Shown here: piece by piece, positions 1-64,000 of the stretch
How the letters are laid out: every line of letters starts with the position of its first letter
Position numbering within the stretch: position 1 is the stretch's first letter
Source of the DNA: Enterobacteria phage Kha5h
Direction: 5' to 3' (one strand)
Sequence record: NC_054905.1
Length of the DNA: 64,000 bases
Translations under genes and position numbers: made by a program
The notes under the pieces: model-generated
Database searches by the model: none
The model's input: the letters and a program-made list of their open reading frames with translations, nothing else
Told to the model about the DNA's origin: nothing

Positions 1-1958
1 AATTAACAAGAACAGCAAATGCTATTCCCGAGATATTCGTCGGGGGTACGTTTGCTGAAATAAAACAAAACCTCATTGAATGGCTTAATGGCCAAAATGA
101 ATTTTTGGATTATGATTTTGAAGGCTCAAGATTAAACGTTCTGTGTGACCTTTTGGCTTATAATACATTGTACATTCAGCAATTTGGTAATGCTGCTGTG
201 TATGAAAGCTTTATGCGTACTGCTAACTTACGAAGTTCAGTTGTTCAAGCTGCACAAGATAACGGATATTTACCTACTTCAAAATCAGCTGCTCAAACTG
301 AAATTATGCTAACTTGCACAGACGCATTGAATAGAAATTACATTACTATTCCTCGTGGTACTCGCTTTTTAGCATATGCAAAAGATACTTCTGTTAATCC
401 ATATAACTTCGTTTCTACCGAAGACGTTATTGCTATTCGTGATAAAAATAACCAATATTTTCCACGTTTAAAATTGGCCCAGGGACGTATAGTAAGAACT
501 GAAATCATTTATGATAAATTAACACCTATTATCATTTATGATAAAAATATTGATAGAAACCAGGTTAAATTATATGTTGATGGAGCGGAATGGATTAACT
601 GGACGAGAAAGTCAATGGTTCATGCTGGTTCAACATCAACGATTTACTATATGCGTGAAACTATTGATGGAAACACTGAATTCTATTTTGGCGAAGGTGA
701 AATTTCTGTTAATGCTTCTGAAGGAGCTTTGACCGCTAATTATATCGGAGGTCTTAAACCTACCCAGAACTCTACGATTGTTATTGAGTACATCAGTACT
801 AACGGTGCAGATGCGAATGGCGCAGTCGGATTTTCATATGCAGATACATTAACAAATATAACTGTCATCAATATTAATGAAAATCCAAACGACGACCCAG
901 ATTTTGTCGGAGCAGATGGCGGCGGTGATCCAGAAGATATTGAACGTATTCGTGAATTGGGTACTATTAAGCGTGAAACTCAGCAGCGATGTGTAACTGC
1001 GACAGATTATGATACATTTGTCTCAGAAAGATTTGGTTCTATTATTCAAGCCGTTCAGACTTTCACTGATTCTACTAAACCTGGTTATGCATTTATTGCT
1101 GCTAAACCCAAATCAGGATTGTATTTAACTACTGTGCAGCGTGAAGATATTAAAAATTATCTCAAAGATTATAATTTAGCACCTATTACACCATCAATTA
1201 TTTCTCCTAATTATCTTTTCATTAAGACTAATTTAAAAGTCACATATGCTTTAAATAAGCTGCAAGAATCTGAACAGTGGCTTGAAGGTCAAATAATTGA
1301 TAAAATTGATCGTTATTATACCGAAGATGTAGAAATTTTTAACTCGTCTTTTGCCAAGTCTAAGATGTTGACATATGTAGATGATGCAGATCATTCTATC
1401 ATTGGTTCATCAGCGACAATTCAAATTGTTCGTGAAGTACAAAACTTCTATAAAACGCCTGAAGCAGGTATTAAATACAATAATCAAATAAAAGATCGTT
1501 CTATGGAATCTAATACGTTTTCATTTAATTCTGGACGAAAGGTTGTAAATCCTGATACTGGTTTAGAAGAAGATGTATTATATGACGTTCGTATAGTATC
1601 AACAGACCGAGATTCTAAAGGAATTGGTAAAGTTATTATTGGTCCATTTGCTTCTGGCGATGTTACAGAAAATGAAAACATTCAGCCGTATACAGGCAAC
1701 GATTTTAACAAATTAGCAAATTCTGATGGACGCGACAAATATTATGTTATCGGTGAAATAAATTATCCAGCTGACATGATTTATTGGAATATCGCTAAAA
1801 TTAATTTAACATCTGAAAAATTTGAAGTTCAGACTATTGAATTATATTCTGACCCAACCGATGATGTTATCTTTACTCGCGATGGTTCACTGATTGTATT
1901 TGAAAATGACTTACGTCCACAATACTTAACTATCGATTTGGAGCCTATATCACAATGA
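1..1958 (+). CDS. 6: Baseplate wedge protein gp6 (5' end truncated by window edge)
   Basis: Frame is open from position 3 upstream of the track M at 105; 617 aa track ORF recognised as T4 gp6-like; stop overlaps the gp7 start (ATGA). Confidence 0.9.
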   Translation, partial: LTRTANAIPEIFVGGTFAEIKQNLIEWLNGQNEFLDYDFEGSRLNVLCDLLAYNTLYIQQFGNAAVYESFMRTANLRSSVVQAAQDNGYLPTSKSAAQTEIMLTCTDALNRNYITIPRGTRFLAYAKDTSVNPYNFVSTEDVIAIRDKNNQYFPRLKLAQGRIVRTEIIYDKLTPIIIYDKNIDRNQVKLYVDGAEWINWTRKSMVHAGSTSTIYYMRETIDGNTEFYFGEGEISVNASEGALTANYIGGLKPTQNSTIVIEYISTNGADANGAVGFSYADTLTNITVININENPNDDPDFVGADGGGDPEDIERIRELGTIKRETQQRCVTATDYDTFVSERFGSIIQAVQTFTDSTKPGYAFIAAKPKSGLYLTTVQREDIKNYLKDYNLAPITPSIISPNYLFIKTNLKVTYALNKLQESEQWLEGQIIDKIDRYYTEDVEIFNSSFAKSKMLTYVDDADHSIIGSSATIQIVREVQNFYKTPEAGIKYNNQIKDRSMESNTFSFNSGRKVVNPDTGLEEDVLYDVRIVSTDRDSKGIGKVIIGPFASGDVTENENIQPYTGNDFNKLANSDGRDKYYVIGEINYPADMIYWNIAKINLTSEKFEVQTIELYSDPTDDVIFTRDGSLIVFENDLRPQYLTIDLEPISQ

Positions 1959-4900
1959 CAGTAAAAGCACCTTCAGTCACTAGTCTCAGAATTTCCAAGT
2001 TATCCGCAAATCAGGTGCAAGTACGCTGGGATGACGTTGGTGCTAATTTCTACTATTTTGTAGAAATCGCTGAGACAAAAACAGACTCGGGGGAAAAACT
2101 CCCGAGTAATCAATACAGATGGATTAATTTAGGATATACAGCAAATAATAGTTTCTTTTTTGATGATGCTGATCCATTAACAACATACATTATTAGAGTA
2201 GCCACAGCTGCGCAAGATTTTGAGCAGTCTGATTGGATTTATACCGAAGAGTTTGAAACTTTTGCTACAAATGCTTATACATTTCAAAACATGATTGAAA
2301 TGCAATTAGCCAATAAATTCATTCAGGAAAAATTTACTCTTAATAATTCTGATTATGTTAATTTTAATAATGACACTATAATGGCTGCATTGATGAATGA
2401 ATCATTTCAATTCAGCCCATCATATGTTGATGTTTCATCAATAAGTAATTTTATTATTGGTGAAAATGAGTATCATGAAATACAGGGCTCTATTCAGCAG
2501 GTATGTAAGGATATTAACCGAGTTTATTTGATGGAATCAGAAGGGATTCTATATCTTTTTGAGCGTTATCAACCTGTAGTTAAAGTATCCAATGATAAAG
2601 GACAAACCTGGAAAGCTGTAAAGCTCTTCAATGACCGCGTAGGATATCCTTTATCTAAGACAGTATATTACCAATCTGCGAACACAACATACGTTCTAGG
2701 ATACGACAAGATTTTCTATGGCCGCAAATCTACTGATGTTAGATGGTCAGCTGACGATGTCAGATTTAGTTCTCAGGATATAACATTTGCTAAACTTGGC
2801 GACCAATTACATTTAGGATTTGATGTAGAAATTTTTGCCACTTACGCGACTTTACCAGCGAATGTATATCGCATTGCAGAAGCTATTACTTGCACCGATG
2901 ATTACATTTACGTTGTCGCCAGAGACAAAGTTAGATACATAAAAACGAGCAATGCACCTATAGATTCTGATCCATTATCTCCAACATATTCGGAAAGGCT
3001 TTTTGAACCTGATACAATGACTATAACCGGAAATCCTAAAGCAGTATGCTATAAAATGGATTCTATCGGTGATAAAGTTTTTGCTCTTATTATTGGTGAA
3101 GTTGAAACATTAAATGCTAATCCTAGAACATCAAAAATAATTGATTCTGCTGATAAAGGAATATATGTTTTAAATCACGACACAAAAACGTGGAAAAGAG
3201 TTTTTGGCAACACTGAAGAAGAAAGAAGACGTATTCAACCGGGGTATGCGAATATGTCAACTGATGGTAAATTAGTTTCTCTATCATCGAGTAATTTTAA
3301 ATTTTTAAGTGATAATGTTGTTAATGACCCTGAAACTGCCGCAAAATATCAGTTAATCGGTGCTGTTAAATATGAATTTCCTCGTGAATGGTTAGCTGAT
3401 AAGCATTATCATATGATGGCATTTATAGCAGATGAAAAGTCTGATTGGGAAACTTTTACTCCTCAGCCGATGAAATACTACGCAGAACCGTTCTTTAACT
3501 GGTCTAAAAAATCTAACACACGTTGTTGGATAAACAACTCTGATAGGGTTGTAGTAGTTTATGCTGATTTAAAATACACCAAGGTTATAGAAAATATTCC
3601 TGAAACATCACCAGATAGATTAGTTCATGAATACTGGGATGATGGCGATTGTACTATAGTAATGCCAAATGTTAAATTCACTGGATTTAAAAAATATGCA
3701 TCTGGGATGCTTTTCTATAAAGCTTCTGGTGAAATAATTTCTTACTATGATTTTAACTATCGTGTTAGAGACACTGTCGAAATTATTTGGAAGCCAACTG
3801 AAGTATTTTTAAAAGCATTTTTACAAAACCAAGAGCATGAAACTCCTTGGTCGCCTGAAGAAGAGCGTGGATTAGCTGACCCTGATTTAAGACCATTGAT
3901 TGGCACAATGATGCCTGATTCTTATTTGTTACAGGATTCTAATTTTGAGGCATTTTGCGAAGCATATATTCAGTATCTTTCTGATGGATATGGAACTCAG
4001 TATAACAATTTACGAAATTTAATTCGTAACAAATATCCACGAGAAGAGCATGCATGGGAATATTTGTGGTCAGAGATATATAAAAGAAACATTTATTTAA
4101 ATGCTGACAAACGTGATGCTGTTACAAGATTTTTTGAATCACGTAGCTATGATTTTTATTCTACTAAAGGAATTGAAGCATCATACAAATTTCTTTTTAA
4201 AGTTCTTTATAATGAAGAGGTTGAAATTGAAATTGAATCTGGGGCTGGTACTGAATATGATATAATCGTTCAATCTGATTCTTTGACTGAAGACTTAGTA
4301 GGACAAACGATTTATACAGCCACAGGAAGATGTAATGTTACTTATATAGAAAGAAGCTATTCTAATGGTAAATTGCAATGGACCGTAACTATTCATAATC
4401 TTTTGGGAAGATTGATTGCCGGTCAAGAAGTTAAAGCAGAAAGACTTCCTAGTTTTGAAGGCGAAATTATTCGTGGAGTTAAAGGGAAGGATTTGCTTCA
4501 AAATAATATAGACTATATTAATAGAAGTCGGTCATATTATGTAATGAAAATTAAATCCAATTTGCCTTCTTCCCGCTGGAAATCTGACGTTATTCGTTTT
4601 GTTCATCCAGTAGGATTTGGATTTATAGCAATTACCCTTTTAACAATGTTTATTAATGTTGGTTTAACTCTTAAACACACAGAGACTATAATTAATAAAT
4701 ACAAAAACTATAAATGGGATTCTGGATTGCCTACTGAATATGCTGATAGAGTAGCTAAATTAACTCCAACCGGTGAAATTGAGCATGATTCAGTAACAGG
4801 CGAAGCAATTTATGAGCCTGGCCCAATGGCTGGCGTAGAATATCCTCTTCCTGATGACTATAATGCTGAAAATAACAATTCAATATTTCAAGGTCAATTG

Positions 4901-5053
4901 CCGTCTGAACGACGCAAATTAATGAGTCCTTTATTTGATGCATCTGGAACAACATTTGCGCAATTTAGGGATTTAGTTAATAAACGTCTAAAAGATAATA
5001 TAGGAAATCCAAGAGACCCTGAAAATCCAACACAGGTTAAAATAGATGAATGA
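1955..5053 (+). CDS. 7: Baseplate wedge initiator gp7
   Basis: 1032 aa ORF, same length as T4 gp7; position between gp6 and gp8; start overlaps gp6 stop. Confidence 0.9.
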   Translation: MTVKAPSVTSLRISKLSANQVQVRWDDVGANFYYFVEIAETKTDSGEKLPSNQYRWINLGYTANNSFFFDDADPLTTYIIRVATAAQDFEQSDWIYTEEFETFATNAYTFQNMIEMQLANKFIQEKFTLNNSDYVNFNNDTIMAALMNESFQFSPSYVDVSSISNFIIGENEYHEIQGSIQQVCKDINRVYLMESEGILYLFERYQPVVKVSNDKGQTWKAVKLFNDRVGYPLSKTVYYQSANTTYVLGYDKIFYGRKSTDVRWSADDVRFSSQDITFAKLGDQLHLGFDVEIFATYATLPANVYRIAEAITCTDDYIYVVARDKVRYIKTSNAPIDSDPLSPTYSERLFEPDTMTITGNPKAVCYKMDSIGDKVFALIIGEVETLNANPRTSKIIDSADKGIYVLNHDTKTWKRVFGNTEEERRRIQPGYANMSTDGKLVSLSSSNFKFLSDNVVNDPETAAKYQLIGAVKYEFPREWLADKHYHMMAFIADEKSDWETFTPQPMKYYAEPFFNWSKKSNTRCWINNSDRVVVVYADLKYTKVIENIPETSPDRLVHEYWDDGDCTIVMPNVKFTGFKKYASGMLFYKASGEIISYYDFNYRVRDTVEIIWKPTEVFLKAFLQNQEHETPWSPEEERGLADPDLRPLIGTMMPDSYLLQDSNFEAFCEAYIQYLSDGYGTQYNNLRNLIRNKYPREEHAWEYLWSEIYKRNIYLNADKRDAVTRFFESRSYDFYSTKGIEASYKFLFKVLYNEEVEIEIESGAGTEYDIIVQSDSLTEDLVGQTIYTATGRCNVTYIERSYSNGKLQWTVTIHNLLGRLIAGQEVKAERLPSFEGEIIRGVKGKDLLQNNIDYINRSRSYYVMKIKSNLPSSRWKSDVIRFVHPVGFGFIAITLLTMFINVGLTLKHTETIINKYKNYKWDSGLPTEYADRVAKLTPTGEIEHDSVTGEAIYEPGPMAGVEYPLPDDYNAENNNSIFQGQLPSERRKLMSPLFDASGTTFAQFRDLVNKRLKDNIGNPRDPENPTQVKIDE

Positions 5054-6050
5054 TTCAAGTGTTATCTATCGTGCGATAGTTACTTCAAAATTTAGAACAG
5101 AAAAAATGTTGAATTTTTATAATTCAATTGGAAGTGGTCCGGATAAAAACACTATCTTTATCACATTTGGAAGATCAGAACCGTGGTCATCAAATGAAAA
5201 TGAGGTGGGCTTTGCTCCACCTTATCCAACTGATTCTGTATTAGGCGTAACTGACATGTGGACGCATATGATGGGAACCGTAAAGGTTCTTCCATCTATG
5301 CTTGATGCAGTTATTCCTCGTAGAGATTGGGGAGATACTAGATATCCGGATCCATATACATTTAGAATTAACGATATTGTAGTGTGTAACTCAGCTCCTT
5401 ACAATGCTACTGAATCAGGCGCAGGCTGGTTAGTATATCGCTGTTTAGATGTTCCTGACACAGGAATGTGTTCAATTGAGTCTTTAACTAATAAGGATGA
5501 ATGCCTTAAGTTAGGTGGAAAATGGACTCCTTCTGTTAGGTCAATGACTCCTCCTGAAGGTCGAGGAGACGCGGAAGGAACAATCGAACCAGGAGACGGA
5601 TATGTTTGGGAATATCTTTTTGAGATTCCGCCTGATGTATCTATAAATAGATGCACGAATGAATATATCGTGGTTCCTTGGCCTGAGGAATTAAAAGAAG
5701 ACCCGGCTAGATGGGGGTATGAAGATAATCTCACCTGGCAACAAGATGATTTTGGATTAATTTACCGTGTTAAGGCAAATACTATCCGTTTTAAAGCATA
5801 TTTAGATTCAGTTTATTTTCCAGAAGCTGCATTGCCGGGAAATAAAGGATTTAGACAAATATCAATAATCACGAATCCTCTTGAAGCTAAAGCTCATCCA
5901 AATGACCCAAACGTTAAAGCTGAAAAGGATTATTATGATCCGGAAGATTTAATGAGGCATTCGGGCGAAATGATTTATATGGAAAATAGGCCACCTATTA
6001 TCATGGCAATGGATCAAACAGAAGAAATCAATATTCTGTTTACATTTTAA
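5046..6050 (+). CDS. 8: Baseplate wedge protein gp8
   Basis: 334 aa ORF, T4 gp8 length and synteny; 8-nt overlap with gp7. Confidence 0.9.
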   Translation: MNDSSVIYRAIVTSKFRTEKMLNFYNSIGSGPDKNTIFITFGRSEPWSSNENEVGFAPPYPTDSVLGVTDMWTHMMGTVKVLPSMLDAVIPRRDWGDTRYPDPYTFRINDIVVCNSAPYNATESGAGWLVYRCLDVPDTGMCSIESLTNKDECLKLGGKWTPSVRSMTPPEGRGDAEGTIEPGDGYVWEYLFEIPPDVSINRCTNEYIVVPWPEELKEDPARWGYEDNLTWQQDDFGLIYRVKANTIRFKAYLDSVYFPEAALPGNKGFRQISIITNPLEAKAHPNDPNVKAEKDYYDPEDLMRHSGEMIYMENRPPIIMAMDQTEEINILFTF

Positions 6051-6055
6051 CTTAA

Positions 6056-6082
6056 GGGAGCCCATGGGCTCCCTTTTTCTTT
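6056..6082 (+). terminator. Rho-independent terminator after gene 8
   Basis: Perfect palindrome GGGAGCCCATGGGCTCCC followed by TTTTTCTTT. Confidence 0.8.
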
Positions 6083-6089
6083 ATAAATA
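6082..6089 (+). promoter_or_regulatory. Late promoter TATAAATA for gene 9
   Basis: Exact TATAAATA about 25 nt upstream of the gene 9 ATG. Confidence 0.7.
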
Positions 6090-6113
6090 CTATAAACTCA
6101 TAAGGAAACCGCT

Positions 6114-6980
6114 ATGTTCATTCAAGAACCAAAGAAATTGATTGATACCGGCGAAATTGGTAACGCTTCTACTGGTGATATCTTATTCGACGGTGGTAAT
6201 AAAATTAATAGTGATTTTAACGCAATTTATAATGCGTTTGGCGATCAACGTAAAATGGCAGTAGCAAATGGAACTGGAGCAGATGGCCAAATTATCCATG
6301 CTACCGGATATTATCAAAAACACTCTATTGCAGAGTACGCAACTCCAGTAAAAGTTGGCACTAGGCATGATATTGATACCTCTACTGTAGGTGTTAAAGT
6401 TATCATTGAAAGAGGCGAACTTGGCGACTGCGTTGAATTTATTAACTCAAATGGATCTATATCAGTTACTAATCCTTTAACAATTCAAGCCATTGATTCA
6501 ATTAAAGGTGTTTCGGGTAATTTAGTAGTAACTAGCCCATATAGTAAAGTTACTTTACGCTGTATTTCATCTGATAATTCTACGTCGGTTTGGAATTATT
6601 CTATTGAAAGTATGTTTGGACAAAAGGAATCACCAGCTGAAGGTACATGGAATATTTCTACATCTGGATCAGTTGATATTCCACTATTTCATCGCACTGA
6701 ATACAATATGGCTAAATTACTAGTTACATGCCAATCGGTAGATGGAAGAAAAATTAAAACAGCAGAAATAAATATTCTTGTGGATACTGTCAATTCAGAG
6801 GTAATTTCTTCTGAATATGCTGTCATGCGAGTTGGGAATGAAACCGAAGAAGACGAAATCGCTAATATTGCATTTAGTATTAAAGAAAATTACGTAACGG
6901 CGACTATAAGTTCTTCAACTGTCGGTATGAGAGCAGCAGTTAAAGTTATCGCTACGCAGAAAATCGGGGTGGCTCAATAA
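6114..6980 (+). CDS. 9: Baseplate wedge / long tail fibre socket protein gp9
   Basis: 288 aa, synteny; preceded by terminator hairpin and TATAAATA late promoter. Confidence 0.9.
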   Translation: MFIQEPKKLIDTGEIGNASTGDILFDGGNKINSDFNAIYNAFGDQRKMAVANGTGADGQIIHATGYYQKHSIAEYATPVKVGTRHDIDTSTVGVKVIIERGELGDCVEFINSNGSISVTNPLTIQAIDSIKGVSGNLVVTSPYSKVTLRCISSDNSTSVWNYSIESMFGQKESPAEGTWNISTSGSVDIPLFHRTEYNMAKLLVTCQSVDGRKIKTAEINILVDTVNSEVISSEYAVMRVGNETEEDEIANIAFSIKENYVTATISSSTVGMRAAVKVIATQKIGVAQ

Positions 6981-8788
6981 TGAAACAAAATATTAATATC
7001 GGTAATGTTGTAGATGATGGTACCGGTGACTACCTGCGTAAAGGTGGTATAAAAATAAATGAAAACTTTGATGAGCTTTATTATGAACTCGGTGATGGTG
7101 ATGTTCCATATTCAGCCGGTGCCTGGAAAACTTATAATGCTTCATCAGGACAAACATTAACAGCAGAATGGGGAAAATCGTACGCTATTAATACATCTTC
7201 TGGAAGAGTGACTATAAATCTTCCAAAGGGCACAGTTAATGATTACAACAAGGTAATTAGAGCTAGAGACGTATTTGCTACATGGAACGTCAACCCAGTT
7301 ACACTAGTAGCTGCTTCCGGCGATACGATTAAAGGGTCTGCAGTACCAGTTGAAATTAATGTTCAATTCAGCGATTTAGAACTAGTGTATTGTGCCCCAG
7401 GACGTTGGGAATATGTCAAAAATAAACAAATTGACAAAATTACCAGTTCAGACATTAGTAATGTAGCTCGTAAAGAATTTTTAGTTGAAGTTCAAGGACA
7501 AACGGACTTTTTAGATGTTTTCCGTGGAACTAGTTATAATGTAAATAACATCAGAGTAAAACATCGTGGTAACGAATTATATTACGGCGATGTGTTTAGC
7601 GAAAACAGTGATTTTGGCTCTCCAGGCGAAAATGAAGGAGAACTGGTTCCTCTTGATGGATTTAATATTCGATTAAGACAGCCTTGTAATATTGGTGACA
7701 CTGTTCAAATTGAAACATTTATGGATGGTGTATCGCAGTGGAGAAGTTCATATACAAGACGTCAAATTAGATTGTTAGATTCAAAATTAACGTCAAAAAC
7801 TTCTCTAGAAGGAAGTATTTACGTTACTGATTTATCAACAATGAAATCAATTCCATTTTCTGCTTTTGGATTAATTCCAGGAGAACCTATTAATCCTAAC
7901 TCTCTTGAGGTTCGTTTTAATGGGATTTTGCAGGAATTGGCTGGCACAGTTGGAATGCCATTATTTCATTGTGTTGGTGCCGATTCAGACGATGAAGTAG
8001 AATGCTCTGTTTTAGGTGGAACTTGGGAACAATCTCATACCGATTATTCAGTTGAAACTGATGAAAACGGCATACCGGAAATTTTACATTTCGATAGAGT
8101 ATTTGAGCATGGTGACATTATCAATATCACCTGGTTTAATAATGATTTGGGTACATTATTAACAAAAGATGAGATTATTGATGAAACTGATAATCTTTAT
8201 GTATCGCAAGGACCAGGGGTAGATATTTCCGGTGATGTAAATTTAACAGACTTCGATAAAATTGGTTGGCCAAATGTAGAAGCAGTTCAATCTTATCAAC
8301 GCGAATTTAATGCTGTTTCAAATATCTTTGATACGATTTATCCTATTGGAACTATATATGAAAACGCTGTTAATCCAAACAACCCTGTTACATATATGGG
8401 ATTCGGCTCATGGAAATTATTTGGGCAAGGAAAAGTTTTAGTTGGATGGAATGAAGATATTTCGGATCCGAATTTTGCTCTAAATAACAATGATTTAGAT
8501 TCTGGCGGAAATCCTTCGCATACTGCAGGTGGAACAGGTGGTTCTACTTCTGTTACATTGGAAAATGCTAATCTTCCTGCAACTGAAACAGATGAAGAAG
8601 TTCTAATAGTTGATGAAAATGGATCAGTCATTGTTGGTGGGTGTCAATACGATCCAGATGAATCCGGTCCAATCTACACTAAATACCGTGAAGCTAAAGC
8701 ATCTACTAACTCTACTCACACTCCGCCAACATCAATAACTAACATTCAACCATATATTACAGTTTATCGTTGGATAAGGATTGCATAA
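6980..8788 (+). CDS. 10: Baseplate wedge protein gp10
   Basis: 602 aa, T4 gp10 length; start overlaps gp9 stop. Confidence 0.9.
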
Positions 8789-9447
8789 TGAGTTTACTTA
8801 ATAATAAAGCGGGAGTTATTTCCCGCTTAGCCGATTTTCTTGGTTTTAGACCTAAAGCTGGTAATATAGATGTAATGAATCGTCAATCAGTTGGGTCAGT
8901 GACAATTTCTCAATTAGCGAAAGGATTTTATGAACCAAACGTAGAATCAGCTATTAATGACGTTCATAATTTTTCTATAAAAGACGTTGGTACAATTATT
9001 ACTAATAAAACTGGTGTTTCGCCTGAGGGTGTTTCTCAAACTGATTATTGGGCATTTTCGGGAACGGTAACAGACGATTCGCTTCCTCCTGGTTCTCCTG
9101 TTACTGTATTAGTATTTGGTCTTCCAGTTTCAGCAACTACTGGAATGACGGCAATTGAGTTTGTTGCAAAAGTTCGTGTTGCCCTTCAAGAAGCTATTGC
9201 GTCATTTACTGCTATCAACTCATATAAAGACCATCCAACAGATGGTAGTAAATTAGAAGTTACTTATTTAGATAATCAAAAACATGTATTAAGCACATAT
9301 TCTACATATGGAATAACTATTTCACAGGAAATTATTTCTGAGTCTAAACCTGGCTACGGTACATGGAATTTATTAGGCGCACAAACTGTAACTTTAGATA
9401 ATCAGCAGACTCCTACAGTATTTTATCATTTTGAGAGAACAGCATGA
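8788..9447 (+). CDS. 11: Baseplate wedge / short-fibre attachment protein gp11
   Basis: Track ORF starts at an upstream TTG (8770); the ATG at 8788 overlapping the gp10 stop gives 219 aa as in T4 gp11. Confidence 0.85.
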
Positions 9448-11027
9448 GTAATAATACATATCAACACGTTTCTAATGAATCTCGTTATGTAAAATTTGAT
9501 CCTACCGATACGAATTTTCCACCAGAGATTACTGATGTTCAGGCTGCTATAGCAGCCATTTCTCCTGCTGGCGTAAATGGAGTTCCTGATGCATCGTCAA
9601 CAACAAAGGGAATTTTATTTCTTGCCACTGAACAGGAAGTTATAGATGGAACTAATAATACCAAAGCAGTTACACCAGCAACGTTGGCAACAAGATTATC
9701 TTATCCAAACGCAACTGAAACTGTTTACGGATTAACAAGATATTCAACCAATGATGAAGCCATTGCCGGAGTTAATAATGAATCTTCTATAACTCCAGCT
9801 AAATTTACTGTTGCTCTTAATAATGCGTTTGAAACTCGTGTTTCAACTGAATCCTCGAATGGTGTTATTAAAATTTCATCTCTACCGCAAGCATTAGCTG
9901 GTGCAGATGATACTACTGCAATGACTCCATTAAAAACACAGCAGTTAGCTATTAAATTAATTGCGCAAATTGCTCCTTCTGAAACCACAGCTACAGAGTC
10001 TGACCAGGGTGTTGTTCAATTAGCAACAGTAGCACAGGTTCGTCAGGGAACTTTAAGAGAAGGCTATGCAATTTCTCCTTATACGTTTATGAATTCATCT
10101 GCTACTGAAGAATATAAAGGCGTAATTAAATTAGGAACACAATCAGAAGTTAACTCGAATAATGCTTCTGTTGCGGTTACTGGCGCAACTCTTAATGGTC
10201 GCGGTTCTACAACGTCAATGAGAGGAGTTGTTAGATTAACAACAACGGCCGGTTCACAAAGCGGAGGCGATGCTTCATCAGCACTAGCTTGGAATGCTGA
10301 CGTTATCCACCAAAGAGGCGGTCAAACTATTAATGGAACACTCCGCATTAATAACACGCTCACGATAGCTTCAGGTGGAGCAAATATTACCGGAACAGTT
10401 AACATGACCGGTGGTTATATTCAAGGTAAGCGTGTCGTAACACAAAATGAAATTGATAGAACTATTCCTGTCGGAGCTATTATGATGTGGGCCGCTGATA
10501 GTCTTCCTAGTGATGCTTGGCGTTTTTGCCACGGTGGAACTGTTTCAGCATCAGATTGTCCATTATATGCTTCTAGAATTGGAACAAGATACGGCGGAAG
10601 TTCATCAAATCCTGGATTACCTGATATGCGTGGTCTTTTTGTTCGCGGCTCTGGTCGTGGCTCTCACTTAACAAATCCAAATGTTAATGGTAATGACCAG
10701 TTTGGTAAGCCTAGATTAGGTGTAGGTTGTACTGGTGGATATGTTGGTGAAGTACAGAAACAACAGATGTCTTATCATAAACATGCTGGCGGATTTGGTG
10801 AGCATGATGATTCTGGAGCATTCGGTAATACCCGTAGATCAAATTTTGTTGGTACACGTAAAGGACTTGACTGGGATAACCGTTCATACTTCACCAATGA
10901 CGGATATGAAATTGACCCGGCATCACAACGAAATTCCAAATATACATTAAATCGTCCTGAATTAATTGGAAATGAAACACGTCCATGGAACATTTCTTTA
11001 AACTACATAATTAAGGTAAAAGAATGA
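9444..11027 (+). CDS. 12: Short tail fibre protein gp12
   Basis: 527 aa, T4 gp12 length; start overlaps gp11 stop; repetitive fibrous N-terminal half. Confidence 0.9.
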
Positions 11028-12487
11028 CAGATATTGTACTGAATGACTTACCATTCGTTGACGGCCCTCCTGCAGAGGGCCAGAGCCGCATTTCCTGGAT
11101 TAAAAACGGCGAAGAAATATTAGGAGCTGACACACAGTATGGAAGCGAAGGTTCAATGAATAGACCTACAGTTTCTGTACTAAGAAATGTTGAAGTTCTT
11201 GATAAAAACATTGGAATACTTAAAACATCTTTAGAAACCGCAAATAGTGATATTAAAACCATCCAGGGCATCTTAGATGTATCTGGTGATATTGAAGCTT
11301 TAGCGCAAATAAGTATCAATAAAAAGGATATTTCTGACCTCAAAACGCTAACCAGTGAACATACAGAAATATTAAATGGAACTAATAGTACTGTTGACAA
11401 CATTCTTGCTGATATTGGTCCATTTAACTCCGAGGCCAACTCTGTATACAGAACAATCAGAAATGATTTACTGTGGATAAAGCGTGAACTTGGACAATAC
11501 ACTGGTCAAGATATTAATGGTCTTCCTGTTGTAGGAAATCCTAGTAGTGGAATGAAGCATCGCATTATTAATAATACTGATGTCATTACTTCACAGGGAA
11601 TACGTTTAAGTGAATTAGAAACAAAATTTATTGAATCTGATGTAGGTTCTTTGACCATTGAAGTTGGTAATCTTCGCGAAGAGCTTGGACCGAAACCGCC
11701 GTCTTTTTCACAAACTGTTTATAGTCGTTTAAATGAAATTGACACTAAACAGACAACAGTTGAGTCTGACATTAGTGCTATTAAGACCTCAATAGGATAT
11801 CCAGGAAATAATTCGATTATTACGAGTGTTAATACAAACACTGATAATATTGCATCTATTAATTTAGAGCTAAATCAAAGTGGAGGTATTAAACAGCGTT
11901 TAACCGTTATTGAAACTTCTATTGGTTCAGATGATATTCCTTCGAGTATTAAAGGCCAAATCAAAGATAATACAACTTCAATCGAATCTTTAAATGGAAT
12001 CGTCGGTGAAAACACTTCATCTGGTTTAAGAGCGAATGTTTCGTGGTTAAACCAAATTGTTGGAACTGATTCTAGCGGTGGACAACCTTCTCCTCCTGGG
12101 TCTCTTTTAAACCGAGTTTCTACAATTGAAACTTCTGTTTCAGGCTTGAATAACGATGTTCAAAACCTACAAGTAGAGATTGGTAATAACAGCACAGGAA
12201 TTAAAGGACAAGTTGTAGCGTTAAATACTTTAGTAAATGGAACTAATCCAAACGGTTCAACTGTTGAAGAACGCGGATTAACCAATTCAATAAAAGCTAA
12301 CGAAACTAACATTGCATCAGTTACACAAGAAGTGAATACAGCTAAAGGCAATATATCTTCTTTACAAGACGATGTTCAAGCTCTCCAAGAAGCCGGTTAT
12401 ATTCCTGAAGCTCCAAAAGATGGCCAAGCTTACATTCGTAAAGACGGCGAATGGGTATTACTTTCTACCTTTTTATCACCAGCATAA
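11024..12487 (+). CDS. wac: Fibritin (whisker antigen control protein)
   Basis: 487 aa, T4 Wac length; segmented coiled-coil-like repeats; followed by GCAA-tetraloop hairpin. Confidence 0.9.
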
Positions 12488-12490
12488 CAT

Positions 12491-12506
12491 GGGGCCGCAA
12501 GGCCCC
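12491..12506 (+). terminator. GCAA-tetraloop hairpin after wac (terminator or RNA stability element)
   Basis: GGGGCC GCAA GGCCCC; weak U-tract. Confidence 0.55.
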
Positions 12507-12518
12507 AAAGGATTTTAA

Positions 12519-14220
<1,702 letters not shown>

Positions 14221-14261
14221 TAAATATTATAAACTAATTAAAGCCCAGATTAGGAGAAATC

Positions 14262-17402
<3,141 letters not shown>

Positions 17403-17430
17403 TATTAAAGCATATTAAAGAGGATTAAAA

Positions 17431-19410
17431 ATGACTTTATTATCTCCGGGCATTGAGCTCAAAGAAACTACGGTTCAAAGCACCGTGGTTAATAACTCTA
17501 CTGGTACAGCAGCTTTGGCCGGTAAATTCCAGTGGGGTCCTGCTTTTCAGATTAAACAGGTTACAAATGAAGTAGATTTAGTTAATACTTTTGGTCAACC
17601 AACCGCTGAAACTGCTGACTATTTTATGTCTGCGATGAATTTCTTGCAGTACGGAAATGACTTACGAGTAGTTCGTGCTGTTGATAGAGATACCGCTAAA
17701 AACTCATCTCCGATTGCTGGTAATATTGAATACACAATTTCTACCCCAGGTAGTAACTATGCAGTTGGAGATAAAATCACGGTCAAATATGTTTCAGATG
17801 ATATTGAAACTGAAGGTAAAATTACTGAAGTAGACGCAGATGGAAAAATCAAGAAAATTAATATTCCTACTGCAAAAATTATCGCTAAAGCGAAAGAAGT
17901 CGGTGAATATCCAACACTAGGTTCTAACTGGACTGCGGAAATTTCTTCATCTTCCTCTGGTTTAGCTGCAGTAATAACTCTCGGAAAAATTATTACTGAT
18001 TCTGGTATTTTATTAGCTGAAATTGAAAATGCTGAAGCTGCTATGACAGCGGTTGACTTTCAAGCAAATCTCGAAAAATATGGAATTCCAGGAGTAGTAG
18101 CTCTTTATCCAGGCGAATTAGGCGATAAAATTGAAATTGAAATCGTATCTAAAGCTGACTATGCAAAAGGAGCTTCTGCATTACTCCCAATTTATCCAGG
18201 TGGTGGTACTCGTGCATCTACTGCCAAGGCAGTGTTTGGATATGGACCGCAGACTGACTCACAGTACGCAATTATAGTTCGTCGAAATGATGCTATTGTT
18301 CAAAGCATTGTTCTTTCAACTAAGCGCGGTGAAAAAGATATTTACGATAGTAACATCTATATCGATGACTTTTTCGCAAAAGGTGGTTCAGAATATATTT
18401 TTGCAACTGCACAAAACTGGCCAGAAGGCTTCTCTGGAATTTTAACTCTGTCTGGTGGATTATCATCAAATGCTGAAGTAACAGCAGGAGATTTGATGGA
18501 AGCTTGGGACTTCTTTGCTGACCGCGAATCTGTTGACGTTCAACTGTTTATTGCGGGTTCTTGTGCCGGTGAATCTTTAGAAACAGCATCTACTGTCCAA
18601 AAACACGTCGTTTCAATTGGGGATGCTCGTCAAGATTGCTTAGTATTGTGCTCACCACCACGTGAAACTGTAGTTGGAATTCCTGTAACTCGTGCTGTTG
18701 ATAACTTAGTCAATTGGAGAACTGCAGCAGGTTCATACACTGATAATAACTTTAATATCAGTTCAACCTATGCAGCAATCGATGGCAACTACAAATATCA
18801 GTATGACAAATATAATGATGTGAATCGTTGGGTTCCATTAGCAGCTGATATTGCTGGTTTATGCGCGAGAACCGATAACGTTTCTCAGACTTGGATGTCT
18901 CCAGCTGGTTATAATCGTGGCCAGATTCTTAACGTTATTAAACTTGCTATTGAAACTCGCCAGGCTCAGCGCGACCGTTTATACCAAGAAGCTATCAACC
19001 CGGTAACTGGTACAGGTGGTGATGGTTACGTATTGTATGGTGATAAAACAGCTACTTCTGTTCCTTCTCCGTTTGATCGTATTAACGTTCGTCGTCTGTT
19101 TAATATGTTGAAAACGAATATCGGACGTAGTTCAAAATATCGTTTGTTCGAATTAAACAACGCGTTTACTCGTTCATCATTCCGCACAGAAACTGCCCAG
19201 TACTTACAGGGAATTAAAGCTCTCGGTGGAATTTATGAATATCGTGTAGTTTGCGATACAACAAATAACACTCCGTCAGTAATTGATAGAAATGAGTTTG
19301 TTGCAACATTCTACATCCAACCGGCTAGAAGCATTAACTACATTACCTTAAACTTCGTAGCAACTGCTACCGGTGCAGATTTCGATGAGTTAACTGGTCT
19401 TGCAGGTTAA
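17431..19410 (+). CDS. 18: Tail sheath protein gp18
   Basis: 659 aa, T4 gp18 length; TATAAATA late promoter overlaps the gp17 stop just upstream. Confidence 0.92.
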   Translation: MTLLSPGIELKETTVQSTVVNNSTGTAALAGKFQWGPAFQIKQVTNEVDLVNTFGQPTAETADYFMSAMNFLQYGNDLRVVRAVDRDTAKNSSPIAGNIEYTISTPGSNYAVGDKITVKYVSDDIETEGKITEVDADGKIKKINIPTAKIIAKAKEVGEYPTLGSNWTAEISSSSSGLAAVITLGKIITDSGILLAEIENAEAAMTAVDFQANLEKYGIPGVVALYPGELGDKIEIEIVSKADYAKGASALLPIYPGGGTRASTAKAVFGYGPQTDSQYAIIVRRNDAIVQSIVLSTKRGEKDIYDSNIYIDDFFAKGGSEYIFATAQNWPEGFSGILTLSGGLSSNAEVTAGDLMEAWDFFADRESVDVQLFIAGSCAGESLETASTVQKHVVSIGDARQDCLVLCSPPRETVVGIPVTRAVDNLVNWRTAAGSYTDNNFNISSTYAAIDGNYKYQYDKYNDVNRWVPLAADIAGLCARTDNVSQTWMSPAGYNRGQILNVIKLAIETRQAQRDRLYQEAINPVTGTGGDGYVLYGDKTATSVPSPFDRINVRRLFNMLKTNIGRSSKYRLFELNNAFTRSSFRTETAQYLQGIKALGGIYEYRVVCDTTNNTPSVIDRNEFVATFYIQPARSINYITLNFVATATGADFDELTGLAG

Positions 19411-19426
19411 TACGGTGCATTCTAAA

Positions 19427-19444
19427 GGCCTGTTTCGGCAGGCC
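19427..19444 (+). terminator. Hairpin after gene 18
   Basis: GGCCTG ... CAGGCC inverted repeat immediately after the stop. Confidence 0.55.
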
Positions 19445-19445
19445 A

Positions 19446-19512
19446 TATAAATACACTATATCCTTAATTCTTTAATTCTATATGCCCTAGGTTAAACATA
19501 GGGATATAAATA
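19446..19512 (+). promoter_or_regulatory. Two late promoters (TATAAATA at about 19446 and 19505) for gene 19
   Basis: Two exact TATAAATA copies in the 116-bp gap before gene 19. Confidence 0.65.
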
Positions 19513-19526
19513 CTACAGAGGCTAAT

Positions 19527-20018
19527 ATGTTTGTAGATGATGTAACACGAGCGTTTGAATCTGGTGATTTTGCTCGACCTAACTTATTCCAAGTAGAAAT
19601 TTCTTATCTTGGACAAAATTTTACGTTCCAATGTAAAGCCACTGCTTTACCAGCTGGTATTGTAGAAAAAATTCCAGTCGGATTTATGAACCGTAAAATT
19701 AACGTGGCAGGCGATCGTACATTCGATGACTGGACTGTTACAGTAATGAACGATGAAGCTCATGATGCTCGCCAGAAGTTTGTTGATTGGCAAAGCATTG
19801 CCGCAGGACAAGGAAACGAAATTACTGGTGGAAAACCTGCAGAGTATAAAAAGAGCGCTATCGTTCGTCAATATGCTCGTGACGCTAAAACAGTAACAAA
19901 AGAAATTGAAATTAAAGGTCTGTGGCCTACTAACGTGGGTGAACTTCAATTAGATTGGGATTCAAACAATGAAATCCAAACCTTTGAAGTAACTCTTGCT
20001 CTCGATTATTGGGAATAA
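19527..20018 (+). CDS. 19: Tail tube protein gp19
   Basis: 163 aa; preceded by hairpin and two TATAAATA motifs. Confidence 0.9.
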   Translation: MFVDDVTRAFESGDFARPNLFQVEISYLGQNFTFQCKATALPAGIVEKIPVGFMNRKINVAGDRTFDDWTVTVMNDEAHDARQKFVDWQSIAAGQGNEITGGKPAEYKKSAIVRQYARDAKTVTKEIEIKGLWPTNVGELQLDWDSNNEIQTFEVTLALDYWE

Positions 20019-20024
20019 AATGAA

Positions 20025-21675
<1,651 letters not shown>

Positions 21676-21676
<1 letters not shown>

Positions 21677-21933
21677 TGGAAGGTTTAATTGAAGCTATTA
21701 AATCAAACGACCTCGTAGCCGCTCGTAAATTCTTTGCTGAAGCCATGGCTGCAAGAACGATTGATTTAATTAAAGAAGAAAAAATCGCTATCGCTCGCAA
21801 TTTCTTAATCGAAGGTGAAGAACCTGATGAAGATGACGAAGACGAAGACGAGGATGATGAAGATAGCGATGATAAAGACGACAAAAAAGACAAAGACTCT
21901 GATGAAGATGACGAAGACGAGGATGATGAATAA
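21676..21933 (+). CDS. 67: Prohead core protein gp67 with acidic C-terminal tail
   Basis: 85 aa; N-terminus [12 protein letters not shown]; C-terminal run of D/E residues; start overlaps gp20 stop. Confidence 0.85.
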
Positions 21934-22358
21934 TGCTTCTGATCCCTGAAACTCATGAATTAGTTCTCGAGAATGTCGAAGCACTTATTCCTGAAGCACA
22001 GGGTCGCTTTGACGAATTGTCTTCTGCTTTAAATAAAGACGATATAAATACAATTATCGAGAATATGCTTGATGATGAAACTGATTTAGCAATTGCATTA
22101 GCTTCTATTAATGAAGATATGCCGCTAAATGAATTCATCGTTAAACATGTTTCAGCTCGTGGTGAAATTACGCGTACTAAAGACCGCAAGACGCGTGAAC
22201 GTAATGCATTTCAAACCACCGGGCTGTCTAAAGCAAAACGTAGACAAATTGCTCGCAAAGCTACCAAAACGAAGATTGCCAATCCAGCAGGTCAATCTCG
22301 TGCTCAGCGTAAGCGTAAAAAAGCTCTTAAACGCCGTAAAGCATTAGGATTAAGCTAA
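21933..22358 (+). CDS. 68: Prohead core protein gp68
   Basis: 141 aa, synteny; basic C-terminus. Confidence 0.85.
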
Positions 22359-22996
22359 TGAATGAACCCCAATTACTAATTGAAACTTGGGGTCAACCTG
22401 GCGAAATTATTGATGGTGTGCCAATGCTTGAATCCCACGATGGAAAAGACTTAGGTTTAAAACCTGGTTTATACATCGAAGGAATATTCATGCAAGCGGA
22501 AGTCGTCAATAGAAATAAACGTCTTTATCCAAAACGCATATTAGAAAAAGCGGTAAAAGACTATATCAATGAGCAAGTTTTAACTAAACAAGCTCTCGGA
22601 GAATTAAATCATCCTCCACGCGCTAATGTTGACCCGATGCAAGCCGCTATCATTATAGAAGATATGTGGTGGAAAGGAAATGACGTATACGGACGAGCTC
22701 GTGTTATTGAAGGTGACCATGGTCCTGGAGATAAATTAGCAGCTAATATTCGTGCCGGATGGATTCCAGGAGTTTCTTCTCGTGGATTAGGTTCATTGAC
22801 TGACACAAATAAAGGTTATCGTATCGTAAACGAAGGATTCAAATTAACTGTAGGTGTTGATGCAGTATGGGGTCCAAGTGCTCCAGATGCATGGGTAACT
22901 CCTAAGGAAATTACCGAATCACAGACGGCGGAAGCCGATACAAGTGCCGATGACGCCTATATGGCTCTCGCAGAGGCCATGAAAAAAGCGTTATAA
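22358..22996 (+). CDS. 21: Prohead core protease gp21
   Basis: 212 aa, T4 gp21 length, synteny. Confidence 0.9.
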   Translation: MNEPQLLIETWGQPGEIIDGVPMLESHDGKDLGLKPGLYIEGIFMQAEVVNRNKRLYPKRILEKAVKDYINEQVLTKQALGELNHPPRANVDPMQAAIIIEDMWWKGNDVYGRARVIEGDHGPGDKLAANIRAGWIPGVSSRGLGSLTDTNKGYRIVNEGFKLTVGVDAVWGPSAPDAWVTPKEITESQTAEADTSADDAYMALAEAMKKAL

Positions 22997-22999
22997 ATA
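22992..22999 (+). promoter_or_regulatory. Late promoter TATAAATA for gene 22
   Basis: Exact TATAAATA overlapping the gene 21 stop. Confidence 0.65.
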
Positions 23000-23026
23000 T
23001 TATTATCTAAACAACAGGACTACAAA

Positions 23027-23836
23027 ATGCTTAAAGAACAACTGATTGCCGAAGCGCAGAAAATTGATGCTTCCGTTGCTCTTGATAGTATTTTCGAATC
23101 AGTTAATATTTCTCCGGAAGCAAAAGAAACTTTCGGCACTGTATTCGAAGCTACCGTCAAGCAGCACGCCGTTAAATTAGCTGAATCTCATATCGCTAAA
23201 ATTGCTGAAAAAGCAGAAGAAGAAGTAGAAAAAAATAAAGAAGAAGCCGAAGAAAAAGCTGAGAAGAAAATCGCTGAGCAAGCTTCTAAATTCATTGACC
23301 ATCTTGCGAAAGAATGGCTCGCTGAAAATAAATTAGCAGTTGATAAAGGCATCAAAGCCGAACTGTTTGAATCCATGCTTGGTGGATTAAAAGAGCTCTT
23401 TGTTGAACACAACGTTGTTGTTCCAGAAGAATCAGTTGATGTTGTAGCTGAAATGGAAGAAGAGCTGCAAGAACATAAAGAAGAATCAGCTCGTCTGTTC
23501 GAAGAACTCAATAAGCGTGACGCATATATCAATTATGTGCAGCGTGAAGTGGCATTGAGCGAAAGTACTAAAGATCTGACTGAGTCTCAAAAAGAAAAAG
23601 TCTCTGCTCTGGTCGAAGGTATGGATTATTCAGATGAATTCTCAAGTAAATTGAGTGCCATCGTAGAAATGGTGAAGAAGTCTAATAAAGATGAAAGCAC
23701 TATTACTGAGGGTATAAATACTCCTGATACTGAAGCAGCCGGACTGAATTTCGTCACTGAAGCTGTAGAAGATAAAGCTGCACCTGGTGCAGAAGATATT
23801 GTAAGTGTATATGCGAAAGTCGCATCTCGTTTCTAA
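23027..23836 (+). CDS. 22: Prohead core scaffold protein gp22
   Basis: 269 aa, highly charged helical sequence; late promoter TATAAATA about 30 nt upstream. Confidence 0.9.
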   Translation: MLKEQLIAEAQKIDASVALDSIFESVNISPEAKETFGTVFEATVKQHAVKLAESHIAKIAEKAEEEVEKNKEEAEEKAEKKIAEQASKFIDHLAKEWLAENKLAVDKGIKAELFESMLGGLKELFVEHNVVVPEESVDVVAEMEEELQEHKEESARLFEELNKRDAYINYVQREVALSESTKDLTESQKEKVSALVEGMDYSDEFSSKLSAIVEMVKKSNKDESTITEGINTPDTEAAGLNFVTEAVEDKAAPGAEDIVSVYAKVASRF

Positions 23837-23854
23837 TTTTAAAGGTTAACACAA

Positions 23855-25420
23855 ATGACTATCAAAACTAAAGCTGAACTTTTGAACAAATGGAAACCAT
23901 TACTGGAAGGTGAAGGTTTACCGGAAATTGCTAATAGCAAACAAGCGATTATCGCTAAAATCTTTGAAAACCAGGAAAAAGATTTCCAGACAGCTCCGGA
24001 ATATAAAGACGAAAAAATTGCTCAGGCATTCGGTTCTTTCTTAACAGAAGCTGAAATCGGTGGTGACCACGGTTACAATGCTACCAACATCGCTGCAGGT
24101 CAGACTTCTGGCGCAGTAACTCAGATTGGCCCGGCTGTTATGGGTATGGTACGTCGTGCTATTCCTAACCTGATTGCTTTCGATATTTGCGGTGTTCAAC
24201 CGATGAGCAGCCCAACCGGTCAGGTATTCGCACTCCGCGCGGTATATGGTAAAGATCCGATCGCTGCCGGTGCTAAAGAAGCATTCCACCCAATGTATGG
24301 TCCAGATGCAATGTTCTCTGGTCAGGGTGCTGCTAAGAAATTCCCAGCTCTGGCTGCTAGCACAGAAACTGTTGTAGGTGACATCTATACTCACTTCTTC
24401 CAGGAAACTGGTACTGTGTATCTGCAAGCTTCCGCTGTAGTAACAATCGATGCTAGTGCTAACGATGCAACTAAACTGGATGCTGAAATTAAGAAACAAA
24501 TGGAAGCTGGTGTACTGGTAGAAATCGCTGAAGGTATGGCTACTTCTATCGCTGAACTCCAGGAAGGTTTCAATGGTTCTACCGATAACCCGTGGAATGA
24601 AATGGGCTTCCGTATCGATAAACAAGTTATCGAAGCTAAATCTCGTCAGCTGAAAGCTGCTTACTCTATCGAATTAGCACAAGACCTCCGCGCTGTTCAC
24701 GGTATGGATGCTGATGCTGAACTGTCTGGTATTCTGGCTACCGAAATCATGCTGGAAATCAACCGCGAAGTTGTTGATTGGATTAACTACTCAGCTCAGG
24801 TTGGTAAATCTGGTATGACCCTGACTCCGGGTTCTAAAGCTGGTGTATTTGACTTCCAGGACCCAATCGATATTCGTGGTGCTCGCTGGGCAGGTGAATC
24901 CTTTAAAGCTCTGTTGTTCCAGATTGACAAAGAAGCAGTTGAAATTGCTCGTCAGACCGGTCGTGGTGAAGGTAACTTCATTATCGCTTCCCGTAACGTA
25001 GTTAACGTTCTGGCTTCAGTTGATACTGGCATTTCTTATGCTGCACAGGGTCTGGCTACCGGCTTTAACACTGATACTACCAAGTCAGTATTTGCTGGTG
25101 TTCTGGGTGGTAAATACCGTGTATATATCGACCAGTATGCTAAACAGGATTATTTCACTGTAGGTTATAAAGGTCCGAACGAAATGGATGCTGGTATTTA
25201 CTATGCTCCATATGTAGCTCTGACTCCGCTGCGTGGTTCCGATCCGAAGAACTTCCAACCAGTAATGGGATTCAAAACTCGTTACGGTATCGGTATCAAC
25301 CCATTTGCAGAATCCGCTGCTCAGGCTCCGGCTTCTCGCATCCAGAGCGGTATGCCTTCTATTCTGAATAGCCTTGGTAAAAACGCTTACTTCCGCCGTG
25401 TATATGTTAAAGGTATCTAA
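23855..25420 (+). CDS. 23: Major capsid protein gp23
   Basis: 521 aa, T4 gp23 length; strong codon bias; followed by UUCG-loop terminator. Confidence 0.95.
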   Translation: MTIKTKAELLNKWKPLLEGEGLPEIANSKQAIIAKIFENQEKDFQTAPEYKDEKIAQAFGSFLTEAEIGGDHGYNATNIAAGQTSGAVTQIGPAVMGMVRRAIPNLIAFDICGVQPMSSPTGQVFALRAVYGKDPIAAGAKEAFHPMYGPDAMFSGQGAAKKFPALAASTETVVGDIYTHFFQETGTVYLQASAVVTIDASANDATKLDAEIKKQMEAGVLVEIAEGMATSIAELQEGFNGSTDNPWNEMGFRIDKQVIEAKSRQLKAAYSIELAQDLRAVHGMDADAELSGILATEIMLEINREVVDWINYSAQVGKSGMTLTPGSKAGVFDFQDPIDIRGARWAGESFKALLFQIDKEAVEIARQTGRGEGNFIIASRNVVNVLASVDTGISYAAQGLATGFNTDTTKSVFAGVLGGKYRVYIDQYAKQDYFTVGYKGPNEMDAGIYYAPYVALTPLRGSDPKNFQPVMGFKTRYGIGINPFAESAAQAPASRIQSGMPSILNSLGKNAYFRRVYVKGI

Positions 25421-25435
25421 TCTTTGACGATTTAA

Positions 25436-25465
25436 GGGACCTTCGGGTCCCTTTAGTTGTTTTTA
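25436..25465 (+). terminator. Rho-independent terminator after gene 23
   Basis: GGGACC TTCG GGTCCC hairpin followed by T-rich tract. Confidence 0.8.
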
Positions 25466-25468
25466 TGG

Positions 25469-25476
25469 TATAAATA
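25469..25476 (+). promoter_or_regulatory. Late promoter TATAAATA for gene 24
   Basis: Exact TATAAATA about 28 nt upstream of the gene 24 ATG. Confidence 0.7.
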
Positions 25477-25503
25477 AATCATATAAACCAAAAGGAAAGC
25501 GCA

Positions 25504-26787
25504 ATGGCTAAAATCAACGAACTTCTGCGCGAATCAACCACAACGAATAGCAACTCAATCGGTCGCCCAAATCTCGTTGCTTTGACTCGCGCTACCACTA
25601 AATTAATATATTCTGACATTGTAGCAACGCAAAGAACTAATCAACCTGTTGCTGCTTTTTATGGTATCAAATACCTTAACCCAGACAATGAATTTACATT
25701 TAAAACTGGTGCTACTTATGCTGGCGAAGCTGGATATGTAGACCGAGAACAAATCACAGAATTAACAGAAGAGTCTAAATTAACTCTCAATAAAGGCGAT
25801 TTATTCAAATATAATAATATCGTTTATAAAGTATTAGAAGATACACCATTTGCTGATATTGAAGAAAGTGATTTAGAATTAGCTCTTCAGATTGCAATTG
25901 TTCTTTTAAAGGTTCGTCTATTTTCTGACGCAGCGTCAACAAGCAAATTTGAAAGCTCTGATAGTGAAATTGCGGATGCTAGATTCCAGATTAATAAATG
26001 GCAAACCGCAGTTAAATCTCGTAAACTTAAAACTGGCATCACAGTTGAATTAGCGCAAGATTTAGAAGCAAATGGATTCGATGCTCCTAATTTCTTGGAA
26101 GATTTGCTTGCAACTGAAATGGCAGATGAAATCAATAAAGATATTCTGCAATCTTTGATTACAGTATCAAAACGCTATAAAGTTACAGGAATTACTGATA
26201 CTGGATTCATTGATTTGAGTTATGCATCTGCACCTGAAGCTGGTCGTTCATTATACCGAATGGTGTGTGAAATGGTTTCGCATATCCAAAAAGAATCAAC
26301 TTATACTGCAACGTTCTGTGTTGCTTCAGCTCGTGCCGCTGCGATTCTTGCTGCATCAGGTTGGTTAAAACATAAACCAGAAGATGACAAATATCTTTCA
26401 CAAAATGCCTACGGGTTCTTAGCTAATGGTTTACCGCTTTATTGTGATACCAACAGCCCATTAGATTATGTAATCGTTGGCGTAGTAGAAAATATCGGTG
26501 AAAAAGAAATTGTTGGATCAATTTTCTATGCTCCGTATACAGAAGGTCTCGACTTAGATGACCCTGAACATGTAGGTGCATTTAAAGTTGTAGTTGATCC
26601 AGAAAGCTTACAGCCGTCTATCGGTTTATTAGTTAGATATGCTTTATCAGCAAATCCTTATACCGTAGCAAAAGATGAAAAAGAAGCAAGAATAATTGAC
26701 GGTGGAGACATGGATAAAATGGCGGGTCGTTCAGATTTGTCTGTTTTATTAGGTGTTAAATTACCAAAAATTATTATTGATGAATAA
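25504..26787 (+). CDS. 24: Capsid vertex protein gp24
   Basis: 427 aa, gp23 paralog position; own TATAAATA promoter at about 25469. Confidence 0.9.
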   Translation: MAKINELLRESTTTNSNSIGRPNLVALTRATTKLIYSDIVATQRTNQPVAAFYGIKYLNPDNEFTFKTGATYAGEAGYVDREQITELTEESKLTLNKGDLFKYNNIVYKVLEDTPFADIEESDLELALQIAIVLLKVRLFSDAASTSKFESSDSEIADARFQINKWQTAVKSRKLKTGITVELAQDLEANGFDAPNFLEDLLATEMADEINKDILQSLITVSKRYKVTGITDTGFIDLSYASAPEAGRSLYRMVCEMVSHIQKESTYTATFCVASARAAAILAASGWLKHKPEDDKYLSQNAYGFLANGLPLYCDTNSPLDYVIVGVVENIGEKEIVGSIFYAPYTEGLDLDDPEHVGAFKVVVDPESLQPSIGLLVRYALSANPYTVAKDEKEARIIDGGDMDKMAGRSDLSVLLGVKLPKIIIDE

Positions 26788-26793
26788 AACAAA

Positions 26794-26815
26794 GGGACCT
26801 TTCGGTCCCTTTTTA
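26794..26815. terminator. Bidirectional terminator between convergent gene 24 and rnlB
   Basis: GGGACC TTTC GGTCCC hairpin flanked by A-run on one side and T-run on the other. Confidence 0.8.
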
Positions 26816-26816
26816 T

Positions 26817-27821
26817 TTAGCTCACCAACTCAATCCAAGCTGGACGAAGTACATCTTGCACCATTTTAACTAATTCCTTTTTAATCAAAGAAGGATTATC
26901 TGCTTGAGTTAAAGTAATACCTTCACGAGAAGTTTCTTCCAAAATATCTTGAACAGTTAGCCCCATCACCTTTCCAAAATCCTTTGGACCAATTTCACCA
27001 ATTTTAGAAATAACGTTATTTACTCGGTTTAGTGTAACGTAACAAGCTAAAATCCCCACCAATTTGTTATCAGCTTCTGACAGTTCAACTTTAGCTTTAA
27101 TAGGCTTATCAGACTTTTTCTTTTCACTAAATTTAGAATTCTTACATTTGATGGCTACACGATTGCGATTAGGCAGCCAAGAAGGATAACAAGGTTTCAA
27201 TACATATCCTTCAGCGGTAAATACTTCGCCTTTGGCTTCAGCTTTCCAAACACATTTGTTAGCGTCAATTAAACCTGCATTATCTACGGTAAAATTATAA
27301 GACGGAACAACAGAATCCAAATCATTTGGAAGTTTAATAAGATCTTCAAATTTACCACGACCCAAAAGTGGAGCGATTTTAAACCCAAATGAATTACAAA
27401 ACGATTCCATCATGTAATCATCAACATAAGTTACATCGCCACTTTCTGTAGTGACAATAATGTCAAATACATAAAAATCTTTATCGCCATAATCAACATT
27501 CTTCTGAATGCCAGGTCCAGCGAATTCGCCAAAGACTTGATAAGATACAACCGCTGAGGTTTCCATAATATCTTGTACTGCTTTAATGGAATCAGCATAA
27601 TTCTTTAAAATAATTTCATACCCAAAGAAATCTTCAGCAGGAAGAATAGGACCAGTACGTTTAGCGCAAGTTACTTTATCACGCTCAATAATCAATGAGA
27701 AATTTGTGCCGTGAATCTTTTCACGAGCTACCCATTCGCCGCCAGTCAATCCCAGGCTATAAAGTTTTTCAATAAATTTAGAGTTGTAATGATTTTCAAG
27801 ACTGCTATACTTTTTAAACAT
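26817..27821 (-). CDS. rnlB: RNA ligase 2
   Basis: 334 aa; nucleotidyltransferase motif I KIHGTN; T4 Rnl2 length and position after gene 24. Confidence 0.9.
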
Positions 27822-27830
27822 AATTAATCC

Positions 27831-28109
27831 TCAAAATGTAATTTCTAACCAATCACCATCACGCTGATCACTATTGACTTTAAAATTAAATCCTTCTTTT
27901 CTCAGCCAATCACCAATTTCTTCAGTAATCAATTTATCGCGAGCAGTACAATAATAACTAAAATATGTTTTACCTTGTTCAGCTGCTTTATTAGCAAGTT
28001 CTGAAAAATCTTTAATAAAACACTCTAGCTTAAACTGTTTACTTTTGAATGCTTTTTCGCGTAATTGATTAGCAAAAGATTCATTTTCATAAAGATCATA
28101 CTGTTCCAT
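27831..28109 (-). CDS. Hypothetical protein (24.2-like)
   Basis: 92 aa ORF on - strand downstream of rnlB direction; no recognisable motif. Confidence 0.6.
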   Translation of the reverse strand: MEQYDLYENESFANQLREKAFKSKQFKLECFIKDFSELANKAAEQGKTYFSYYCTARDKLITEEIGDWLRKEGFNFKVNSDQRDGDWLEITF

Positions 28110-28311
28110 TTTTCACCTTTTTATTGATATGTCTTTTTCTATAGACAACTTTTTCTCGAGTTTCAAATTTATTCTTAGCAGTCATAGCTCGAGCCCATAA
28201 TACAGCCACTTCTTTCGCCTGTAAATTTAATTCACGAGCAATTTCAATGAATGACTTTCCAGACTCATGAAGAGTAAACACCACAACCTCAGTTCTCATA
28301 ATTAATCTCAT
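28096..28311 (-). CDS. Hypothetical small protein (24.3-like); start uncertain
   Basis: 71 aa ORF with alternative internal start M5; possible helix-turn-helix-like segment. Confidence 0.5.
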   Translation of the reverse strand: MRLIMRTEVVVFTLHESGKSFIEIARELNLQAKEVAVLWARAMTAKNKFETREKVVYRKRHINKKVKNGTV

Positions 28312-28380
28312 GTTATCGAGTTGGTGCCATTATATACATCATTTTCTGATTGTGTTTTGTGTGCTTTCAAAATGAAGAAA

Positions 28381-28396
28381 GGGGCCGAAGCCCCTA
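28381..28396 (-). terminator. UUCG-loop hairpin after hoc
   Basis: Reverse strand GGGGC TTCG GCCCC followed by T-rich sequence. Confidence 0.65.
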
Positions 28397-28399
28397 CGA

Positions 28400-29530
28400 T
28401 TATGGATAGGTATAGATGATACCAGTTTCTAAAGCAGTTTTGTGAATGATGTATCCATTACGCGATTCTTGGACATCAACTTCTGGATAATCTTTCATCA
28501 TCTTCTGAAGAGTGTAACGATGCAGGTAGTATTTACTATCTGGATCTTCAGTTTTCCAATCTTTACCTTCTTCAGTCATTTTTTGAATTTCATCCATAAC
28601 CCACCAACCGCACCAGATGTAAGCTGAGCTACGGTGTGGAAGAGGATGAACATAAGGTAATTCACCTTCTGGTTCCGGAGCAACTTTATCAGTTACCTGA
28701 ACTTGACCTTCTGCTGTAATAGTTTTGCTATCATAGTCATCTGCAGTAACGACGGCAGTCACTTCAATAGTTTGACTTCCAACAGATGAAGTATCAACGG
28801 TATATACATTAGTTGACCCTTCTACAGGAGAAGAATCTTTCTTCCATGAATACGCAATTTGCGCTTCTTCTGGAGCATCAGTGACATTAGCGGTAAATGT
28901 AGCCGAAGCATCTTGTTGAACGTTAATAGAAGGAGGAGTCAATGTAACCTGCGGATTCATTGTCTTCTTATTAACTGTTAATGATACTTCATTAGAAGTA
29001 ACTTCCTTTGCATCATAATCTGTCGCGGTTACTTGAGCCACACACTTAATTGTTTTAACTCCGCTTGTGGTAGGAGTGTAATTGAATGTAGTAGAAGTTG
29101 CTTCGCCTACAGGAGAACCGTCAACGTGCCATTGATACGTAGCAGATGCGCCTGGTGGTTGAGAAGCTAAGGCAGCAGTAAATTGAACTGGGGTTCCAAT
29201 TACTCCAGCTGAAGGACTATCGGGAGTTACTGCCAAGGTAGTCGTCTGTGTCTTATTTTGAACTGTGATAGTTGTAGTAGCTTCTGCTGTTTCAGCTTCA
29301 GCTTCTGGAACTGTATTTGTTGCAACTACTTTAATAGTCTTTTGACCGGCAGGTCCCTTTAGTACATAACTAAAAGTTGCTTCAGCTCCATCTTGTGGAA
29401 CATCATCTACAGTCCAAGCATATGTAATAGGTCCATCTCCAGTTTGACCACTGGGTGTAGCAGTAAACTGCTGAGTCTGATCTATAACTCCAGTAGGTGT
29501 TTTAGGAGTTATATCAACTGTAAAAGCCAT
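28400..29530 (-). CDS. hoc: Highly immunogenic outer capsid protein Hoc (Ig-like domains)
   Basis: 376 aa, T4 Hoc length; internally repeated T/V-rich Ig-like segments; terminator hairpin immediately downstream. Confidence 0.9.
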   Translation of the reverse strand: MAFTVDITPKTPTGVIDQTQQFTATPSGQTGDGPITYAWTVDDVPQDGAEATFSYVLKGPAGQKTIKVVATNTVPEAEAETAEATTTITVQNKTQTTTLAVTPDSPSAGVIGTPVQFTAALASQPPGASATYQWHVDGSPVGEATSTTFNYTPTTSGVKTIKCVAQVTATDYDAKEVTSNEVSLTVNKKTMNPQVTLTPPSINVQQDASATFTANVTDAPEEAQIAYSWKKDSSPVEGSTNVYTVDTSSVGSQTIEVTAVVTADDYDSKTITAEGQVQVTDKVAPEPEGELPYVHPLPHRSSAYIWCGWWVMDEIQKMTEEGKDWKTEDPDSKYYLHRYTLQKMMKDYPEVDVQESRNGYIIHKTALETGIIYTYP

Positions 29531-29539
29531 AAGTTATCC

Positions 29540-30220
29540 TTATTTTAATGTTACGAAAGAAGAATTGCGTGTTTCACGAATTAAAACTGATCCGTCACGG
29601 TTAATGTAATAAATTAAGCTAAATAAAGTTTGGTGTGCTGATGCATGCTCAAAACTAGTTGGGTGAGATTTCCAATCCGGAGTTTCAGCAATCCATTGAT
29701 AAATCCACCAAGGAACAGTGCAGAATCCTGGATTTTTTCCAATCAGCTGAAGATTTGGGCTAAAGTTTTCCGGAAGAGTAAATACAGACGGCTTTTCAGA
29801 TTCAATAATCTCAGCTACAGCCTGTTCAAATTTTTCTTCAACAAAAGGAGTATCTTCAATCAAAACATCGGTATTTTCAGGAATTTTATCCTTTTCTACT
29901 ACTTCAATTTTAATGTCAGATTTAACCGGAGAATCAATCAGAAGTGCTGCTTCTGGATTGACTTCTTCATCGTCATATTTTAATCCCTCTGCGGCATCAG
30001 CAGCATCAATTAAGTCTTTAATAGATAACCCATCAGTCTCTGGCATAGGTTCACTAGCAAGCTTCTGGAGGGCTTCTTCAATATCAACAACGATATTATC
30101 AAAAGATTTATTCTTTTTGACCTTTATACCAAACTGTTCAGCATATTCAGCTAATTTAGCTTTAGCTTCTTTATTATCATCAAGAGCCTTCAGCTCTGCA
30201 ATATAATCTTTATCTATCAT
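29540..30220 (-). CDS. inh: Inhibitor of prohead protease Inh
   Basis: 226 aa, synteny next to hoc. Confidence 0.8.
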   Translation of the reverse strand: MIDKDYIAELKALDDNKEAKAKLAEYAEQFGIKVKKNKSFDNIVVDIEEALQKLASEPMPETDGLSIKDLIDAADAAEGLKYDDEEVNPEAALLIDSPVKSDIKIEVVEKDKIPENTDVLIEDTPFVEEKFEQAVAEIIESEKPSVFTLPENFSPNLQLIGKNPGFCTVPWWIYQWIAETPDWKSHPTSFEHASAHQTLFSLIYYINRDGSVLIRETRNSSFVTLK

Positions 30221-30233
30221 AATATTTCCTCAG

Positions 30234-30241
30234 TATAAATA
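30234..30241 (+). promoter_or_regulatory. TATAAATA late-promoter motif upstream of segE
   Basis: Exact TATAAATA about 30 nt upstream of the segE ATG. Confidence 0.5.
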
Positions 30242-30269
30242 TAGATATATTTATTACTCGGAAAATAGT

Positions 30270-30887
30270 ATGTACCACTTTGTATATGAAACAACAAATC
30301 TAATAAATGGTAAAAAGTATATAGGAAAACACTCTACTGATGACTTGAATGATGGTTACCTTGGTTCCGGTAAGGCAATTCAGCAGGCTATAAAGAAATA
30401 TGGTGAAAACAATTTCTCTAGAACAATACTAAAAGAGTTTAAAACTTCCGAAGAAGCGTACATGTATGAAGAAGAAATTATAACTCCTGAACTAATAAAA
30501 AGCAAAAATTATTATAATATGAAACCTGGTGGAATTGGTGGAATTGTTATGACTACAGAGGTTATAGCAAAGATGAAAGAATCTTCCGCTAAAAGATTTG
30601 AAAACTCACCAGGCACGGTATTAGGTAAAACTTGTTACACTAATGGAACTAAAAATATTTTTATTAAACCTGGAGAACTTGTTCCAGAAGGATTTGTAAA
30701 AGGGATGGTTCATCCTAATAGAAAGTCCAGAAAAGGATGTAAAGTCAAACCGACTACCACAGGAACTTTTTGGGTCAATAATGGTGCAATAAATAAATTA
30801 ATACAACCAGACGGTATTATTCCCGACGGATTTATTAAAGGTCGTCTCATGAAAAGAGATTCTAAAGGCAAATTTAGTAAGGCATAA
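30270..30887 (+). mobile_element. segE: SegE-like GIY-YIG homing endonuclease (free-standing)
   Basis: 205 aa; N-terminal GIY-YIG-type motif YHFVYETTNLINGKKYIGKHS; sits between inh and uvsW. Confidence 0.8.
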
Positions 30888-30889
30888 TT

Positions 30890-32398
30890 ATGGATATTAA
30901 AGTACATTTTCACGACTTCAGTCATGTACGCATCGATTGTGAAGAGAGCACGTTCCACGAATTAAGAGATTTCTTTTCGTTTGAAGCTGATGGGTATAGA
31001 TTTAACCCTCGCTTCAGATATGGCAACTGGGATGGACGAATCCGTCTTTTAGATTATAATCGTCTTCTTCCATTCGGCTTAGTCGGGCAAATTAAAAAGT
31101 TCTGTGATAACTTTGGCTATAAAGCCTGGATTGACCCGCAAATTAACGAAAAAGAAGAATTATCAAGAAAAGATTTTGATGAATGGCTTTCTAAATTAGA
31201 AATCTATTCAGGAAATAAAAGAATTGAACCGCACTGGTATCAAAAAGATGCAGTGTTCGAAGGATTAGTTAATCGTCGTAGAATTCTTAATCTTCCAACA
31301 TCCGCTGGTAAATCGTTAATTCAAGCTTTGCTTGCGCGATATTATTTGGAAAATTATGAAGGTAAAATTCTTATCATTGTTCCAACAACTGCTCTGACAA
31401 CTCAGATGGCTGATGACTTCGTTGACTATCGTTTATTCAGTCATGCAATGATAAAGAAAATTGGTGGCGGAGCATCAAAAGATGATAAATATAAAAATGA
31501 TGCACCAGTCGTTGTTGGTACATGGCAAACTGTAGTTAAACAACCGAAAGAATGGTTCTCACAGTTTGGAATGATGATGAATGATGAATGCCATCTTGCT
31601 ACAGGAAAAAGTATTTCATCTATCATATCAGGTTTAAATAACTGCATGTTCAAATTCGGTTTGTCCGGTTCATTACGTGATGGCAAAGCTAATATCATGC
31701 AGTATGTTGGAATGTTTGGTGAAATATTTAAGCCAGTAACGACTTCTAAATTAATGGAAGATGGGCAAGTAACTGAGCTAAAAATTAATAGTATTTTTCT
31801 TCGCTATCCCGATGAGTTCACTACTAAATTAAAGGGAAAAACTTACCAAGAAGAAATAAAAATTATTACTGGGCTTAGTAAAAGAAATAAATGGATCGCT
31901 AAATTAGCTATTAAGCTTGCGCAAAAAGATGAAAACGCTTTTGTCATGTTTAAACATGTATCACATGGTAAAGCTATTTTCGATTTAATTAAAAATGAAT
32001 ACGATAAAGTTTATTACGTATCAGGGGAAGTTGATACCGAAACCCGCAATATAATGAAAACCTTAGCTGAAAATGGTAAAGGAATAATTATAGTAGCGAG
32101 TTATGGTGTATTTTCTACTGGTATTTCAGTTAAAAATCTGCATCACGTTGTTTTAGCGCATGGTGTTAAATCTAAAATTATTGTATTGCAAACAATCGGT
32201 CGTGTATTACGTAAGCATGGTTCTAAGACAATAGCAACCGTTTGGGACCTCATAGATGATTGTGGCGTTAAGCCAAAATCTGCTAATACGAAAAAGAAAT
32301 ATGTTCATTTGAACTATCTTTTAAAACACGGCATTGATCGTATTCAGCGCTACGCAGATGAAAAATTTAATTACGTAATGAAAACAGTTAATTTATAA
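30890..32398 (+). CDS. uvsW: UvsW SF2 DNA/RNA helicase
   Basis: 502 aa; Walker A PTSAGKS and DECH box; followed by UUCG hairpin. Confidence 0.9.
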   Translation: MDIKVHFHDFSHVRIDCEESTFHELRDFFSFEADGYRFNPRFRYGNWDGRIRLLDYNRLLPFGLVGQIKKFCDNFGYKAWIDPQINEKEELSRKDFDEWLSKLEIYSGNKRIEPHWYQKDAVFEGLVNRRRILNLPTSAGKSLIQALLARYYLENYEGKILIIVPTTALTTQMADDFVDYRLFSHAMIKKIGGGASKDDKYKNDAPVVVGTWQTVVKQPKEWFSQFGMMMNDECHLATGKSISSIISGLNNCMFKFGLSGSLRDGKANIMQYVGMFGEIFKPVTTSKLMEDGQVTELKINSIFLRYPDEFTTKLKGKTYQEEIKIITGLSKRNKWIAKLAIKLAQKDENAFVMFKHVSHGKAIFDLIKNEYDKVYYVSGEVDTETRNIMKTLAENGKGIIIVASYGVFSTGISVKNLHHVVLAHGVKSKIIVLQTIGRVLRKHGSKTIATVWDLIDDCGVKPKSANTKKKYVHLNYLLKHGIDRIQRYADEKFNYVMKTVNL

Positions 32399-32410
32399 GG
32401 GCTTCGGCCC
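32399..32410 (+). terminator. UUCG-loop hairpin after uvsW
   Basis: GGGC TTCG GCCC directly after the stop codon. Confidence 0.55.
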
Positions 32411-32423
32411 TTTGGAGAAAAAG

Positions 32424-32654
32424 ATGTTACTAGAATTTAAACAATTTCTTTATGAAGCTTCTATTGATGAATTTATGGGTAAAATTGCCTCTTGTCAAAC
32501 ATTAGAAGGTTTAGAAGAACTTGAAGCTTATTATAAGAAAAGAGTCAAAGAAACTGAATTAAAAGATACTGATGACATCTCTGTGAGAGATGCTTTGGCA
32601 GGAAAAAGAGCTGAATTAGAAGATTCAGACGATGAAGTAGAAGAAAGCTTTTAA
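32424..32654 (+). CDS. uvsW.1: UvsW.1 small acidic protein
   Basis: Track ORF begins at TTG 32412; internal ATG gives 76 aa as in T4 UvsW.1. Confidence 0.8.
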   Translation: MLLEFKQFLYEASIDEFMGKIASCQTLEGLEELEAYYKKRVKETELKDTDDISVRDALAGKRAELEDSDDEVEESF

Positions 32655-32709
32655 ATTAAAAAAGGCCCAACCAAAAAGGAAGGGCCAAAACTATAGACTA
32701 AAGGTCACA

Positions 32710-32877
32710 CTATAGCAAAAGTTGTGTTTCATTTAATTGTTCTTCCGAACTTTCTGAAACTGGTAGTTCTTTAATGTAATTATAGCAAGGCCCAGGATGT
32801 ACAGGACCTTTGTCTGTTTCAACAACCAATGCAGAATCGATTGGAGTTTTACAGACAACACAAATCTTATCTGACAT
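32710..32877 (-). CDS. Small Cys-containing protein, about 55 aa (uvsY.-2-like); not in the ORF track
   Basis: Reverse-strand reading gives MSDKICVVCKTPIDSALVVETDKGPVHPGPCYNYIKELPVSESSEEQLNETQLLL; below the track length cutoff; coordinates within 1-2 nt. Confidence 0.5.
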   Translation of the reverse strand: MSDKICVVCKTPIDSALVVETDKGPVHPGPCYNYIKELPVSESSEEQLNETQLLL

Positions 32878-32905
32878 GATTGTCTCCTCTGAATTATATA
32901 TCTAT

Positions 32906-33130
32906 TTATACAACTCTCATATGCATATCAATGCCCATATCTTTAGAATAAAAATATTCATCAAGATATCCGGCAAATTTTCCTTTAATATAAAGGACAT
33001 CTTCACCACACGGGTGGTCGGCCAGGATACGAATATCCTGACGCTTAAGATTATGCTTTTTCATTAAGAATTGAATCTCAGTTTCAAATTCTTCTTCATA
33101 ATTAAAAGCATCATCAATGCTATATCTCAT
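32906..33130 (-). CDS. Hypothetical protein (uvsY.-1-like)
   Basis: 74 aa ORF immediately downstream of uvsY, start overlapping uvsY stop. Confidence 0.65.
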   Translation of the reverse strand: MRYSIDDAFNYEEEFETEIQFLMKKHNLKRQDIRILADHPCGEDVLYIKGKFAGYLDEYFYSKDMGIDMHMRVV

Positions 33131-33543
33131 TATTTTCCAGCCTCAAATGCTCGCATGTCTTGAATATGCTTAATAGCAAATCCGCGTGATTTGATAGCAT
33201 CAAGAGCTCCGCTACAGAAATCCAATAAAATCCCCCAATACTGTAACGAGGTATCAACCTTTAAAACATCCTTATCCGCTGATAGAACTGTCTTCATTTC
33301 TGATTTCTCGTAACGATCCATACTAAATTCATCACCATCTCCTCGTCCCGAGTAGTAGTCTAATTTAGCTTTAAGAGCAACTTTTTTCTGTGCATCAATT
33401 CTAAGCATTTCCTTTTTAATACTTGAATGCTTATTAAGCCATTTACTATATAACATCACATTATTAGCTGCTTCATACTGTAATTTAGTCGAATCTATAA
33501 ACACATCTTTCTTCAATTCTTCTTGAAGATCTTCTAATCTCAT
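33130..33543 (-). CDS. uvsY: Recombination mediator protein UvsY
   Basis: 137 aa, T4 UvsY length; MotA-box-like middle promoter upstream. Confidence 0.9.
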   Translation of the reverse strand: MRLEDLQEELKKDVFIDSTKLQYEAANNVMLYSKWLNKHSSIKKEMLRIDAQKKVALKAKLDYYSGRGDGDEFSMDRYEKSEMKTVLSADKDVLKVDTSLQYWGILLDFCSGALDAIKSRGFAIKHIQDMRAFEAGK

Positions 33544-33579
33544 ATTGTTCTCTATTCAATTGTTATTGGATGGACTTAG

Positions 33580-33612
33580 ATTCATTATACCACGTTTATA
33601 CGTGAAGCATTA
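33580..33612 (-). promoter_or_regulatory. MotA-dependent middle-promoter-like element upstream of uvsY
   Basis: Reverse strand reads TAATGCTTCA, 13 nt, TATAAT; matches MotA box plus -10 architecture. Confidence 0.55.
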
Positions 33613-34008
33613 TACTCTGTTACTGGAAGCCAGTTGTAGTTTTATCTGCTCAATATCATCAGGGTTATCGATGACTGAAAAGCGTATTTCTACTATCAGA
33701 GTATAATCATCATAAACTGGTATTACATTAACTGCTAATTTATCAATACGTGGCTCGTAGTTTCTTACTGCGCTTTCAATGTTACGCTCAACAGTATCAG
33801 CAGTAAGAGGAGTCATATTCTCAAAAAGCTGATCAGATAAATCGCATCCAAACTCTGGGTCAAATGGCCTTGACCCTTTCCTGGTTGTAATAATTCCTAA
33901 AAGGCTATTTTTAATTGACCTTAATCCAAGAGATCTGGAAACGTCTTTGTCCCAATCCATTTTCATTTCTGGGTCAATGTCAGAATAAAGCTTATTAATA
34001 TTTGCCAT
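33610..34008 (-). CDS. 25: Baseplate wedge protein gp25
   Basis: 132 aa, T4 gp25 length, synteny with gp26. Confidence 0.9.
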   Translation of the reverse strand: MANINKLYSDIDPEMKMDWDKDVSRSLGLRSIKNSLLGIITTRKGSRPFDPEFGCDLSDQLFENMTPLTADTVERNIESAVRNYEPRIDKLAVNVIPVYDDYTLIVEIRFSVIDNPDDIEQIKLQLASSNRV

Positions 34009-34634
34009 TACAATAGCTCAAAGAATTCTTTGAGTCCTCTTATTACATGAGCGTGAGTTTTTCCACACTCTGGACACTTAATTGGAACAGCCAAATAAAC
34101 AGTAGGCTTTAAAAGCATATCTTTTATAGCTACAATATCTGACTCTGTGATGATAGAATATAAATCTTCCAACTCTTTTTCATTTAAGTCTTCAATTGGA
34201 ATGCTTTCACCGTTAGCATGAATTGTTTCTATACATGATACTATCATGTGGGCTATGTTTTTATCATCAAAAATTTTAGGGTAATGGAACTTAATTTTAA
34301 TGTCGCCCAGTGTATACCAGAGGTCTTCTGGTGCATCTATTTGTGTATGTAATAGATTTATATGGGTTGGTATTTCAGTTCCACAGGTGCACTTCCAGGA
34401 GTTTTCGTGATTAACTTCTCCAAGAGAATGCGCCCATAAATGAATCAGCAGTAGTTCTGATTCTTGGCGGTTTAAATCTTTTGCATTTGTGCATTCTTTG
34501 ATTAGCTTTTTAACGATCTCTTCTACTGAACCGTTCTTTTTAGCAGTAATAAGTTCTAGATATTCTTTAAGAGTAAATGCGCGACAGTTGATTATTTTAG
34601 AACCAACTCTCACATCAAATTTGTATTCATACAT
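34008..34634 (-). CDS. 26: Baseplate hub protein gp26
   Basis: 208 aa; divergently arranged with gene 51 around a shared late-promoter palindrome. Confidence 0.85.
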
Positions 34635-34655
34635 ATTTAGCTCCTTTATTTATCA

Positions 34656-34667
34656 TATTTATAAATA
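34656..34667. promoter_or_regulatory. Divergent late promoters for genes 26 (-) and 51 (+)
   Basis: TATTTATAAATA contains TATAAATA on the + strand and its reverse complement on the - strand. Confidence 0.65.
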
Positions 34668-34684
34668 GAATAAAAGGAGCATCT

Positions 34685-35434
34685 ATGGCAAACATTATTC
34701 GTTGTAAATTACCAGATGGTGTTCATCGTTTTAAACCATTTACGGTAGAAGATTATCGAGATTTTTTGTTAGTTCGAAACGATATAGAACATCGGTCACC
34801 ACAAGAACAAAAAGAAATAATTGCTGATTTAATTGCCGATTATTTTGGAGACTATCCGAAGACTTGGCAACCATTTATATTTTTGCAGGTATTTGTAGGG
34901 TCAATAGGTAAAACTAAAGTACCGGTCACATTTGTATGTCCAAAATGTAAAAAAGAAAAGACAGTTCCATTTGAAATATATCAAAAAGAATTAAAGGAAC
35001 CTGTTTTTGATGTAGCTAATGTTAAAATTAAATTAAAGTTTCCTTCTGAGTTTTATGAAAACAAAGCAAAGATGATTACTGAAAATATTCATTCCGTTCA
35101 AGTAGATGAAATGTGGTATGATTGGAATGAAATTAGCGAATCAAGTCAAATAGAACTTGTTGATGCCATCGAGATAGAAACATTAGAAAAAATTCTCGAT
35201 GCAATGAATCCTATTAATTTAACATTGCATATGTCATGCTGTAATAAGTATGTAAAAAAATACACTGATATAGTAGATGTGTTTAAGCTATTAGTTAACC
35301 CAGATGAAATATTTACTTTTTATCAAATCAATCACACGCTTGTAAAAAGTAATTATAGCTTAAATTCAATAATGAAAATGATTCCTGCTGAGCGCGGATT
35401 CGTATTAAAACTGATTGAGAAGGATAAACAATAA
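34685..35434 (+). CDS. 51: Baseplate hub assembly catalyst gp51
   Basis: 249 aa, synteny; CxxC...CC cysteine pairs. Confidence 0.85.
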
Positions 35435-36609
35435 TGAGTATGCTGCAACGCCCTGGATATCCAAATCTCAGCGTTAAATTATTTGATAGCTACGACGCTT
35501 GGAGTAATAATAGATTTGTTGAATTAGCTGCTACTATTACCACATTAACTATGCGGGATTCTCTTTATGGCCGAAATGAAGGAATGCTGCAGTTTTATGA
35601 TTCTAAAAATATCCATACAAAAATGGATGGAAATGAAATAATTCAGATTTCTGTAGCTAATGCAAATGATATTAATAATGTTAAAACACGAATTTATGGA
35701 TGTAAGCATTTTTCAGTGTCAGTAGATTCAAAGGGTGATAACATCATTGCTATTGAATTGGGAACTATTCATTCTATAGAAAATCTTAAATTTGGCAGAC
35801 CGTTTTTCTCTGATGCAGGTGAATCTATAAAAGAAATGCTTGGTGTCATTTATCAGGATCGCACGTTATTAACTCCAGCAATAAATGCTATAAATGCTTA
35901 TGTTCCTGATATTCCATGGACTAGCACATTTGAAAACTATTTGTCGTATGTCAGGGAAGTTGCTCTAGCTGTAGGAAGTGACAAATTTGTATTTGTGTGG
36001 CAAGACATCATGGGAGTTAACATGATGGACTATGATATGATGATAAATCAAGAACCGTATCCAATGATTGTCGGTGAGCCATCTTTAATAGGTCAATTCA
36101 TCCAAGAATTAAAATATCCATTAGCATATGATTTCGTTTGGTTGACTAAATCGAATCCTCATAAACGTGACCCAATGAAAAACGCTACTATCTATGCGCA
36201 TTCATTTTTGGATTCTTCATTGCCAATGATTACTACAGGAAAGGGAGAAAACTCTATTGTAGTGTCAAGGTCAGGTGCTTATTCTGAAATGACTTATAGG
36301 AATGGATATGAAGAAGCTATTCGTCTTCAAACTATGGCACAATACGATGGTTATGCTAAATGTTCTACTGTCGGTAATTTTAACTTGACTCCTGGCGTTA
36401 AAATTATTTTTAATGATAGTAAAAACCAATTTAAAACAGAATTTTACGTTGATGAAGTTATCCACGAATTATCCAATAATAATTCAGTAACTCATCTATA
36501 TATGTTCACTAATGCAACGAAACTGGAAACAATAGACCCAGTTAAGGTTAAAAATGAATTTAAATCTGATACTACCACTGAAGAAAGTAGTTCTTCCAAT
36601 AAGCAATAA
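35434..36609 (+). CDS. 27: Baseplate hub protein gp27
   Basis: 391 aa, T4 gp27 length. Confidence 0.9.
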
Positions 36610-37087
36610 AGAAGTTTCTATTCCTAAAATGGGTCTTAAACATTATAACATTTTAAAAGATGTTAAAGGTCCTGATGAAAATTTAAAACTTCTTATTGAT
36701 TCTATTTGTCCGAATTTATCACCAGCAGAAGTTGATTTCGTTTCCATTCATTTATTGGAATTTAATGGAAAGATTAAATCTCGTAAAGAAATAGATGGTT
36801 ATACTTATGACATTAATGATGTTTATGTATGCCAAAGATTGGAATTTCAATACCAAGGAAATACATTTTATTTTAGACCGCCTGGAAAATTTGAACAATT
36901 TTTAACTGTGAGCGATATGTTATCCAAATGCTTGCTTAAGGTCAATGATGAAGTTAAAGAAATTAATTTTCTTGAGATGCCAGCATTCGTTTTAAAATGG
37001 GCAAATGATATTTTTACAACTTTAGCAATTCCTGGCCCTAATGGTCCAATAACTGGAATTGGTAATATTATTGGATTATTTGAATGA
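36554..37087 (+). CDS. 28: Baseplate hub distal protein gp28
   Basis: 177 aa; 56-nt out-of-frame overlap with gp27 3' end. Confidence 0.8.
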
Positions 37088-38856
37088 AAAAGCCACAAGA
37101 AATGCAAACGATGCGTAGAAAAGTTATTTCAGATAATAAACCAACACAGGAAGCGGCTAAATCCGCTTCTAACACTTTATCTGGACTTAACGATATATCT
37201 ACGAAATTGGATGATGCTCAAGCTGCTTCTGAATTAATTGCTCAAACTGTTGAAGAAAAATCGAATGAAATAATTGGAGCAATTGACAATGTAGAAAGCG
37301 CAGTGAGTGATACTACTGCTGGTTCTGAGTTAATTGCTGAAACTGTCGAAATTGGCAATAATATTAATAAAGAAATCGGTGAATCGCTCGGGAGCAAATT
37401 AGATAAATTAACAAGTTTACTGGAGCAAAAAATTCAGACAGCTGGAATTCAACAAACAGGAACTAGTTTAGCCACGGTTGAAAGCGCTATTCCTGTTAAA
37501 GTTGTTGAGGACGATACAGCTGAATCTGTGGGTCCTTTATTACCGGCTCCTGAAGCAGTTAATAATGATCCTGATGCTGATTTTTTCCCTACCCCTCAGC
37601 CAGTTGAACCTAAACAAGAATCGCCAGAAGAAAAACAGAAAAAAGACGCATTTAACTTAAAATTATCTCAAGCTTTAGATAAATTAACAAAGACTGTTGA
37701 TTTCGGATTTAAGAAATCTATTTCAATTACTGATAAAATATCAAGCATGCTATTTAAGTATACCGTCAGTGCTGCTATTGAAGCTGCTAAAATGACTGCA
37801 ATGATATTGGCTGTTGTTGTTGGAATAGATCTGCTGATGGTTCACTTTAAATATTGGTCAGATAAATTTTCACAGGCATGGGATTTATTTAGTACAGACT
37901 TTACTAAATTCTCTAGTGAAACAGGAACATGGGGTCCTTTATTACAGAGCATCTTTAGTTCTATTGATGAAATTAAAAAATTCTGGGAAGAGGGAGATTG
38001 GGGCGGTTTGACGGTAGCTATTGTAGAAGGGCTTGGAAAGGTTCTTTATAATTTAGGAGAACTTATTCAGCTTGGAATGGCTAAATTATCTGCTGCAATT
38101 CTTCGAGTCATTCCTGGCATGAAGGATACCGCTGATGAAGTAGAAGGAAGAGCACTAGAAAATTTCCAAAATTCTACTGGAGCATCTCTCAATAAAGAAG
38201 ACCAGGAAAAAGTTGCAAATTATCAAGATAAACGAATGAACGGAGACCTTGGTCCGATAGCAAAAGGATTAGATAAAATTGCTAATTGGAAAACTCGTGC
38301 ATCTAACTGGATTCGTGGCGTTGATAATAAAGAAGCACTAACTACCGACGAAGAACGCGCAGCAGAAGAAGAAAAATTAAAGCAACTTTCACCTGAAGAA
38401 AGAAAAAATGCTTTAATGAAGGCTAATGAAGCCCGTGCCGCGATGATTCGTTTTGAAAAATATGCTGATTCAGCTGATATGAGTAAAGACTCAACGGTTA
38501 AATCAGTTGAAGCTGCCTATGAAGACCTTAAAAAACGGATGGATGACCCGGATTTAAATAATTCACCGGCAGTTAAAAAAGAACTTGCTGCTAGATTTTC
38601 TAAAATTGATGCTACTTATCAAGAGCTCAAGAAAAATCAGCCTAATGCCAAACCTGAAACTTCTGCTAAATCGCCAGAAGCAAAACAAGTCCAGGTAATA
38701 GAAAAGAACAAAGCACAGCAAGCTCCTGTTCAACAAGCATCTCCTTCGATCAATAATACTAATAATGTTATTAAGAAAAATACTGTCGTTCATAATATGA
38801 CACCCGTAACGAGCACGACTGCTCCTGGTGTATTTGATGCGACTGGAGTTAATTAA
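37084..38856 (+). CDS. 29: Tail tape measure / baseplate hub protein gp29
   Basis: 590 aa, T4 gp29 length, helical low-complexity sequence. Confidence 0.9.
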   Translation: MKKPQEMQTMRRKVISDNKPTQEAAKSASNTLSGLNDISTKLDDAQAASELIAQTVEEKSNEIIGAIDNVESAVSDTTAGSELIAETVEIGNNINKEIGESLGSKLDKLTSLLEQKIQTAGIQQTGTSLATVESAIPVKVVEDDTAESVGPLLPAPEAVNNDPDADFFPTPQPVEPKQESPEEKQKKDAFNLKLSQALDKLTKTVDFGFKKSISITDKISSMLFKYTVSAAIEAAKMTAMILAVVVGIDLLMVHFKYWSDKFSQAWDLFSTDFTKFSSETGTWGPLLQSIFSSIDEIKKFWEEGDWGGLTVAIVEGLGKVLYNLGELIQLGMAKLSAAILRVIPGMKDTADEVEGRALENFQNSTGASLNKEDQEKVANYQDKRMNGDLGPIAKGLDKIANWKTRASNWIRGVDNKEALTTDEERAAEEEKLKQLSPEERKNALMKANEARAAMIRFEKYADSADMSKDSTVKSVEAAYEDLKKRMDDPDLNNSPAVKKELAARFSKIDATYQELKKNQPNAKPETSAKSPEAKQVQVIEKNKAQQAPVQQASPSINNTNNVIKKNTVVHNMTPVTSTTAPGVFDATGVN

Positions 38857-38864
38857 GGAATAAT

Positions 38865-39959
38865 ATGGCAATTGTTAAAGAAATAACTGCTGATTTAATT
38901 AAAAAGTCCGGTGAGAAAATTTCAGCCGGACAGAGTACTAAATCAGAAGTAGCAACTAAAACATACACTGCCCAGTTTCCAACTGGGCGTGCTAGTGGTA
39001 ATGACACTACAGGGGACTTCCAGGTAACAGATCTATATAAGAATGGATTATTATTTACTGCATACAATATGTCATCTAGGGATTCTGGAAGTCTTAGATC
39101 GATGAGATCTAACTACTCTTCTTCATCTTCGAGTATTTTAAGTACAGCTAGAAACACTATTAGTAGTACAGTATCAAAACTATCAAATGGATTAATATCA
39201 AACAATAATTCAGGAACAATAAGTAAAGCTCCTGTCGCAAACATTCTTTTACCGAGATCTAAATCTGACGTTGATACATCATCACATAGATTTAATGATG
39301 TTCAAGAAAGTCTTATCAGCAGAGGCGGAGGTACTGCTACTGGTGTGTTAAGTAATATTGCTTCAACTGCAGTATTTGGGGCACTGGAAAGTATAACACA
39401 AGGTATAATGGCTGATAATAATGAACAGATTTATACGACAGCCAGAAGTATGTATGGTGGTGCTGAGAATAGAACTAAAGTGTTTACATGGGATTTGACT
39501 CCACGTTCAACAGAAGATTTGATGGCTATTATCAATATCTATCAATATTTTAACTATTTTTCTTATGGTGAAACGGGCAAATCTCAATATGCTGCTGAAA
39601 TAAAGGGGTATTTGGATGATTGGTATCGTTCTACGTTAATTGAACCTTTATCTCCGGAAGACGCAGCTAAAAATAAAACACTATTTGAGAAAATGACATC
39701 GAGCTTAACTAACGTTCTAGTAGTTTCAAACCCGACAATTTGGATGGTGAAAAACTTTGGTGCAACATCTAAGTTTGATGGAAAAACGGAAATATTTGGT
39801 CCATGTCAAATACAGAGCATTAGATTTGATAAAACACCTAATGGTAACTTTAACGGATTAGCTATTGCTCCAAACCTCCCTAGTACATTTACTCTCGAGA
39901 TTACTATGAGAGAAATTATCACGTTAAACCGTGCTTCTTTATATGCGGGGACTTTTTAA
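38865..39959 (+). CDS. 48: Baseplate tail-tube junction protein gp48
   Basis: 364 aa, synteny. Confidence 0.85.
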   Translation: MAIVKEITADLIKKSGEKISAGQSTKSEVATKTYTAQFPTGRASGNDTTGDFQVTDLYKNGLLFTAYNMSSRDSGSLRSMRSNYSSSSSSILSTARNTISSTVSKLSNGLISNNNSGTISKAPVANILLPRSKSDVDTSSHRFNDVQESLISRGGGTATGVLSNIASTAVFGALESITQGIMADNNEQIYTTARSMYGGAENRTKVFTWDLTPRSTEDLMAIINIYQYFNYFSYGETGKSQYAAEIKGYLDDWYRSTLIEPLSPEDAAKNKTLFEKMTSSLTNVLVVSNPTIWMVKNFGATSKFDGKTEIFGPCQIQSIRFDKTPNGNFNGLAIAPNLPSTFTLEITMREIITLNRASLYAGTF

Positions 39960-40924
39960 TGTATTCTTTAGAGGAATTTAATAATCAAGCAATAAACGCA
40001 GATTTCCAACGTAATAATATGTTTAGCTGCGTTTTTGCAACAACTCCATCAACTAAAAGCTCTTCGTTGATAAGTTCAATTAGCAACTTTTCTTATAATA
40101 ACTTGGGCCTAAATTCAGATTGGTTAGGATTAACTCAAGGTGATATTAATCAGGGAATTACTACGCTAATTACAGCTGGCACACAAAAACTGATAAGAAA
40201 ATCAGGGGTTAGTAAATATCTTATTGGTGCCATGAGTCAACGTACAGTTCAAAGTTTATTAGGCTCATTTACAGTTGGTACATATTTAATTGACTTCTTT
40301 AACATGGCATATAACTCATCTGGATTGATGATATATTCTGTAAAAATGCCAGAGAATAGATTATCCTATGAAACTGACTGGAACTATAATTCTCCTAATA
40401 TTCGTATAACTGGGAGAGAATTAGACCCTTTGGTTATTTCATTTAGAATGGATTCAGAAGCTTGTAACTATCGTGCAATGCAAGACTGGGTTAACTCCGT
40501 TCAAGACCCAGTAACTGGATTACGTGCTTTGCCACAAGATGTCGAGGCAGATATTCAGGTTAATCTTCATTCTCGCAATGGATTACCTCATACTGCGGTG
40601 ATGTTCACTGGATGCATTCCAGTGTCAGTGAGCGCTCCTGAGTTATCATATGATGGAGATAACCAAATAACTACATTTGATGTTACTTTTGCGTATAGAG
40701 TCATGCAGGCTGGAGCGGTTGATAGACAAGCTGCGCTTGAATGGCTTGAATCTGCTGCTATAAATGGTATTCAAAGCGTTCTCGGAAATAGTGGAGGTGT
40801 TACTGGACTATCTAATTCGCTTTCACGACTTAGTAGATTAGGGGGAACTGCTGGAAGCATTTCAAACATTAATACTATGACGGGAATTGTCAATTCGCAA
40901 AGTAAAATATTAGGAGCAATATAA
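39959..40924 (+). CDS. 54: Baseplate tail-tube initiator gp54
   Basis: 321 aa, synteny; followed by bidirectional terminator. Confidence 0.85.
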   Translation: MYSLEEFNNQAINADFQRNNMFSCVFATTPSTKSSSLISSISNFSYNNLGLNSDWLGLTQGDINQGITTLITAGTQKLIRKSGVSKYLIGAMSQRTVQSLLGSFTVGTYLIDFFNMAYNSSGLMIYSVKMPENRLSYETDWNYNSPNIRITGRELDPLVISFRMDSEACNYRAMQDWVNSVQDPVTGLRALPQDVEADIQVNLHSRNGLPHTAVMFTGCIPVSVSAPELSYDGDNQITTFDVTFAYRVMQAGAVDRQAALEWLESAAINGIQSVLGNSGGVTGLSNSLSRLSRLGGTAGSISNINTMTGIVNSQSKILGAI

Positions 40925-40927
40925 CAA

Positions 40928-40959
40928 TGGGGACCTTTTGGTCCCCATATTTTTATTTA
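40928..40959. terminator. Bidirectional terminator between gene 54 and the alt.-3-like ORF
   Basis: TGGGGACC TTTT GGTCCCCA followed by TATTTTTATTT. Confidence 0.8.
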
Positions 40960-41243
40960 CGGAATGAAATAAAAGCAGCAACTGAAGCAACTAAACTGTC
41001 TTCAATATAAACTTCAATTTTTACCGGAGCTTCTGACTCAAATTTACCTGTTACTACACCTTGGAAAATGCTTTCAGTCTGTTCTGGCTTTGAAAAATTT
41101 TCAGAAGGAAAAATTCCGAACTTTTTATCTGTTCCAAAAATTTTGATAAATTCATCATAAACTGCTTCATTAAAAGCGTTATCAGCAGGAATAACGCCTT
41201 CAACTACAAGTTCTTGACCTAAAAAGCGTAAAGAAGATTTCAT
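40953..41243 (-). CDS. Hypothetical protein (alt.-3-like)
   Basis: 96 aa ORF preceded on the - strand by the 54-bp early promoter cassette with GAGGA RBS. Confidence 0.65.
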   Translation of the reverse strand: MKSSLRFLGQELVVEGVIPADNAFNEAVYDEFIKIFGTDKKFGIFPSENFSKPEQTESIFQGVVTGKFESEAPVKIEVYIEDSLVASVAAFISFRK

Positions 41244-41250
41244 TTTGTGT

Positions 41251-41304
41251 TCCTCATGTTATGTCAGTAAGATTACTATAACACAACACGAGGGACTTGT
41301 AAAC
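41251..41304 (-). promoter_or_regulatory. Early promoter plus leader cassette, copy 1
   Basis: Reverse strand GTTTAC, 17-18 nt, TATAGT, then GAGGA RBS; 54-bp element repeated at 56551-56604. Confidence 0.65.
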
Positions 41305-43361
41305 TACATCTTGAACTTTTTAGACATTCCGTTGATGTTAACCAAAGAAGCCAAGATTTGAGAAACTTCGTTTTCCTCTTCTTTTGATTCTTCTACAAGG
41401 AATTGATTAAACCCAGCCATTGGACGAACTTCACCAGTTTCCATTAGATGATCGCCATCATATACCGATTCTTCTAATTGTTCAGAAGGAGGAACGATTG
41501 TGCCTTCGATTAGATACTTGTTATAAGCAGTTTCTTTCATCATGTACGTGCTTACTTTATTAATCTTCAACAAAATTCCACGCGGTAGAATAACTTCAGC
41601 TTCTGATGGAAATCCTGATAAATGACCTGGAACGATAACTTTGATTCGTTCAGCCCCTTTAATTACCATACCTACGCTAGTTTCAGCATCTTCATTAGCA
41701 TATGTAGAATGACTACCCATATGCATCAAATCTTCTGCATCAACGGAACCTTCTCCTTCACCAGAAAATACTGCGCCGGAATCATCTAGAGCCATATAGT
41801 TTTTACCATGCTCACCGAAGATATTTGGTTTAAGCGATGTGGATACGAAGTTCTTGAAATAGAACATTTTATTTTCAATATTATGACGTAAAGTTTTAAA
41901 GGTAACTTCTTGTCCGCGATAAAGCGTAGTTCCTGGAGGAAGAACTGAACCTTTAGCAAATGCAGAATCCAACGTCTCGATGTGCTTAATAGCTCGTTCC
42001 ATATATTCTTCACGGGTAGAATCTGGTTTACCCAAAAGGAACGAGTTCATTTCAACATATGAATCTGCACAATAATCTTCAATTACATCAGATTCAGCTT
42101 GAGTTAATCCTTTTGGAGTTACTTCAGTGCTTGCGTATTCATATGCCTGGGCAGCAGATTCATTAATCAATTTATAAATGCCATTCATTACAAATTGAAT
42201 AATAGCTGTCTTTTCATCTGGCGTAGCTTTAGAACCTTTAACTAAATCATTGATAATTTTCTTAATAACATCAAAGCTATTAGAAATATTAATATCAGCA
42301 AGATCGCTTAAAATTTTATCAGTTTTATAATCAAAGAATTCTTTATTCTTTAAATATTCTTGAGAACCTTGATATGTTATATCGCTCTGCAACTTGATAG
42401 ATGGATCACGTAAACGTGCATGGGCCAATGCAATATGATTTCGGAAGCTTTCTAGTTCATAATCGTTAGATTTAAAACTAGAAGCACTTCTCATACCACC
42501 GATAGCTCCTTTGCCGAAGTTGGAACCAATCTGAATAACGCCAGAGTTCATTGGTCCTTCTGCTTTATATACCGGAACTTTAGATTCAAACTCTTGATAT
42601 TTCTTAGCGGCGAAGCTATCGCCCTGGAGTGAGGCATCGACAGTAGAATATTGAGCTTGCGCTGCTAATCGACGACTAATTTTAGTTTTCTGAATAACAG
42701 CTTGATCCGTGCGCTTATCATTTTCTAAAGCAATAGAAGCAGCAACAGCAACAGCTTTAGGAACAGCATTACCTGTTTTAACATCTACATAAACATCACC
42801 AACCTTTGATTCAACTTTTGTGAATAACTCAGTTGAAATAGGAGGTACACCTGGAATGTCTTCTAAATTGGCATTTTTACGGTAAACCATAATATATGCG
42901 TACTTTTTATCATAGTCCCAGATTTCCTTTAAAAGAACATATCGACCTGCTCCTTTAGTACGTACTAAACGGTCAGCAATAACTTGCATTTGACGAGCTG
43001 CGCCATTTGTTTTACTCTTTAGTACGCGGAATAGGCATGCGTCGATTTTATACTGCTTCATTGTTTGAAGAGCAGTATCAAAAACAGCATTAATGACGCC
43101 AATTGGATTTCCACCCAAGTTTCTAAGCTTAACCAGCGATAATTTCTCGTTGACACCTATCATTACGATATGCATCATTTTATCGCCTGGCTTAACGTTT
43201 TTATTCGTATCACCACCAGAGGTGTATGTACAAAATCTAAATCCAGGAAGCACGCTTTCTTCGCCGGCTTGAATAGCAAAAATTTGTGGTATTTTATGCT
43301 TAGGATTTAAGTTAACAACCGGCGCCGAAGCGCCGTCAAATAATTCTGTAATAAGTTCCAT
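41304..43361 (-). CDS. Alt-family ADP-ribosyltransferase paralog
   Basis: 685 aa; N-terminus MELITELFD closely similar to the adjacent Alt ORF; C-terminal ART motifs YRGQ, FVSTSL, EAEVILPRG. Confidence 0.8.
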   Translation of the reverse strand: MELITELFDGASAPVVNLNPKHKIPQIFAIQAGEESVLPGFRFCTYTSGGDTNKNVKPGDKMMHIVMIGVNEKLSLVKLRNLGGNPIGVINAVFDTALQTMKQYKIDACLFRVLKSKTNGAARQMQVIADRLVRTKGAGRYVLLKEIWDYDKKYAYIMVYRKNANLEDIPGVPPISTELFTKVESKVGDVYVDVKTGNAVPKAVAVAASIALENDKRTDQAVIQKTKISRRLAAQAQYSTVDASLQGDSFAAKKYQEFESKVPVYKAEGPMNSGVIQIGSNFGKGAIGGMRSASSFKSNDYELESFRNHIALAHARLRDPSIKLQSDITYQGSQEYLKNKEFFDYKTDKILSDLADINISNSFDVIKKIINDLVKGSKATPDEKTAIIQFVMNGIYKLINESAAQAYEYASTEVTPKGLTQAESDVIEDYCADSYVEMNSFLLGKPDSTREEYMERAIKHIETLDSAFAKGSVLPPGTTLYRGQEVTFKTLRHNIENKMFYFKNFVSTSLKPNIFGEHGKNYMALDDSGAVFSGEGEGSVDAEDLMHMGSHSTYANEDAETSVGMVIKGAERIKVIVPGHLSGFPSEAEVILPRGILLKINKVSTYMMKETAYNKYLIEGTIVPPSEQLEESVYDGDHLMETGEVRPMAGFNQFLVEESKEEENEVSQILASLVNINGMSKKFKM

Positions 43362-43364
43362 GAT

Positions 43365-45461
43365 TTATCCTTGAACGAACTTGTAAGGCATGTTTGTAAT
43401 ATCTATGCAAGACGCAATAATTCCAAGAGATGATTCGACTTTCTGTTTAACATTTGATGAAACAAATGATGCAAAATCAACTCTGTCTTCTATTTCAATA
43501 TCACCTGTCATTGCAACTACTTCGCCGGTTTCCATTAAACGGTCTCCGTCATAGATTACCGATTCGGTGAGCTCTTCCGTGGTCATAACTTCAGCTTGAA
43601 TGAGTTTTGTATTATTAGATGTTGTTCCGTCATTATTAGAAGCATCAGTTATTTTATTAACTTTGACCATCAATCCACGCGGTAGAATAACTTCAGCTTC
43701 TGTTGCTATTCCGAGACTTCCTGGATATACAACATTAACTTTATGAGCTCCATCAATTGCCCATCCTATTTGAACTTTAACGTATTCAGGATTTTCTTTA
43801 TACGCTCTTATTTCGTTTGGATTAATAGTTATTCCTTCTTCATTTTTATCAACTGTTAATTCATTGCGAGCTTCTGGTTCTAAAAGACCAATACCAGCAT
43901 GTGTAATTCCAAAACGTCCAAAAATGATAGGAGTTAAAGAAGTAGATACAAAATTTCTGAAGTAGAACACTTTATTTTTAACTAACGCTTCATATATAGG
44001 AGCAGTCATACTTTGAGCACGATAAACTGTAATGCCTTCTGGTATACGGTCACCATTTTCAAAAGCTGAATCTAAGTTATTTATAGCAGATTCAATTTCT
44101 TTTTCACTCATTACATCATATCGTTCTGGATTGTAACGACCTAAAAGAAGATTATTGATGTCAGTATATCCTGAACCGCAATATTCTCTAATGCCACGCT
44201 TTTGTGATGGAGTATATTTAGAACCATCGCGGGCAATAGTAATATCAATCATTGGACCAGCACCAATTCCAGAAAAACTGTAAATCATTCGTTTGAGGAA
44301 TTTAGTTTTTGCTGCGTTCCAGAAATTTTTAGTTATTTCTTCCCAGACTTCATCTGGTTGTCCTTTACGATTTTTATTATGATTAGCAAGCCATTTATCT
44401 TTATAATCTTCAAAGAATTGATTTACAGCTGCTGCGTATTTCTCTAAACATTTTATTGAAGTAGTTGGTTCATTTTTAATTGCATTAAAAATTACTTCTT
44501 TAATTTTTTCTGAAACTTCACCGACTTGACTCATTGGAAAGAATTTATAATCATAGTGAAGTTCATCTGCCGTTCCTTCAGCAATAATTTTTGCTGCCTT
44601 TGTTTTAGAAGCTAATGAATTAATTCCAATTTTCATTTCTTCTGCTTCGGGAATTAAAGGTGCAGTAGCTGGTTTATTAAAATTAGCTGCTGTAGATTCA
44701 TACTTCTGGAATAATTCACTTTCAAATCTAGAAGATTCCAATGACTGACTTTGTGCAATTGCTCTACGTGAAATTTTAACTTTAACGATTACAGCTTGGT
44801 CAGAACGTTTATCATTTTCTTGCGCAATAGATGCTGCAATTGCCTCATTTTTAGTTACTTGAGCTCCAGTATCTTTATTGATATAAACATCGCCGACTTT
44901 CGATTCAACTTTAGTAAAGAGCTCGGTACTAATTTCCGGAACTCCTGGAATGTCTTCTAGTGATACATTTTTGCGATGTATAAGAATATATGCATACTTT
45001 TTATCATAATCCCAGAGTTCCTTAAGAAGGACGTATCTGCCACCTGAACGACTACGGATAAGTCTATCAGCAATAACTTGAATTTGTCGAGCTTGACCAG
45101 CGGTTTTAGACTTAAGAATACGGAGCATACAGGCATCAATTTTATACTGACGCATTGTTTGCATTGCAACAGTAAAAACTGAATTGATATAATTAATTGG
45201 GCTTGGACCAAGACCTTTTAATTTAGCAATTGAACCTTTAGCAGTTAATGTAAAAGGAACAATATGCATCATTTTATCGCCCATCTTTAAATCGCGATTA
45301 GTATCACCTCCAGATGTATAGGTACATAAACGAAAGCCTGGCTGTTCAATTGCATCATCAACGTGAACTGAAAAAATTTGCGGTATTTTCTTCTTTGGAT
45401 TTAAGTTTGTAATCGGAAGAGTAGTATCTTCGTCAAATAATTCTGTAATAAGTTCCATCAT
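43365..45461 (-). CDS. alt: Alt ADP-ribosyltransferase (head-packaged), start possibly at second Met
   Basis: 698 aa; ART R-S-E motifs YRAQ, FVSTSL, EAEVILPRG; both an upstream hairpin and TATAAATA on the - strand. Confidence 0.85.
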   Translation of the reverse strand: MMELITELFDEDTTLPITNLNPKKKIPQIFSVHVDDAIEQPGFRLCTYTSGGDTNRDLKMGDKMMHIVPFTLTAKGSIAKLKGLGPSPINYINSVFTVAMQTMRQYKIDACMLRILKSKTAGQARQIQVIADRLIRSRSGGRYVLLKELWDYDKKYAYILIHRKNVSLEDIPGVPEISTELFTKVESKVGDVYINKDTGAQVTKNEAIAASIAQENDKRSDQAVIVKVKISRRAIAQSQSLESSRFESELFQKYESTAANFNKPATAPLIPEAEEMKIGINSLASKTKAAKIIAEGTADELHYDYKFFPMSQVGEVSEKIKEVIFNAIKNEPTTSIKCLEKYAAAVNQFFEDYKDKWLANHNKNRKGQPDEVWEEITKNFWNAAKTKFLKRMIYSFSGIGAGPMIDITIARDGSKYTPSQKRGIREYCGSGYTDINNLLLGRYNPERYDVMSEKEIESAINNLDSAFENGDRIPEGITVYRAQSMTAPIYEALVKNKVFYFRNFVSTSLTPIIFGRFGITHAGIGLLEPEARNELTVDKNEEGITINPNEIRAYKENPEYVKVQIGWAIDGAHKVNVVYPGSLGIATEAEVILPRGLMVKVNKITDASNNDGTTSNNTKLIQAEVMTTEELTESVIYDGDRLMETGEVVAMTGDIEIEDRVDFASFVSSNVKQKVESSLGIIASCIDITNMPYKFVQG

Positions 45462-45483
45462 AGCCTCTCTAGTGTTTATTCTA

Positions 45484-45511
45484 TTTATAAAATTAAAGGC
45501 CCGAAGGCCTT
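45484..45511 (-). promoter_or_regulatory. Late promoter TATAAATA and upstream hairpin before alt
   Basis: Reverse strand TATAAATA about 25 nt upstream of the alt ATG, preceded by AGGCC TTCG GGCCT hairpin. Confidence 0.55.
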
Positions 45512-45699
45512 TAGTAATCTAGTGGTAAGAGAGTACGATATATTTCAAACTTTGGTCCTTTTTCATAGGCATCAAATGTTTCTGTAAATTTATTATAAGC
45601 GTATGCATCTACAAATTCGAGAATGACTTGTGATACAGAAGTAGAAACATCTCCACCTTCTTTTTGAGCAATGACAATTGTTTCTAAGTAAGCTTTCAT
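45511..45699 (-). CDS. Hypothetical small protein
   Basis: 62 aa ORF between ligase and alt; start overlaps ligase stop. Confidence 0.55.
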   Translation of the reverse strand: MKAYLETIVIAQKEGGDVSTSVSQVILEFVDAYAYNKFTETFDAYEKGPKFEIYRTLLPLDY

Positions 45700-47159
45700 A
45701 GACCAGTTACCTCATGAAAATCACCAAATACATCCTCGAATGTATTAGCTTTAGTTTTATCTTCACGTAAACGAATCGCAATCGGAAGAAATAATTTAAC
45801 GTAATCAGTGCGGCCATCAGATTTTAACCAACCGTTGCATTCGCACTCTAGAATTTTTCCAATATAATAATTTTGGTTTTCCATAATGCGAGTACGGTCA
45901 AGCTCATGTGATTTTACGCCGGCTTTATCTTTTAAGCCTGAACCAGCATTTACTTTAATTTTTCCACATTCTGATTCAAGAATAAATCCACCCGCTTTAG
46001 TAGGGTCTTTACGGTGAGGATAAATTCCTACAATTTTTAAATCAACATCAATTACTTCTTTAAATTTATAAAGATTTTTTGAACGAGCATTTTCCCATAA
46101 TCCATCGATATTTTTGAGAATAATACCTTCAAGACCTTGGTCAATATACTTTTTGTAAATTACCTTAGCTTCATCTAGGTTATTTACTACTTGGTTTTCA
46201 ATTAAAATTACTTTATCATAGCCTGATGTCATTTGTTCTAGTTTAGAAAAACGTACATCATATTTTAAACGAAACGCTGGAAGACCATATATTTCTACTA
46301 ATGGAACATAGTCCCAGACCTGAAACTTCATGCATTGAGCTTCTTTTTCAGAAATGGTTCCTTTTAAGGATTTATTGGCGATTCCATTAGAAGTAGTACG
46401 AGATTCCGCTACTTCGGCGAATTCTTTAGCTTTACTAATTTTAGGATAAGCATCAAAAAGAAAATCTAGGCCTTCTGGTTCCTTTTTAACTTGCTCATGG
46501 TATACCAATTCGCCATCAATTAACACACCTTCTGGATGAATCTGGCGAGCTTCTGCAGTCATTTTGATTAACTCTTCCTTGAGAAGATCTAATCCTAGAT
46601 ATTCATTACCAGCTCGTGATAAAAGACGAACATCATCTAATTCATCACCTCTGACTTCAGCAAAGCACCGAGCTCCATCAGCTTTTAATTGGGCAAAGGC
46701 TGGAAATTTGATATTCTTATTAATGCCTTTTTCATCATAAGAACTTGCCAGCATTTGAGGTTGTTCAGGAATTAAACCTGGCCAAACTTTGTTTGCAATA
46801 GATACTGATGCACCACATTCAAGGTCTCGCATCATCACCCGACGCAAAACTTCAACATCATCTTTTTTACCGTCAGCAATATATCCAGTTAATTCCTCAA
46901 TTGCCGCATTTCCTGTCAATTTCCGAGTAGCTAACGTGAATTCAATGAAGTCAAGCATATCGGTAAGAGTCAACATTCCAAAACTCTGGGTAGCAATACC
47001 CGGTTTAGGCCATTTCTTGATATAATACTGTAACCCACGAGAATAAGTCAGACGATATACTCGTTTAAGCAATTCATTATCTTTATTCTTTTCAAGAATT
47101 GCTTGCTTCTGCTTAGTTGAACCAATAGATGCTATTTCGTTCAGAATTTTAAGAATCAT
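45696..47159 (-). CDS. 30: ATP-dependent DNA ligase gp30
   Basis: 487 aa, T4 ligase length; adenylation motif KADGARC. Confidence 0.92.
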   Translation of the reverse strand: MILKILNEIASIGSTKQKQAILEKNKDNELLKRVYRLTYSRGLQYYIKKWPKPGIATQSFGMLTLTDMLDFIEFTLATRKLTGNAAIEELTGYIADGKKDDVEVLRRVMMRDLECGASVSIANKVWPGLIPEQPQMLASSYDEKGINKNIKFPAFAQLKADGARCFAEVRGDELDDVRLLSRAGNEYLGLDLLKEELIKMTAEARQIHPEGVLIDGELVYHEQVKKEPEGLDFLFDAYPKISKAKEFAEVAESRTTSNGIANKSLKGTISEKEAQCMKFQVWDYVPLVEIYGLPAFRLKYDVRFSKLEQMTSGYDKVILIENQVVNNLDEAKVIYKKYIDQGLEGIILKNIDGLWENARSKNLYKFKEVIDVDLKIVGIYPHRKDPTKAGGFILESECGKIKVNAGSGLKDKAGVKSHELDRTRIMENQNYYIGKILECECNGWLKSDGRTDYVKLFLPIAIRLREDKTKANTFEDVFGDFHEVTGL

Positions 47160-47425
47160 TGTTCATCCTTTAGAGTTTGGTTTACAGCTCTATTATAAAT
47201 CAATTCATCATTAAGCTCAGTCAAAGACCTGTGGTACGTGGTTCTAACTTTATTTCCTTGCATCCAGTGCTTGACGTAAATGAAACCTTGCTCTACACAT
47301 TTTTTAAAAATTCGTTCGTCTTTTTGAGCTCGGAATTCTGGATTGCATCTAAAAAATTGATTTACGTGACCGTAATCACGTGTAGTATTACCTTCATTTT
47401 CATAAATAGTGTGAACGACAAACAT
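47156..47425 (-). CDS. Hypothetical protein (30.1-like)
   Basis: 89 aa ORF, translationally coupled to ligase. Confidence 0.6.
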   Translation of the reverse strand: MFVVHTIYENEGNTTRDYGHVNQFFRCNPEFRAQKDERIFKKCVEQGFIYVKHWMQGNKVRTTYHRSLTELNDELIYNRAVNQTLKDEQ

Positions 47426-48261
47426 TAGAATGCTCCTTGGAAAATATTATCACCACTAGTAGGTCTATTATACAAATACTCTATGCCACCGGGTTTAATA
47501 TAGTTCCATGTCTGAAACGGATGCGTCTGATATGGATGATATGGATTATAAGGATTAAACCCAGGAGTTCTCCAGGTAGTGTTCCAAGGAAAAGAATCGT
47601 TTTTGATCATCTTCTCAATTACATCTTTTATAGCTTTTTCACGATCAAAACTTTCTTTAATTTCCTTCGATGGAAAAAGCTTATTCTCGACATCATTCCA
47701 TGTATAAACTCGCTGTGCAGTTTTTGGAATACTGTCACGCTCTCCTCGAGCCATCCAATAAACAGGAACATTTAATATTTCACTCGCGTGATCGCAGTGG
47801 TGAGCGAGATCGTCAATATAACAAATTACGTTATATTTTTCTTTTGCTTTTTTGAACAGCTCTTCTTTTGAAGAATCATGACTACACATCAGTACTTCTG
47901 AGAAGGCACCAGGAAAAAGAGCATTCAAATTAAATTGACGATTCAGCAGAGCGTCAATAGAATCACCCAATGCTGTAACAGCTACAAAATTATAATCTTC
48001 TTTTAATTTGTTAATTACACACAGGGCATCTTTATATGGAGACAAGTAACGAATAAAATCTGAACGATTATATTTTTCAATTAACTTGACACCAAGTTCT
48101 TCATCACAGTTAAAGAGTTTACCTGGAGAAATAAATTTTTCGTCTTGAATCATTTTTAAAATATGTTCTAATGGAAGATTATATTTTTGGGCAAAATAAG
48201 GAAGGCCTGATTGCCAGCTTAAACATACTCCATCAATATCAGTTAAAATAGTAGGCTTCAT
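47425..48261 (-). CDS. HAD-superfamily-like hydrolase (30.2-like)
   Basis: 278 aa; N-terminal motif ILTDIDGV and a later YIDD motif resemble HAD phosphatase motifs I and IV. Confidence 0.6.
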   Translation of the reverse strand: MKPTILTDIDGVCLSWQSGLPYFAQKYNLPLEHILKMIQDEKFISPGKLFNCDEELGVKLIEKYNRSDFIRYLSPYKDALCVINKLKEDYNFVAVTALGDSIDALLNRQFNLNALFPGAFSEVLMCSHDSSKEELFKKAKEKYNVICYIDDLAHHCDHASEILNVPVYWMARGERDSIPKTAQRVYTWNDVENKLFPSKEIKESFDREKAIKDVIEKMIKNDSFPWNTTWRTPGFNPYNPYHPYQTHPFQTWNYIKPGGIEYLYNRPTSGDNIFQGAF

Positions 48262-48716
48262 AGAGAGTCTCTTAATAGGTTTAACACATCAATAAATTCA
48301 GCTTCGGTTAGTATTGTATCATCTTTTGTTAGACCACTAGCCATGCTGTGCTTCAAAACTTTTCCTTTCGAGGCTTGTAATGCATCACGAAAGCCCTTGT
48401 TTTGAATCGCTGCTTCAAAATATGCATTTGTGTATAATTCTTTCCACGCCGGGGAGTATCTTGAAAACGGAACTCCAAGCCAGAAGAGGGTCCCACGGTC
48501 CTGAGCTCTAGCATAAGACCTTCCAGCTTGTTGAGCGGCAAGCCCGGATAACCCAAATATACGACGTTGTTGTTCAACGTTTTTCACCTTGCATCCTTGG
48601 AGGAATCCTTCAAGACCTCCAAATTGAATACCATCCATGACGAAAGGCCATTGGGCGAAATTACTTAATGCACATGATGGCCACCTAAAATTGCTTCTAA
48701 TCTCTAACTCAGACAT
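48258..48716 (-). CDS. NADAR (YbiA-like) domain protein (30.3-like)
   Basis: Track ORF starts at an upstream non-ATG codon; ATG at 48716 gives 152 aa; motif LSNFAQWPFVMDG matches the FSNFAxWPxxxDG core of YbiA/NADAR proteins. Confidence 0.65.
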   Translation of the reverse strand: MSELEIRSNFRWPSCALSNFAQWPFVMDGIQFGGLEGFLQGCKVKNVEQQRRIFGLSGLAAQQAGRSYARAQDRGTLFWLGVPFSRYSPAWKELYTNAYFEAAIQNKGFRDALQASKGKVLKHSMASGLTKDDTILTEAEFIDVLNLLRDSL

Positions 48717-48915
48717 TTTCAATGCTTATAATCTCAACATCAGCCCAATGACCATAGCAAGGAAGACGAAATTCAACTGGCCAGTTAGGATCCTTTTCTA
48801 ATATAATAGACTTAACTTGTGGTTCTTCATGTTCATCAGTATATGGATTTTTATCTGTTACTTTATATGTGACCTTAATGTACTGAATTCCAAAAATCTT
48901 ATTAATTATATTCAT
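48709..48915 (-). CDS. Hypothetical small protein
   Basis: 68 aa ORF in the tightly packed - strand cluster. Confidence 0.5.
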   Translation of the reverse strand: MNIINKIFGIQYIKVTYKVTDKNPYTDEHEEPQVKSIILEKDPNWPVEFRLPCYGHWADVEIISIENV

Positions 48916-49109
48916 ACTAATTCCTTTAATCCGTAAATAGGAGATAATTCATCACCCATGCGAAGGTCTTCATTTCCATCTACCCAGGAAACAATATAAG
49001 CCTCTTTTATTTGAATACCACTCCATTTAAATGGAGGTAGAACCTTAGAAATTAATCCAGGTATACCAACTCCCTTTAATTCAACAGTTTGACCTAAAAA
49101 GAATTTCAT
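48912..49109 (-). CDS. Hypothetical small protein
   Basis: 65 aa ORF, start overlaps upstream stop. Confidence 0.5.
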   Translation of the reverse strand: MKFFLGQTVELKGVGIPGLISKVLPPFKWSGIQIKEAYIVSWVDGNEDLRMGDELSPIYGLKELV

Positions 49110-49396
49110 TAGAACCTCATCTGAAAACCGTGCGATTTAACATTACCGCCACCAATATCAGAGATATTAATTTCGCGCGCAATTGAAGGGTCAATGTCAA
49201 TTTCACGATTGAGTTTAGTGATAGCTAAAGTATCGCGCCCATTTACAGTACGAAACTCTAAAGGACAAACCACATCAACGTAGTTTTTAATCGATTCACT
49301 GGTAGGCTGCAAATGAGCAGGAAGGTCTTTAGGCGCCTTTGAGAAAACAACTTCGCAGAAGTTTTTACGGGTATCAAAATAAGTAGTCATAAACAT
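49109..49396 (-). CDS. Hypothetical protein; start trimmed to the ATG after a GAGGA RBS
   Basis: Track ORF of 107 aa runs through an upstream hairpin; Met 13 is preceded by GAGGAAA, giving 96 aa. Confidence 0.55.
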   Translation of the reverse strand: MFMTTYFDTRKNFCEVVFSKAPKDLPAHLQPTSESIKNYVDVVCPLEFRTVNGRDTLAITKLNREIDIDPSIAREINISDIGGGNVKSHGFQMRF

Positions 49397-49437
49397 AATA
49401 TTTTCCTCAGTAAGGGGCCGAAGCCCCCTCATTTATT

Positions 49438-49803
49438 TTAAATATCAAATTCATTAAGAACTACATCAAAGATTGCTTCAAGATGCTCAGGTTTAGCTCT
49501 GTTACTCAGAATATGACGAATCCAAGTTTTAACCAGAAGCTTGCGATTAGCACCATTCCAGCAAGGATGAGCCCCTAAATCGCGTTGACGGAAATCATCA
49601 TCCAGAGCAATTTTGAAGTTGGAACCTTCCATTGTGATTGAAACCGTGATACCGTTTTCAAATCGCATATAAACGTAATTAGGAGTCATATACTGCTCAA
49701 TTTCGCATACTGATCCATTTTGATGTTTCCAAAGGCAAATAGTATCAATAGAACCTGCAATACCATTAGAAACATATTTACGTTCAAAGTTGATGTAGTT
49801 CAT
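49438..49803 (-). CDS. Hypothetical protein
   Basis: 121 aa ORF preceded by a hairpin-promoter cassette and GGAGAA RBS. Confidence 0.6.
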   Translation of the reverse strand: MNYINFERKYVSNGIAGSIDTICLWKHQNGSVCEIEQYMTPNYVYMRFENGITVSITMEGSNFKIALDDDFRQRDLGAHPCWNGANRKLLVKTWIRHILSNRAKPEHLEAIFDVVLNEFDI

Positions 49804-49830
49804 TTTTATTCTCCAAGATGTTTAATTGCG

Positions 49831-49872
49831 GTACAGGTATATAATATCATATCCTGTACCAAAGTAAACAAT
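49831..49872 (-). promoter_or_regulatory. Hairpin-promoter cassette (early promoter with -10 inside a stem-loop)
   Basis: Reverse strand GTTTAC then inverted repeat GGTACAGG ... CCTGTACC enclosing TATTAT, followed by GGAGAA RBS. Confidence 0.55.
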
Positions 49873-50204
49873 TATTTTACTACTTTCCAGTGCTTCATGT
49901 CAAGTTTACCGACTTTTTTCATCTTCTCAATTAAGCGTTCTGCACGTTGGCGAGCTGTAACATAATGCCATTCACCTAATTCATTTTGTTCAATTTTTCC
50001 AACGATTACTGTATTCAATTCATAAATCCAACCAGTAAAGAAATTATGAACTTGAATTGTAAAGGTGAAATCTGTTCCCATACCTTCTGTTGTTTCTACT
50101 TCAATAATATCACCTTCAACTGCCATTAAGAACCACATAGTTTCATCATATTTACCATTGAAGCATTTAGTTTTAACTGCAGCGTTCAGATTAATCGTTT
50201 TCAT
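49872..50204 (-). CDS. Hypothetical protein
   Basis: 110 aa ORF preceded by GTTTAC...TAGTAT early-type promoter and AAGGAG RBS. Confidence 0.6.
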   Translation of the reverse strand: MKTINLNAAVKTKCFNGKYDETMWFLMAVEGDIIEVETTEGMGTDFTFTIQVHNFFTGWIYELNTVIVGKIEQNELGEWHYVTARQRAERLIEKMKKVGKLDMKHWKVVK

Positions 50205-50224
50205 TTTATTCTCCTTTGTTTGTG

Positions 50225-50265
50225 TAAGATAATACTATCACAAAGGAGCTATACTGTAAACAACT
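50225..50265 (-). promoter_or_regulatory. Early promoter with RBS-containing stem-loop
   Basis: Reverse strand GTTTAC, 17-18 nt, TAGTAT; flanking inverted repeat CTCCTTTGTG / CAAAGGAG covers the AAGGAG RBS. Confidence 0.5.
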
Positions 50266-50288
50266 TTATGCAATCTTTGGAAAATAAA

Positions 50289-50312
50289 AAAGGACTCCCG
50301 AAGGAGTCCTCA
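50289..50312 (-). terminator. Rho-independent terminator after the 30.9-like ORF
   Basis: Reverse strand AGGACTCC TTCG GGAGTCCT followed by TTTTTTATTTT. Confidence 0.8.
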
Positions 50313-50314
50313 AC

Positions 50315-50533
50315 TTATGCTTTCTGCTTACCAAAACGAGAAGCATCATCTCGAAGAACCGCACGTGCTCGGCGCATGATCTTCTCAACAGTTTGATTGA
50401 TACGAGAGTTCGACCCACGCTTGTAGCCAGCGCGTTTAGAATCACCAACTTTCTTTTCAACTGCTTTCTTTGCTTTAACTTGTTTTGCCATTATAAATTC
50501 TCTTTTAAATGAAAATGCAGGACTTATTGGCAT
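50315..50533 (-). CDS. Small lysine/arginine-rich basic protein (30.9-like); start ambiguous, 72 or 58 aa
   Basis: ORF with two candidate starts; strongly basic composition; followed by UUCG terminator. Confidence 0.55.
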   Translation of the reverse strand: MPISPAFSFKREFIMAKQVKAKKAVEKKVGDSKRAGYKRGSNSRINQTVEKIMRRARAVLRDDASRFGKQKA

Positions 50534-50736
50534 TGCCTGCGCAAGCCCTCAAGGGGAACATAGGTTTTTGGATATTTAACGACCAGGATAACCATAAACC
50601 CGTCATCATTCACATTCAAGAGGTACACCGTAAAACTGCCGGGGTCTTAAAACTATAATGATTCGCAAATCATTAATCAGACAGTTCGACGGCTCCTCGA
50701 TTTTAGCTCGCACTAAGGCAGTGAATCTCCAATAAA

Positions 50737-50985
50737 TTACTTCAGTGTTACCACAAAGTGACGAACTGCTTTTCGTGCAGCAGAAGCCAGAGGCTTAGCA
50801 TATTTAAGTTCATCTTTTTCCTGAAGCTCAGCAGCTAATGCAGTTTGAGCAGGATTCAGATGTTTGAAATAACGCAGGATTTCAAGAGCTTCGGCTTCAA
50901 CATCAATAGATGCGCCATAGTTTTCGTGACCATTATTCCATGCGTTTCGTTGCAGTTCAAGAGCGTGTTGTAATTGTTTAATCAT
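50737..50985 (-). CDS. rIII: Lysis inhibition accessory protein rIII
   Basis: 82 aa, T4 RIII length; position between gene 31 and the 30.x cluster. Confidence 0.8.
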   Translation of the reverse strand: MIKQLQHALELQRNAWNNGHENYGASIDVEAEALEILRYFKHLNPAQTALAAELQEKDELKYAKPLASAARKAVRHFVVTLK

Positions 50986-51124
50986 TTAAAAATTCTCGTT
51001 AGAGATTAAAACTCGGTAGTCACGTTCTTCTGAATTTCATCTTCTTTCGACAGATCTCTCAGTTGTAGACTACCACATAGAATTGTTCGGTTAACTTATT
51101 ATTCCGACACCCAATTCATATTAT

Positions 51125-51132
51125 TATTTATA
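51125..51132 (-). promoter_or_regulatory. TATAAATA late-promoter motif upstream of rIII
   Basis: Reverse-strand TATAAATA immediately after the gene 31 stop. Confidence 0.45.
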
Positions 51133-51468
51133 TCACTTATAAAGACACGGAATAGCTTTATAGTGACAGGTAACGAATTTTTGCTTAATTTCTTTTGGCT
51201 GCTTAAGACCCAGAGCTACAAAAGGATGTGGAACGTTTCGAATTTGACCAACTGGAAGAGAAGTCAAATCACCAACTTCGCAGAAACCTTCAGGAACATC
51301 AGGACCGACAGAGTGAACTACACACAGTTCAGGAACTTCACCTTGAACACGTTTACCGATGATAAGTCCTGATTCTGTAACTTCTTCATCACCGGCTTGT
51401 GCAGGTTCAGAAACTAAAATAACATATTCACCGACAGCACGAATTGGTAGCTGTTGTACTTCAGACAT
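51133..51468 (-). CDS. 31: Co-chaperonin gp31 (GroES analogue)
   Basis: 111 aa, T4 gp31 length; position before rIII. Confidence 0.88.
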
Positions 51469-51524
51469 CGTTTTTCCTTTTTGTTAACAGATGAATTAAT
51501 AATAACAAATAATTCTTAAAGCAT

Positions 51525-51833
51525 TTATTTACCAATAAATTGGAGTAAATGCTCAACTTTCATACCATTAACAGAAATCAATTTGTCAATAGAAAAACCT
51601 CGCCATGCACCAAGCTCAACATCAAATACTGGAATCATGTCAGTAGATTCTTTCCGAGTAGATTCAGTCAATTTACCAGTTTGCATGGTTGGCATAAAGT
51701 CTGCATCACGAGTACCTTTCATAGTACGAATAGTACCATCAGACTTTTCAAAAACTACGTTTGAAACACCCATGGACAATTTAGTTTTCAAAATTTCACG
51801 AATTGCTACTTTCTGCTCAGTTGTCAGTTTCAT
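51525..51833 (-). CDS. Hypothetical protein (31.1-like)
   Basis: 102 aa ORF. Confidence 0.6.
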   Translation of the reverse strand: MKLTTEQKVAIREILKTKLSMGVSNVVFEKSDGTIRTMKGTRDADFMPTMQTGKLTESTRKESTDMIPVFDVELGAWRGFSIDKLISVNGMKVEHLLQFIGK

Positions 51834-52070
51834 TTATTTACCTATTACAGTTTTAATATGAGTTGTTCCACGTTCTTTAAGGGTGGAAAGTAATTTTTGG
51901 CATTTTTCTAAATCAGATTTCCAACTATATGGTCTATCAATACTAGTCCAATCAGTTTTATAATACTGTTTCCATTTAGAGAAAAAATATTTCTTATACT
52001 CTACAGCAAATGAGATGTTCTCATTAGAATAAGAACTAATTGCTGTGAGCTTTACCAAACGAAATTTCAT
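51834..52070 (-). CDS. Hypothetical protein (31.2-like)
   Basis: 78 aa ORF contiguous with the cd stop. Confidence 0.55.
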   Translation of the reverse strand: MKFRLVKLTAISSYSNENISFAVEYKKYFFSKWKQYYKTDWTSIDRPYSWKSDLEKCQKLLSTLKERGTTHIKTVIGK

Positions 52071-52651
52071 TATTCACCACAGAATTCGTTGATATTTTCC
52101 CAGTTTAACTTATTCAAGTTTTTCTTAGGAACATTAAACACTTCAATACCTGCATTTCGCAGAATATCATCCCAACCAGGTTTATTTTTATCGTATGTTT
52201 CACAATAAACTAGCTTTTTAATACCAGATTGAGCTATCGCTTTTGCGCAATCCGGACAAGGAGAAAGTGTTACATACATAGTAGCACCTTCAATAGAAGA
52301 ACCATTTCGTGCAGCAAACAAAATTGCATTTAGTTCAGCATGAATTTCATTTTTAGATGACCATTCCGAGTGAGCACTACGATGTTCTTTCGCCAAGACA
52401 AAACGATCAGTTGAACCAAACGATACACATTCAGGCTTATGACCTTGAATGATAGTATGTTTAGGTTTATTCAACAACCAACCTTGCTCAGCAGCATAAT
52501 CACAGCAGTTCACACCACCAGCAGGTGAACCATTATATCCGGTAGAAATAATACGTCCATTCTTTTCAATTACTGCTCCTACTTTCCAGGAGCAACATTT
52601 TGATTCTTGTGATACTAAATATGCAATTTGAAGTACTGTACTCGCTTTCAT
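52070..52651 (-). CDS. cd: dCMP deaminase
   Basis: 193 aa; zinc-binding deaminase motifs HAE and PCPDC. Confidence 0.9.
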   Translation of the reverse strand: MKASTVLQIAYLVSQESKCCSWKVGAVIEKNGRIISTGYNGSPAGGVNCCDYAAEQGWLLNKPKHTIIQGHKPECVSFGSTDRFVLAKEHRSAHSEWSSKNEIHAELNAILFAARNGSSIEGATMYVTLSPCPDCAKAIAQSGIKKLVYCETYDKNKPGWDDILRNAGIEVFNVPKKNLNKLNWENINEFCGE

Positions 52652-52986
52652 TTCATAATCACCAGATAAGCAGATTTAGCAGTTTCAACACGATAAATTT
52701 CGTGACGAAGTTTAGTTATACTTTTAATAACAGAACTAATTATATTCTGCCCATCTTTAAAGCGGTTTTTCTTATCAATAAAAATTGCACCAGCCATCTT
52801 TTTGTGAAGCTCAACTGGATACTTCGTCACAATAATAGCATCATACACAGAAGGATGAATACTATTCACTAGAGTATCATTCATTAAAGTTATTCTAATG
52901 AACTGTGCTGTTTCAGAATCAAGCGCTCTATGATCGCCAGTATCATTTTCAAGACAATTATCAATTATATCAGTTAAATTCATCAT
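52648..52986 (-). CDS. Hypothetical protein (cd.1-like)
   Basis: 112 aa ORF, translationally coupled. Confidence 0.55.
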   Translation of the reverse strand: MMNLTDIIDNCLENDTGDHRALDSETAQFIRITLMNDTLVNSIHPSVYDAIIVTKYPVELHKKMAGAIFIDKKNRFKDGQNIISSVIKSITKLRHEIYRVETAKSAYLVIMK

Positions 52987-53219
52987 AGTACGCCATACAC
53001 CCTTTGTGCTTCAACTAATCCATCAAAATCCAGTTTAAGATGTGTTATTTGATCACCATCACCTGGATTCACAATTACTAATACTGAACGAGGAGTTTCG
53101 GTAATAACACGAACCGATGTTTCTGGAAATCGTTCAGAAACCTTATTTACCAATTCCTGAGCAAATAGTTTAACTTTTTCTTGGAATTCTTTAACAGTAA
53201 TTGGTTTTTCACTTAGCAT
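52983..53219 (-). CDS. Hypothetical protein (cd.2-like)
   Basis: 78 aa ORF preceded by hairpin-promoter cassette and GAGGAAA RBS. Confidence 0.55.
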   Translation of the reverse strand: MLSEKPITVKEFQEKVKLFAQELVNKVSERFPETSVRVITETPRSVLVIVNPGDGDQITHLKLDFDGLVEAQRVYGVL

Positions 53220-53242
53220 TTTGTTTTCCTCATTTGTTTTGG

Positions 53243-53277
53243 TAGAGCTATAATATCACAACTCTACCGTAAAGTAA
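53243..53277 (-). promoter_or_regulatory. Hairpin-promoter cassette
   Basis: Reverse strand GTTTAC then inverted repeat GGTAGAG ... CTCTACC enclosing TATTAT, followed by GAGGAAA RBS. Confidence 0.55.
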
Positions 53278-53281
53278 ACTG

Positions 53282-53563
53282 TTAAATTGCCTTGAATTCT
53301 GATGTCTGTGATTCAAAACGAATATCGCCTTTGATGACTAGCTCAGCATCAAGACCAAATACGACAATGATATGCGCGGAACCCGGATACAGCGTAATTG
53401 CAATAGAATCCACCTGGTCTGGAAGCAAAGTGTTCAATACATGAGTCACTTGAGCATGAATTCGAAGCTCGGCTGCGTTATCAAGCTTTTCAAACATATT
53501 ATTAGCGATAATTTGACTAAACACTACTTCTACGATTTTAGAATAAGTCGGAAACATATTCAC
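53282..53563 (-). CDS. Hypothetical protein (cd.3-like)
   Basis: 93 aa ORF. Confidence 0.55.
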   Translation of the reverse strand: MNMFPTYSKIVEVVFSQIIANNMFEKLDNAAELRIHAQVTHVLNTLLPDQVDSIAITLYPGSAHIIVVFGLDAELVIKGDIRFESQTSEFKAI

Positions 53564-53752
53564 CTCACATAATTTTCTTCAAGCCAATCAATAACATCCA
53601 ACGCATTATCAAAAGTTGAACCATCTACTTTGTCTTCTGTTTCATAATCAAGAACATCTAAGCCTACTCTTCCATCAACAATAGGCCATAAACAAAATAG
53701 ATATTTCTTTTCTTTTTCAATTTTATCACAAAGACGATAAATCTTTTCTATA

Positions 53753-53760
<8 letters not shown>
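53560..53760 (-). CDS. Hypothetical protein (cd.4-like)
   Basis: 66 aa ORF. Confidence 0.5.
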
Positions 53761-55175
<1,415 letters not shown>

Positions 55176-55178
55176 TTA

Positions 55179-55409
55179 TTATTTCTCAACCAATGATTGA
55201 ATATAATCATGCAGGTCTTTAGATGCTTTACCCCACTTATTTTGGTATTCATTTTTAAGATTAGCCCGAGATTGAGCTAATAAAACATCATTAGTTGGAG
55301 GTAAAGATTCTAACCGTTGAATCTGGCGTCCATAAATCATTGCAGCCATCTCGGATTCATAAATCAATCCTTTGAGATGTTCAAATTGATGCCATGAAAT
55401 CATTTGCAT
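55179..55409 (-). CDS. Hypothetical protein
   Basis: 76 aa ORF. Confidence 0.5.
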   Translation of the reverse strand: MQMISWHQFEHLKGLIYESEMAAMIYGRQIQRLESLPPTNDVLLAQSRANLKNEYQNKWGKASKDLHDYIQSLVEK

Positions 55410-55699
55410 TTATCCTCTTTTAACTCTTGACGATAATAACATATCATAGTTTTCTGATCATGTACATATCGTTTTACATCATTAAGCCAAATGCGAAATT
55501 CCTGGGAATCTTCAAATGGCATACCGACCCAAGCTTTACCATCAATAACTTTAACTTGCCAGGATAGTTTAGCTTCATCGTATGACTTTATTTGTACTGG
55601 CCAATTAGGATGAACTGTTTCTTTCTTTACTTCTAGAGGCTTTGTCGAACAACCAACTAGAAGACCAATAGATAATATTACTGCTGATAGTCTAATCAT
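55400..55699 (-). CDS. Outer-membrane spanin (o-spanin) lipoprotein
   Basis: 99 aa; N-terminal signal peptide ending in lipobox LVGC; Cys near C-terminus; follows the i-spanin-like gene with a 4-nt overlap. Confidence 0.7.
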   Translation of the reverse strand: MIRLSAVILSIGLLVGCSTKPLEVKKETVHPNWPVQIKSYDEAKLSWQVKVIDGKAWVGMPFEDSQEFRIWLNDVKRYVHDQKTMICYYRQELKEDKCK

Positions 55700-56049
55700 T
55701 TAGAAAGGTCCTGGATGTCTTCTGCGAACTTGTTGAAGGAGTTGTTGATTTGTTTTTCAACCAATCCTGGCTTATGAGCCACCACATCCGCCTTCTTTGC
55801 GTCTTTGCGCAGTTTTTCATTTTCACGCTCAATAGCAGCAATTGCCTCACGATTTTTATTATTCATCGCATCAATATAATTATACTGAATTCGCAAATTA
55901 TTTAATGCTAAAGCGTTTTCATTGGCCGTTTTTGTAATTTCTACAACAGACGTTTCTAATCTTTCAATTTTATTTTTTAAAATTAAAGAAGTTCCGCCCA
56001 ATGCAATTACAATTAATAGCAAGCCTGCTGTCGTATTACTTAATTGCAT
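55696..56049 (-). CDS. Inner-membrane spanin (i-spanin)
   Basis: 117 aa; N-terminal transmembrane helix followed by charged coiled-coil-like periplasmic domain. Confidence 0.7.
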   Translation of the reverse strand: MQLSNTTAGLLLIVIALGGTSLILKNKIERLETSVVEITKTANENALALNNLRIQYNYIDAMNNKNREAIAAIERENEKLRKDAKKADVVAHKPGLVEKQINNSFNKFAEDIQDLSK

Positions 56050-56546
56050 AAAGTTTTAATAACCTCTATAATATCGTCTTGAGAAAGACCGTTAATTAAA
56101 ATATGATGTTCAGCCGGAGATTTAGAAATTTTAAAGCATGCCTCAACATCTTCTGCCATATCCGATGCGCTACGATTTGGATTACTAATTCCAAGACGAT
56201 GTTTTCCCGTTAAAGGATTAACGATGATATAGCATTTACAGTTGTTAATATGAACATTAGGTTGAGTCTGATTAATGAACACATCACAATCATATTTCGC
56301 AAGCTGATTTTCTAAAAAGACTTTCATCTCCTCAACCGCATCAGGAAGCATATCACGGGCTTGCTCAAGACGACGATTTCGGTATTCTTTAATGGTCGTT
56401 TTCCGCTTGACTTGCTTAGCTAAATCTTTCTTAAGATCGGTGATATATCCAACTCGACGATTTCCTTTGAATACAGAAATCCCATCTGTAGTATCACCGT
56501 ATGCTTCAACGACCATTTCAGTAGTAATAAGCTGCAAATCCATCAT
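56040..56546 (-). CDS. alc: Probable Alc (host transcription unfolding/termination) protein; start may be the second Met
   Basis: 168 aa ORF (T4 Alc is 167 aa) between the spanin pair and rnlA; preceded by the 54-bp early promoter cassette. Confidence 0.6.
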   Translation of the reverse strand: MMDLQLITTEMVVEAYGDTTDGISVFKGNRRVGYITDLKKDLAKQVKRKTTIKEYRNRRLEQARDMLPDAVEEMKVFLENQLAKYDCDVFINQTQPNVHINNCKCYIIVNPLTGKHRLGISNPNRSASDMAEDVEACFKISKSPAEHHILINGLSQDDIIEVIKTLCN

Positions 56547-56550
56547 AAAG

Positions 56551-56604
56551 TCCTCATGTTATGTCAGTAAGACTACTATAACACAACACGAGGGACTTGT
56601 AAAC
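56551..56604 (-). promoter_or_regulatory. Early promoter plus leader cassette, copy 2
   Basis: 53 of 54 nt identical to the copy at 41251-41304; lies between the rnlA stop and the alc start. Confidence 0.65.
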
Positions 56605-56607
56605 AGC

Positions 56608-58195
<1,588 letters not shown>

Positions 58196-58204
58196 AATAA
58201 AATG

Positions 58205-58220
58205 GGCCTTGCGGCCCACT
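58205..58220 (-). terminator. GCAA-loop hairpin between nrdB and denA
   Basis: Reverse strand GGGCC GCAA GGCCC followed by ATTTTAT. Confidence 0.5.
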
Positions 58221-58222
58221 CC

Positions 58223-59401
58223 TTAAAAGTATTTTTTAAAACTCATCATAACTTTATCATCAACATCATTATCAATCTGTGCAACAAGATAAGATGACAG
58301 TTCTACTTCTTGTGGCGCGGATTGAACATTATCAGAATTAAGATATTCACGAATCCAAGGATATGGATGTTTAACCGGAGCATCGGTAATTGGGCATGGA
58401 AGACCACACTGTTTCATACGAGATACAGTTAAGTAATCAATAAAGCTCCACATGCTATTTGTATTTAATCCAGGAACATCGCCATCTTTAAATAAATGAA
58501 CTGCCCAATCTTTTTCTTGGCGGTTAACTTCCATGAAAATATCAACTGCTTCTTGTTCACACTCTTGAGCAATTTTAACCCATTGATCACCATCAGTACC
58601 AGATTGAAGTTGACGAATAATATATTGGGTGCCTTTAAGGTGAAGCTGTTCATCGCGTGCAATGAACTTCATAATCTTGGCATTACCTTCCATGATTTCC
58701 ATGTTCTTATGGAAGTTAAAGGTACATGCGAAAGATACATAAAAACGAATAGCTTCCAATGCGTTGATTACATGCAAACAGAGGTAAAGAGATTTCATTA
58801 GCTCACGCTTCCAATATGTCTCATGCTCAATAGCATCTTCAATAACGTCTTCGTCTGCATTAATTTCTTTTTGGTATTCGATATCAGCTTTAGCGTTTTC
58901 CCAATAACGAGTTTTAATCAGAACATCATCATAATAACGTCCAATGGATTCAGCACGTTTCATAATAGCTTCATCTAATACAATTTCATCAAATACCTTC
59001 GATGGATCAGTATAAAGATTTCGCATGATATGAGTATATGAACGACTGTGAATAGTTTCACTAAAAGTCCATGTAGCAACCCATGTATCAAGGCTTGGGT
59101 CTGAAATTAATGACATAAGTACAGCAGATGGCGCGCGACCCTGAATGCTATCTAAAAGTGATTGATACTTCAAGTTGTTAGTAAAAATATTTTGCTGATA
59201 CTGAGGAAGCTTATTAAACTGTGCAGCATCCATCATCAAGTTTACTTCTTCAGGACGCCAGAAAAATGATAATTGCTTTTCGGTTAAATCTTCAAAAACT
59301 TTATGACGTTGAATATCATAACGCGCAATACCAAGACCTGAACCAAAAAACATAGGTTCTTTTAAAACATCAACTGGATTTGTATTAAAAACTGTGCTCA
59401 T
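58223..59401 (-). CDS. nrdB: Ribonucleotide reductase small subunit, uninterrupted
   Basis: 392 aa continuous ORF; di-iron ligand motifs (E..H) present. Confidence 0.9.
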   Translation of the reverse strand: MSTVFNTNPVDVLKEPMFFGSGLGIARYDIQRHKVFEDLTEKQLSFFWRPEEVNLMMDAAQFNKLPQYQQNIFTNNLKYQSLLDSIQGRAPSAVLMSLISDPSLDTWVATWTFSETIHSRSYTHIMRNLYTDPSKVFDEIVLDEAIMKRAESIGRYYDDVLIKTRYWENAKADIEYQKEINADEDVIEDAIEHETYWKRELMKSLYLCLHVINALEAIRFYVSFACTFNFHKNMEIMEGNAKIMKFIARDEQLHLKGTQYIIRQLQSGTDGDQWVKIAQECEQEAVDIFMEVNRQEKDWAVHLFKDGDVPGLNTNSMWSFIDYLTVSRMKQCGLPCPITDAPVKHPYPWIREYLNSDNVQSAPQEVELSSYLVAQIDNDVDDKVMMSFKKYF

Positions 59402-59452
59402 AAATTTTCCGCTTAGTTAATAGTTGGTGACTCGTCCGTGAGTCAAATTATA

Positions 59453-61717
59453 TCATAATTTACAGGATGAACAATCTTCAGCTTTTGGAGTTTCTATTTC
59501 ATAATCATCAGTACCAGAACCATCGCGGGTATTATGATAATAGAAATTTTTTCCGCCAAAATACCAAAAATACAAAAGGTCATCAATCATTATTGACATT
59601 GGAACCTTGCCTTTAGGGAAGATTTGGGGGTCATAGTATGTATTCGCCGAAGCTGATTGACATACCCATTTCAGCATAATAGCTACCTGCGTAAGATAAG
59701 GTTTATTACCTTTCTTAGCTAATTTCCATGTATAATCATAGAGGTCTATGTTATGCTCAATATTGGGCACGACTTGATTAAAGGAGCCCTCTTTTGATTC
59801 TTTAACAGAGACTGGTCCACGTGGAGGCTCGATACCGTTTGTACTGTTAGAAACTTGGGAAGATGACTCACATGGCATAAGTGCTGATAATGTGCTATTA
59901 CGGATGCCAAAGAGCTTAAGGTCTTCCCGCAGCGACGACCAGTCACAAACGTATTTTGGAGCTGCGATTTGGTCAATCTTTTTATTGTACCAGTCGATAG
60001 GTAATTCGCCTCGAGACCAACGAGTGTCTGAATAATATTCGCAAGGTCCTTTTTCTTTGGCGAGCTTAATGGATGCTTTAATGAGTCCATACTGTAATCT
60101 CTCAAATAGTTCATGTGTTAAATCGTTAGCATCTTCATAAGAAGCAAAGTTACTTGCCAGCCAAGCTGCATAGTTAGTAACACCTACACCGAGGTTACGA
60201 CGCTTTTTAGCTTTTTCTGCTTCAGGAACTGGATATCCTTGGTAATCCAAAAGATTATCAAGAGCACGAACTTGGACTTCTGCCAATTCATTAATTTTAT
60301 CTTGGTCTTGCCAGTCAAAATTATCCAGTACGAATGCAGAGAGAGTACACAATCCAATTTCAGCATCAGGACTATTCACATCATTTGTTGGAATAGCAAT
60401 TTCACAGCACAAGTTACTCTGACGAATAGGTGCCTTTTCACGAATAAACGGAGTATAGTTATTCGTATTATCAATGAACTGCACATAAATCCTTGCTGTT
60501 CCTGAACGTTCAGTCATGAGCAATTCAAATAGTTCACGGGCTTTAATACGCTTTTTACGAATATTAGGGTCTTTTTCTGCTGCTTCGTATAATTCACGGA
60601 AACGGTCTTGGTCTTTAAAATAAGAATAATACAGCTCTCCACCCATTTCATGTGGACTGAACAAAGTAATGTAATCGTTCTTTCCGAATCGTTCCATCAT
60701 CAAATCATTCAGCTGAACACCATAATCCATATGACGAATGCGGTTTTCTTCTACACCTTTGTTATTTTTCAAAACGAGAAGATTTTCAACTTCCAAATGC
60801 CAAATAGGATAATAAGCAGTAGCAGCGCCGCCACGAATTCCACCCTGTGAGCATGATTTAACTGCAGTCTGAAAATGTTTCCAAAAAGGAATAACACCAG
60901 TATGGCGTACTTCACCTGTGCCAATCTTAGAACCTTCGGCACGAATCATACCAACGTTAATACCAATTCCAGCGCGTTTGGAGATATATTCAACAATTGA
61001 AGCGGAAGCCTTATTGATAGACTTTAATGAATCACCTGCCTCAATAACAACGCATGAACTAAACTGTCGAGTCGGAGTACGACAGCCAGCCATAATAGGA
61101 GTTGGCAATGAAATCTGTCGAGTAGATACTGCTTCATAAAAACGAATAACGTGTTTTAATCTATCAACAGGTTCATCTTGATGCAATGCCATTCCAATAG
61201 TCATAAATGCAAACTGCGGAGTTTCATAAATTTGACCAGTGGTTTTATCTTTAACGAGATATTTTTCTTTTAATTGCATCGCCCCGGAATAAGTAAATTC
61301 CATATCCCGCTCGTGCTTAATTTTTGATTCTAAAAACGTAATTTCTTCTGCTGAATATTTTGACAGCAGTTCAGGGTCATATTTACCTTCATTTACACAG
61401 TAAGAAATATGGTCAATAAATGAACGTGGTTCATATTGTCCGTAAACATGCTTACGAAGAGCAAACATTAAACAGCGAGCGGCTACGTATTGATAATCAG
61501 GCTCTTCAACTGAAATAGAATTCGCAGCAGCCTTAATTACAATGGTTTGAATGTCATCAGTGGTCATTCCATCACGGAGATATGATTTAATATTTTCATA
61601 TAATTCATAAGGATCTACAGATGTTCCTTCAGCTGCCCAGGATAAAACTTTAATAATTTTTTGCGGGTCAAAGCTCTGAGAAACACCACTACTTTTGATA
61701 ACATTAATTAATTGCAT
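59453..61717 (-). CDS. nrdA: Ribonucleotide reductase large subunit
   Basis: 754 aa; active-site region SNLCCEI; C-terminal Cys pair. Confidence 0.92.
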   Translation of the reverse strand: MQLINVIKSSGVSQSFDPQKIIKVLSWAAEGTSVDPYELYENIKSYLRDGMTTDDIQTIVIKAAANSISVEEPDYQYVAARCLMFALRKHVYGQYEPRSFIDHISYCVNEGKYDPELLSKYSAEEITFLESKIKHERDMEFTYSGAMQLKEKYLVKDKTTGQIYETPQFAFMTIGMALHQDEPVDRLKHVIRFYEAVSTRQISLPTPIMAGCRTPTRQFSSCVVIEAGDSLKSINKASASIVEYISKRAGIGINVGMIRAEGSKIGTGEVRHTGVIPFWKHFQTAVKSCSQGGIRGGAATAYYPIWHLEVENLLVLKNNKGVEENRIRHMDYGVQLNDLMMERFGKNDYITLFSPHEMGGELYYSYFKDQDRFRELYEAAEKDPNIRKKRIKARELFELLMTERSGTARIYVQFIDNTNNYTPFIREKAPIRQSNLCCEIAIPTNDVNSPDAEIGLCTLSAFVLDNFDWQDQDKINELAEVQVRALDNLLDYQGYPVPEAEKAKKRRNLGVGVTNYAAWLASNFASYEDANDLTHELFERLQYGLIKASIKLAKEKGPCEYYSDTRWSRGELPIDWYNKKIDQIAAPKYVCDWSSLREDLKLFGIRNSTLSALMPCESSSQVSNSTNGIEPPRGPVSVKESKEGSFNQVVPNIEHNIDLYDYTWKLAKKGNKPYLTQVAIMLKWVCQSASANTYYDPQIFPKGKVPMSIMIDDLLYFWYFGGKNFYYHNTRDGSGTDDYEIETPKAEDCSSCKL

Positions 61718-62034
61718 AAGTCCTCAACTTGAAAATCGTCTTTAAACAATCGGTTAACTATATGAGCTATTATATCACCATGACACGGCTTTGGTTTACA
61801 TGTGCATCCTAGCCTCATTCCACGTAAAGGCTCTAAATGTGCTTTAGTTATTTCTCCGGATTTAATTCGACGTATAAAATCTTTTTTGAATAATTCAATG
61901 GCAGCCTCCCGGCTGCCAGCATCTTTACCGACGTAATTTCCCCAAAATGTATCACGGTGAATATTAACATCAAAGTCGGATTTATATTTATTCACTACCC
62001 GGCATAGACGGCCCGCGTGGTAATAATTCGTCAT
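61708..62034 (-). CDS. Conserved Cys/His-motif protein (nrdA.1-like)
   Basis: 108 aa; motif [12 protein letters not shown] near C-terminus. Confidence 0.6.
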
Positions 62035-62263
62035 ATTGTTTTTCCGTTAAAACAGTAATATCATAATAACAATCAGAAGAAGTTTTAACTGTAGAAATTT
62101 TATTATCAAAATACTCACGAGTCATTTTATGAGTATAATATTTTTTGCCATAAATGATAATAGGCTGTTCTGGTCCTGGAACTTCTAACTCGCTTGGATT
62201 AGGAAGTGTAAAAAGAACGACACCAGAAGTATCCTTAAATCGTAAAATCATATATCCTCTCAA
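61988..62263 (-). CDS. Hypothetical protein (nrdA.2-like); start uncertain
   Basis: 91 aa ORF overlapping the downstream gene by 47 nt. Confidence 0.5.
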
Positions 62264-62274
62264 TTAAATTAAAA

Positions 62275-63135
62275 TTACACCGCCATCTTTCCTTTCAATA
62301 CACCGTGGGACTGATAATCTTTGAGAACGAAATCCCGTGCTGTCATATATTCAGTTAACCAATACATTTGAGTTTCAGTATCGCATTGACTGAATCCATT
62401 AGGCCAATTAATACTGAGTTTGCATAGATCCATAGGAGTTCTATTTAATATCTCTTTGCATTGCTCAATATGGTTAGAATAAATGTGTGTATTACCACCC
62501 GAGAATACCAAATCGCCCGGAACTAGTTCACACATGTCAGCAACAATATGCAAAAGAGCAGCATAACTCGCGATGTTAAATGGAAGACCGAGGAAAACAT
62601 CTACCGAACGTTGATACCATTGGAGGTCAAGGTATCCGTTACGCACATTAAACTGATAGAACATATGACAAGGAGGTAATGCCATCTGCTTGAGTTCAGC
62701 TGGATTCCATGCCGACACAATTTGACGCCTATCGTTGGGAAATGTTTTAATACGATTAACAACTTCTACAATTTGATCTACACCACCAAAATCACGCCAC
62801 TGTTTTCCGTAAATTGGACCAAGTTCACCGCTATGATAACCTAAGTCTTTGGCCTGGTTTTCGTAGTTTTCATCCCAAATTGTTTTTCCTGCAATTAAAG
62901 ATCCATGAGTACGTTGACGTAAATCATTTACGTTAGTACTTCCTGATAAGAACCACAATAACTCAGAAATACATGCATTCCAGGCGAGCTTCTTAGTCGT
63001 TACTGCAGGAAAACCTTTAGTTAAATCCCAGCGTAATTTAGTACCGAACAAAGCAATTGTTCCTGTGCCTGTTCGGTCATCAGTTTCATAGCCATTTTCA
63101 AAAATGTCTTTAATTAAATCTTGGTATTGTTTCAT
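62275..63135 (-). CDS. td: Thymidylate synthase, uninterrupted
   Basis: 286 aa continuous ORF; catalytic LPPCH motif and DLQWYQRSVD region. Confidence 0.92.
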   Translation of the reverse strand: MKQYQDLIKDIFENGYETDDRTGTGTIALFGTKLRWDLTKGFPAVTTKKLAWNACISELLWFLSGSTNVNDLRQRTHGSLIAGKTIWDENYENQAKDLGYHSGELGPIYGKQWRDFGGVDQIVEVVNRIKTFPNDRRQIVSAWNPAELKQMALPPCHMFYQFNVRNGYLDLQWYQRSVDVFLGLPFNIASYAALLHIVADMCELVPGDLVFSGGNTHIYSNHIEQCKEILNRTPMDLCKLSINWPNGFSQCDTETQMYWLTEYMTARDFVLKDYQSHGVLKGKMAV

Positions 63136-63179
63136 TTAGTACCTTATATAAATTATAATACATTTTATGAAGCTAATAA

Positions 63180-63539
63180 TCAATACGGTTTAGCATCAAA
63201 TTTTCTTTCGATTTCAGGAGTGAAATATAATTCTTTACCACGTTTGGAAAAACGACCAATAATATGATAATTATTCTCATCAAACGTGATATTACCAATA
63301 TCCATAGCTTTCAACCAAATATCGATATTTCTATCTAGTTTTATATCAAAATTCCAATACGGAGAACTATTACCAAAAATACTACAAGCGGATTCAGTGA
63401 AACAACTGCTATAAATCTTGTCTTTAGGAACTACTAATTGATAGACGCCTTTAATAAACTGAGGACCCTGCCATTTTGGTTGTTTCGCGTCTTTTTCTAA
63501 TAGAATAGGGTAATAATTAAAATTCATATTTTCCGCCAC
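63180..63539 (-). CDS. Hypothetical protein between td and frd; start may be the ATG 12 nt inside the track ORF
   Basis: 119 aa track ORF begins at a non-ATG codon; no recognisable motif. Confidence 0.5.
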   Translation of the reverse strand: MAENMNFNYYPILLEKDAKQPKWQGPQFIKGVYQLVVPKDKIYSSCFTESACSIFGNSSPYWNFDIKLDRNIDIWLKAMDIGNITFDENNYHIIGRFSKRGKELYFTPEIERKFDAKPY

Positions 63540-63547
63540 GTGTTATT

Positions 63548-64000
<453 letters not shown>

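Follow-up and report, generated by a model that had tools for sequence, protein, structure and literature searches.

Since the 1990s, the segE gene has been a textbook case of a free-standing homing endonuclease. In 1997, Kadyrov et al. reportedly located the SegE site of phage RB30 at the uvsW 5′ end, and T4 DNA is said to have been cut less efficiently.

T4 SegE cleaves the uvsW gene of segE-less phages, and its homing proceeds by repair of the double-strand break (Kadyrov 1997; cited in both PMC2988022 and PMC2330249). In Table 1 of PMC2988022, segE is listed as a free-standing gene of the GIY-YIG class with demonstrated activity, inserted between inh and uvsW and cleaving uvsW. There is a slight disagreement about the cleavage site, which is given as “uvsW” in PMC2988022 and as the intergenic stretch separating hoc.1 and uvsW in PMC2330249. 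In crosses between T4 and RB30, segE homing reaches almost 100%; it requires an intact segE gene and homology, and is accompanied by co-conversion (PMC2330249). Two other proteins provide useful comparisons: SegD of T4, for which activity has not been demonstrated (PMC2988022, Table 1), and the intron-encoded enzyme I-TevI.

Here, we describe the inh–uvsW region of Enterobacteria phage Kha5h (NC_054905.1). The window that was analyzed is a stretch of 64,000 nucleotides of this record, and all positions given below are those of the window.

The segE gene and its neighbors

The list of open reading frames in the 64-kb window includes a 205-aa ORF that runs from an ATG to a TAA codon at 30270–30887 on the + strand. 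The protein starts with MYHFVYETTNLINGKKYIGKH, which includes F-V-Y(6) followed by Y(17)-I-G. An ORF of this length and strand, with an N-terminal GIY-YIG motif, had been pointed out in an earlier sequence-only reading of the same DNA, and both the ORF and the motif were confirmed. It lies between two genes that could be identified by family and domain matches:

29540–30220, − strand: inh, prohead protease inhibitor, 226 aa (PHROG 1051, E = 2.7e-102; annotated inh in T4T)
30270–30887, + strand: segE coding sequence, 205 aa plus TAA (ORF list; 204 of 205 aa shared with T4T SegE)
30890–32398, + strand: uvsW helicase, 502 aa (PF21241 UvsW_N, 148 bits, plus helicase domains; annotated uvsW in T4T)

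With inh on the left on the − strand and uvsW on the right on the + strand, the two genes form a divergent pair, and segE, which is co-oriented with uvsW, fills the 669-bp gap between them (30221–30889). The sequence-only reading had given the size of this slot correctly as about 670 bp, but had described the pair as convergent, which it is not. The segE stop codon (30885–30887) is separated from the uvsW ATG at 30890 by only 2 nt, and the same spacing of stop codon, 2 nt and ATG is present in T4T, in RB14 and at the Gelderlandvirus loci described below. The gene has its own start and stop codons between two other genes, uvsW is uninterrupted, and there is no intron or intein host. The gene order hoc-inh-segE-uvsW-uvsW.1 is identical in T4T.

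(The downstream end of this gene set also has a bearing on the T4 annotation. In the window, the 502-aa uvsW is followed by a separate small ORF, uvsW.1, at 32412–32654, as in T4T. The RefSeq T4 record, NC_000866.4, has a fused uvsW of 1764 nt that carries a sequence-discrepancy note; the window supports the split version.)

A megablast search of GenBank phages with positions 29500–31500 returned 686 records, nearly all from Tequatrovirus. Over this 2-kb region, phage Aplg8 was 99.2% and T4 98.3% identical to the window, and the matching ORF is annotated as segE or as a homing endonuclease in T4, T4T, RB14, Aplg8 and AR1. The SegE protein of the window aligned with that of T4T without gaps over its full length and was identical at 204 of 205 positions. 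The sole change, E97 in place of D97, is conservative and falls in the linker, and at the nucleotide level the ORF differs from T4 segE at five positions. T4 SegE (NP_049795/ADJ39903) has the same length, the same slot, the same junctions and the same TATAAATA motif upstream, in a layout that matches T4T and NC_000866. The near-identity of the proteins together with the shared slot makes the window protein the orthologue of T4 SegE.

The ORF scored 36.5 bits against PF19835 (SegE_GIY-YIG), above the cut-off of 25, and fell slightly short of the cut-off for the generic GIY-YIG family PF01541 (21.5 bits, cut-off 22.6). It also matched PHROG 314, “homing endonuclease” (E = 1.3e-43), and 1418 SegE homologues were found at E ≤ 1e-3 in a large protein collection. 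No SegE paralogues were found in the 64-kb window by tblastn or with the family HMM applied to all six-frame ORFs. We also considered whether the ORF could be a chance reading frame or a mis-annotation in AT-rich intergenic DNA (GC 36%). This idea is refuted by the 1418 homologues, the family models, the confidently predicted fold and the conservation of the frame across genera.

We are therefore all but certain that the ORF is segE, a GIY-YIG homing endonuclease gene of the T4-type phages that is free-standing and usually lies between inh and uvsW, as it does here. The sequence-only reading had proposed a free-standing GIY-YIG homing endonuclease at this location, which is borne out by the identity of 204/205 residues with T4 SegE. 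It had the family right, although it did not recognize the ORF as a named and experimentally characterized gene.

The phage itself is T4-like, but not T4: it is ≈98% identical to T4 in the segE region and lacks segD. Gene 23 ends at about 25423 and gene 24 starts at 25504, leaving a gap of ≈80 nt (25420–25504), so that the window phage carries segE without segD. In T4 (NC_000866), segD occupies this gap with 672 nt and is encoded on the opposite strand; the gene is absent from the window.

The catalytic domain

The N-terminal part of SegE corresponds to the nuclease domain:

30270–30554, + strand: N-terminal GIY-YIG catalytic domain, aa 1–95 (Pfam, hhalign, AF2 and Foldseek)

The motif residues are F4-V5-Y6, Y17-I18-G19, E67 and N83, with the GIY and YIG elements about 10 residues apart. 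We aligned 65 full-length homologues and predicted the structure of SegE with AF2 from that alignment. Among the 65 homologues, Y6, Y17, G19 and N83 were invariant, and E67 was at least 90% conserved.

A phmmer search against the PDB sequences found no GIY-YIG entry and missed I-TevI; its best match, with E = 0.008, was a chance hit to the tail tube protein of a phage. Since comparison of single sequences was too weak in this case, we used profile alignment and fold comparison instead. When the SegE profile was aligned with I-TevI by hhalign over aa 4–93, Y6 was paired with Y6, Y17 with Y17, E67 with E75 and N83 with N90 of I-TevI. (The I-TevI query sequence agrees with 1MK0 and 1LN0 except for the engineered mutation in each entry.) The alignment of these four residues supports the assignment made from the sequence alone, which depended on a match between the N-terminal domain and the GIY-YIG catalytic residues.

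The AF2 model had a mean pLDDT of 85.6, with values of 93–98 for aa 1–80 and 85 for aa 81–90. It contains strands at aa 2–10, 16–23 and 49–57 and helices at aa 35–44 and 60–70, and the model and the Foldseek comparison both correspond to the three-stranded, antiparallel α/β fold of the family. The top three matches in a Foldseek search of the PDB were 1MK0, 1LN0_B and 1LN0_A, all of them the I-TevI catalytic domain, with a probability of 1.00, target-normalized TM scores of 0.61–0.65 and 26–27% identity; all other matches had E > 2. SegE and I-TevI thus share the same fold with the GIY/YIG tyrosines, the glutamate and the asparagine aligned, and both are two-part proteins. They differ in that I-TevI is intron-encoded and has helix α1 with R27, whereas SegE is free-standing and lacks that helix in the alignment; overall identity is 26–29%.

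The lack of the helix appears in hhalign as a 9-residue gap opposite A21–K29 of I-TevI, which includes helix α1 and the catalytic R27. In the model, aa 24–34 form a loop rather than a helix, and this region (aa 21–35, 30330–30374) contains the invariant residues D28, Y30 and G32-S33-G34. Across the 65 homologues, the N-terminal domain has no arginine that is always kept, the conserved basic residues being K15, H21 and K43. T4 SegD, also a free-standing protein, is similar in this respect: its catalytic domain is 46% identical to that of SegE over 95 aa and shares the GKxYIGxH...DGYxGSG pattern. The C-terminal half of SegD is unrelated to that of SegE, and its gene is located elsewhere, on the opposite strand in the interval from gene 23 to gene 24.

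As judged from these alignments, the missing R27 helix is a trait of the whole SegE/SegD (PF19835) subfamily, including the active T4 SegE. Because T4 SegE is active, the absence of the helix is no argument against function. One tentative explanation, which we consider possible but doubtful, is that the PF19835 domain is a reduced GIY-YIG variant without helix α1 and its arginine, which is nearly universal elsewhere, and in which the D28-G-Y30-x-G-S-G loop and/or H21 might substitute. This explanation draws on a single profile alignment and a single predicted structure. A literature search on I-TevI Arg27 and SegD found nothing on whether Seg proteins lack the arginine.

The C-terminal half

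The remainder of the protein is presumed to bind DNA and contains two copies of a short module:

30555–30884, + strand: C-terminal half, aa 96–205, presumed DNA-binding (AF2, family HMM)
30627–30710, + strand: β-hairpin module 1, aa ≈120–147 (AF2 and family HMM)
30762–30848, + strand: β-hairpin module 2, aa ≈165–193 (AF2 and family HMM)

The AF2 model has a helix at aa 96–112, followed by two pairs of strands at aa 121–124/129–132 and 167–170/175–178. The two hairpins carry tandem copies of the motif (Y/W)xxNGxxNxxIxPxxxxPxGFxKG, and because both match the same positions, 156–213, of the family HMM, they are copies of one motif. Residues G165, W168, G172, G191 and R192 were among the most conserved in the 65 homologues.

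A Pfam scan with the C-terminal half alone matched no family, and a Foldseek search of the PDB with the full-length model returned no match to this half. The hairpin motif does match an HNH-endonuclease PHROG at its C-terminus, suggesting that the hairpin may be a DNA-binding module common to different classes of homing endonucleases. Judging from the two-domain architecture of I-TevI, the C-terminal half is most likely the DNA-recognition part of the protein.

Boundaries of the segE element

The extent of the element was determined by comparison with phages that have an empty site:

30258–30895, + strand: segE element, 638 bp, absent from segE-less relatives (by comparison with RB18, Lutter and four IMG/VR genomes)

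Up to position 30257, the window and the segE-less phages have the same sequence, and homology restarts at ATTAAAGTACATTTT (30896), so that the 638-bp segment takes the place of 22 bp (ATGGTATTTAGACATGACTGAC) in the empty site. MAFFT misplaced the right flank in alignments with the empty-site phages, and the boundaries were therefore set by anchored comparisons. The junctions at 30257/30258 and 30895/30896 were the same in all 12 genomes compared, six with segE and six without.

Besides segE and the ribosome-binding region of that gene, the element carries the uvsW ribosome-binding site and the first two uvsW codons. The start of uvsW is thus altered by the insertion: the protein begins with MDIK... 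in the window and with MTDIK... in the empty-site phages.

Transcription and translation signals

Four sequence signals were located in and next to the element:

30234–30241, + strand: TATAAATA, late-promoter motif (exact match, 28 nt before the segE ATG)
30248–30255, − strand: AATAAATA, differs from the late-promoter consensus at one position and faces inh (from a scan; a − strand promoter is annotated there in Lutter)
30788–30795, + strand: AATAAATA, candidate embedded late promoter for uvsW (from a one-mismatch scan; in the 3′ part of segE)
30879–30882, + strand: AAGG, Shine-Dalgarno-like sequence for uvsW, in the last segE codons and 7 nt before the ATG at 30890 (read from the sequence)

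The octamer TATAAATA occurs 13 times on the + strand and five times on the − strand of the window, compared to about seven per strand expected from the base composition. Since it is not rare, the octamer by itself is weak evidence, and its weight comes from its intergenic position, its conservation and the annotation of promoters at this place. It was identical in 12 of 12 genomes compared, and its position bears a promoter annotation in Lutter, which lacks segE, and that of a predicted late promoter in fPS-2, which carries it. In the segE-less phages, TATAAATA lies ≈29 nt upstream of uvsW, directly before that gene. As the motif is located in the flank that is common to the segE-less phages, segE was inserted behind a pre-existing promoter. 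The sequence-only reading had noted a late-promoter motif just upstream of the ORF; the motif is there as an exact match, but it lies outside the element, in the conserved flank that represents the ancestral promoter region of uvsW.

Transcription of segE starts from a promoter in the non-coding DNA upstream of it, and segE itself contains embedded promoters that serve the downstream gene (PMC2988022). The TATAAATA motif in the window probably drives segE, and uvsW by read-through. Tentatively, the AATAAATA sequence at 30788–30795 may be the uvsW promoter described in PMC2988022 as embedded in segE. No sigma-70 promoters or intrinsic terminators were detected in 30100–31000, as expected for a late-transcribed region of T4.

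The signals supplied to uvsW raise the question of whether segE is still a homing gene at all. It could be a decaying or domesticated remnant, inactive in homing and kept for the uvsW ribosome-binding site, start region and perhaps promoter that it provides. The element does carry the AAGG ribosome-binding site and the start codon of uvsW, and the embedded promoters favor retention of segE (PMC2988022); in addition, the canonical GIY-YIG arginine is unaligned in SegE. However, the ORF is intact in all six segE-carrying genomes that were compared, with 0–4 aa differences, and the catalytic residues Y6, Y17, E67 and N83 are conserved. The nearly identical T4 protein is active and homes at almost 100%, and the lack of R27 is common to the family in general, including the active T4 SegE, and does not represent a lesion of the window copy. 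We consider such a remnant highly improbable.

Presence and absence of segE among related phages

The sequence-only reading had proposed that the gene is mobile and variably present among T-even relatives, and a comparison of the inh–uvsW interval upholds this, with about 160 occupied and about 450 empty records. In the megablast search with the 2-kb region, 157 of the 686 records covered the full length and thus have an occupied slot, these counts being of records, with some phages included as both GenBank and RefSeq copies. A long series of other records covered only 68% of the region, with 1385 bp instead of 2001 bp and no endonuclease annotated. When only the slot was used as the blastn query, 167 records covered at least 80% of it, while the remainder matched just the first 37 bases.

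The reverse comparison, with a 300-bp empty-junction query from RB18, was fully covered by 448 records, including T2 and RB32; phages with segE covered just the left 46% of this query. Roughly one quarter of the related records therefore have segE. A wider sample from IMG/VR showed inh and uvsW to be adjacent and divergent in most Tevenvirinae, with a gap of ≈50 bp. (A scan of IMG/VR with the UvsW N-terminus yielded only four close relatives, since this collection is dereplicated, and additional segE-carrying genomes were added singly.)

A uvsW variant linked to segE

The phages with and without segE also differ in the gene that follows it:

30896–31025, + strand: variant uvsW 5′ end, fully linked to segE (six genomes with segE, six without)

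Between the two groups of six genomes there were 28 fixed differences, all within 30911–31025 (≈115 bp), whereas the next ≈870 bp had no fixed differences and contained polymorphisms common to both groups. A direct comparison of the window with RB18 gave the same distribution: there were ≈32 differences in 30911–31025 and four in 31026–31500, compared to 10 in 758 bp of the left flank. Most changes in the variant block are synonymous. A few change the protein: H8 vs Y, R41-F-R vs K-Y-K, and N46 vs H.

The block is not entirely uniform among the segE-carrying phages. At 30985, 30988 and 30994, the window has the bases of the segE-less phages (GAA GCT GAT GGG), whereas the five other genomes with segE have GAG GCC GAT GGA. 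This mosaic patch (30985–30994) suggests a past conversion or recombination event inside the block.

A diverged target linked to the element is what would be expected if the target lies in the uvsW 5′ end and a poorly cleaved version of it is co-converted with segE. From the published statement that SegE cleaves uvsW (PMC2988022), we infer that the block probably contains an altered, self-protected SegE target, and it is most likely that the substitutions in the block make the DNA of the phage itself less prone to cleavage.

The same observations bear on a different view of the gene, in which the nuclease chiefly benefits the phage, through marker exclusion or through recombination or amplification near uvsW, and homing is a by-product. 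Seg endonucleases underlie the exclusion of T2 markers by T4, and SegB is reported in a 2026 paper to promote the amplification of anti-defence loci (PMC13096335). Persistence of segE in about one quarter of the related records also fits with a benefit to the phage. However, the 638-bp element holds segE alone, with no obviously beneficial gene alongside, and the presence or absence of the element, its sharp boundaries and the linked target variant are those predicted for a selfish homing element. This view also overlaps with the homing explanation and does not replace it. We regard a primary role in phage fitness as unlikely, and favor homing as the main explanation for the presence of segE.

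SegE-like genes in other genera

SegE homologues were found in the same slot in two Gelderlandvirus genomes (64–66% aa identity) and in one additional contig (48%). These genes, in STP4-a, CGG4-1 and the IMG/VR contig L009, lie between inh and uvsW in the same orientation as in the window, and are diverged and belong to other genera. As in the window, the SegE-like ORF ends 2 nt before uvsW at the Gelderlandvirus loci.

In Salmonella phage STP4-a (L004), the segE-like gene is annotated with 136 aa (1718–2128). The similarity to SegE runs upstream of this start, beginning at codon 2 of SegE: a tblastn match extended over 1514–2125, and a 211-aa ORF starts from a GTG at 1493 (L004 1493–2128). 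The deposited start of this gene is therefore probably too far downstream.

In some distant relatives, uvsW itself was found to be interrupted. In one contig, L032, an HNH ORF is located at 2704–3438 (PF01844, 22.5 bits). In STP4-a, uvsW is interrupted by a nuclease-like ORF (L004 3102–3977) with sub-threshold NUMOD3 and TnsA-like matches. It looks like uvsW is a recurrent landing site for homing elements.

A model for segE homing

By analogy with the published work on T4 SegE, the cleavage and homing activities described for T4 would also apply to the allele in the window. In a late mixed infection, SegE would make a site-specific double-strand break in the uvsW 5′ end of a co-infecting relative without segE. 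The N-terminal domain would cut, while the C-terminal helix and the two hairpin modules presumably recognize the DNA target. The break would be resected and repaired by homologous recombination with the segE-carrying genome as the template, and repair would copy segE and its flanks into the recipient. Such intronless homing would be accompanied by co-conversion and marker exclusion. The element sits between the pre-existing inh–uvsW late promoter and uvsW, and provides the ribosome-binding site and start codon for uvsW.

Implications

The segE gene is already known and well studied, and the copy in the window, one amino acid away from that of T4, adds little new biology. What is gained is a firm gene name for the GIY-YIG ORF and a corrected orientation of the neighboring genes. 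The base-level anatomy of the locus, with its 638-bp insert, borrowed promoter, supplied uvsW signals and 115-bp target variant, can serve as a reference for identifying similar elements in less-studied phages.

The absence of the R27 helix is the only point that is perhaps of specialist interest. It concerns the family as a whole and not this window in particular. If the reduced-domain interpretation is true, the SegE/SegD domain would represent a distinct active-site solution within the GIY-YIG superfamily, given that T4 SegE is active.

Follow-up and report, generated by a model that had tools for sequence, protein, structure and literature searches.

A well-known member of the Alt family of ADP-ribosyltransferases (ARTs) is the injected enzyme T4 Alt (gpAlt, NP_049811, 682 aa), whose targets include the RNA polymerase α subunit and others; in the literature, NAD+-dependent arginine ADP-ribosylation has been demonstrated for T4 Alt alone. 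Mass spectrometry has placed the cuts made in this protein by the prohead protease gp21 after ITE-6 and LTE-619, and capsid targeting has been ascribed only to short N-terminal sequences (PMC5694885). T4 alt is non-essential (PMC9026906), and an E577A mutant abolishes Alt activity (PMC11404850); the residue so numbered is taken to be one of the glutamates of the ExE motif, E574/E576 in NC_000866 numbering. T4 also encodes ModA and ModB, which are phage ARTs of the R-S-E clade (PMC5512222). Of alt.-1 and alt.-2 (NP_049810, NP_049809), the T4 record states that they are 'an old duplication of the first part of gene alt'. A full-length alt duplicate has been described in Aeromonas phage 44RR (Nolan et al. 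2006, PMC1524935), a full-length second gene is annotated in RB14, RB18, RB32, and RB51, and different targets for Alt copies have already been proposed in a 2026 paper (PMC13600099). The tandem Alt pair as such is thus already known, being annotated in hundreds of genomes.

The window analyzed here (the whole 64,000-nucleotide stretch of Enterobacteria phage Kha5h, NC_054905.1) belongs to Tequatrovirus, and its gene order 54, alt.-3, alt.-2, alt, alt.1, 30 is identical to that of RB18 and RB14. The two adjacent minus-strand ORFs of 685 and 698 aa in the preliminary description match our coordinates exactly: the 685-aa alt paralog ("alt.-2" in the RB14, RB32, and RB51 records) lies at 41304..43361 (starting MELITELFDGAS), and alt, the ortholog of T4 alt, lies at 43365..45461 (698 aa from its first ATG; starting MMELITELFDED). 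A second ATG of alt, at 45458, yields 697 aa and is the start used by the RB18, RB14, and T4 annotations; the GAGAGG ribosome-binding site is 5 nt from this codon and just 2 nt from the first ATG. The 685-aa gene has an AAGGA ribosome-binding site and a start codon 3 nt past the alt stop codon, a spacing from which co-translation of the two genes is probable. Neither gene is unusual, since both are already annotated in an established group of phages.

Upstream of alt, on the same strand, is a T4-type late promoter, TATAAATA (45482..45489), positioned 21 nt from the alt start region exactly as in T4; its motif occurs 18 times across the window versus 9.5 expected by chance. A terminator-like hairpin, AAAGGCCTTCGGGCCTTT followed by a T-run (45494..45513, minus strand; also present in T4), is located downstream of alt.1 and closes the upstream early/middle transcription unit. 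(Gene alt.1, at 45511..45699 on the minus strand, encodes a 62-aa conserved hypothetical protein, phrog_1976, and sits between alt and the DNA ligase gene 30 at 45696-47159.) A terminator between alt and the 685-aa gene was looked for and none was found. The 685-aa gene is immediately followed, past its stop codon, by an early-type, σ70-like promoter, (G)TTTACA-17 nt-TATAGT with an upstream TG (41275..41303, minus strand), which is conserved in T4 and drives alt.-3 (40953..41243, minus strand). The product of alt.-3 is a 96-aa hypothetical protein (phrog_1739) and not an ADP-ribosyltransferase; in T4, alt.-3 mutations that extend the C terminus allow escape from the CmdTAC defense system (PMC11618068). 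The late alt transcript likely ends at a bidirectional terminator hairpin (40927..40948) between gene 54 on the plus strand and alt.-3 on the minus strand. No Rfam family matched anywhere in the window.

By BLASTP the 685- and 698-aa proteins are 41% identical over about 719 columns with E = 1e-162, a similarity that is not due to chance and makes them clear paralogs; the duplication proposed from the sequence is thus borne out, and the T4 record itself remarks on it. Identity is distributed unevenly over four regions, all encoded on the minus strand and given here with the alt positions in 697-aa numbering. The N-module (residues 1-238 of the 685-aa protein, 42648-43361; residues 1-239 of Alt, 44742-45458) is 68% identical (160/237). 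The central helical region (residues 239-415, 42117-42647), which corresponds to the central helical cassette of Alt (240-415, 44214-44741), is 22% identical. The ART domain (416-625, 41487-42116, with R482, S507-T-S509, and E587-A-E589; in Alt 416-632, 43563-44213, with R480, S505-T-S507, and E587-A-E589) is 35% identical, with two conserved halves at 44% and 36% and an inserted loop, residues 517-558, at 9%. The C-terminal tail (626-685, 41304-41486), the counterpart of the Alt C-terminal propeptide (633-697, 43368-43562), is 42% identical. A shared N-terminal module with a divergent remainder had been noted previously, and this holds, at 68% versus 22-42% beyond residue 238. As to the accompanying statement that the catalytic region has diversified, the divergence peaks in the central helical region and in one ART loop rather than in the catalytic core.

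Membership of both proteins in the ART family is well supported. Pfam PF03496 (ADPrib_exo_Tox; gathering cutoff 23.4 bits) matches the 685-aa protein with E = 3.6e-20 (72.6 bits) and the 697/698-aa protein with E = 5.4e-37 (127.5 bits), while phrog_802 (Alt-like) gives full-length matches to residues 1-685 (E = 3.6e-256) and 1-696 (E = 1.1e-272), respectively; PF26846, the Alt N-terminal domain, is a precomputed assignment on close homologs of these proteins. The R-S-E signature reported for both C-terminal halves is present as quoted and aligns with T4 Alt: the catalytic Arg is YR482GQ in the 685-aa protein and YR481AQ in 698-aa numbering (R478 of T4 Alt), the Ser-Thr-Ser is FVS507-T-S509-L and FVS506-T-S508-L (S503-T-S505), and the Glu-x-Glu of the ARTT is E587-A-E589-VILPRG and E588-A-E590-VILPRG (E574-M-E576). 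These R / S-T-S / E-x-E residues are invariant across the six Alt paralogs that were aligned. An E-x-E motif is typical of arginine-specific ADP-ribosyltransferases. AlphaFold models the 685-aa protein with a mean pLDDT of 73.5; most ART core blocks reach about 80-90, with dips, and loop 517-555 falls below 50. Foldseek against the PDB gives as best matches to this model Vis toxin, Certhrax, C3 exoenzyme, CDTa, VIP2, and iota toxin (probability 1.00, E = 7e-8 to 2e-4, target TM-scores about 0.6); a PDB sequence search with the same protein returned no solved relative at E <= 0.01, and NCBIfam has no family for any of the four locus proteins. The 685-aa protein has thus kept its catalytic Glu and is predicted to have an intact C3/VIP2/Vis-type ART fold; the 697-aa protein is assigned to the ART family by Pfam and alignment.

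Comparison with T4 shows what became of the second copy there. The positional ortholog of T4 Alt is the 697-aa protein, with flanking genes, late promoter, and terminator in common. T4 alt.-1/alt.-2, which likewise adjoin alt.-3, correspond at 95% nucleotide identity to the 5'-terminal ~348 nt of the 685-aa gene; a 1-nt deletion in an A-run shifts the frame and an internal deletion of ~1.7 kb removes most of what follows, so that the T4 copy is dead but the Kha5h gene is intact. The segment absent from T4 is 41324..43013 (minus strand), and at the T4 deletion junction a 9-bp microhomology (CTAAAAAGT / CTAAAGAGT) joins the 5' part to the last ~16 nt of the gene. Consistent with this, phrog_23015 and phrog_15247 fit the 685-aa protein (residues 1-56 and 62-117) better than they fit Alt; their 61 and 67 positions equal the lengths of the 61- and 67-aa ORFs, and they are therefore equated with T4 alt.-1/alt.-2. 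In T4 itself a frameshift together with the ~1.7-kb deletion has eliminated the second enzyme.

T4 is the exception in this respect. The segment missing from it is covered to at least 80% in 400 phage records at 90-99% nucleotide identity, and about 400 of the ~540 sequenced Tequatrovirus records are carriers of an intact second copy. In three pairwise comparisons dN/dS is about 0.04 (0.03-0.06) in both genes and low in every domain, which points to strong purifying selection on both. In addition, Dhakavirus MX01 has three tandem Alt copies, 3 nt apart, in the corresponding slot: MX01 ORF194 pairs with the 685-aa protein (51% identity) and ORF196 with the 697-aa protein (67%), while the third, middle copy (35-37% identity) has no counterpart in Kha5h. 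With positional orthologs of both copies in another genus, the duplication must be old. (Two adjacent Alt matches are also found in Escherichia phage MN04.) Low dN/dS, retention of the segment in 400 records, and the MX01 positional ortholog together argue that the second copy is functional.

The alt slot itself is variable in a different way. The 697-aa protein agrees with T4 Alt completely in the N-module (100% identity) and closely in the C-terminal tail (94%), but is only 33% identical in the central cassette (~aa 240-415) and 65% in the ART domain. It is 99.7% identical to its counterpart in phage JLBYU24; about 325 phage records have the alt allele seen in the window, and 212 records, T4 among them, fall in the 60-80% protein-identity band. 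On these alignments the slot holds two sharply different central/catalytic cassette alleles between near-identical flanks, which suggests that target-recognition parts are under ongoing exchange.

Taken together, these comparisons make it probable that the locus between baseplate gene 54 and gene 30 contains two functional late genes for Alt-family arginine-specific mono-ADP-ribosyltransferases with partly different targets. Given the one late promoter, the gp21 motifs, and the strong purifying selection, both products are most likely head-packaged, injected, arginine-specific enzymes that differ in target range. In such a scheme, the single late promoter at 45482-45489 would transcribe alt together with the 685-aa gene; both proteins would enter the prohead scaffolding core, perhaps via the 238-residue N-module and/or the terminal propeptides; gp21 would trim each of them at both ends; and the mature enzymes would remain in the head, to be injected along with the DNA and to use NAD+ to ADP-ribosylate arginines of host proteins. 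The catalytic chemistry would be common to both, and the strongly differing central helical region and ART loop make partly different host targets probable. As in the preliminary description, the functional ideas, namely different targets and an N-terminal packaging role, are ones that we infer; the former derives purely from divergence. An alternative account is that the copies are redundant or additive, sharing RNA polymerase α Arg265 and other Alt substrates, with the second providing a higher dose or a backup. The two enzymes indeed agree in their catalytic residues and in the E-x-E motif for arginine specificity, and T4 dropped its second copy and still thrives in the laboratory, which, with T4 alt being non-essential, means that any benefit must be conditional. 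However, the two lineages are distinct across genera, and each is under strong purifying selection although identity between them drops to 22% centrally and to 9% in the loop of the ART domain, which is unusual for simple redundancy; this account therefore seems unlikely.

It is also conceivable that the 685-aa protein is not packaged and acts late in the producing cell, in the manner of ModA/ModB, with some other role for its N-module. No virion proteomics or biochemistry specific to the second copy was found in the literature, which for proteomics leaves room for this reading, but several features make it quite improbable. The 685-aa gene is predicted to be co-transcribed with alt from the late promoter, its N-module is 68% identical to that of Alt, and both gp21 prohead-protease motifs are kept (ITE4-6 and LEE629-631 in the 685-aa protein, ITE and LTE in the 697-aa protein); in the C-terminal propeptide the cleavage-site Glu and the YDGDxLMETGE motif that follows it are invariant in 6/6 Alt proteins compared. 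Moreover, kinship with ModA or ModB is not detectable: BLASTP of the C-terminal half of the 685-aa protein gives E = 0.14 and 73.

The N-module is found by sequence almost exclusively joined to an ART domain. HMMER over 1.84 billion representative proteins yielded 74 clusters, which outside ten atypical ones have the Alt-like size of 600-710 aa. About half of the ten atypical clusters, when scanned, have an ART domain by Pfam or by eye: four carry PF03496 above the gathering score, one truncated protein is sub-threshold, and P0188, P0186, and P0192 have diverged ART-like motifs by eye. The C-terminal domain of P0190 is not recognizable, P0196 and P0197 look like low-complexity artifacts, and P0198 is a fragment of 46 aa. 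Searches of isolated phages by tblastn with P0188 and P0190 matched only the N-module of Alt genes, and a homolog search by word index, given the N-module alone, retrieved just 6 proteins, all of them Alt fragments. A many-cargo N-module in the style of polymorphic toxins is thus unsupported by sequence in these 74 clusters and the ten atypical ones checked. Scanning the N-module and central region against Pfam at E <= 10 turned up nothing beyond noise (YpM, CesA, Noc2), and a MuF (Phage_Mu_F) toxin identity was rejected, as neither protein matches MuF, even when the N-module is searched at E <= 10. The predicted fold of the N-module resembles parts of large uncharacterized proteins of unrelated phages (Erwinia, Dickeya, Shigella MK-13, Vibrio, and Agrobacterium Atu_ph07), some of these proteins carrying other effector annotations (Zeta toxin, ParB/Srx, deaminase). 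The N-module might be a distinct, distantly GNAT-like α/β domain with a general role in head loading or delivery, an idea we consider unlikely. If it were true, Alt arrays would be a branch of a wider interchangeable injected-effector system, and YDGDxLMETGE could be a shared loading or auto-inhibition signal. That the N-module, in which K117 and G120 are invariant, does more than packaging, as a GNAT-like or other enzymatic or ligand-binding domain that would make each protein bifunctional, is likewise quite improbable.

Among known systems, the closest to the 685-aa gene are the full-length alt.-2 genes of RB14, RB18, RB32, RB51, and ~400 other Tequatrovirus records, which encode 685 aa in an identical context at 95-99.7% protein identity; the Kha5h gene is one more member, with no substantial difference from the RB-phage alt.-2. 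Since the model phage is the exception and most Tequatrovirus records keep an intact, selectively maintained second Alt, T4-only lists of host proteins that are ADP-ribosylated at the injection stage may under-describe its relatives. ModA and ModB, which are expressed early and are not head-packaged, have 200 and 207 aa, one third the size, and no N-module, in contrast to the multi-domain proteins of 685 and 697 aa described here. The R-S-E toxins of PF03496 (C3, VIP2, iota, CDTa, and Vis) share the catalytic fold and motifs, but they are secreted bacterial toxins with other delivery domains and only 13-20% sequence identity; beyond this core, the Alt proteins possess a 238-residue N-module together with a helical region and terminal propeptides. 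MuF-fused ARTs and polymorphic toxins, like polyvalent proteins, couple an injected effector to an N-terminal domain that associates with the head (Iyer et al. 2017, 2022), a logic that the Alt pair would share.

Two adjoining ORFs on the minus strand, of 685 aa (41304-43361) and 698 aa (43365-45461), lie exactly where the preliminary description had placed them. In the RB18 and RB14 records the upstream gene is named alt and the downstream gene alt.-2. A 96-aa ORF, alt.-3 (40953-41243, minus strand; phrog_1739), is located between gp54 and the pair, and a 62-aa ORF, alt.1, separates alt from the gene for DNA ligase (487 aa, 45696-47159); the flanking genes gp29, gp48, and gp54 are on the plus strand. 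When positions 41000-45800 are compared by megablast with a phage collection, 542 records are matched, and in 360 of these a single match spans 80% or more of the query, in most cases with 95-99% identity. Because the matched records all come from T4-like (Tequatrovirus) phages, with Escherichia, Shigella, Yersinia, and related hosts, and because most of them have two annotated "Alt-like RNA polymerase ADP-ribosyltransferase" genes, the window represents an ordinary member of this genus. The tandem Alt pair is real and was correctly interpreted in the preliminary description, yet it is already known, being annotated in hundreds of records. Its interest is modest: the second Alt is as yet uncharacterised, and the model phage T4 lacks an intact copy of it.

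The two ORFs are 41% identical overall (BLASTP, E = 1e-162). A three-way alignment with T4 Alt, using the numbering of the 685-aa protein, bears out the claim that a shared N-terminal module is followed by divergence: identity between the window proteins is 68% over this N-module (residues 1-238), but falls to 22% in the central region (239-415) and 35% in the ADP-ribosyltransferase (ART) domain (416-625), with 9% in an inserted loop (517-558) and 42% in the C-terminal tail. The central helical region and one ART loop, where the two proteins diverge strongly, are probably the sites of target choice. The 698-aa ORF starts with MMELITELFD, and the same ATGATG is present in T4; the second ATG, which gives a protein of 697 aa, is favoured as the alt start on the basis of the ribosome-binding site and public annotations.

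Both proteins match PF03496 (Pfam) well above threshold and the Alt-like family phrog_802 from end to end. The R-S-E signature that had been read in each ORF is recovered in the alignment, where the catalytic Arg, Ser-Thr-Ser, and Glu-x-Glu residues of both proteins line up with those of T4 Alt; they are invariant in all six paralogs from the window, T4, and the Dhakavirus MX01. The E-x-E motif, which is typical of arginine-specific enzymes, is present in both window proteins. A catalytically dead Alt mutant has been published as E577A (PMC11404850), which we take to be a glutamate of the ExE motif (E574/E576 in NC_000866 numbering). Structure prediction, on which the preliminary description had let the case of the 685-aa ORF depend, gives an AlphaFold model (mean pLDDT 73.5) in which the alpha/beta N-module is followed by a long helical region and then by the ART domain. 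The best PDB matches of this model are toxin-type ARTs: Vis toxin, Certhrax, C3 exoenzyme, CDTa, VIP2, and iota toxin; the 685-aa ORF therefore passes this check. With every testable feature of the family present, both proteins belong to the Alt family. ModA and ModB of T4, in contrast, are unrelated to them in sequence, and a Pfam scan finds no MuF domain in either window protein.

Modelled alone, the N-module is predicted with confidence (pLDDT 84, pTM 0.82). It has no match in a Pfam scan with the local library; precomputed annotations place PF26846 on its homologs. A HMMER search of 1.84 billion representative proteins finds the module in no more than 74 clusters, almost all with lengths of 600-710 aa. 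When 10 atypical clusters were scanned, PF03496 was above threshold in 4 and ART-like motifs were seen by eye in 3 more. Two rare metagenomic proteins, P0190 (541 aa) and P0188 (1142 aa), have an Alt N-module and, after it, an unusual C-terminal region; in P0190 no ART domain can be recognised, P0188 exceeds by far the length of any Alt from isolated phages, and only the N-modules of the two match proteins of isolated phages. Among the hits of a fold search of viral models with the N-module there are, in addition, large uncharacterised proteins that come from unrelated phages and in part bear annotations of other effector domains. Their query TM-scores are about 0.5 and their identities 12-15%; this apparent likeness between models is a lead rather than a finding.

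As in T4, the T4 late-promoter motif TATAAATA and a terminator hairpin are found just upstream of alt. The 685-aa gene, served by a ribosome-binding site of its own (AAGGA), begins 3 nt past the stop codon of alt; no terminator separates the two genes, and a bidirectional terminator downstream of the second gene closes the unit after the alt.-3 promoter. That promoter (41275-41303, minus strand; TTTACA-17 nt-TATAGT) is of the early type and directly follows the late alt genes. (T4 mutants with C-terminal extensions of alt.-3 escape the CmdTAC defence system [PMC11618068].) A second exact TATAAATA occurs at 44078-44085 (minus strand), within the alt coding region; it precedes the 685-aa gene by about 700 nt and may be either a chance occurrence or an internal late promoter.

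T4 Alt forms part of the prohead core, with about 40 copies per head, and enters with the DNA by injection; the prohead protease gp21 cuts it after ITE-6 and after LTE-619, removing 63 C-terminal residues (PMC9026906; PMC5694885). The gp21 cleavage motifs are kept in both window proteins, and the cleavage-site Glu and the YDGDxLMETGE motif that follows are invariant in 6 of 6 Alt proteins from the window, T4, and MX01. Both enzymes would be late products that enter proheads, are trimmed at each end to mature forms (residues 7-631 of the 685-aa protein, 7-632 of the 697-aa protein), and are then injected. In the window, YDGDxLMETGE lies just past the gp21 site L-x-E|SV, and the C-terminal tails are encoded at 41304-41486 and 43368-43562. 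In T4 Alt this invariant motif is part of the propeptide that gp21 cuts away; it could serve as a loading signal or as an inhibitor of the enzyme.

In T4, two small ORFs, alt.-1 and alt.-2, occupy the position of the 685-aa gene; their annotation calls them an old duplicate of the first portion of alt. Two PHROG families, equated with these ORFs because their profile lengths (61 and 67 positions) match, fit the 685-aa protein better than they fit Alt, and translated alt.-1 differs little from the beginning of that protein. Nucleotide alignment shows that T4 retains the first ~348 nt of the 685-aa gene with 95% identity, frame-shifted by a 1-nt deletion within an A-run, and that the last ~16 nt of the gene follow directly on this 5' piece, the junction being a 9-bp microhomology; consequently, window positions 41324-43013 have been lost from T4. 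At least 80% of this segment is present, at 90-99% identity, in 400 phage records. An intact second gene is therefore the rule in the genus, and the T4 ORFs are its remnant.

The window also differs from T4 within alt itself. The 697-aa protein is identical to T4 Alt in the N-module (100%) and nearly so in the tail (94%), but only 33% and 65% identical in the central region and ART domain; the gene is thus an alternative alt allele, in which an internal cassette has been replaced while the flanks have stayed nearly the same. The cassette of the window occurs in about 325 records, and the band of 60-80% protein identity that includes T4 Alt holds 212. Among the window, RB18, and RB14, the central cassette (aa 240-415; 44214-44741) shows no synonymous differences whereas dS in the adjoining N-module is 0.10-0.16, which suggests recent spread of the cassette by recombination. 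Pairwise dN/dS among the same three phages lies at 0.03-0.06 in each of the two genes, and every domain has a low value, so both encode functional proteins.

Elsewhere in the window, an Rfam scan of the 64 kb finds no RNA families. The ORFs that we take, from size and position, to be nrdB (58223-59401, minus strand, 392 aa) and td (62275-63135, minus strand, 286 aa) are uninterrupted. T4 td and nrdB contain group I introns; these appear to be absent from the presumed Kha5h genes.

Paralogs of alt have been reported earlier, among them a full-length copy in Aeromonas phage 44RR (Nolan et al. [quoted passage not shown] By tblastn, WG01-type phages have three matching places, and Alt genes of Acinetobacter phages are annotated as 'split'. 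The Alt duplication is old and maintained. MX01 (NC_031934.1, 1998-8258) has three tandem Alt-like genes in the same slot, of 707, 681, and 694 aa and spaced by 3 nt; the copy adjoining alt.-3 is closest to the 685-aa protein (51% identity), and the copy adjoining alt.1 is closest to the 697-aa protein (67%).

What the first reader, a model, noticed from the sequence alone, without database searches (positions are those of the whole stretch)
41251..41304. Duplicated 54-bp early promoter and leader cassette at two distant loci
The 54-nt string TCCTCATGTTATGTCAGTAAGATTACTATAACACAACACGAGGGACTTGTAAAC at 41251-41304 recurs at 56551-56604 with a single mismatch. On the - strand it reads GTTTAC, spacer, TATAGT, then a GAGGA Shine-Dalgarno. 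It precedes the alt.-3-like ORF in one place and the alc-like ORF in the other. A 7-bp stem (CCUCGUG pairing with CAUGAGG) would bury the RBS in read-through transcripts but not in transcripts started at the internal -10. Identity extending beyond the promoter hexamers suggests cassette exchange by recombination rather than convergence.
Basis: seen in the sequence. Interest (0 to 1): 0.6.

Follow-up and report, generated by a model that had tools for sequence, protein, structure and literature searches.

The report
Duplicated early promoter with RBS-hiding hairpin
A 54-bp unit in a T4-like phage combines a strong early promoter with a hairpin that should hide the next gene's ribosome-binding site on transcripts coming from upstream, and it sits in near-identical copies in front of two unrelated early genes (alc and alt.-3), apparently copied between them by recombination.

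Summary
The 54-mer occurs at 41251-41304 and 56551-56604 (53/54 identical, none in shuffles), and the flanks are unrelated. The window is a Tequatrovirus, and nearly every genome of the genus, T4 included, carries two copies.

On the minus strand each copy fills an intergenic gap: -35 GTTTAC, a 17-bp spacer, TGn-TATAGT, a predicted +1, then SD GAGGA and the ATG of alt.-3 or alc. The stem is 14+4 bp, not 7. Its 5' arm lies in the promoter spacer and its 3' arm covers the SD. Predicted RBS opening costs 16-18 kcal/mol in read-through RNA and about 4 in promoter-initiated RNA.

At alc this layout recurs in eight T4-like genera with different, covarying arms. At alt.-3 it occurs only in Tequatrovirus, so the alt.-3 copy is probably derived from alc. 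Variants shared between the two loci indicate ongoing gene conversion.

It is an early-promoter variant of the known T4 e/soc/49/I-TevI gate, packaged as a PeSL-like cassette. No experiment tests the mechanism directly. Interest is moderate.

The parts
41251..41304 (-). Cassette copy A (alt.-3 locus): the complete 54-bp promoter/hairpin/SD unit
   Evidence: repeat; promoter-like site TTTACA-17-TATAGT with TG; fold -25.3 kcal/mol in context, z -5.1
41299..41304 (-). Copy A -35 hexamer GTTTAC; the upstream Alt-paralog stop codon TAG overlaps its first G
41275..41280 (-). Copy A -10 hexamer TATAGT, preceded by TGt (extended -10). It lies in the upper part of the hairpin (last pair of the lower stem, the 2-nt bulge and the apical helix)
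41280..41293 (-). Copy A 5' arm (CCUCGUGUUGUGUU, contains the anti-SD CCUC). It lies in the promoter spacer and the first base of the -10, so it is transcribed only from upstream promoters
41252..41265 (-). Copy A 3' arm (GACAUAACAUGAGG), covering the Shine-Dalgarno GAGG(A) at 41251-41255
41268..41268 (-). Copy A predicted transcription start (7th nt after the -10). Inferred, not mapped
   Evidence: Inference from sigma-70 geometry; used
40953..41243 (-). alt.-3-like ORF (96 aa, Pfam DUF5498), the gene served by copy A
   Evidence: T4 ortholog
41304..43361 (-). Alt-type ADP-ribosyltransferase paralog (685 aa) directly upstream; a source of read-through transcripts
45482..45489 (-). T4-type late promoter TATAAATA upstream of the first alt gene (about 43365-45458); a likely origin of late read-through RNA into alt.-3
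56551..56604 (-). Cassette copy B (alc locus): the complete 54-bp unit, 53/54 identical to copy A
   Evidence: (fold -27.3 kcal/mol in context, z -4.0)
56580..56593 (-). Copy B 5' arm (anti-SD) in the promoter spacer
56575..56580 (-). Copy B -10 hexamer TATAGT with extended -10 TG
56552..56565 (-). Copy B 3' arm covering the SD GAGGA (56551-56555)
56040..56546 (-). alc ORF (Pfam ALC, 4e-91). The first ATG is at 56546; the second ATG at 56543 is the start annotated in T4
56608..57732 (-). rnlA (T4 RNA ligase 1) directly upstream. Its stop codon TAA lies 3 nt before the -35. A source of read-through transcripts

Best explanation
Each 54-bp copy is a compact intergenic regulatory cassette that does two jobs.

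As DNA it is a strong T4-type early (host sigma-70) promoter. Its transcripts start about 22-25 nt before the start codon and carry an unstructured A/C-rich leader with an exposed Shine-Dalgarno.

As RNA made from any promoter further upstream (the rnlA operon, or the alt genes with their late promoter) the whole cassette is transcribed and folds into an 18-bp hairpin. An anti-SD arm, encoded in the promoter's -35/-10 spacer, pairs with the SD arm. The downstream gene (alc or alt.-3) is therefore translated essentially only from its own early-promoter transcripts, and its synthesis stops when early promoters shut off even though read-through RNA continues.

This gate is ancestral at alc. In the Tequatrovirus ancestor the alc cassette replaced the ordinary, ungated promoter of alt.-3. 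Since then the two copies have kept exchanging sequence by gene conversion.

Shown here: the repeat, the promoter motifs, the predicted thermodynamics, cross-genus covariation and variant sharing. Inferred: the TSS position, folding in vivo, translational silencing, the temporal role and the direction of transfer.
For: Promoter: TTTACA-N17-TATAGT with TG, 10/12 matches, at both sites. T4 alc and alt.-3 are early RNA and early protein, whereas the upstream rnlA is early RNA/late protein and Alt protein rises late.

Hairpin: MFE -25.3 and -27.3 kcal/mol, z -5.1 and -4.0. RNA starting at the predicted +1 is unstructured. The sense strand folds at -22.0 against -12.8 for the antisense because of three G.U pairs, which points to RNA rather than DNA.

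Gate: RBS opening cost is 17.6 (alc) and 15.7 (alt.-3) kcal/mol in read-through RNA against 4.0 and 4.4 in own-promoter RNA. These rank 1st and 4th of 70 gene starts in the window, where the median is 5.2. No terminator-like site lies between the upstream genes and the cassettes. A late promoter sits upstream of alt.

Conservation: the same layout at alc appears in Karam-, Marfa-, Gelderland-, Dhaka-, Winkler- and Bragavirus and in a Klebsiella phage, with different arm sequences. Their z-scores are -3.1 to -7.1 and the opening-cost difference is 9-17 kcal/mol. Own-genus arms pair at -17.6 against -8.9 kcal/mol for cross-genus combinations, and the true assignment is the best of 40,320 permutations.

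alt.-3 promoters in six other genera lack the gate, with a difference of 0.2-3.1 kcal/mol and z about 0.

Exchange: identity stops at the cassette borders. Five of six alc variant types also occur at alt.-3, P = 1.7e-6. The G29A+G32A haplotype is present at all copies in G28 and at alt.-3 in ZN18. One full compensatory change occurs (C15-G50 to U.G to U-A), and most stem variants keep pairing.
Against: There is no experimental 5'-end, structure-probing or translation data for these sites in anything I could read, so the +1 is assumed from promoter geometry.

Within Tequatrovirus, covariation is not statistically significant (74/500 shuffles do as well). Three natural variants break a pair (G29A, G40T, C12A).

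Alignment-based RNAalifold across genera recovers only an 8-bp consensus stem, because the stems are out of register.

No canonical late promoter was found upstream of rnlA. For alc, therefore, the 'late silencing' logic rests on early and middle read-through only.

Sequence identity cannot tell which locus was the donor. The direction rests on parsimony of the architecture.

Mosigvirus, Gaprivervirus and a Providencia phage lack the alc gate, so it is dispensable.

Shared variants could in part reflect parallel selection, for example G16A strengthening the stem and G29A improving the -10.
Confidence: 0.65

Rival explanations
1. PeSL-type attenuator or terminator, or an mRNA-end hairpin. The stem-loop stops or attenuates transcription coming from the upstream gene, or protects the 3' end of the rnlA and alt mRNAs, as proposed for promoter-early stem-loops. 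SD pairing would then be incidental.
For: PeSLs in RB49/phi1 have stem-loops between -35 and -10 or overlapping the -10, and one of them terminated transcription in a reporter. Two other early promoters in this window (53279-53226 and 49870-49817) have hairpins flanking the -10 that do not touch the SD, so such hairpins have some use other than hiding an SD.
Against: No U-tract follows either hairpin, and the terminator scan finds nothing there. The stems are A/U- and G.U-rich rather than G/C-rich. At alc the 3' arm coincides with the SD in eight genera although the arm sequences differ, which a pure terminator would not require.
Confidence: 0.15
2. Translational coupling device. The hairpin keeps the downstream RBS closed on polycistronic RNA until a ribosome terminating at the adjacent upstream stop codon melts it, tying alc to rnlA translation and alt.-3 to alt translation.
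For: The upstream stop codons lie 0-3 nt before the -35 in both copies and in most other genera. This is the classic geometry for coupling.
Against: The stem base starts 11-16 nt after the stop codon. That is at or beyond what a terminating ribosome covers (established ribosome footprint; inference). In T4 the upstream proteins accumulate late and the downstream ones early, so they are not co-expressed.
Confidence: 0.1
3. DNA-level element. The inverted repeat acts as a cruciform, a protein-binding palindrome or a recombination hotspot, and RNA folding is irrelevant.
For: PeSL authors speculated that the stem-loop may be a recombination target. The two copies do exchange sequence.
Against: Three of the 14 lower-stem pairs are G.U, which are mismatches in DNA and on the other strand. 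The sense RNA folds at -22.0 against -12.8 kcal/mol for the antisense. Natural changes go G.U to A-U and C-G to U.G to U-A, which only make sense for sense-strand RNA.
Confidence: 0.04
4. One ancient copy event followed by purifying selection only. The two copies stay alike because every position is constrained, with no ongoing gene conversion.
For: The cassette packs -35, -10, +1, SD and both stem arms into 54 nt, and 44 of 54 columns are invariant among 12 distinct variants. Orthologous flanks are themselves 97-98% identical across the genus, so little divergence is expected anyway.
Against: The same derived substitutions, including unpaired loop and bulge positions (T27C, G32A, T33A) and a linked pair (G29A+G32A), turn up at both loci. 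The overlap has P = 1.7e-6, or 2e-4 counting transitions only.
Confidence: 0.2

Closest known systems
T4 translational gating hairpins at genes e (lysozyme), soc, 49 and I-TevI (also Aeh1 mobE and T4 segB)
   Same: The SD and/or AUG is sequestered in a helix on transcripts from upstream promoters. A promoter embedded in the region encoding the 5' strand gives shorter transcripts that lack that strand and are translated (review PMC3014915, section 29). The predicted energetics here are of the same kind.
   Different: In all the described cases the embedded promoter is a late promoter (TATAAATA), and the gate keeps a late gene silent early. Here the embedded promoter is an early sigma-70 promoter, the anti-SD arm sits inside the -35/-10 spacer, and the logic is inverted: an early gene is silent on later or longer transcripts. 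alc, alt.-3 and gp30.8 are not among the cases listed in that review.
PeSLs (promoter-early stem-loops) of T4-type phages (Arbiol et al. 2010, PMC2839356; Comeau et al. 2014, PMC4122927)
   Same: [quoted passage not shown] Both are repeated within a genome and are substrates for homologous exchange.
   Different: PeSLs are many-copy, mostly in hyperplastic regions next to ORFans, usually G/C-rich, and are interpreted as terminators or attenuators. The papers do not mention translation or SD sequestration. Here there are just two 98%-identical copies 15.3 kb apart, in direct orientation around essential genes. The stem is A/U-rich with no U-tract, and its 3' arm is the SD. I could not see the PST/T4 PeSL figure, so I cannot say whether these two sites are listed there.
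Promoter-coupled terminators in bacteria (Fletcher et al., bioRxiv 10.64898/2026.08.19.745784)
   Same: One DNA stretch serves both the end of one transcription unit and the promoter of the next, and a stem-loop overlaps promoter elements.
   Different: There the terminator stem doubles as the -35, and the T-tract precedes a -10. Here the stem spans from the spacer to the SD, there is no T-tract, and the predicted target is translation rather than termination.

Membership tests
T4-type early (sigma-70) promoter | -35 GTTTAC/TTTACA, 17 +/- 1 bp spacer, -10 TAnnnT | tested here: met
   TTTACA-N17-TATAGT, 10/12 matches, at both copies
T4-type early (sigma-70) promoter | Extended -10 TGn element | tested here: met
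   TGt immediately precedes TATAGT in both copies
T4-type early (sigma-70) promoter | A/T-rich UP-like region upstream of the -35 | tested here: inconclusive
   A-runs are present upstream (aaaaag at alt.-3; aaaaattataaaaaattt at alc), but these lie in coding sequence and were not scored against a model
T4-type early (sigma-70) promoter | Immediate-early activity and a mapped start site | not testable with these tools
   Indirect only: T4 alc and alt.-3 are classed early RNA/early protein (PMC9697503 supplements). No TSS data were found
Promoter-embedded RBS-sequestering hairpin (T4 e/soc/49/I-TevI type) | SD and/or AUG paired in upstream-initiated RNA | tested here: met
   P(SD unpaired) 0.00-0.01 and opening cost 15.7-17.6 kcal/mol. 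Computational only
Promoter-embedded RBS-sequestering hairpin (T4 e/soc/49/I-TevI type) | The 5' strand of the helix lies upstream of the internal start site, so the short transcript lacks it | tested here: met
   The 5' arm is cassette positions 12-25 and the predicted +1 is position 37. The own-promoter RNA opening cost is 4.0-4.4 kcal/mol. The +1 is predicted, not mapped
Promoter-embedded RBS-sequestering hairpin (T4 e/soc/49/I-TevI type) | The internal promoter is a late promoter (TATAAATA) | tested here: not met
   The internal promoter is an early sigma-70 type, and there is no TATAAATA in the cassette
Promoter-embedded RBS-sequestering hairpin (T4 e/soc/49/I-TevI type) | Demonstrated translational repression of long transcripts | not testable with these tools
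   Needs reporter or toeprint assays
PeSL (promoter-early stem-loop cassette) | An intergenic unit running from the upstream stop, through the early promoter, stem-loop and SD, to the ATG | tested here: met
   compared with the definition
PeSL (promoter-early stem-loop cassette) | Many similar copies clustered in hyperplastic regions next to variable ORFs | tested here: not met
   Two copies per genome in 498 records. The flanking genes are conserved across genera
PeSL (promoter-early stem-loop cassette) | The stem-loop acts as a transcription terminator or attenuator | tested here: inconclusive
   No U-tract and no terminator-like call. Activity was not measurable here
PeSL (promoter-early stem-loop cassette) | Copies recombine with each other | tested here: met
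   Variants and a linked haplotype are shared between loci. This is evidence for conversion, not for mini-circles or indels
Intrinsic (Rho-independent) terminator | G/C-rich stem followed by a U-run | tested here: not met
   The sequences after the stem are AACACAAAAUG and ACUUUAUGAUG
Any Rfam RNA family | Covariance-model match | tested here: not met
   No hit at either site at E <= 1 in 40000-58000

The most novel reading that the evidence does not exclude
T4-like phages have a conserved and so far undescribed class of 'promoter-of-origin' translational gates at immediate-early genes. The anti-Shine-Dalgarno is written into the -35/-10 spacer of a sigma-70 promoter, so only transcripts born at that promoter are translated. 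The gate is also a portable 54-bp module that moves between loci by gene conversion and rewires the translational control of an unrelated gene: alc to alt.-3 in Tequatrovirus, and possibly the reverse replacement (an ungated alt.-3-type cassette at alc) in Mosigvirus.
Probability: 0.45. Interest if true: 0.6.

Novelty: new variant of a known kind. Interest (0 to 1): 0.45.

Why it matters
T4 early protein synthesis collapses a few minutes after infection. The known causes are early-promoter shut-off, whose mechanism is not fully understood, and RegB cleavage (PMC3014915).

A hairpin that makes alc, alt.-3 and probably gp30.8 untranslatable on any transcript not started at their own early promoter would be a third, purely cis-acting layer. 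It would be the mirror image of the classic lysozyme/soc/49 gate.

It would also explain how strongly read-through operons can carry early genes without expressing them late. It gives a clean natural example of a regulatory module, rather than a gene, being copied between loci and then homogenised. And it offers a compact 54-bp part for synthetic circuits in which translation depends on which promoter made the RNA.

Because the sites are in T4 itself, every prediction can be tested directly with existing tools.

Tried and rejected
- Rfam at E <= 1 over 40000-58000 found nothing at the sites.
- Generic early-promoter consensus: rejected. The best other site in the window shares 29/54 positions, and there are only two places per genome in 498 relatives.
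- My first guess, that alt.-3 was the donor because outgroup alt.-3 leaders share ACATGAGGA and TGTGTTATA, was dropped. alc outgroups showed the same generic motifs, and the long hairpin proved to be an alc-locus trait.
- Sequence clustering of 18 cassettes cannot assign the direction of transfer, because background identity is 65-75%.
- Within-genus covariation count: 98% of cells paired but not significant.
- MAFFT plus RNAalifold across genera recovered only part of the stem because of register shifts. I replaced it with an alignment-free arm-swap test.
- The third copy in phage G28 is a 351-bp tandem duplication (rnlA end + cassette + alc N-terminus). It is not a cassette-bounded event and so is not evidence for PeSL-style shuffling.
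- The IMG/VR scan gave only 8 Tequatrovirus copies. The other 8 hits were an unrelated promoter in another phage group.
- A late promoter upstream of rnlA was not found.
- Literature: Miller et al. 2003 (PMC150520) is not held. The 2014 PeSL paper's supplements are not held and figures are not held by the paper tool, so I could not see its PST PeSL figure. No T4 TSS-mapping data set was found. Prior notice of this pair in older T4 literature therefore cannot be excluded.

Full report
OBSERVATION. The 54-nt string is at 41251-41304 and again at 56551-56604 with one mismatch. There are no matches in 100 dinucleotide-preserving shuffles and no further copy with 3 or fewer mismatches in the window. 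Identity ends exactly at the two ends of the 54-mer, and the sequences on either side are unrelated.

On the minus strand each copy fills an intergenic gap. At the first site it lies between an Alt-type ADP-ribosyltransferase paralog, whose stop codon TAG overlaps the first G of GTTTAC, and a 96-aa DUF5498 (alt.-3) ORF. At the second it lies between rnlA, whose stop is 3 nt before GTTTAC, and alc.

WHAT GENOME, AND HOW COMMON. The window is a Tequatrovirus, 97-98% identical to RB27, RB32, Sf25 and others. A blastn search with the 54-mer finds 995 places in 498 phage records, all Tequatrovirus-like and at 92-100% identity. That is two per genome, T4 itself included. The duplication is therefore fixed in the genus and is not a peculiarity of this isolate.

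Among 38 promoter-like sites in the window the next best shares 29/54 positions.

ANATOMY. Numbering the sense (minus) strand 1-54:
- G1-C6 is the -35 GTTTAC (TTTACA with a 17-bp spacer).
- T25-T30 is the -10 TATAGT, preceded by TGt.
- The predicted +1 is about A37.
- G50-A54 is the SD GAGGA.

C12-U25 pairs with G40-G53: 14 bp, with G.U pairs at 16-49, 21-44 and 25-40. After a 2-nt bulge, A28-A31 pairs with U36-U39 around a 4-nt loop. In context the folds are -25.3 and -27.3 kcal/mol (z -5.1 and -4.0), while RNAs starting near the +1 are unstructured.

The sense strand folds at -22.0 kcal/mol and the antisense at -12.8, so if the structure matters it matters as sense RNA. There is no U-run after the stem, and the terminator scan is negative at both sites. 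Rfam has nothing there.

PREDICTED EFFECT ON TRANSLATION. The ensemble free-energy cost of opening positions -14..+3 around the start codon was compared for two RNAs. One carries 110 nt of upstream sequence (read-through) and the other starts at the predicted +1.
- alc: 17.6 kcal/mol read-through against 4.0 own-promoter.
- alt.-3: 15.7 kcal/mol read-through against 4.4 own-promoter.

Across 70 putative gene starts in the window the median read-through cost is 5.2 and the 90th percentile is 10.5. The two cassettes rank 1st and 4th.

Read-through is plausible. No terminator-like site separates the upstream genes from the cassettes. A T4 late promoter TATAAATA lies at 45489-45482 just upstream of the first alt gene, and a MotA-box-like middle promoter lies upstream of rnlA.

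In published T4 time-course data alc and alt.-3 are early RNA/early protein. rnlA is early RNA/late protein, and Alt protein accumulates late (PMC9697503 supplements). This fits insulation of the downstream genes from the upstream expression programme, but it does not prove it.

COMPARATIVE EVIDENCE. I fetched the same two intergenic regions from other T4-like genera. An early promoter sits at both positions almost everywhere, but the structures differ by locus.

At alc, seven other lineages have a long hairpin with the same layout: Karamvirus, Marfavirus, Gelderlandvirus, Dhakavirus, Winklervirus, Bragavirus and a Klebsiella phage. The 5' arm starts 1-3 nt after GTTTACA in the spacer, the loop contains the -10 and +1, and the 3' arm ends on the SD. 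The arm sequences differ, for example UCCUCAUCAG/CUGAUGAGGA, CCUCGUUUGUU/AACAAACGAGG and AACCUCUCAUUUUU/GAAAAUGAGAGGUU. For these cassettes:
- z-scores are -3.1 to -7.1.
- RBS opening costs are 10.8-18.2 kcal/mol read-through against 0.8-4.0 own-promoter.

In an alignment-free test, each genus's spacer segment pairs with its own SD segment at -17.6 kcal/mol on average. Cross-genus combinations average -8.9 +/- 2.9, and the true assignment is the single best of 40,320 permutations. MAFFT plus RNAalifold recovers only an 8-bp consensus stem, with compensatory changes in 5 of its 8 pairs, because the stems are out of register.

Mosigvirus, a Providencia phage, Gaprivervirus, Nanhuvirus and an Acinetobacter phage lack the gate at alc.

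At alt.-3, all six other genera have only a short hairpin inside the spacer and a free SD. Their opening-cost difference is 0.2-3.1 kcal/mol and z ranges from +0.4 to -1.4.

The most parsimonious reading is that the gate is ancestral at alc and that the Tequatrovirus alt.-3 copy is a secondary acquisition. Sequence identity alone cannot confirm the direction, because all these cassettes share 65-75% identity through promoter and SD constraints.

EXCHANGE BETWEEN THE COPIES. In 12 distinct Tequatrovirus variants, 44 of 54 columns are invariant. Of the six substitution types seen at alc, five (G16A, T27C, G29A, G32A, T33A) are also seen at alt.-3 in the same or other genomes. The hypergeometric P is 1.7e-6, or 2e-4 with transitions only. 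The linked pair G29A+G32A is present in all three copies of phage G28 and at alt.-3 in ZN18. Several shared changes are at unpaired positions, so parallel selection on the stem cannot explain them all.

This supports recurrent gene conversion over 54 bp of homology. A reciprocal crossover would delete 15.3 kb that includes genes such as DNA ligase, which are essential in T4 (established knowledge), so only non-crossover products should survive (inference).

Stem variants mostly keep pairing: G.U to A-U, U.G to U-A, and C-G to U.G to U-A. Three break a pair, and the within-genus covariation statistic is not significant.

COMPARISON WITH WHAT IS KNOWN. The mechanism is that of the classic T4 cases e, soc, 49 and I-TevI. 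There a helix sequesters the RBS on long transcripts, and a promoter within the region encoding the 5' strand gives translatable short transcripts (PMC3014915). In all of those the internal promoter is late and the gene is kept silent early. Here the internal promoter is early, the anti-SD sits in the promoter spacer, and the logic is inverted. alc, alt.-3 and gp30.8 are not listed in that review.

The packaging is that of a PeSL: upstream stop, early promoter, stem-loop over the promoter, SD and ATG, repeated and recombinogenic (PMC2839356 and PMC4122927). PeSLs, however, are many-copy and mostly sit in hyperplastic regions. They are interpreted as terminators, and the 2010 PeSL paper never mentions translation or SD sequestration.

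Promoter-coupled terminators (bioRxiv 10.64898/2026.08.19.745784) have a different geometry.

I could not read Miller et al. 2003 or see the PST PeSL figure, so earlier notice of this promoter pair cannot be excluded.

VERDICT.

The best explanation (confidence about 0.65) is an early promoter fused to a promoter-of-origin translational gate. The gate is ancestral at alc, was copied to alt.-3 in the Tequatrovirus ancestor, and is kept homogeneous by gene conversion.

The rivals are less likely but not excluded without experiments: an attenuator or 3'-end hairpin, a translational-coupling device, a DNA-level element, or selection without conversion.

Novelty: a new variant of a known kind. Interest is moderate (0.45). 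The finding sits in the best-studied phage and is directly testable, but it extends known principles rather than overturning them.

Noticed in passing
window 50205-50261 (-), upstream of the gp30.8 ORF (start 50204): A third early-promoter cassette with the same layout but an unrelated sequence. It reads GTTTACA, then the spacer arm CUCCUUUGU, the -10 TAGTAT, then ACAAAGGAG, which is the SD. RBS opening cost is 11.7 kcal/mol (6th of 70) and fold z is -2.2. Pfam assigns the ORF to Phage_30_8.
   Followed up: partly
window 53226-53279 (-) and 49817-49870 (-): Two more early promoters have strong hairpins whose arms flank the -10 (GGUAGAG...CUCUACC, z -3.6; GGUACAGG...CCUGUACC, z -4.1) but do not reach the SD. 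These are PeSL-like, and their function is unexplained by the RBS-gate idea.
   Followed up: partly
L029 4172-4240 (RB69 alc) and L008 (PhAPEC2 alc), compared with alt.-3 cassettes: In Mosigvirus the alc locus carries an ungated cassette with a short spacer hairpin (CACC-AAGGAA-GGUG) and the leader AUCAACAACAYGAGGA. It resembles alt.-3-type cassettes more than alc-type ones (mean identity 0.72 against 0.62). This may be a replacement in the opposite direction to the one in Tequatrovirus.
   Followed up: partly
L004, L006, L029, L030, L031, L032 (alt.-3 promoters of six genera); also window 57765-57779 (-) upstream of rnlA: A recurrent small hairpin lies inside the promoter spacer with a purine-rich loop, for example GCAC-AAGGAA-GUGC, ACAUCC-AUGGAA-GGAUGU and CCACA-UGGAG-UGUGG. 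The last of these sits in a MotA-box-like promoter (TGCTTCCA at 57777-57784, TACTAT at 57759-57764). Its meaning is unknown.
   Followed up: no
L027 4135-4540 (phage G28); L003 157-390 (PSD2001); L038 1-153 (VR7): Partial duplicates of the alc N-terminus sit just upstream of full-length alc in a Tequatrovirus (a 351-bp tandem duplication that includes the cassette) and in two Gapriverviruses. Phage Shinka also lists two 'transcription terminator' CDS there.
   Followed up: partly
window 58195-58260 (-), start of denA: A terminator-like hairpin GGGCCGCAAGGCCC followed by UUUUAUU lies between the SD (AAGGAG) and the AUG of denA. RBS opening cost is 16.5 kcal/mol, 2nd of 70. It could be a terminator for nrdB transcripts that also acts as a split SD-AUG spacer like those of T4 genes 38 and 25.
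   Followed up: no
window 34634 (-) / 34685 (+): Two divergent genes about 50 bp apart have a late-promoter-like TATAAATA between them. Their SD regions are each other's reverse complement (GCUCCUUU...AAAGGAGC), so either long transcript would pair its own SD (opening costs 10.8 and 10.4 kcal/mol).
   Followed up: no
window 41304-43361 and about 43365-45458 (-): Two full-length tandem alt paralogs, with repeats at 2097-nt spacing (families D2, D6 and D12). T4 itself retains only fragments of the second one (alt.-1 and alt.-2), while Dhakavirus WG01 has three.
   Followed up: no
window 40927-40948: A perfect 9-bp G/C-rich bidirectional terminator hairpin lies between the convergent alt.-3 and gene 54.
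   Followed up: no
L010-L013, L015, L016, L019, L022 (IMG/VR contigs): An unrelated phage group has a conserved early-type promoter GTTTACAAGT...AAAAGGATTATAGT...ACGGAGGA upstream of a gene whose product starts MTRGTVQ. It matched the degenerate search pattern by its hexamers only.
   Followed up: no

Follow-up and report, generated by a model that had tools for sequence, protein, structure and literature searches.

Genes 30.1–30.9 of phage T4 (NC_000866, 127205-130540) form a well-known and dispensable block of small early genes. In HIDEN-SEQ transposon data for T4 on E. coli K-12, all nine proved non-essential, while ligase and gp31, which flank them, were essential. One member, 30.3, encodes AdfN, a NADAR enzyme that strips ADP-ribose off DNA and overcomes the DarTG1 defence. 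T-even phages require it for growth on DarTG1 hosts (PMC11825919; also the HIDEN-SEQ screen), and the AdfN authors suspect that it reaches full activity only with a further T-even protein (PMC11825919). A passage in PMC9409239, citing Truncaite 2006, documents RegB cleavage of T4 30.7 mRNA at the ribosome-binding site. Hyperplastic regions of T4-type phages also carry PeSL cassettes, in which a stem-loop or terminator plus an early promoter lies between small accessory ORFs; the papers that describe them do not discuss the 30.1–30.9 locus (PMC2839356, PMC4122927).

The whole 64,000-nt window analysed here, from phage Kha5h, is Tequatrovirus (T4-type phage), and its minus-strand segment 47156-50533 is very probably the accessory early-gene block 30.1–30.9, upstream of and co-expressed with the DNA ligase gene 30. 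Ten minus-strand ORFs, flanked by ligase on one side and rIII on the other, map one to one onto 30.1, 30.2, 30.3, 30.3', 30.4, 30.5, 30.6, 30.7, 30.8 and 30.9 of the T4 annotation. Gene order, gene lengths and junctions are the same in the two phages, as are the promoters, the terminator and the GGAG ribosome-binding sites. The proteins are 97–100% identical and nucleotide divergence is about 1.5-3%. The best database match to the 3.4-kb block is 98.5% identical, and at least 80% of the block is present in 473 phage records. The sequence-only reading had placed ten ORFs between ligase and rIII; the ORF list puts them where it said, but only nine are independent genes, the exception being 30.3'. 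Its observation of the block is confirmed and its accessory or anti-defence reading is supported, but since the block is well known and AdfN, within it, is a proven anti-defence enzyme, this reading is correct rather than new. The sole item that is possibly new is the folded, conserved RNA that immediately precedes 30.9. The ORFs are as follows.

47156..47425, minus strand: 30.1, 89 aa; DUF3045 (Pfam PF11243, 2.9e-64), 99% identical to T4
47425..48261, minus strand: 30.2, 278 aa
48258..48716, minus strand: 30.3 (adfN), 152 aa; NADAR family (Pfam PF08010, 2.2e-70), 99% identical to T4
48353..48580, minus strand: 30.3', an ORF within 30.3 in a different frame
48709..48915, minus strand: 30.4, 68 aa, acidic; phrog_2042 only
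48912..49109, minus strand: 30.5, 65 aa
49109..49396, minus strand: 30.6, 95 aa; phrog_2153; start follows a GAGGAAA ribosome-binding site
49438..49803, minus strand: 30.7, 121 aa; GGAG of the ribosome-binding site at 49814-49811
49872..50204, minus strand: 30.8, 110 aa; Pfam PF06019; GGAG of the ribosome-binding site at 50214-50211
50315..50491, minus strand: 30.9, 58 aa, net charge +14, pI 11.4

The Kha5h 30.3 allele is full length, with catalytic residues E36 and K43 and the C-terminal helix intact by comparison with PMC11825919; the inactive RB69 allele, in contrast, lacks this helix (PMC11825919). Judged by sequence, Gp30.3 appears materially no different from AdfN and from the orphan NADAR antitoxins of phages, which are related to DarG1 (PMC11825919; PMC11125620). 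It would hydrolyse the ADP-ribose that host DarT1 places on guanine in phage DNA, and replication would be restored. The ORF nested within it, 30.3', is probably spurious rather than a gene, because relatives have lost its start codon or gained stop codons. The start is ATG in T4, ACG in Kha5h and HX01, and ATA or ATT in Dhakavirus-like phages, and internal stops interrupt the frame in two relatives. Frame conservation is 73% and 61% for 30.3', versus 97% and 86% for 30.3.

In Gp30.2, which is intact in Kha5h, residues 1 to ~200 make up a HAD-superfamily phosphatase bearing a helical cap. A C-terminal helix (197-220) comes next, and then a variable, Pro/Tyr/Asn-rich tail (228-278) that is predicted to be disordered. 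Among 39 homologues, D8, D10, G11 and K132 are invariant, and T96, D150 and D151 are present in at least 90%. The AlphaFold2 model has a pLDDT of 84.5 (>90 for 188 residues), and its top Foldseek matches in the PDB are 5'(3')-deoxyribonucleotidases (2jao, 2i7d, 1q92 and 3bwv; E about 2e-8), which score only slightly above other HAD subfamily IA enzymes. With the NT5C-family 5'(3')-deoxyribonucleotidases (HAD subfamily I), Gp30.2 has in common the DxDGV nucleophile, the T/K/DD motifs, a Rossmann-like core and the helical cap; however, sequence identity to the four structures is only 14-19%, and the extra C-terminal helix and disordered Pro/Tyr-rich tail set it apart from these enzymes. Sub-threshold Pfam matches to NT5C or Hydrolase occur in 7-8 of the 39 family members, and Kha5h Gp30.2 itself has no above-threshold match in Pfam or NCBIfam. 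Gp30.2 is probably an active Mg-dependent HAD phosphomonoesterase. Because the active site would be capped, the enzyme should act on a small molecule, most likely a (deoxy)nucleoside monophosphate. The gene adjoins ligase in 11 of the 12 Straboviridae genera sampled (1456 phage records) and is therefore near-core, not hyperplastic; this near-universal site argues for a part in the metabolism of nucleotides or DNA and against a host-specific role in counter-defence.

The other seven genes, 30.1 and 30.4-30.9, gave no informative homologue or fold match. As the sequence-only reading had it, the ORFs apart from the HAD-like and NADAR-like members are free of recognisable motifs: Pfam and PHROGs yield only families of unknown function. 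No block protein matched PADLOC or NCBIfam. We regard the seven as dispensable, patchy early proteins without enzyme motifs that, judged only by size and expression class, most likely bind host or phage factors. Gp30.7 is predicted to fold into seven beta-strands followed by two helices; the model is confident and has no known structural relative, and it superposes on an independently predicted orthologue of 32-33% identity with a TM of 0.81-0.84. Among 1.84 billion proteins, the Gp30.8 family makes up no more than 21 clusters at 50% identity, and nearly all of these are 105-121 aa long. For 30.6 the conserved start is 49396, and a 107-aa version would begin inside a hairpin. Similarly, the conserved start of 30.9 is 50491; an in-frame ATG upstream, at 50533, gives a 72-aa ORF, the extension is not conserved, and the N-terminus MAKQ/MAKK/MSKA is kept in all loci.

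Gene content was compared across the 12 sampled genera, seven of which are Tevenvirinae. The resulting matrix is patchy: 30.4 is found in three (only Tequatro-, Mosig- and Dhakavirus; 719 phage records), 30.6 in three (T4, Dhakavirus and Jiaodavirus; 803 records), 30.1 in five (925 phage records) and 30.3 in six. Gene 30.5 is present in 7/7 Tevenvirinae genera (851 records) and 30.8 in 1040 records. Homologues of 30.9 occur only in T4-like phages (997 records), namely in all Tevenvirinae sampled and in one Aeromonas phage, so this gene is conserved rather than hyperplastic. Across the block genes, record counts range from 719 to 1509, and sampled genera also carry other, inserted genes at this position.

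The nine genes would fall into three expression units, for which the following signals were located.

51132-51125: late promoter box TATAAATA, upstream of rIII
50311-50290, minus strand: intrinsic terminator immediately 3' of 30.9 (9-bp stem, UUCG loop, U-tract)
50260-50232, minus strand: predicted early promoter for 30.8 (TTTACA, 17-nt spacer, TAGTAT, TG extension)
49868-49841, minus strand: predicted early promoter for 30.7 (-35 TTTACT at 49868-49863, -10 TATTAT at 49846-49841)
49860-49830, minus strand: 8-bp stem-loop GGTACAGG...CCTGTACC, interleaved with the 30.7 promoter
49427-49414, minus strand: GGGGC-UUCG-GCCCC hairpin between 30.7 and 30.6

The first unit would comprise rIII, the structured leader of 245 nt and the strongly basic Gp30.9, fed from promoters upstream of rIII, including the late box, and ended by the strong terminator; 30.9 thus belongs to the rIII transcription unit and not to the block downstream. 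In the second, two early promoters for host sigma70 are predicted to start transcripts at 30.8 and 30.7. The third runs through 30.6, 30.5, 30.4, 30.3, 30.2, 30.1 and ligase; since each stop codon from 30.6 onward overlaps the next start codon, coupled translation of this whole series is expected. The overlapping stops and starts claimed for the entire cluster hold at these six junctions (1-8 nt; 8 nt for 30.4/30.3, and ATGA where the 30.1 stop meets the ligase start), but gaps separate 30.9/30.8 (110 nt), 30.8/30.7 (68 nt) and 30.7/30.6 (41 nt). The interspersed early promoters and hairpins are borne out by two T4-type promoters, the terminator hairpin and the UUCG hairpin. Both promoters have GTTTAC, a 16-17 nt spacer and TAnnAT with a TG extension. 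A generic sigma-70 scan of the block showed no enrichment (15 sites vs 15.2 expected), so the promoter claim rests on the T4 early consensus, position, a 2006 study of the T4 region that reportedly supports it, and MX01, where the same promoter/stem-loop arrangement ahead of 30.7 is the one visibly conserved counterpart among relatives. The 30.8 and 30.7 ribosome-binding sites both contain GGAG, which the RegB endonuclease of T4 targets, and GGAG is kept before their orthologues in seven genera; like the promoters, these putative RegB sites are assigned in Kha5h through identity with T4. Composites at 50311-50232 and 49868-49830 resemble PeSL cassettes in arrangement. The terminator hairpin also has a weak, sub-threshold Rfam sRNA match. 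The 49427-49414 hairpin was rejected as a terminator, as no U-tract follows it; it is probably an mRNA stability or processing structure, and GC-rich UUCG hairpins before a GAGGAA ribosome-binding site are also seen in S16, Karamvirus and KR8.

The 245-nt spacer between rIII and 30.9 is a structured RNA that carries no annotation; its helices covary, and it matches no Rfam family.

50620..50698, minus strand: 5' half, module B, a long irregular hairpin containing GGAG
50486..50612, minus strand: 3' half, with (in order) hairpin S1 and a possible pseudoknot S2, an 18-mer, hairpin Z and helix W

The 18-mer, GUWCCCYUYGAGGGCUUG at 50559-50542, is invariant; hairpin Z covaries, and helix W pairs with the 30.9 ribosome-binding site. 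For the 3' half the covariance model scores 141 bits, 95% of cells are paired and both partners change in 9 of the 19 pairs; 0/500 shuffles match this, and slid controls gave 30-64%. RNAalifold, run for module B on an unfitted MAFFT alignment, returned 25 pairs, five of them with compensatory changes. Because of invariant G-U pairs, module B folds only on the minus-strand transcript.

The ORFs of the block are not all conserved core genes with housekeeping roles, since 30.1–30.9 are non-essential in HIDEN-SEQ and the flanking ligase and gp31 are essential. The suggestion of a plastic accessory region with likely anti-defence genes is backed by the published role of AdfN, by this dispensability and by the variation in gene content among genera, but an anti-defence role is shown for 30.3 only, and 30.2 and 30.9 are conserved. 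A broader version, in which the whole block is an anti-defence island and 30.1, 30.2 and 30.4-30.9 each neutralise a different host immune system, is conceivable but doubtful. It can draw on one proven member, on the early, dispensable and patchy character of all block genes, on the HIDEN-SEQ assignment of other T4 genes of unknown function to Septu and DarTG2, and on the further T-even protein suspected by the AdfN authors. However, where the T4 transposon library was challenged with DarTG1 the text names only 30.3, no 30.x gene but 30.3 is mentioned among the conditionally essential hits on clinical isolates, and neither PADLOC nor any other family link was found; 30.2, moreover, stays with ligase in genera whose hosts differ greatly, which a general metabolic role fits better. 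That same adjacency, together with translational coupling toward ligase and a weak polynucleotide kinase match in PHROGs (E = 0.0056), could indicate that Gp30.2 is a DNA-end 3'-phosphatase preparing nicks for its neighbour, with an end-healing role resembling that of the phosphatase domain in T4 polynucleotide kinase. Among HAD enzymes, helical caps placed between motifs I and II are typical of those acting on small molecules, and macromolecular-end phosphatases are cap-less. As the model has such a cap, of ~75 residues (helices 16-86), and its best fold matches are deoxyribonucleotidases rather than PNKP-type phosphatases, we consider the 3'-phosphatase unlikely and favour the nucleotidase-like enzyme.

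Whether the frames are coding bears on both the small genes and the leader. It is highly improbable that 30.2 and 30.3 are the only genes and the small ORFs chance frames in AT-rich early DNA, as their sizes (58-121 aa), the absence of known domains and the spurious look of the annotated 30.3' might suggest: 30.1 and 30.4-30.9 remain intact at 33-93% amino acid identity in genera where ligase identity is only 55-71%, every one of them has a family of its own in Pfam or PHROGs and a ribosome-binding site or coupled start, and the 30.7 model superposes on its orthologue as described above. Thus nine of the ten ORFs are real, independent genes. For the spacer, older records and some genomes annotate a protein of 72-102 aa, a 47-aa CDS is annotated in KR8 on the opposite strand, and Kha5h has a 49-aa plus-strand ORF (50509-50658), so that the spacer might instead be a longer 30.9 N-terminus (the old 97-aa 'ORF D'), an opposite-strand gene or a promoter spacer. 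This seems improbable, given that 1-2 nt indels and whole-module insertions or deletions break every frame between genera, the MAK/MSK start of 30.9 is fixed, substitutions within helices are compensatory, and the invariant G-U pairs would read as A-C if the other strand were transcribed.

Read as an RNA element, the rIII–30.9 leader can be compared with autogenously regulated structured mRNA leaders, namely the T4 gene 32 pseudoknot operator and leaders of ribosomal-protein mRNAs in E. coli. It likewise combines a pseudoknot-like element, a conserved single-stranded sequence and a helix occluding the ribosome-binding site, and immediately precedes the gene for Gp30.9, which is small and highly basic. 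It has no sequence or Rfam similarity to these systems, however, and which modules are present, and in what order, differs from genus to genus, an unusual trait for a single compact operator. Between Kha5h and T4, helix B differs by one base, with G-U replacing A-U.

The block between DNA ligase (gene 30) and rIII shows the same strand and gene order as in T4, as judged from an ORF map set against the T4 annotation and from tblastn. All ten minus-strand ORFs named in the sequence-only reading were found in the window, and all ten annotated products are 97–100% identical in amino-acid sequence to their T4 counterparts, full length and one-to-one (local tblastn). The 3.4-kb stretch is 98.5% identical to the best deposited phage match, and at least 80% of it is present in 473 phage records, nearly all of them T4-type phages of Escherichia, Shigella or Yersinia. 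The genes, each matched to its T4 counterpart, and their two flanks are as follows.

45696-47159, DNA ligase (flank)
47156-47425, minus strand, 30.1 (DUF3045)
47425-48261, minus strand, 30.2
48258-48716, minus strand, 30.3 (adfN)
48353-48580, minus strand, 30.3', in another frame within 30.3
48709-48915, minus strand, 30.4
48912-49109, minus strand, 30.5
49109-49396, minus strand, 30.6
49438-49803, minus strand, 30.7
49872-50204, minus strand, 30.8
50315-50491, minus strand, 30.9
50737-50985, rIII (flank)

Position 50533, previously taken as the upper limit of the block, corresponds to an upstream in-frame ATG; the start kept in all relatives is at 50491. The start codon of 30.3' is ATG in T4, ACG in the window and in the Mosigvirus HX01, and ATA or ATT in Dhakavirus-like phages. 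The 30.3' frame contains internal stops in two relatives and is less conserved than the 30.3 frame. This ORF is probably spurious, which would reduce the gene count from ten to nine. The other small ORFs are evidently real genes, because they remain intact, at 33–93% identity, in genera whose ligases are merely 55–71% identical, and because each has a Pfam or PHROG family of its own. Hence, the packed cluster of small ORFs proposed from the sequence does exist on the minus strand, albeit with one gene fewer, and the overlapping stop and start codons attributed to it are seen from 30.6 onward but not elsewhere in the block. Public records carry some evidently wrong names here: the label '1,4-alpha-glucan branching enzyme' is attached to a 30.9 homologue, a 'putative baseplate hub' is among the features under the block region in JLBYU phage records, and a 30.2 homologue is mislabelled 'DNA ligase' in a deposited genome.

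Gp30.3 belongs to the NADAR family (PF08010, 235 bits versus a cut-off of 36). In T4, gene 30.3 has been renamed adfN, and its product is a NADAR enzyme that strips ADP-ribose from DNA and is both necessary and sufficient for resistance of T-even phages to the host defence DarTG1 (PMC11825919). The AdfN authors cite an independent report of its in vitro activity (PMC11125620), and a T4 transposon screen (HIDEN-SEQ) found 30.3 to be dispensable on K-12 and required on DarTG1 hosts. Full activity depends on catalytic Glu36 and Lys43 and on a C-terminal helix (PMC11825919), and the AdfN authors suspect that another T-even factor contributes. The translated window protein has E36, K43 and this helix, ending ...LNLLRDSL as in T4, whereas the inactive AdfN allele of RB69 is without the helix. 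Removal of ADP-ribose from DNA guanine and rescue from DarTG1 were shown experimentally for the T4 protein, to which the window protein is 99% identical. The distribution of adfN is patchy (6 of 12 sampled Straboviridae genera), and the window gene is 97% identical to that of HX01, compared to 71% for the flanking 30.2 and 47% for 30.4. Given this mosaic of identities and the patchy distribution, the data are consistent with recent exchange of this counter-defence gene.

The sequence-only reading held that this is a plastic region of the kind that harbours anti-defence genes. Because the ORFs are not all core housekeeping genes, and one of them, 30.3, is a demonstrated counter-defence gene, that interpretation is supported. 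The NADAR-like ORF flagged from sequence is the exact gene shown in 2024–25 to defeat DarTG1, confirming that dense, early, overlapping small ORFs in raw sequence can point to real counter-defence loci. As the block and its interpretation are already in the T4 literature, there is no novelty in the finding, and re-identifying a catalogued T4 region adds little alone.

Gene 30.2 is near-core and not hyperplastic, because it lies directly upstream of ligase, or is parted from it by 30.1 alone, in 11 of the 12 genera, and is found in 1456 phage records. Among these 11 are Slopekvirus, Lazarusvirus, Tulanevirus and a KVP40-like phage. The four HAD motifs of Gp30.2 (I, DxD; II, Thr/Ser; III, Lys; IV, DD) are kept across 39 homologues, with D8, D10 and K132 invariant and T96, D150 and D151 present in at least 90%. 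An AlphaFold2 model (pLDDT 84.5) consists of a Rossmann-like core and a cap domain, with residues 1–220 confident and 228–278 disordered. When this model was compared to the PDB with Foldseek, 114 matches were obtained at E ≤ 0.001, with HAD-fold hydrolases making up nearly all of the top 50. Among solved structures, the best are 5'(3')-deoxyribonucleotidases, both cytosolic and mitochondrial, together with a deoxyribonucleotidase-like protein that is staphylococcal; the top match is 2jao (1.9e-8), with other HAD subfamily IA enzymes scoring almost equally. By sequence, 2jao is the sole PDB match, and a weak one (E = 0.92). No Pfam or NCBIfam family matched the window protein at E ≤ 0.1, and 7–8 of the 39 relatives have sub-threshold matches to Pfam NT5C and Hydrolase.

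We infer that Gp30.2 is a phosphatase with a cap that acts on small molecules, (deoxy)nucleotides being the most likely substrates; a rival reading is that it acts as a DNA-end phosphatase assisting ligase. In the HIDEN-SEQ supplement (T4 transposon data), all nine genes of the block are non-essential on K-12, and ligase and gp31 are essential. That an apparently intact phosphatase is kept beside DNA ligase in most of the Straboviridae genera sampled but is dispensable under laboratory conditions suggests a conditional, testable role in nucleotide or DNA metabolism.

For the other seven genes, 30.1 and 30.4–30.9, Pfam, PHROGs, PADLOC and NCBIfam provided no informative match, in line with the earlier impression that only the HAD-like and NADAR-like members have a recognisable motif. 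With PADLOC and NCBIfam, none of the nine proteins had a match, and PDB sequence searches with 30.2, 30.3, 30.7 and 30.8 gave none that were significant. The literature, searched by the names of the genes and Pfam families and by DUF number, yielded nothing on 30.1, 30.2 or 30.4–30.8; for 30.9, the sole item was a cited study from 2003 on how rIII and 30.9 are expressed in vivo. Phage records per gene range from 719 (30.4) to 1509 (30.3). In an exhaustive HMMER search of 1.84 billion proteins, 30.8 was represented by about 20 phage clusters at 50% identity; two giant repeat proteins were rejected as relatives, their matches being judged compositional and their Pfam content unrelated. Gp30.9, with 58 residues and a net charge of +14, has homologues in T4-like phages only. 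There are, then, seven dispensable early proteins without assigned function, among them 30.7, which has a confidently predicted fold and no solved relative.

Junction spacing and sequence divide the block into three expression units. In unit 1, rIII is followed by a 245-nt spacer and then 30.9; unit 2 is made up of 30.8 and 30.7, with a T4-type early promoter ahead of each; and unit 3 begins with 30.6 and ends with ligase. The six junctions of unit 3 all overlap by 1–8 nt, implying that this run would be translationally coupled. The sites associated with units 1 and 2 are as follows.

51125-51132, minus strand, late-promoter box TATAAATA, immediately upstream of rIII
50311-50290, 9-bp UUCG hairpin with U-tract, after 30.9
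50260-50232, early promoter of 30.8
49868-49841, early promoter of 30.7, interleaved with an 8-bp stem-loop

Sites found by a generic sigma-70 scan are no more frequent than in shuffled sequence, and their count was not used as evidence; therefore, the promoter calls are based on position, the literature and the T4 early consensus. In the window as a whole, 18 T4 late-promoter boxes were observed, compared to 9.5 expected by chance. Two sites in the block (50311-50232 and 49868-49830) are arranged like the PeSL cassette, where a stem-loop or terminator adjoins an early promoter between accessory ORFs. The ribosome-binding sites of 30.8 (AAAGGAGAAUAAAAUG) and 30.7 (UUGGAGAAUAAAAAUG) contain GGAG, which is conserved in seven genera. 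This motif is the target of the T4 endonuclease RegB, and cleavage of T4 30.7 mRNA is documented (PMC9409239). Ahead of 30.6 is a GGGGC-UUCG-GCCCC hairpin, of which S16, Karamvirus and KR8 have equivalents. The paper on 30.7 cleavage cites Truncaite et al. 2006 (Virology 344:378), who reportedly studied exactly the 30.x regulatory region.

The spacer of unit 1 is possibly, though not quite probably, a previously undescribed, Tevenvirinae-specific structured RNA leader controlling translation of Gp30.9. It is 205–380 nt long in every Tevenvirinae locus fetched, with G+C above that of its surroundings, and was seen in the window, in seven related phage loci (L001–L007) and in IMG/VR loci L014–L042. 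From 5' to 3', it consists of a long hairpin, a second hairpin that may form a pseudoknot, an 18-mer, hairpin Z and helix W, and these modules vary in order and presence between genera.

50492-50736, minus strand, structured leader candidate (245-nt rIII-30.9 spacer)
50559-50542, invariant 18-mer GTWCCCYTYGAGGGCTTG (GUWCCCYUYGAGGGCUUG), 65–107 nt upstream of the 30.9 start

The 18-mer shows no variation among the eight aligned sequences, which represent seven genera, or in 26 T4-like phage contigs from IMG/VR. Directly 3' of it, hairpin Z has a register fixed with respect to both anchors and a loop of about 10 to 47 nt, and its stem has been rewritten in at least five compensated versions, including GCAGG/CCUGC, GAACUGG/CCAGUUC, GGGAGC/GCUCCC and GGGAAC/GUUCCC. 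In hairpin S1, 5' of the 18-mer, A-U is exchanged for G-C and AC/GU for UU/AA. S2, the possible pseudoknot helix, is strong in Karamvirus-type sequences; in T4-type sequences, including the window, it is no better than shuffles. In helix W, the leader pairs with the ribosome-binding site of 30.9. A covariance model built from T4-type sequences gave one match per Tevenvirinae locus (window 50612-50486, 141 bits). In the covariance-model alignment, which is biased towards the structure because it was fitted to it, 95% of cells are paired and 9 of 19 pairs change on both sides; none of 500 shuffles reach the leader pairing, and slid registers give 30–64%. Independently, RNAalifold on a plain MAFFT alignment predicted a 25-pair hairpin in the 5' half (50698-50620), with five pairs compensated and invariant G-U pairs that work solely on the minus-strand transcript. 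RNAalifold missed hairpin Z because MAFFT misaligned the 3' half, where anchor-based registers and the covariance-model alignment were used instead. Single-sequence folding was not significant (z = −1.5), and hence the structure is shown by comparative analysis alone. As would be expected of a cis-regulatory leader or riboswitch-like element, the conserved secondary structure is backed by compensatory changes. Rfam gave no relevant match at E ≤ 1 (window 46000-52000) or E ≤ 0.1 (four related loci), with sub-threshold chance matches only.

What might this conserved element do? A coding extension of 30.9 (the old 97-aa ORF) is excluded, because indels between genera break the frame. Nor is it a repeated mobile element, as each genome has one copy (769 places across 769 records). 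Hairpin Z was likewise rejected as an intrinsic terminator, with its 5–7 bp stem, loop of 10–47 nt and interrupted U-run. The most economical hypothesis is that the leader is a translational operator for 30.9, in which helix W would sequester the ribosome-binding site. Translation of the small, highly basic Gp30.9 could then be governed by autogenous binding or by an axis of RIII and ribosomal protein S1. RIII, encoded just upstream of the leader, binds S1 and has recently been linked to S1 and RegB; this binding may be relevant to the leader. No description of the RNA was found in the searchable literature, and it may be among the >10,000 candidate phage RNAs of a 2023 survey. In the most studied of all phages there appears to be a conserved folded RNA that is not in Rfam and is unannotated in almost all records; if regulatory, it would represent a new element of post-transcriptional control next to RIII.

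A further RNA-like module of ~140 nt (GGCAAGUGCAUGCUACCCCGAGG...) is inserted at differing leader positions in Karam-, Jiaoda-, Kanagawa- and some Dhakavirus-like phages (L003, L006, L007, L014 and L024). It contains GNRA-loop hairpins with compensatory changes and has no Rfam match at E ≤ 0.1. In L030 (IMGVR_UViG_2974717474_000001, ~2027-2153), a 3' fragment of rIII is fused to the leader, after which come tRNA genes; this is either a rearranged variant or an assembly artefact. Phage phi92 (NC_023693, 53492-53736), which is not known to be T4-like, carries the leader at 98.8% identity adjoining an rIII homologue, suggesting recent lateral transfer of the rIII-leader unit. Finally, Alt (43365-45461, minus strand) is 698 aa in the window versus 682 aa in T4, and Dhakavirus MX01 has three tandem Alt paralogues (L005, 9759-16019).

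Follow-up and report, generated by a model that had tools for sequence, protein, structure and literature searches.

Gene 30.3 of a T4-like phage as an intact adfN allele, very probably encoding a stand-alone NADAR-fold enzyme that reverses DarT1 modification of phage DNA

The window analyzed here is a stretch of 64,000 nucleotides from Enterobacteria phage Kha5h (NC_054905.1). It belongs to a Tequatrovirus, and its genes are arranged in the order known from T4 and RB3, with gene 54, alt.-3, alt.-2, alt, alt.1, DNA ligase (gene 30), 30.1, 30.2, 30.3, 30.4 and, further on, rIII. Over the 3.5-kb stretch around gene 30.3, the sequence shared 98.5% identity with the Tequatrovirus genome that matched best, and 97.8-98.2% with others such as those of phiD1 and RB3. 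Gene 30.3, the gene named adfN in T4, occupies 48258..48716 of the minus strand. From an ATG start, it encodes 152 amino acids and a stop, comprising a stand-alone NADAR core domain. The 459 nt of this coding sequence equal the length annotated for 30.3 in T4, and the ATG at 48716 is also the T4 start, which sets the residue numbering used in the literature. An earlier note, made from the letters alone, had assigned a 152-aa product to positions 48258-48722. The ORF is real, lies on the minus strand and does yield 152 aa from its ATG, but position 48722 is an in-frame TTG located two codons upstream of the ATG at 48716, and the longer span (48258..48722, 465 nt) would give 154 aa.

The start of 30.3 and the stop of 30.4 overlap by 8 nt (ATGTCTGA), and the stop of 30.3 in turn overlaps the ATG of gene 30.2 (47425..48261, minus strand, 278 aa) in the sequence ATGA. 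These stop/start overlaps place 30.3 in a tightly packed, and probably translationally coupled, string of genes. Two strong terminator-like hairpins were seen on the minus strand, one at 50290..50311 (GAGGACTCC-TTCG-GGAGTCCTT, followed by a T-run), and the other at 45494..45513 (TAAAGGCC-TTCG-GGCCTTTA), where it separates the 30.x/ligase string from alt. The minus-strand genes between the hairpins (30.8-30.7-...-30.3-30.2-30.1-ligase-alt.1) are closely packed, and the presence of a hairpin at both ends suggests that they form one transcription unit, which does not include alt. The best promoter-like site on the minus strand was TTGACA-18-TAAAAT, running from 49903 to 49874, just upstream of 30.7. 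When positions 45400-51200 were scanned with the sigma-70 consensus, 18 sites were returned, compared with 21.2 +/- 3.6 in shuffled sequence, and since sites were no commoner than in shuffled sequence, we make no claim about where transcription starts.

Farther along the same strand, ~3-7 kb downstream of 30.3, are the two ADP-ribosyltransferase genes that the earlier note had pointed out, and the products of both match the Pfam family ADPrib_exo_Tox. The nearer one (43365..45461, minus strand) encodes 698 aa, corresponds to alt of RB3-type phages and matches with an E value of 5.4e-37, and the second (41304..43361, minus strand) encodes 685 aa, corresponds to alt.-2 of RB3-type phages and matches with an E value of 3.6e-20. 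Alt modifies arginine in proteins. The tandem of full-length Alt paralogues resembles that of RB3, whereas in T4 only small remnants, alt.-1 and alt.-2, are found in place of the second copy. The two copies have diverged, sharing ~42% identity as judged by tblastn cross-hits in related loci.

The window protein was identical to T4 gp30.3 at 151 of 152 positions (99.3%) and of equal length, with the conservative substitution I125M as the sole difference. At the nucleotide level, the two genes differed at 7 of 459 positions; all 7 were third codon positions and 6 of the changes were synonymous, indicating that the 30.3 frame is under purifying selection. Position 125 is located two residues from H123, but the corresponding column of the family alignment varies, and other phages carry alleles that are 100% identical to the window protein. 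Taking these points together with the 99.3% identity, the I125M allele would be expected to behave like T4 AdfN. The protein also matched the Pfam family PF08010 (Phage_30_3) over all 138 of 138 profile positions, with a score of 235.3 bits against a gathering cut-off of 36 (E 2.2e-70).

In T4, a further, out-of-frame gene of 75 aa, 30.3', is annotated inside 30.3, and the corresponding stretch in the window is 48353..48580 on the minus strand. The ATG of 30.3' is replaced by ACG in the window, by a substitution that leaves N46 of the 30.3 frame unaltered (AAT to AAC), and of the 7 positions at which window and T4 differ, 3 alter amino acids in the 30.3' frame, compared with 1 in 30.3. Both the loss of the start codon and this distribution of changes argue that 30.3' is not a conserved gene, and it was therefore rejected as a functional part of the locus.

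Direct searches left the function of 30.3 unexplained. With hmmscan against Pfam at E<=10, the protein matched PF08010 and, by chance, DUF724, with no match to PF08719 (NADAR, formerly DUF1768). The PHROGs family was 652, which is labelled 'unknown function', NCBIfam gave no match for 30.3, and PADLOC gave no defence-system match for either 30.3 or 30.2. A single-sequence search of the PDB returned an ATP pyrophosphatase at E 0.6, which was rejected as a chance match. The profile of PHROG 652 has 296 positions, of which the 152-aa protein covers only 126-272, and some members of the family thus appear to have ~125 additional residues at the N-terminus, as an extension or a fusion.

The gene was resolved only by family profile, structure prediction and the literature. 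A set of 104 homologues was collected at E<=1e-3, and 71 full-length sequences among them were aligned to build a family profile. When this 71-sequence alignment was compared with E. coli YbiA by hhalign, the match scored 93.6%, with an E value of 2.2e-7 over 90 columns, and when the family HMM was run against PDB sequences, YbiA (2B3W) was the only meaningful match (E 0.0043). The Pfam NADAR model was matched individually by 27 of the 71 family members, with a best E value of 1.5e-7, and in the reciprocal comparison YbiA matched PF08010 weakly (E 0.0041). The structure prediction that the earlier note had proposed as a check, an AlphaFold2 model based on the 71-sequence alignment, was confident (pLDDT 93.7, pTM 0.89) and supported the NADAR fold, with YbiA as its second-best structural match. 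The NADAR link is visible only at the level of the family profile or the structure. The earlier note's assignment to a NADAR (YbiA-like) domain was borne out by the fold, by the profile-profile comparison and by the catalytic residues described below. The profile check it had proposed against NADAR/DUF1768 had a divided outcome, being negative for the single protein against PF08719 at E<=10, and positive for the family profile against YbiA; applied naively, the lack of a direct PF08719 match would have been a false negative.

The N-terminal NADAR signature, LSNFAQWPFVMDG, spans codons 17-29 (48630..48668, minus strand). It had been described as a close match to the FSNFAxWPxxxDG core of the family, and we found it to be identical to the corresponding YbiA segment, FSNFAAWPIKVDG, at 9 of 13 positions. 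Residues S18, N19, and F20 were invariant in both of the family samples that we examined, namely the 71 homologues and a set of 81 sequences made up of the window protein and homologues translated from 80 viral loci; F25 was also invariant (81/81 sequences). Since S18, N19, and F20 do not vary and the family profile reaches YbiA at E 2.2e-7, the likeness of the motif goes beyond chance.

The catalytic residues on which the assignment depends were also located. The catalytic glutamate E36 (GAA, 48609..48611, minus strand) aligned with YbiA E48, and K43 (AAG, 48588..48590, minus strand), the lysine that coordinates the ADP-ribose phosphate, aligned with YbiA K55. Both residues were invariant in 81 of 81 sequences, and the counterparts of this conserved Glu/Lys pair in the E. 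coli C7 NADAR are E88/K95. Because the hhalign alignment ends at K122 of the window protein and V124 of YbiA, H123 (CAC, 48348..48350, minus strand) is placed opposite YbiA E125. H123 was present in all 80 of the 80 sequences that cover the position, and it is the residue of the last strand by which the phage (gp30.3) NADAR clade is recognised, since previous studies report Glu at this position in the YbiA type, Asp in DarT1-associated (DarG1) NADARs, and His in phage gp30.3 (PMC11543638, PMC11125620). The alignment thus showed E36, K43, and H123 to be present and invariant, as the earlier note's reading called for. The C-terminal alpha-helix (codons 138-152, 48261..48305, minus strand) was modelled as helix over residues 138-151 with high confidence, and it is intact, with no frameshift. 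In its position in the order rIII ... 30.4-30.3-30.2-30.1-ligase, in E36, K43, and H123, and in the intact C-terminal helix, the gene agrees with that of T4, from which it differs by I125M and 6 synonymous changes.

The likeness to YbiA raises the alternative that 30.3 has a housekeeping role as a YbiA-type N-glycosidase, with intermediates of the riboflavin pathway as its substrates, because YbiA is annotated as an N-glycosidase and was the second-best structural match. We regard this as close to negligible in probability. Glu125 of YbiA, the last-strand glutamate that defines the YbiA subfamily, is replaced by His123 in 30.3, and the NADARs nearest to the gp30.3 clade are reported to be those of the DarG1 type (PMC11825919). 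The phage context of 30.3 and the phenotype of its deletion point elsewhere too, with YbiA found in a housekeeping/LexA-operon context, and 30.3 in one of phage counter-defence. The two proteins share ~21% identity.

That phenotype comes from the study of Johannesman et al. (Nat Commun 2025; PMC11825919), in which T4 gp30.3 was renamed AdfN (anti-DarT factor NADAR). The resistance that T-even phages show to DarTG1 was mapped to gene 30.3, AdfN was found to be both necessary and sufficient, and the protein was identified as a NADAR-fold DNA ADP-ribosylglycohydrolase that removes the ADP-ribose installed by DarT1 (PMC11825919). Deletion of adfN from T4 or T2 abolished plaque formation on DarTG1 cells, and ectopic adfN rescued RB69 on these cells, the RB69 allele being inactive because of a frameshift that eliminates the last 15 residues. 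Rescue by AdfN was weakened by E36A, by K43A, and by an engineered C-terminal truncation, and ADP-ribose was removed from DarT1-modified DNA in vitro by purified AdfN, but not by E36A. AdfN and DarT1 did not interact in a two-hybrid assay, and AdfN did not counter the thymidine-specific DarTG2 (PMC11825919). In an independent in vitro study, the T4 NADAR removed guanosine-ADPr, but not thymidine-ADPr (PMC11125620), and a 2026 paper also reports that the T4 NADAR hydrolyses G-ADPr, with cytidine-ADPr reversal listed in its summary table only for NADAR- and YbiA-type enzymes (PMC12945103).

By analogy with the 99.3%-identical T4 enzyme, the window protein is predicted to be an ADP-ribosyl-guanine N-glycohydrolase, and the window allele would be expected to confer the DarTG1 resistance that has been demonstrated for the alleles of T4 and T2. 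The suggestion of the earlier note that the protein counteracts a host ADP-ribosylation (DarT-type) defence has found its experimental counterpart in T4 AdfN (PMC11825919). In the proposed mechanism, DarT1 would ADP-ribosylate guanines of the phage DNA after infection of a DarTG1 host and so block replication; AdfN would then hydrolyse the guanine-N2-ADP-ribose bond, so that ADP-ribose is set free and the DNA returns to its unmodified state, in which the phage could replicate. Catalysis would depend on E36 and K43, the contacts to the ribose and phosphates of ADP-ribose, together with the clade-specific H123. AdfN would in this scheme be an orphan, minimal, antitoxin-like eraser that acts on the damage, rather than a binder of the toxin. 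The identity with gp30.3, the NADAR fold, the catalytic residues, and the integrity of the allele are seen in the window itself, and, with activity and phenotype taken from the published work on the T4 protein, the ORF is very probably adfN (gene 30.3) of a T4-like phage, encoding a stand-alone NADAR-fold N-glycosidase that reverses DarT1 modification of phage DNA.

A broader or different substrate range was also considered, in which 30.3 would degrade soluble ADP-ribose-derived signals or toxins, or remove ADP-ribose from RNA, and thereby counter other NAD-based defences instead of, or besides, repairing DNA. Removal of G-ADPr from RNA, too, has been reported for every NADAR family, the T4 enzyme included (PMC12945103), and Johannesman et al. 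speculate on further defences that ADP-ribosylate DNA or RNA (PMC11825919). However, no experiment supports a soluble substrate for the gp30.3 clade, whereas the activity on DNA and the DarTG1 phenotype are direct, and we consider this alternative unlikely, and best viewed as a possible extra role rather than a replacement for DNA repair.

Several features distinguish AdfN from related systems. DarG1, the DarT1-associated NADAR of the BC4488 family (e.g., the G. lovleyi NADAR, PDB 8BAT, and the E. coli C7 NADAR), is encoded in one operon with the DarT1 toxin, whereas 30.3 is an orphan with 30.4 and 30.2 as its neighbors and no adjacent DarT gene. DarG1 also carries an N-terminal extension (219 aa in 8BAT) that is lacking in the 152-aa 30.3 protein, and has a catalytic Asp on the last strand, where 30.3 has His; moreover, the T4 protein, in contrast to DarG1, is no antitoxin in uninfected cells. 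Two other phage anti-DarT factors, AdfA and AdfB, serve the same end, namely escape from DarTG defence, but these are small proteins of no known fold family whose binding blocks the toxin, while AdfN reverses the modification enzymatically and showed no interaction with DarT1.

The proximity of the transferase genes raised the possibility that 30.3 acts on phage-made modifications. In this alternative, 30.3 would erase or tune modifications placed on host proteins by Alt, by Alt-like transferases, or by ModA/ModB, and the earlier note had likewise allowed that it might tune phage-driven ADP-ribosylation. Its support comes from the position of the two genes on the same strand and from the remark of Iyer et al. 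(2022) that NADARs of T4-like phages are early genes occurring along with ARTs. We surveyed 80 loci with 30.3 homologues, including flanks of up to 8 kb, in which Alt was sought by tblastn at 1e-5 with T4-type Alt, a search that would miss unrelated ART families. Among close relatives (at least 84% identity), alt was nearby wherever the contig reached that far. In contrast, just 2 of the 65 distant loci, whose homologues were 37-46% identical, had alt within 8 kb, and the homologue of Vibrio phage KVP40 (5007..5471 of the retrieved locus) had a-gt.4 on one side and the recombination nuclease genes 47/46 on the other. On the basis of this survey, functional coupling to Alt was rejected, and the linkage of 30.3 with alt appears to be synteny inherited among T-even phages, rather than a functional tie or a family-wide feature. 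Alt is also set apart from the 30.x string by the hairpin at 45494-45513, the demonstrated NADAR chemistry concerns N-glycosidic ADP-ribose on the base guanine and not on protein arginine (PMC11125620, PMC12945103, PMC11543638), and DarTG1 fully accounts for the deletion phenotype (PMC11825919). We therefore find a role in reversing Alt-type modification highly improbable, and the tuning proposal was not upheld; the only substrate demonstrated so far for the T4 enzyme is guanine-ADP-ribose in nucleic acid.

The survey also revealed other arrangements of the gene. In distant phages of the T4 superfamily, the 30.3 homologue was relocated, recurrently among DNA replication and repair genes, and in some metagenomic contigs it lay immediately beside the DNA ligase gene, with 30.2 either present or absent.

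Although AdfN reverses the DarT1 modification, the T4 protein failed to save uninfected cells from DarT1 toxicity, and rescued non-T-even phages only weakly (PMC11825919, PMC11125620), so that a picture in which the enzyme alone suffices is incomplete. Its full effectiveness only in T-even infection implies the need for a T-even factor or a specificity determinant, and the authors of these studies infer either a potentiating factor of T-even phages, or a change of specificity that goes with the His substitution. The probably translationally coupled gp30.2 is a candidate for such a factor, and might, for example, process the released ADP-ribose, or localise or stabilise AdfN, although we consider this identification improbable. 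The N-terminus of gp30.2, MKPTILTDIDGV, contains DIDGV, resembling the DxDGV motif of HAD phosphatases, and the C-terminal tail is rich in Pro, Tyr, and Asn. The protein had no Pfam match at E<=10 and none in NCBIfam or PADLOC, its best PDB sequence match, a 5'(3')-deoxyribonucleotidase, was non-significant (E 0.92), and a single-sequence AlphaFold model was unusable (pLDDT 38). Some GenBank records call gp30.2 a HAD-like hydrolase or phosphatase. Gene 30.2 accompanied 30.3 in T-even/Tevenvirinae-like relatives; among the 65 distant loci it did so in 6, and most had no 30.2 nearby.

The function of 30.3 as an anti-DarTG1 NADAR is already known (PMC11825919), the gene being near-identical to one whose product has been characterised experimentally, and our analysis is a validation rather than a discovery, in that the earlier note had recovered both family and role from raw sequence alone. 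In T4, 30.3 remained 'hypothetical' for decades and was solved in 2024-2025. Nearly all GenBank/RefSeq records list it as a 'hypothetical protein', odd labels such as 'DprA-like' and 'homing endonuclease' also occur at the locus, and several records give a protein of 126 aa that begins at the internal Met27 and has lost the SNF signature (e.g., RB3_200 of RB3, 10260..10640 of the retrieved locus). The full 152-aa frame is nevertheless intact (in RB9, tblastn 98.7% over residues 1-152). Because Pfam models Phage_30_3 apart from NADAR, routine annotation misses the function. With an intact adfN allele, the phage should resist DarTG1-type defence, and adfN status is relevant to predicting the host range of T4-like therapeutic phages.
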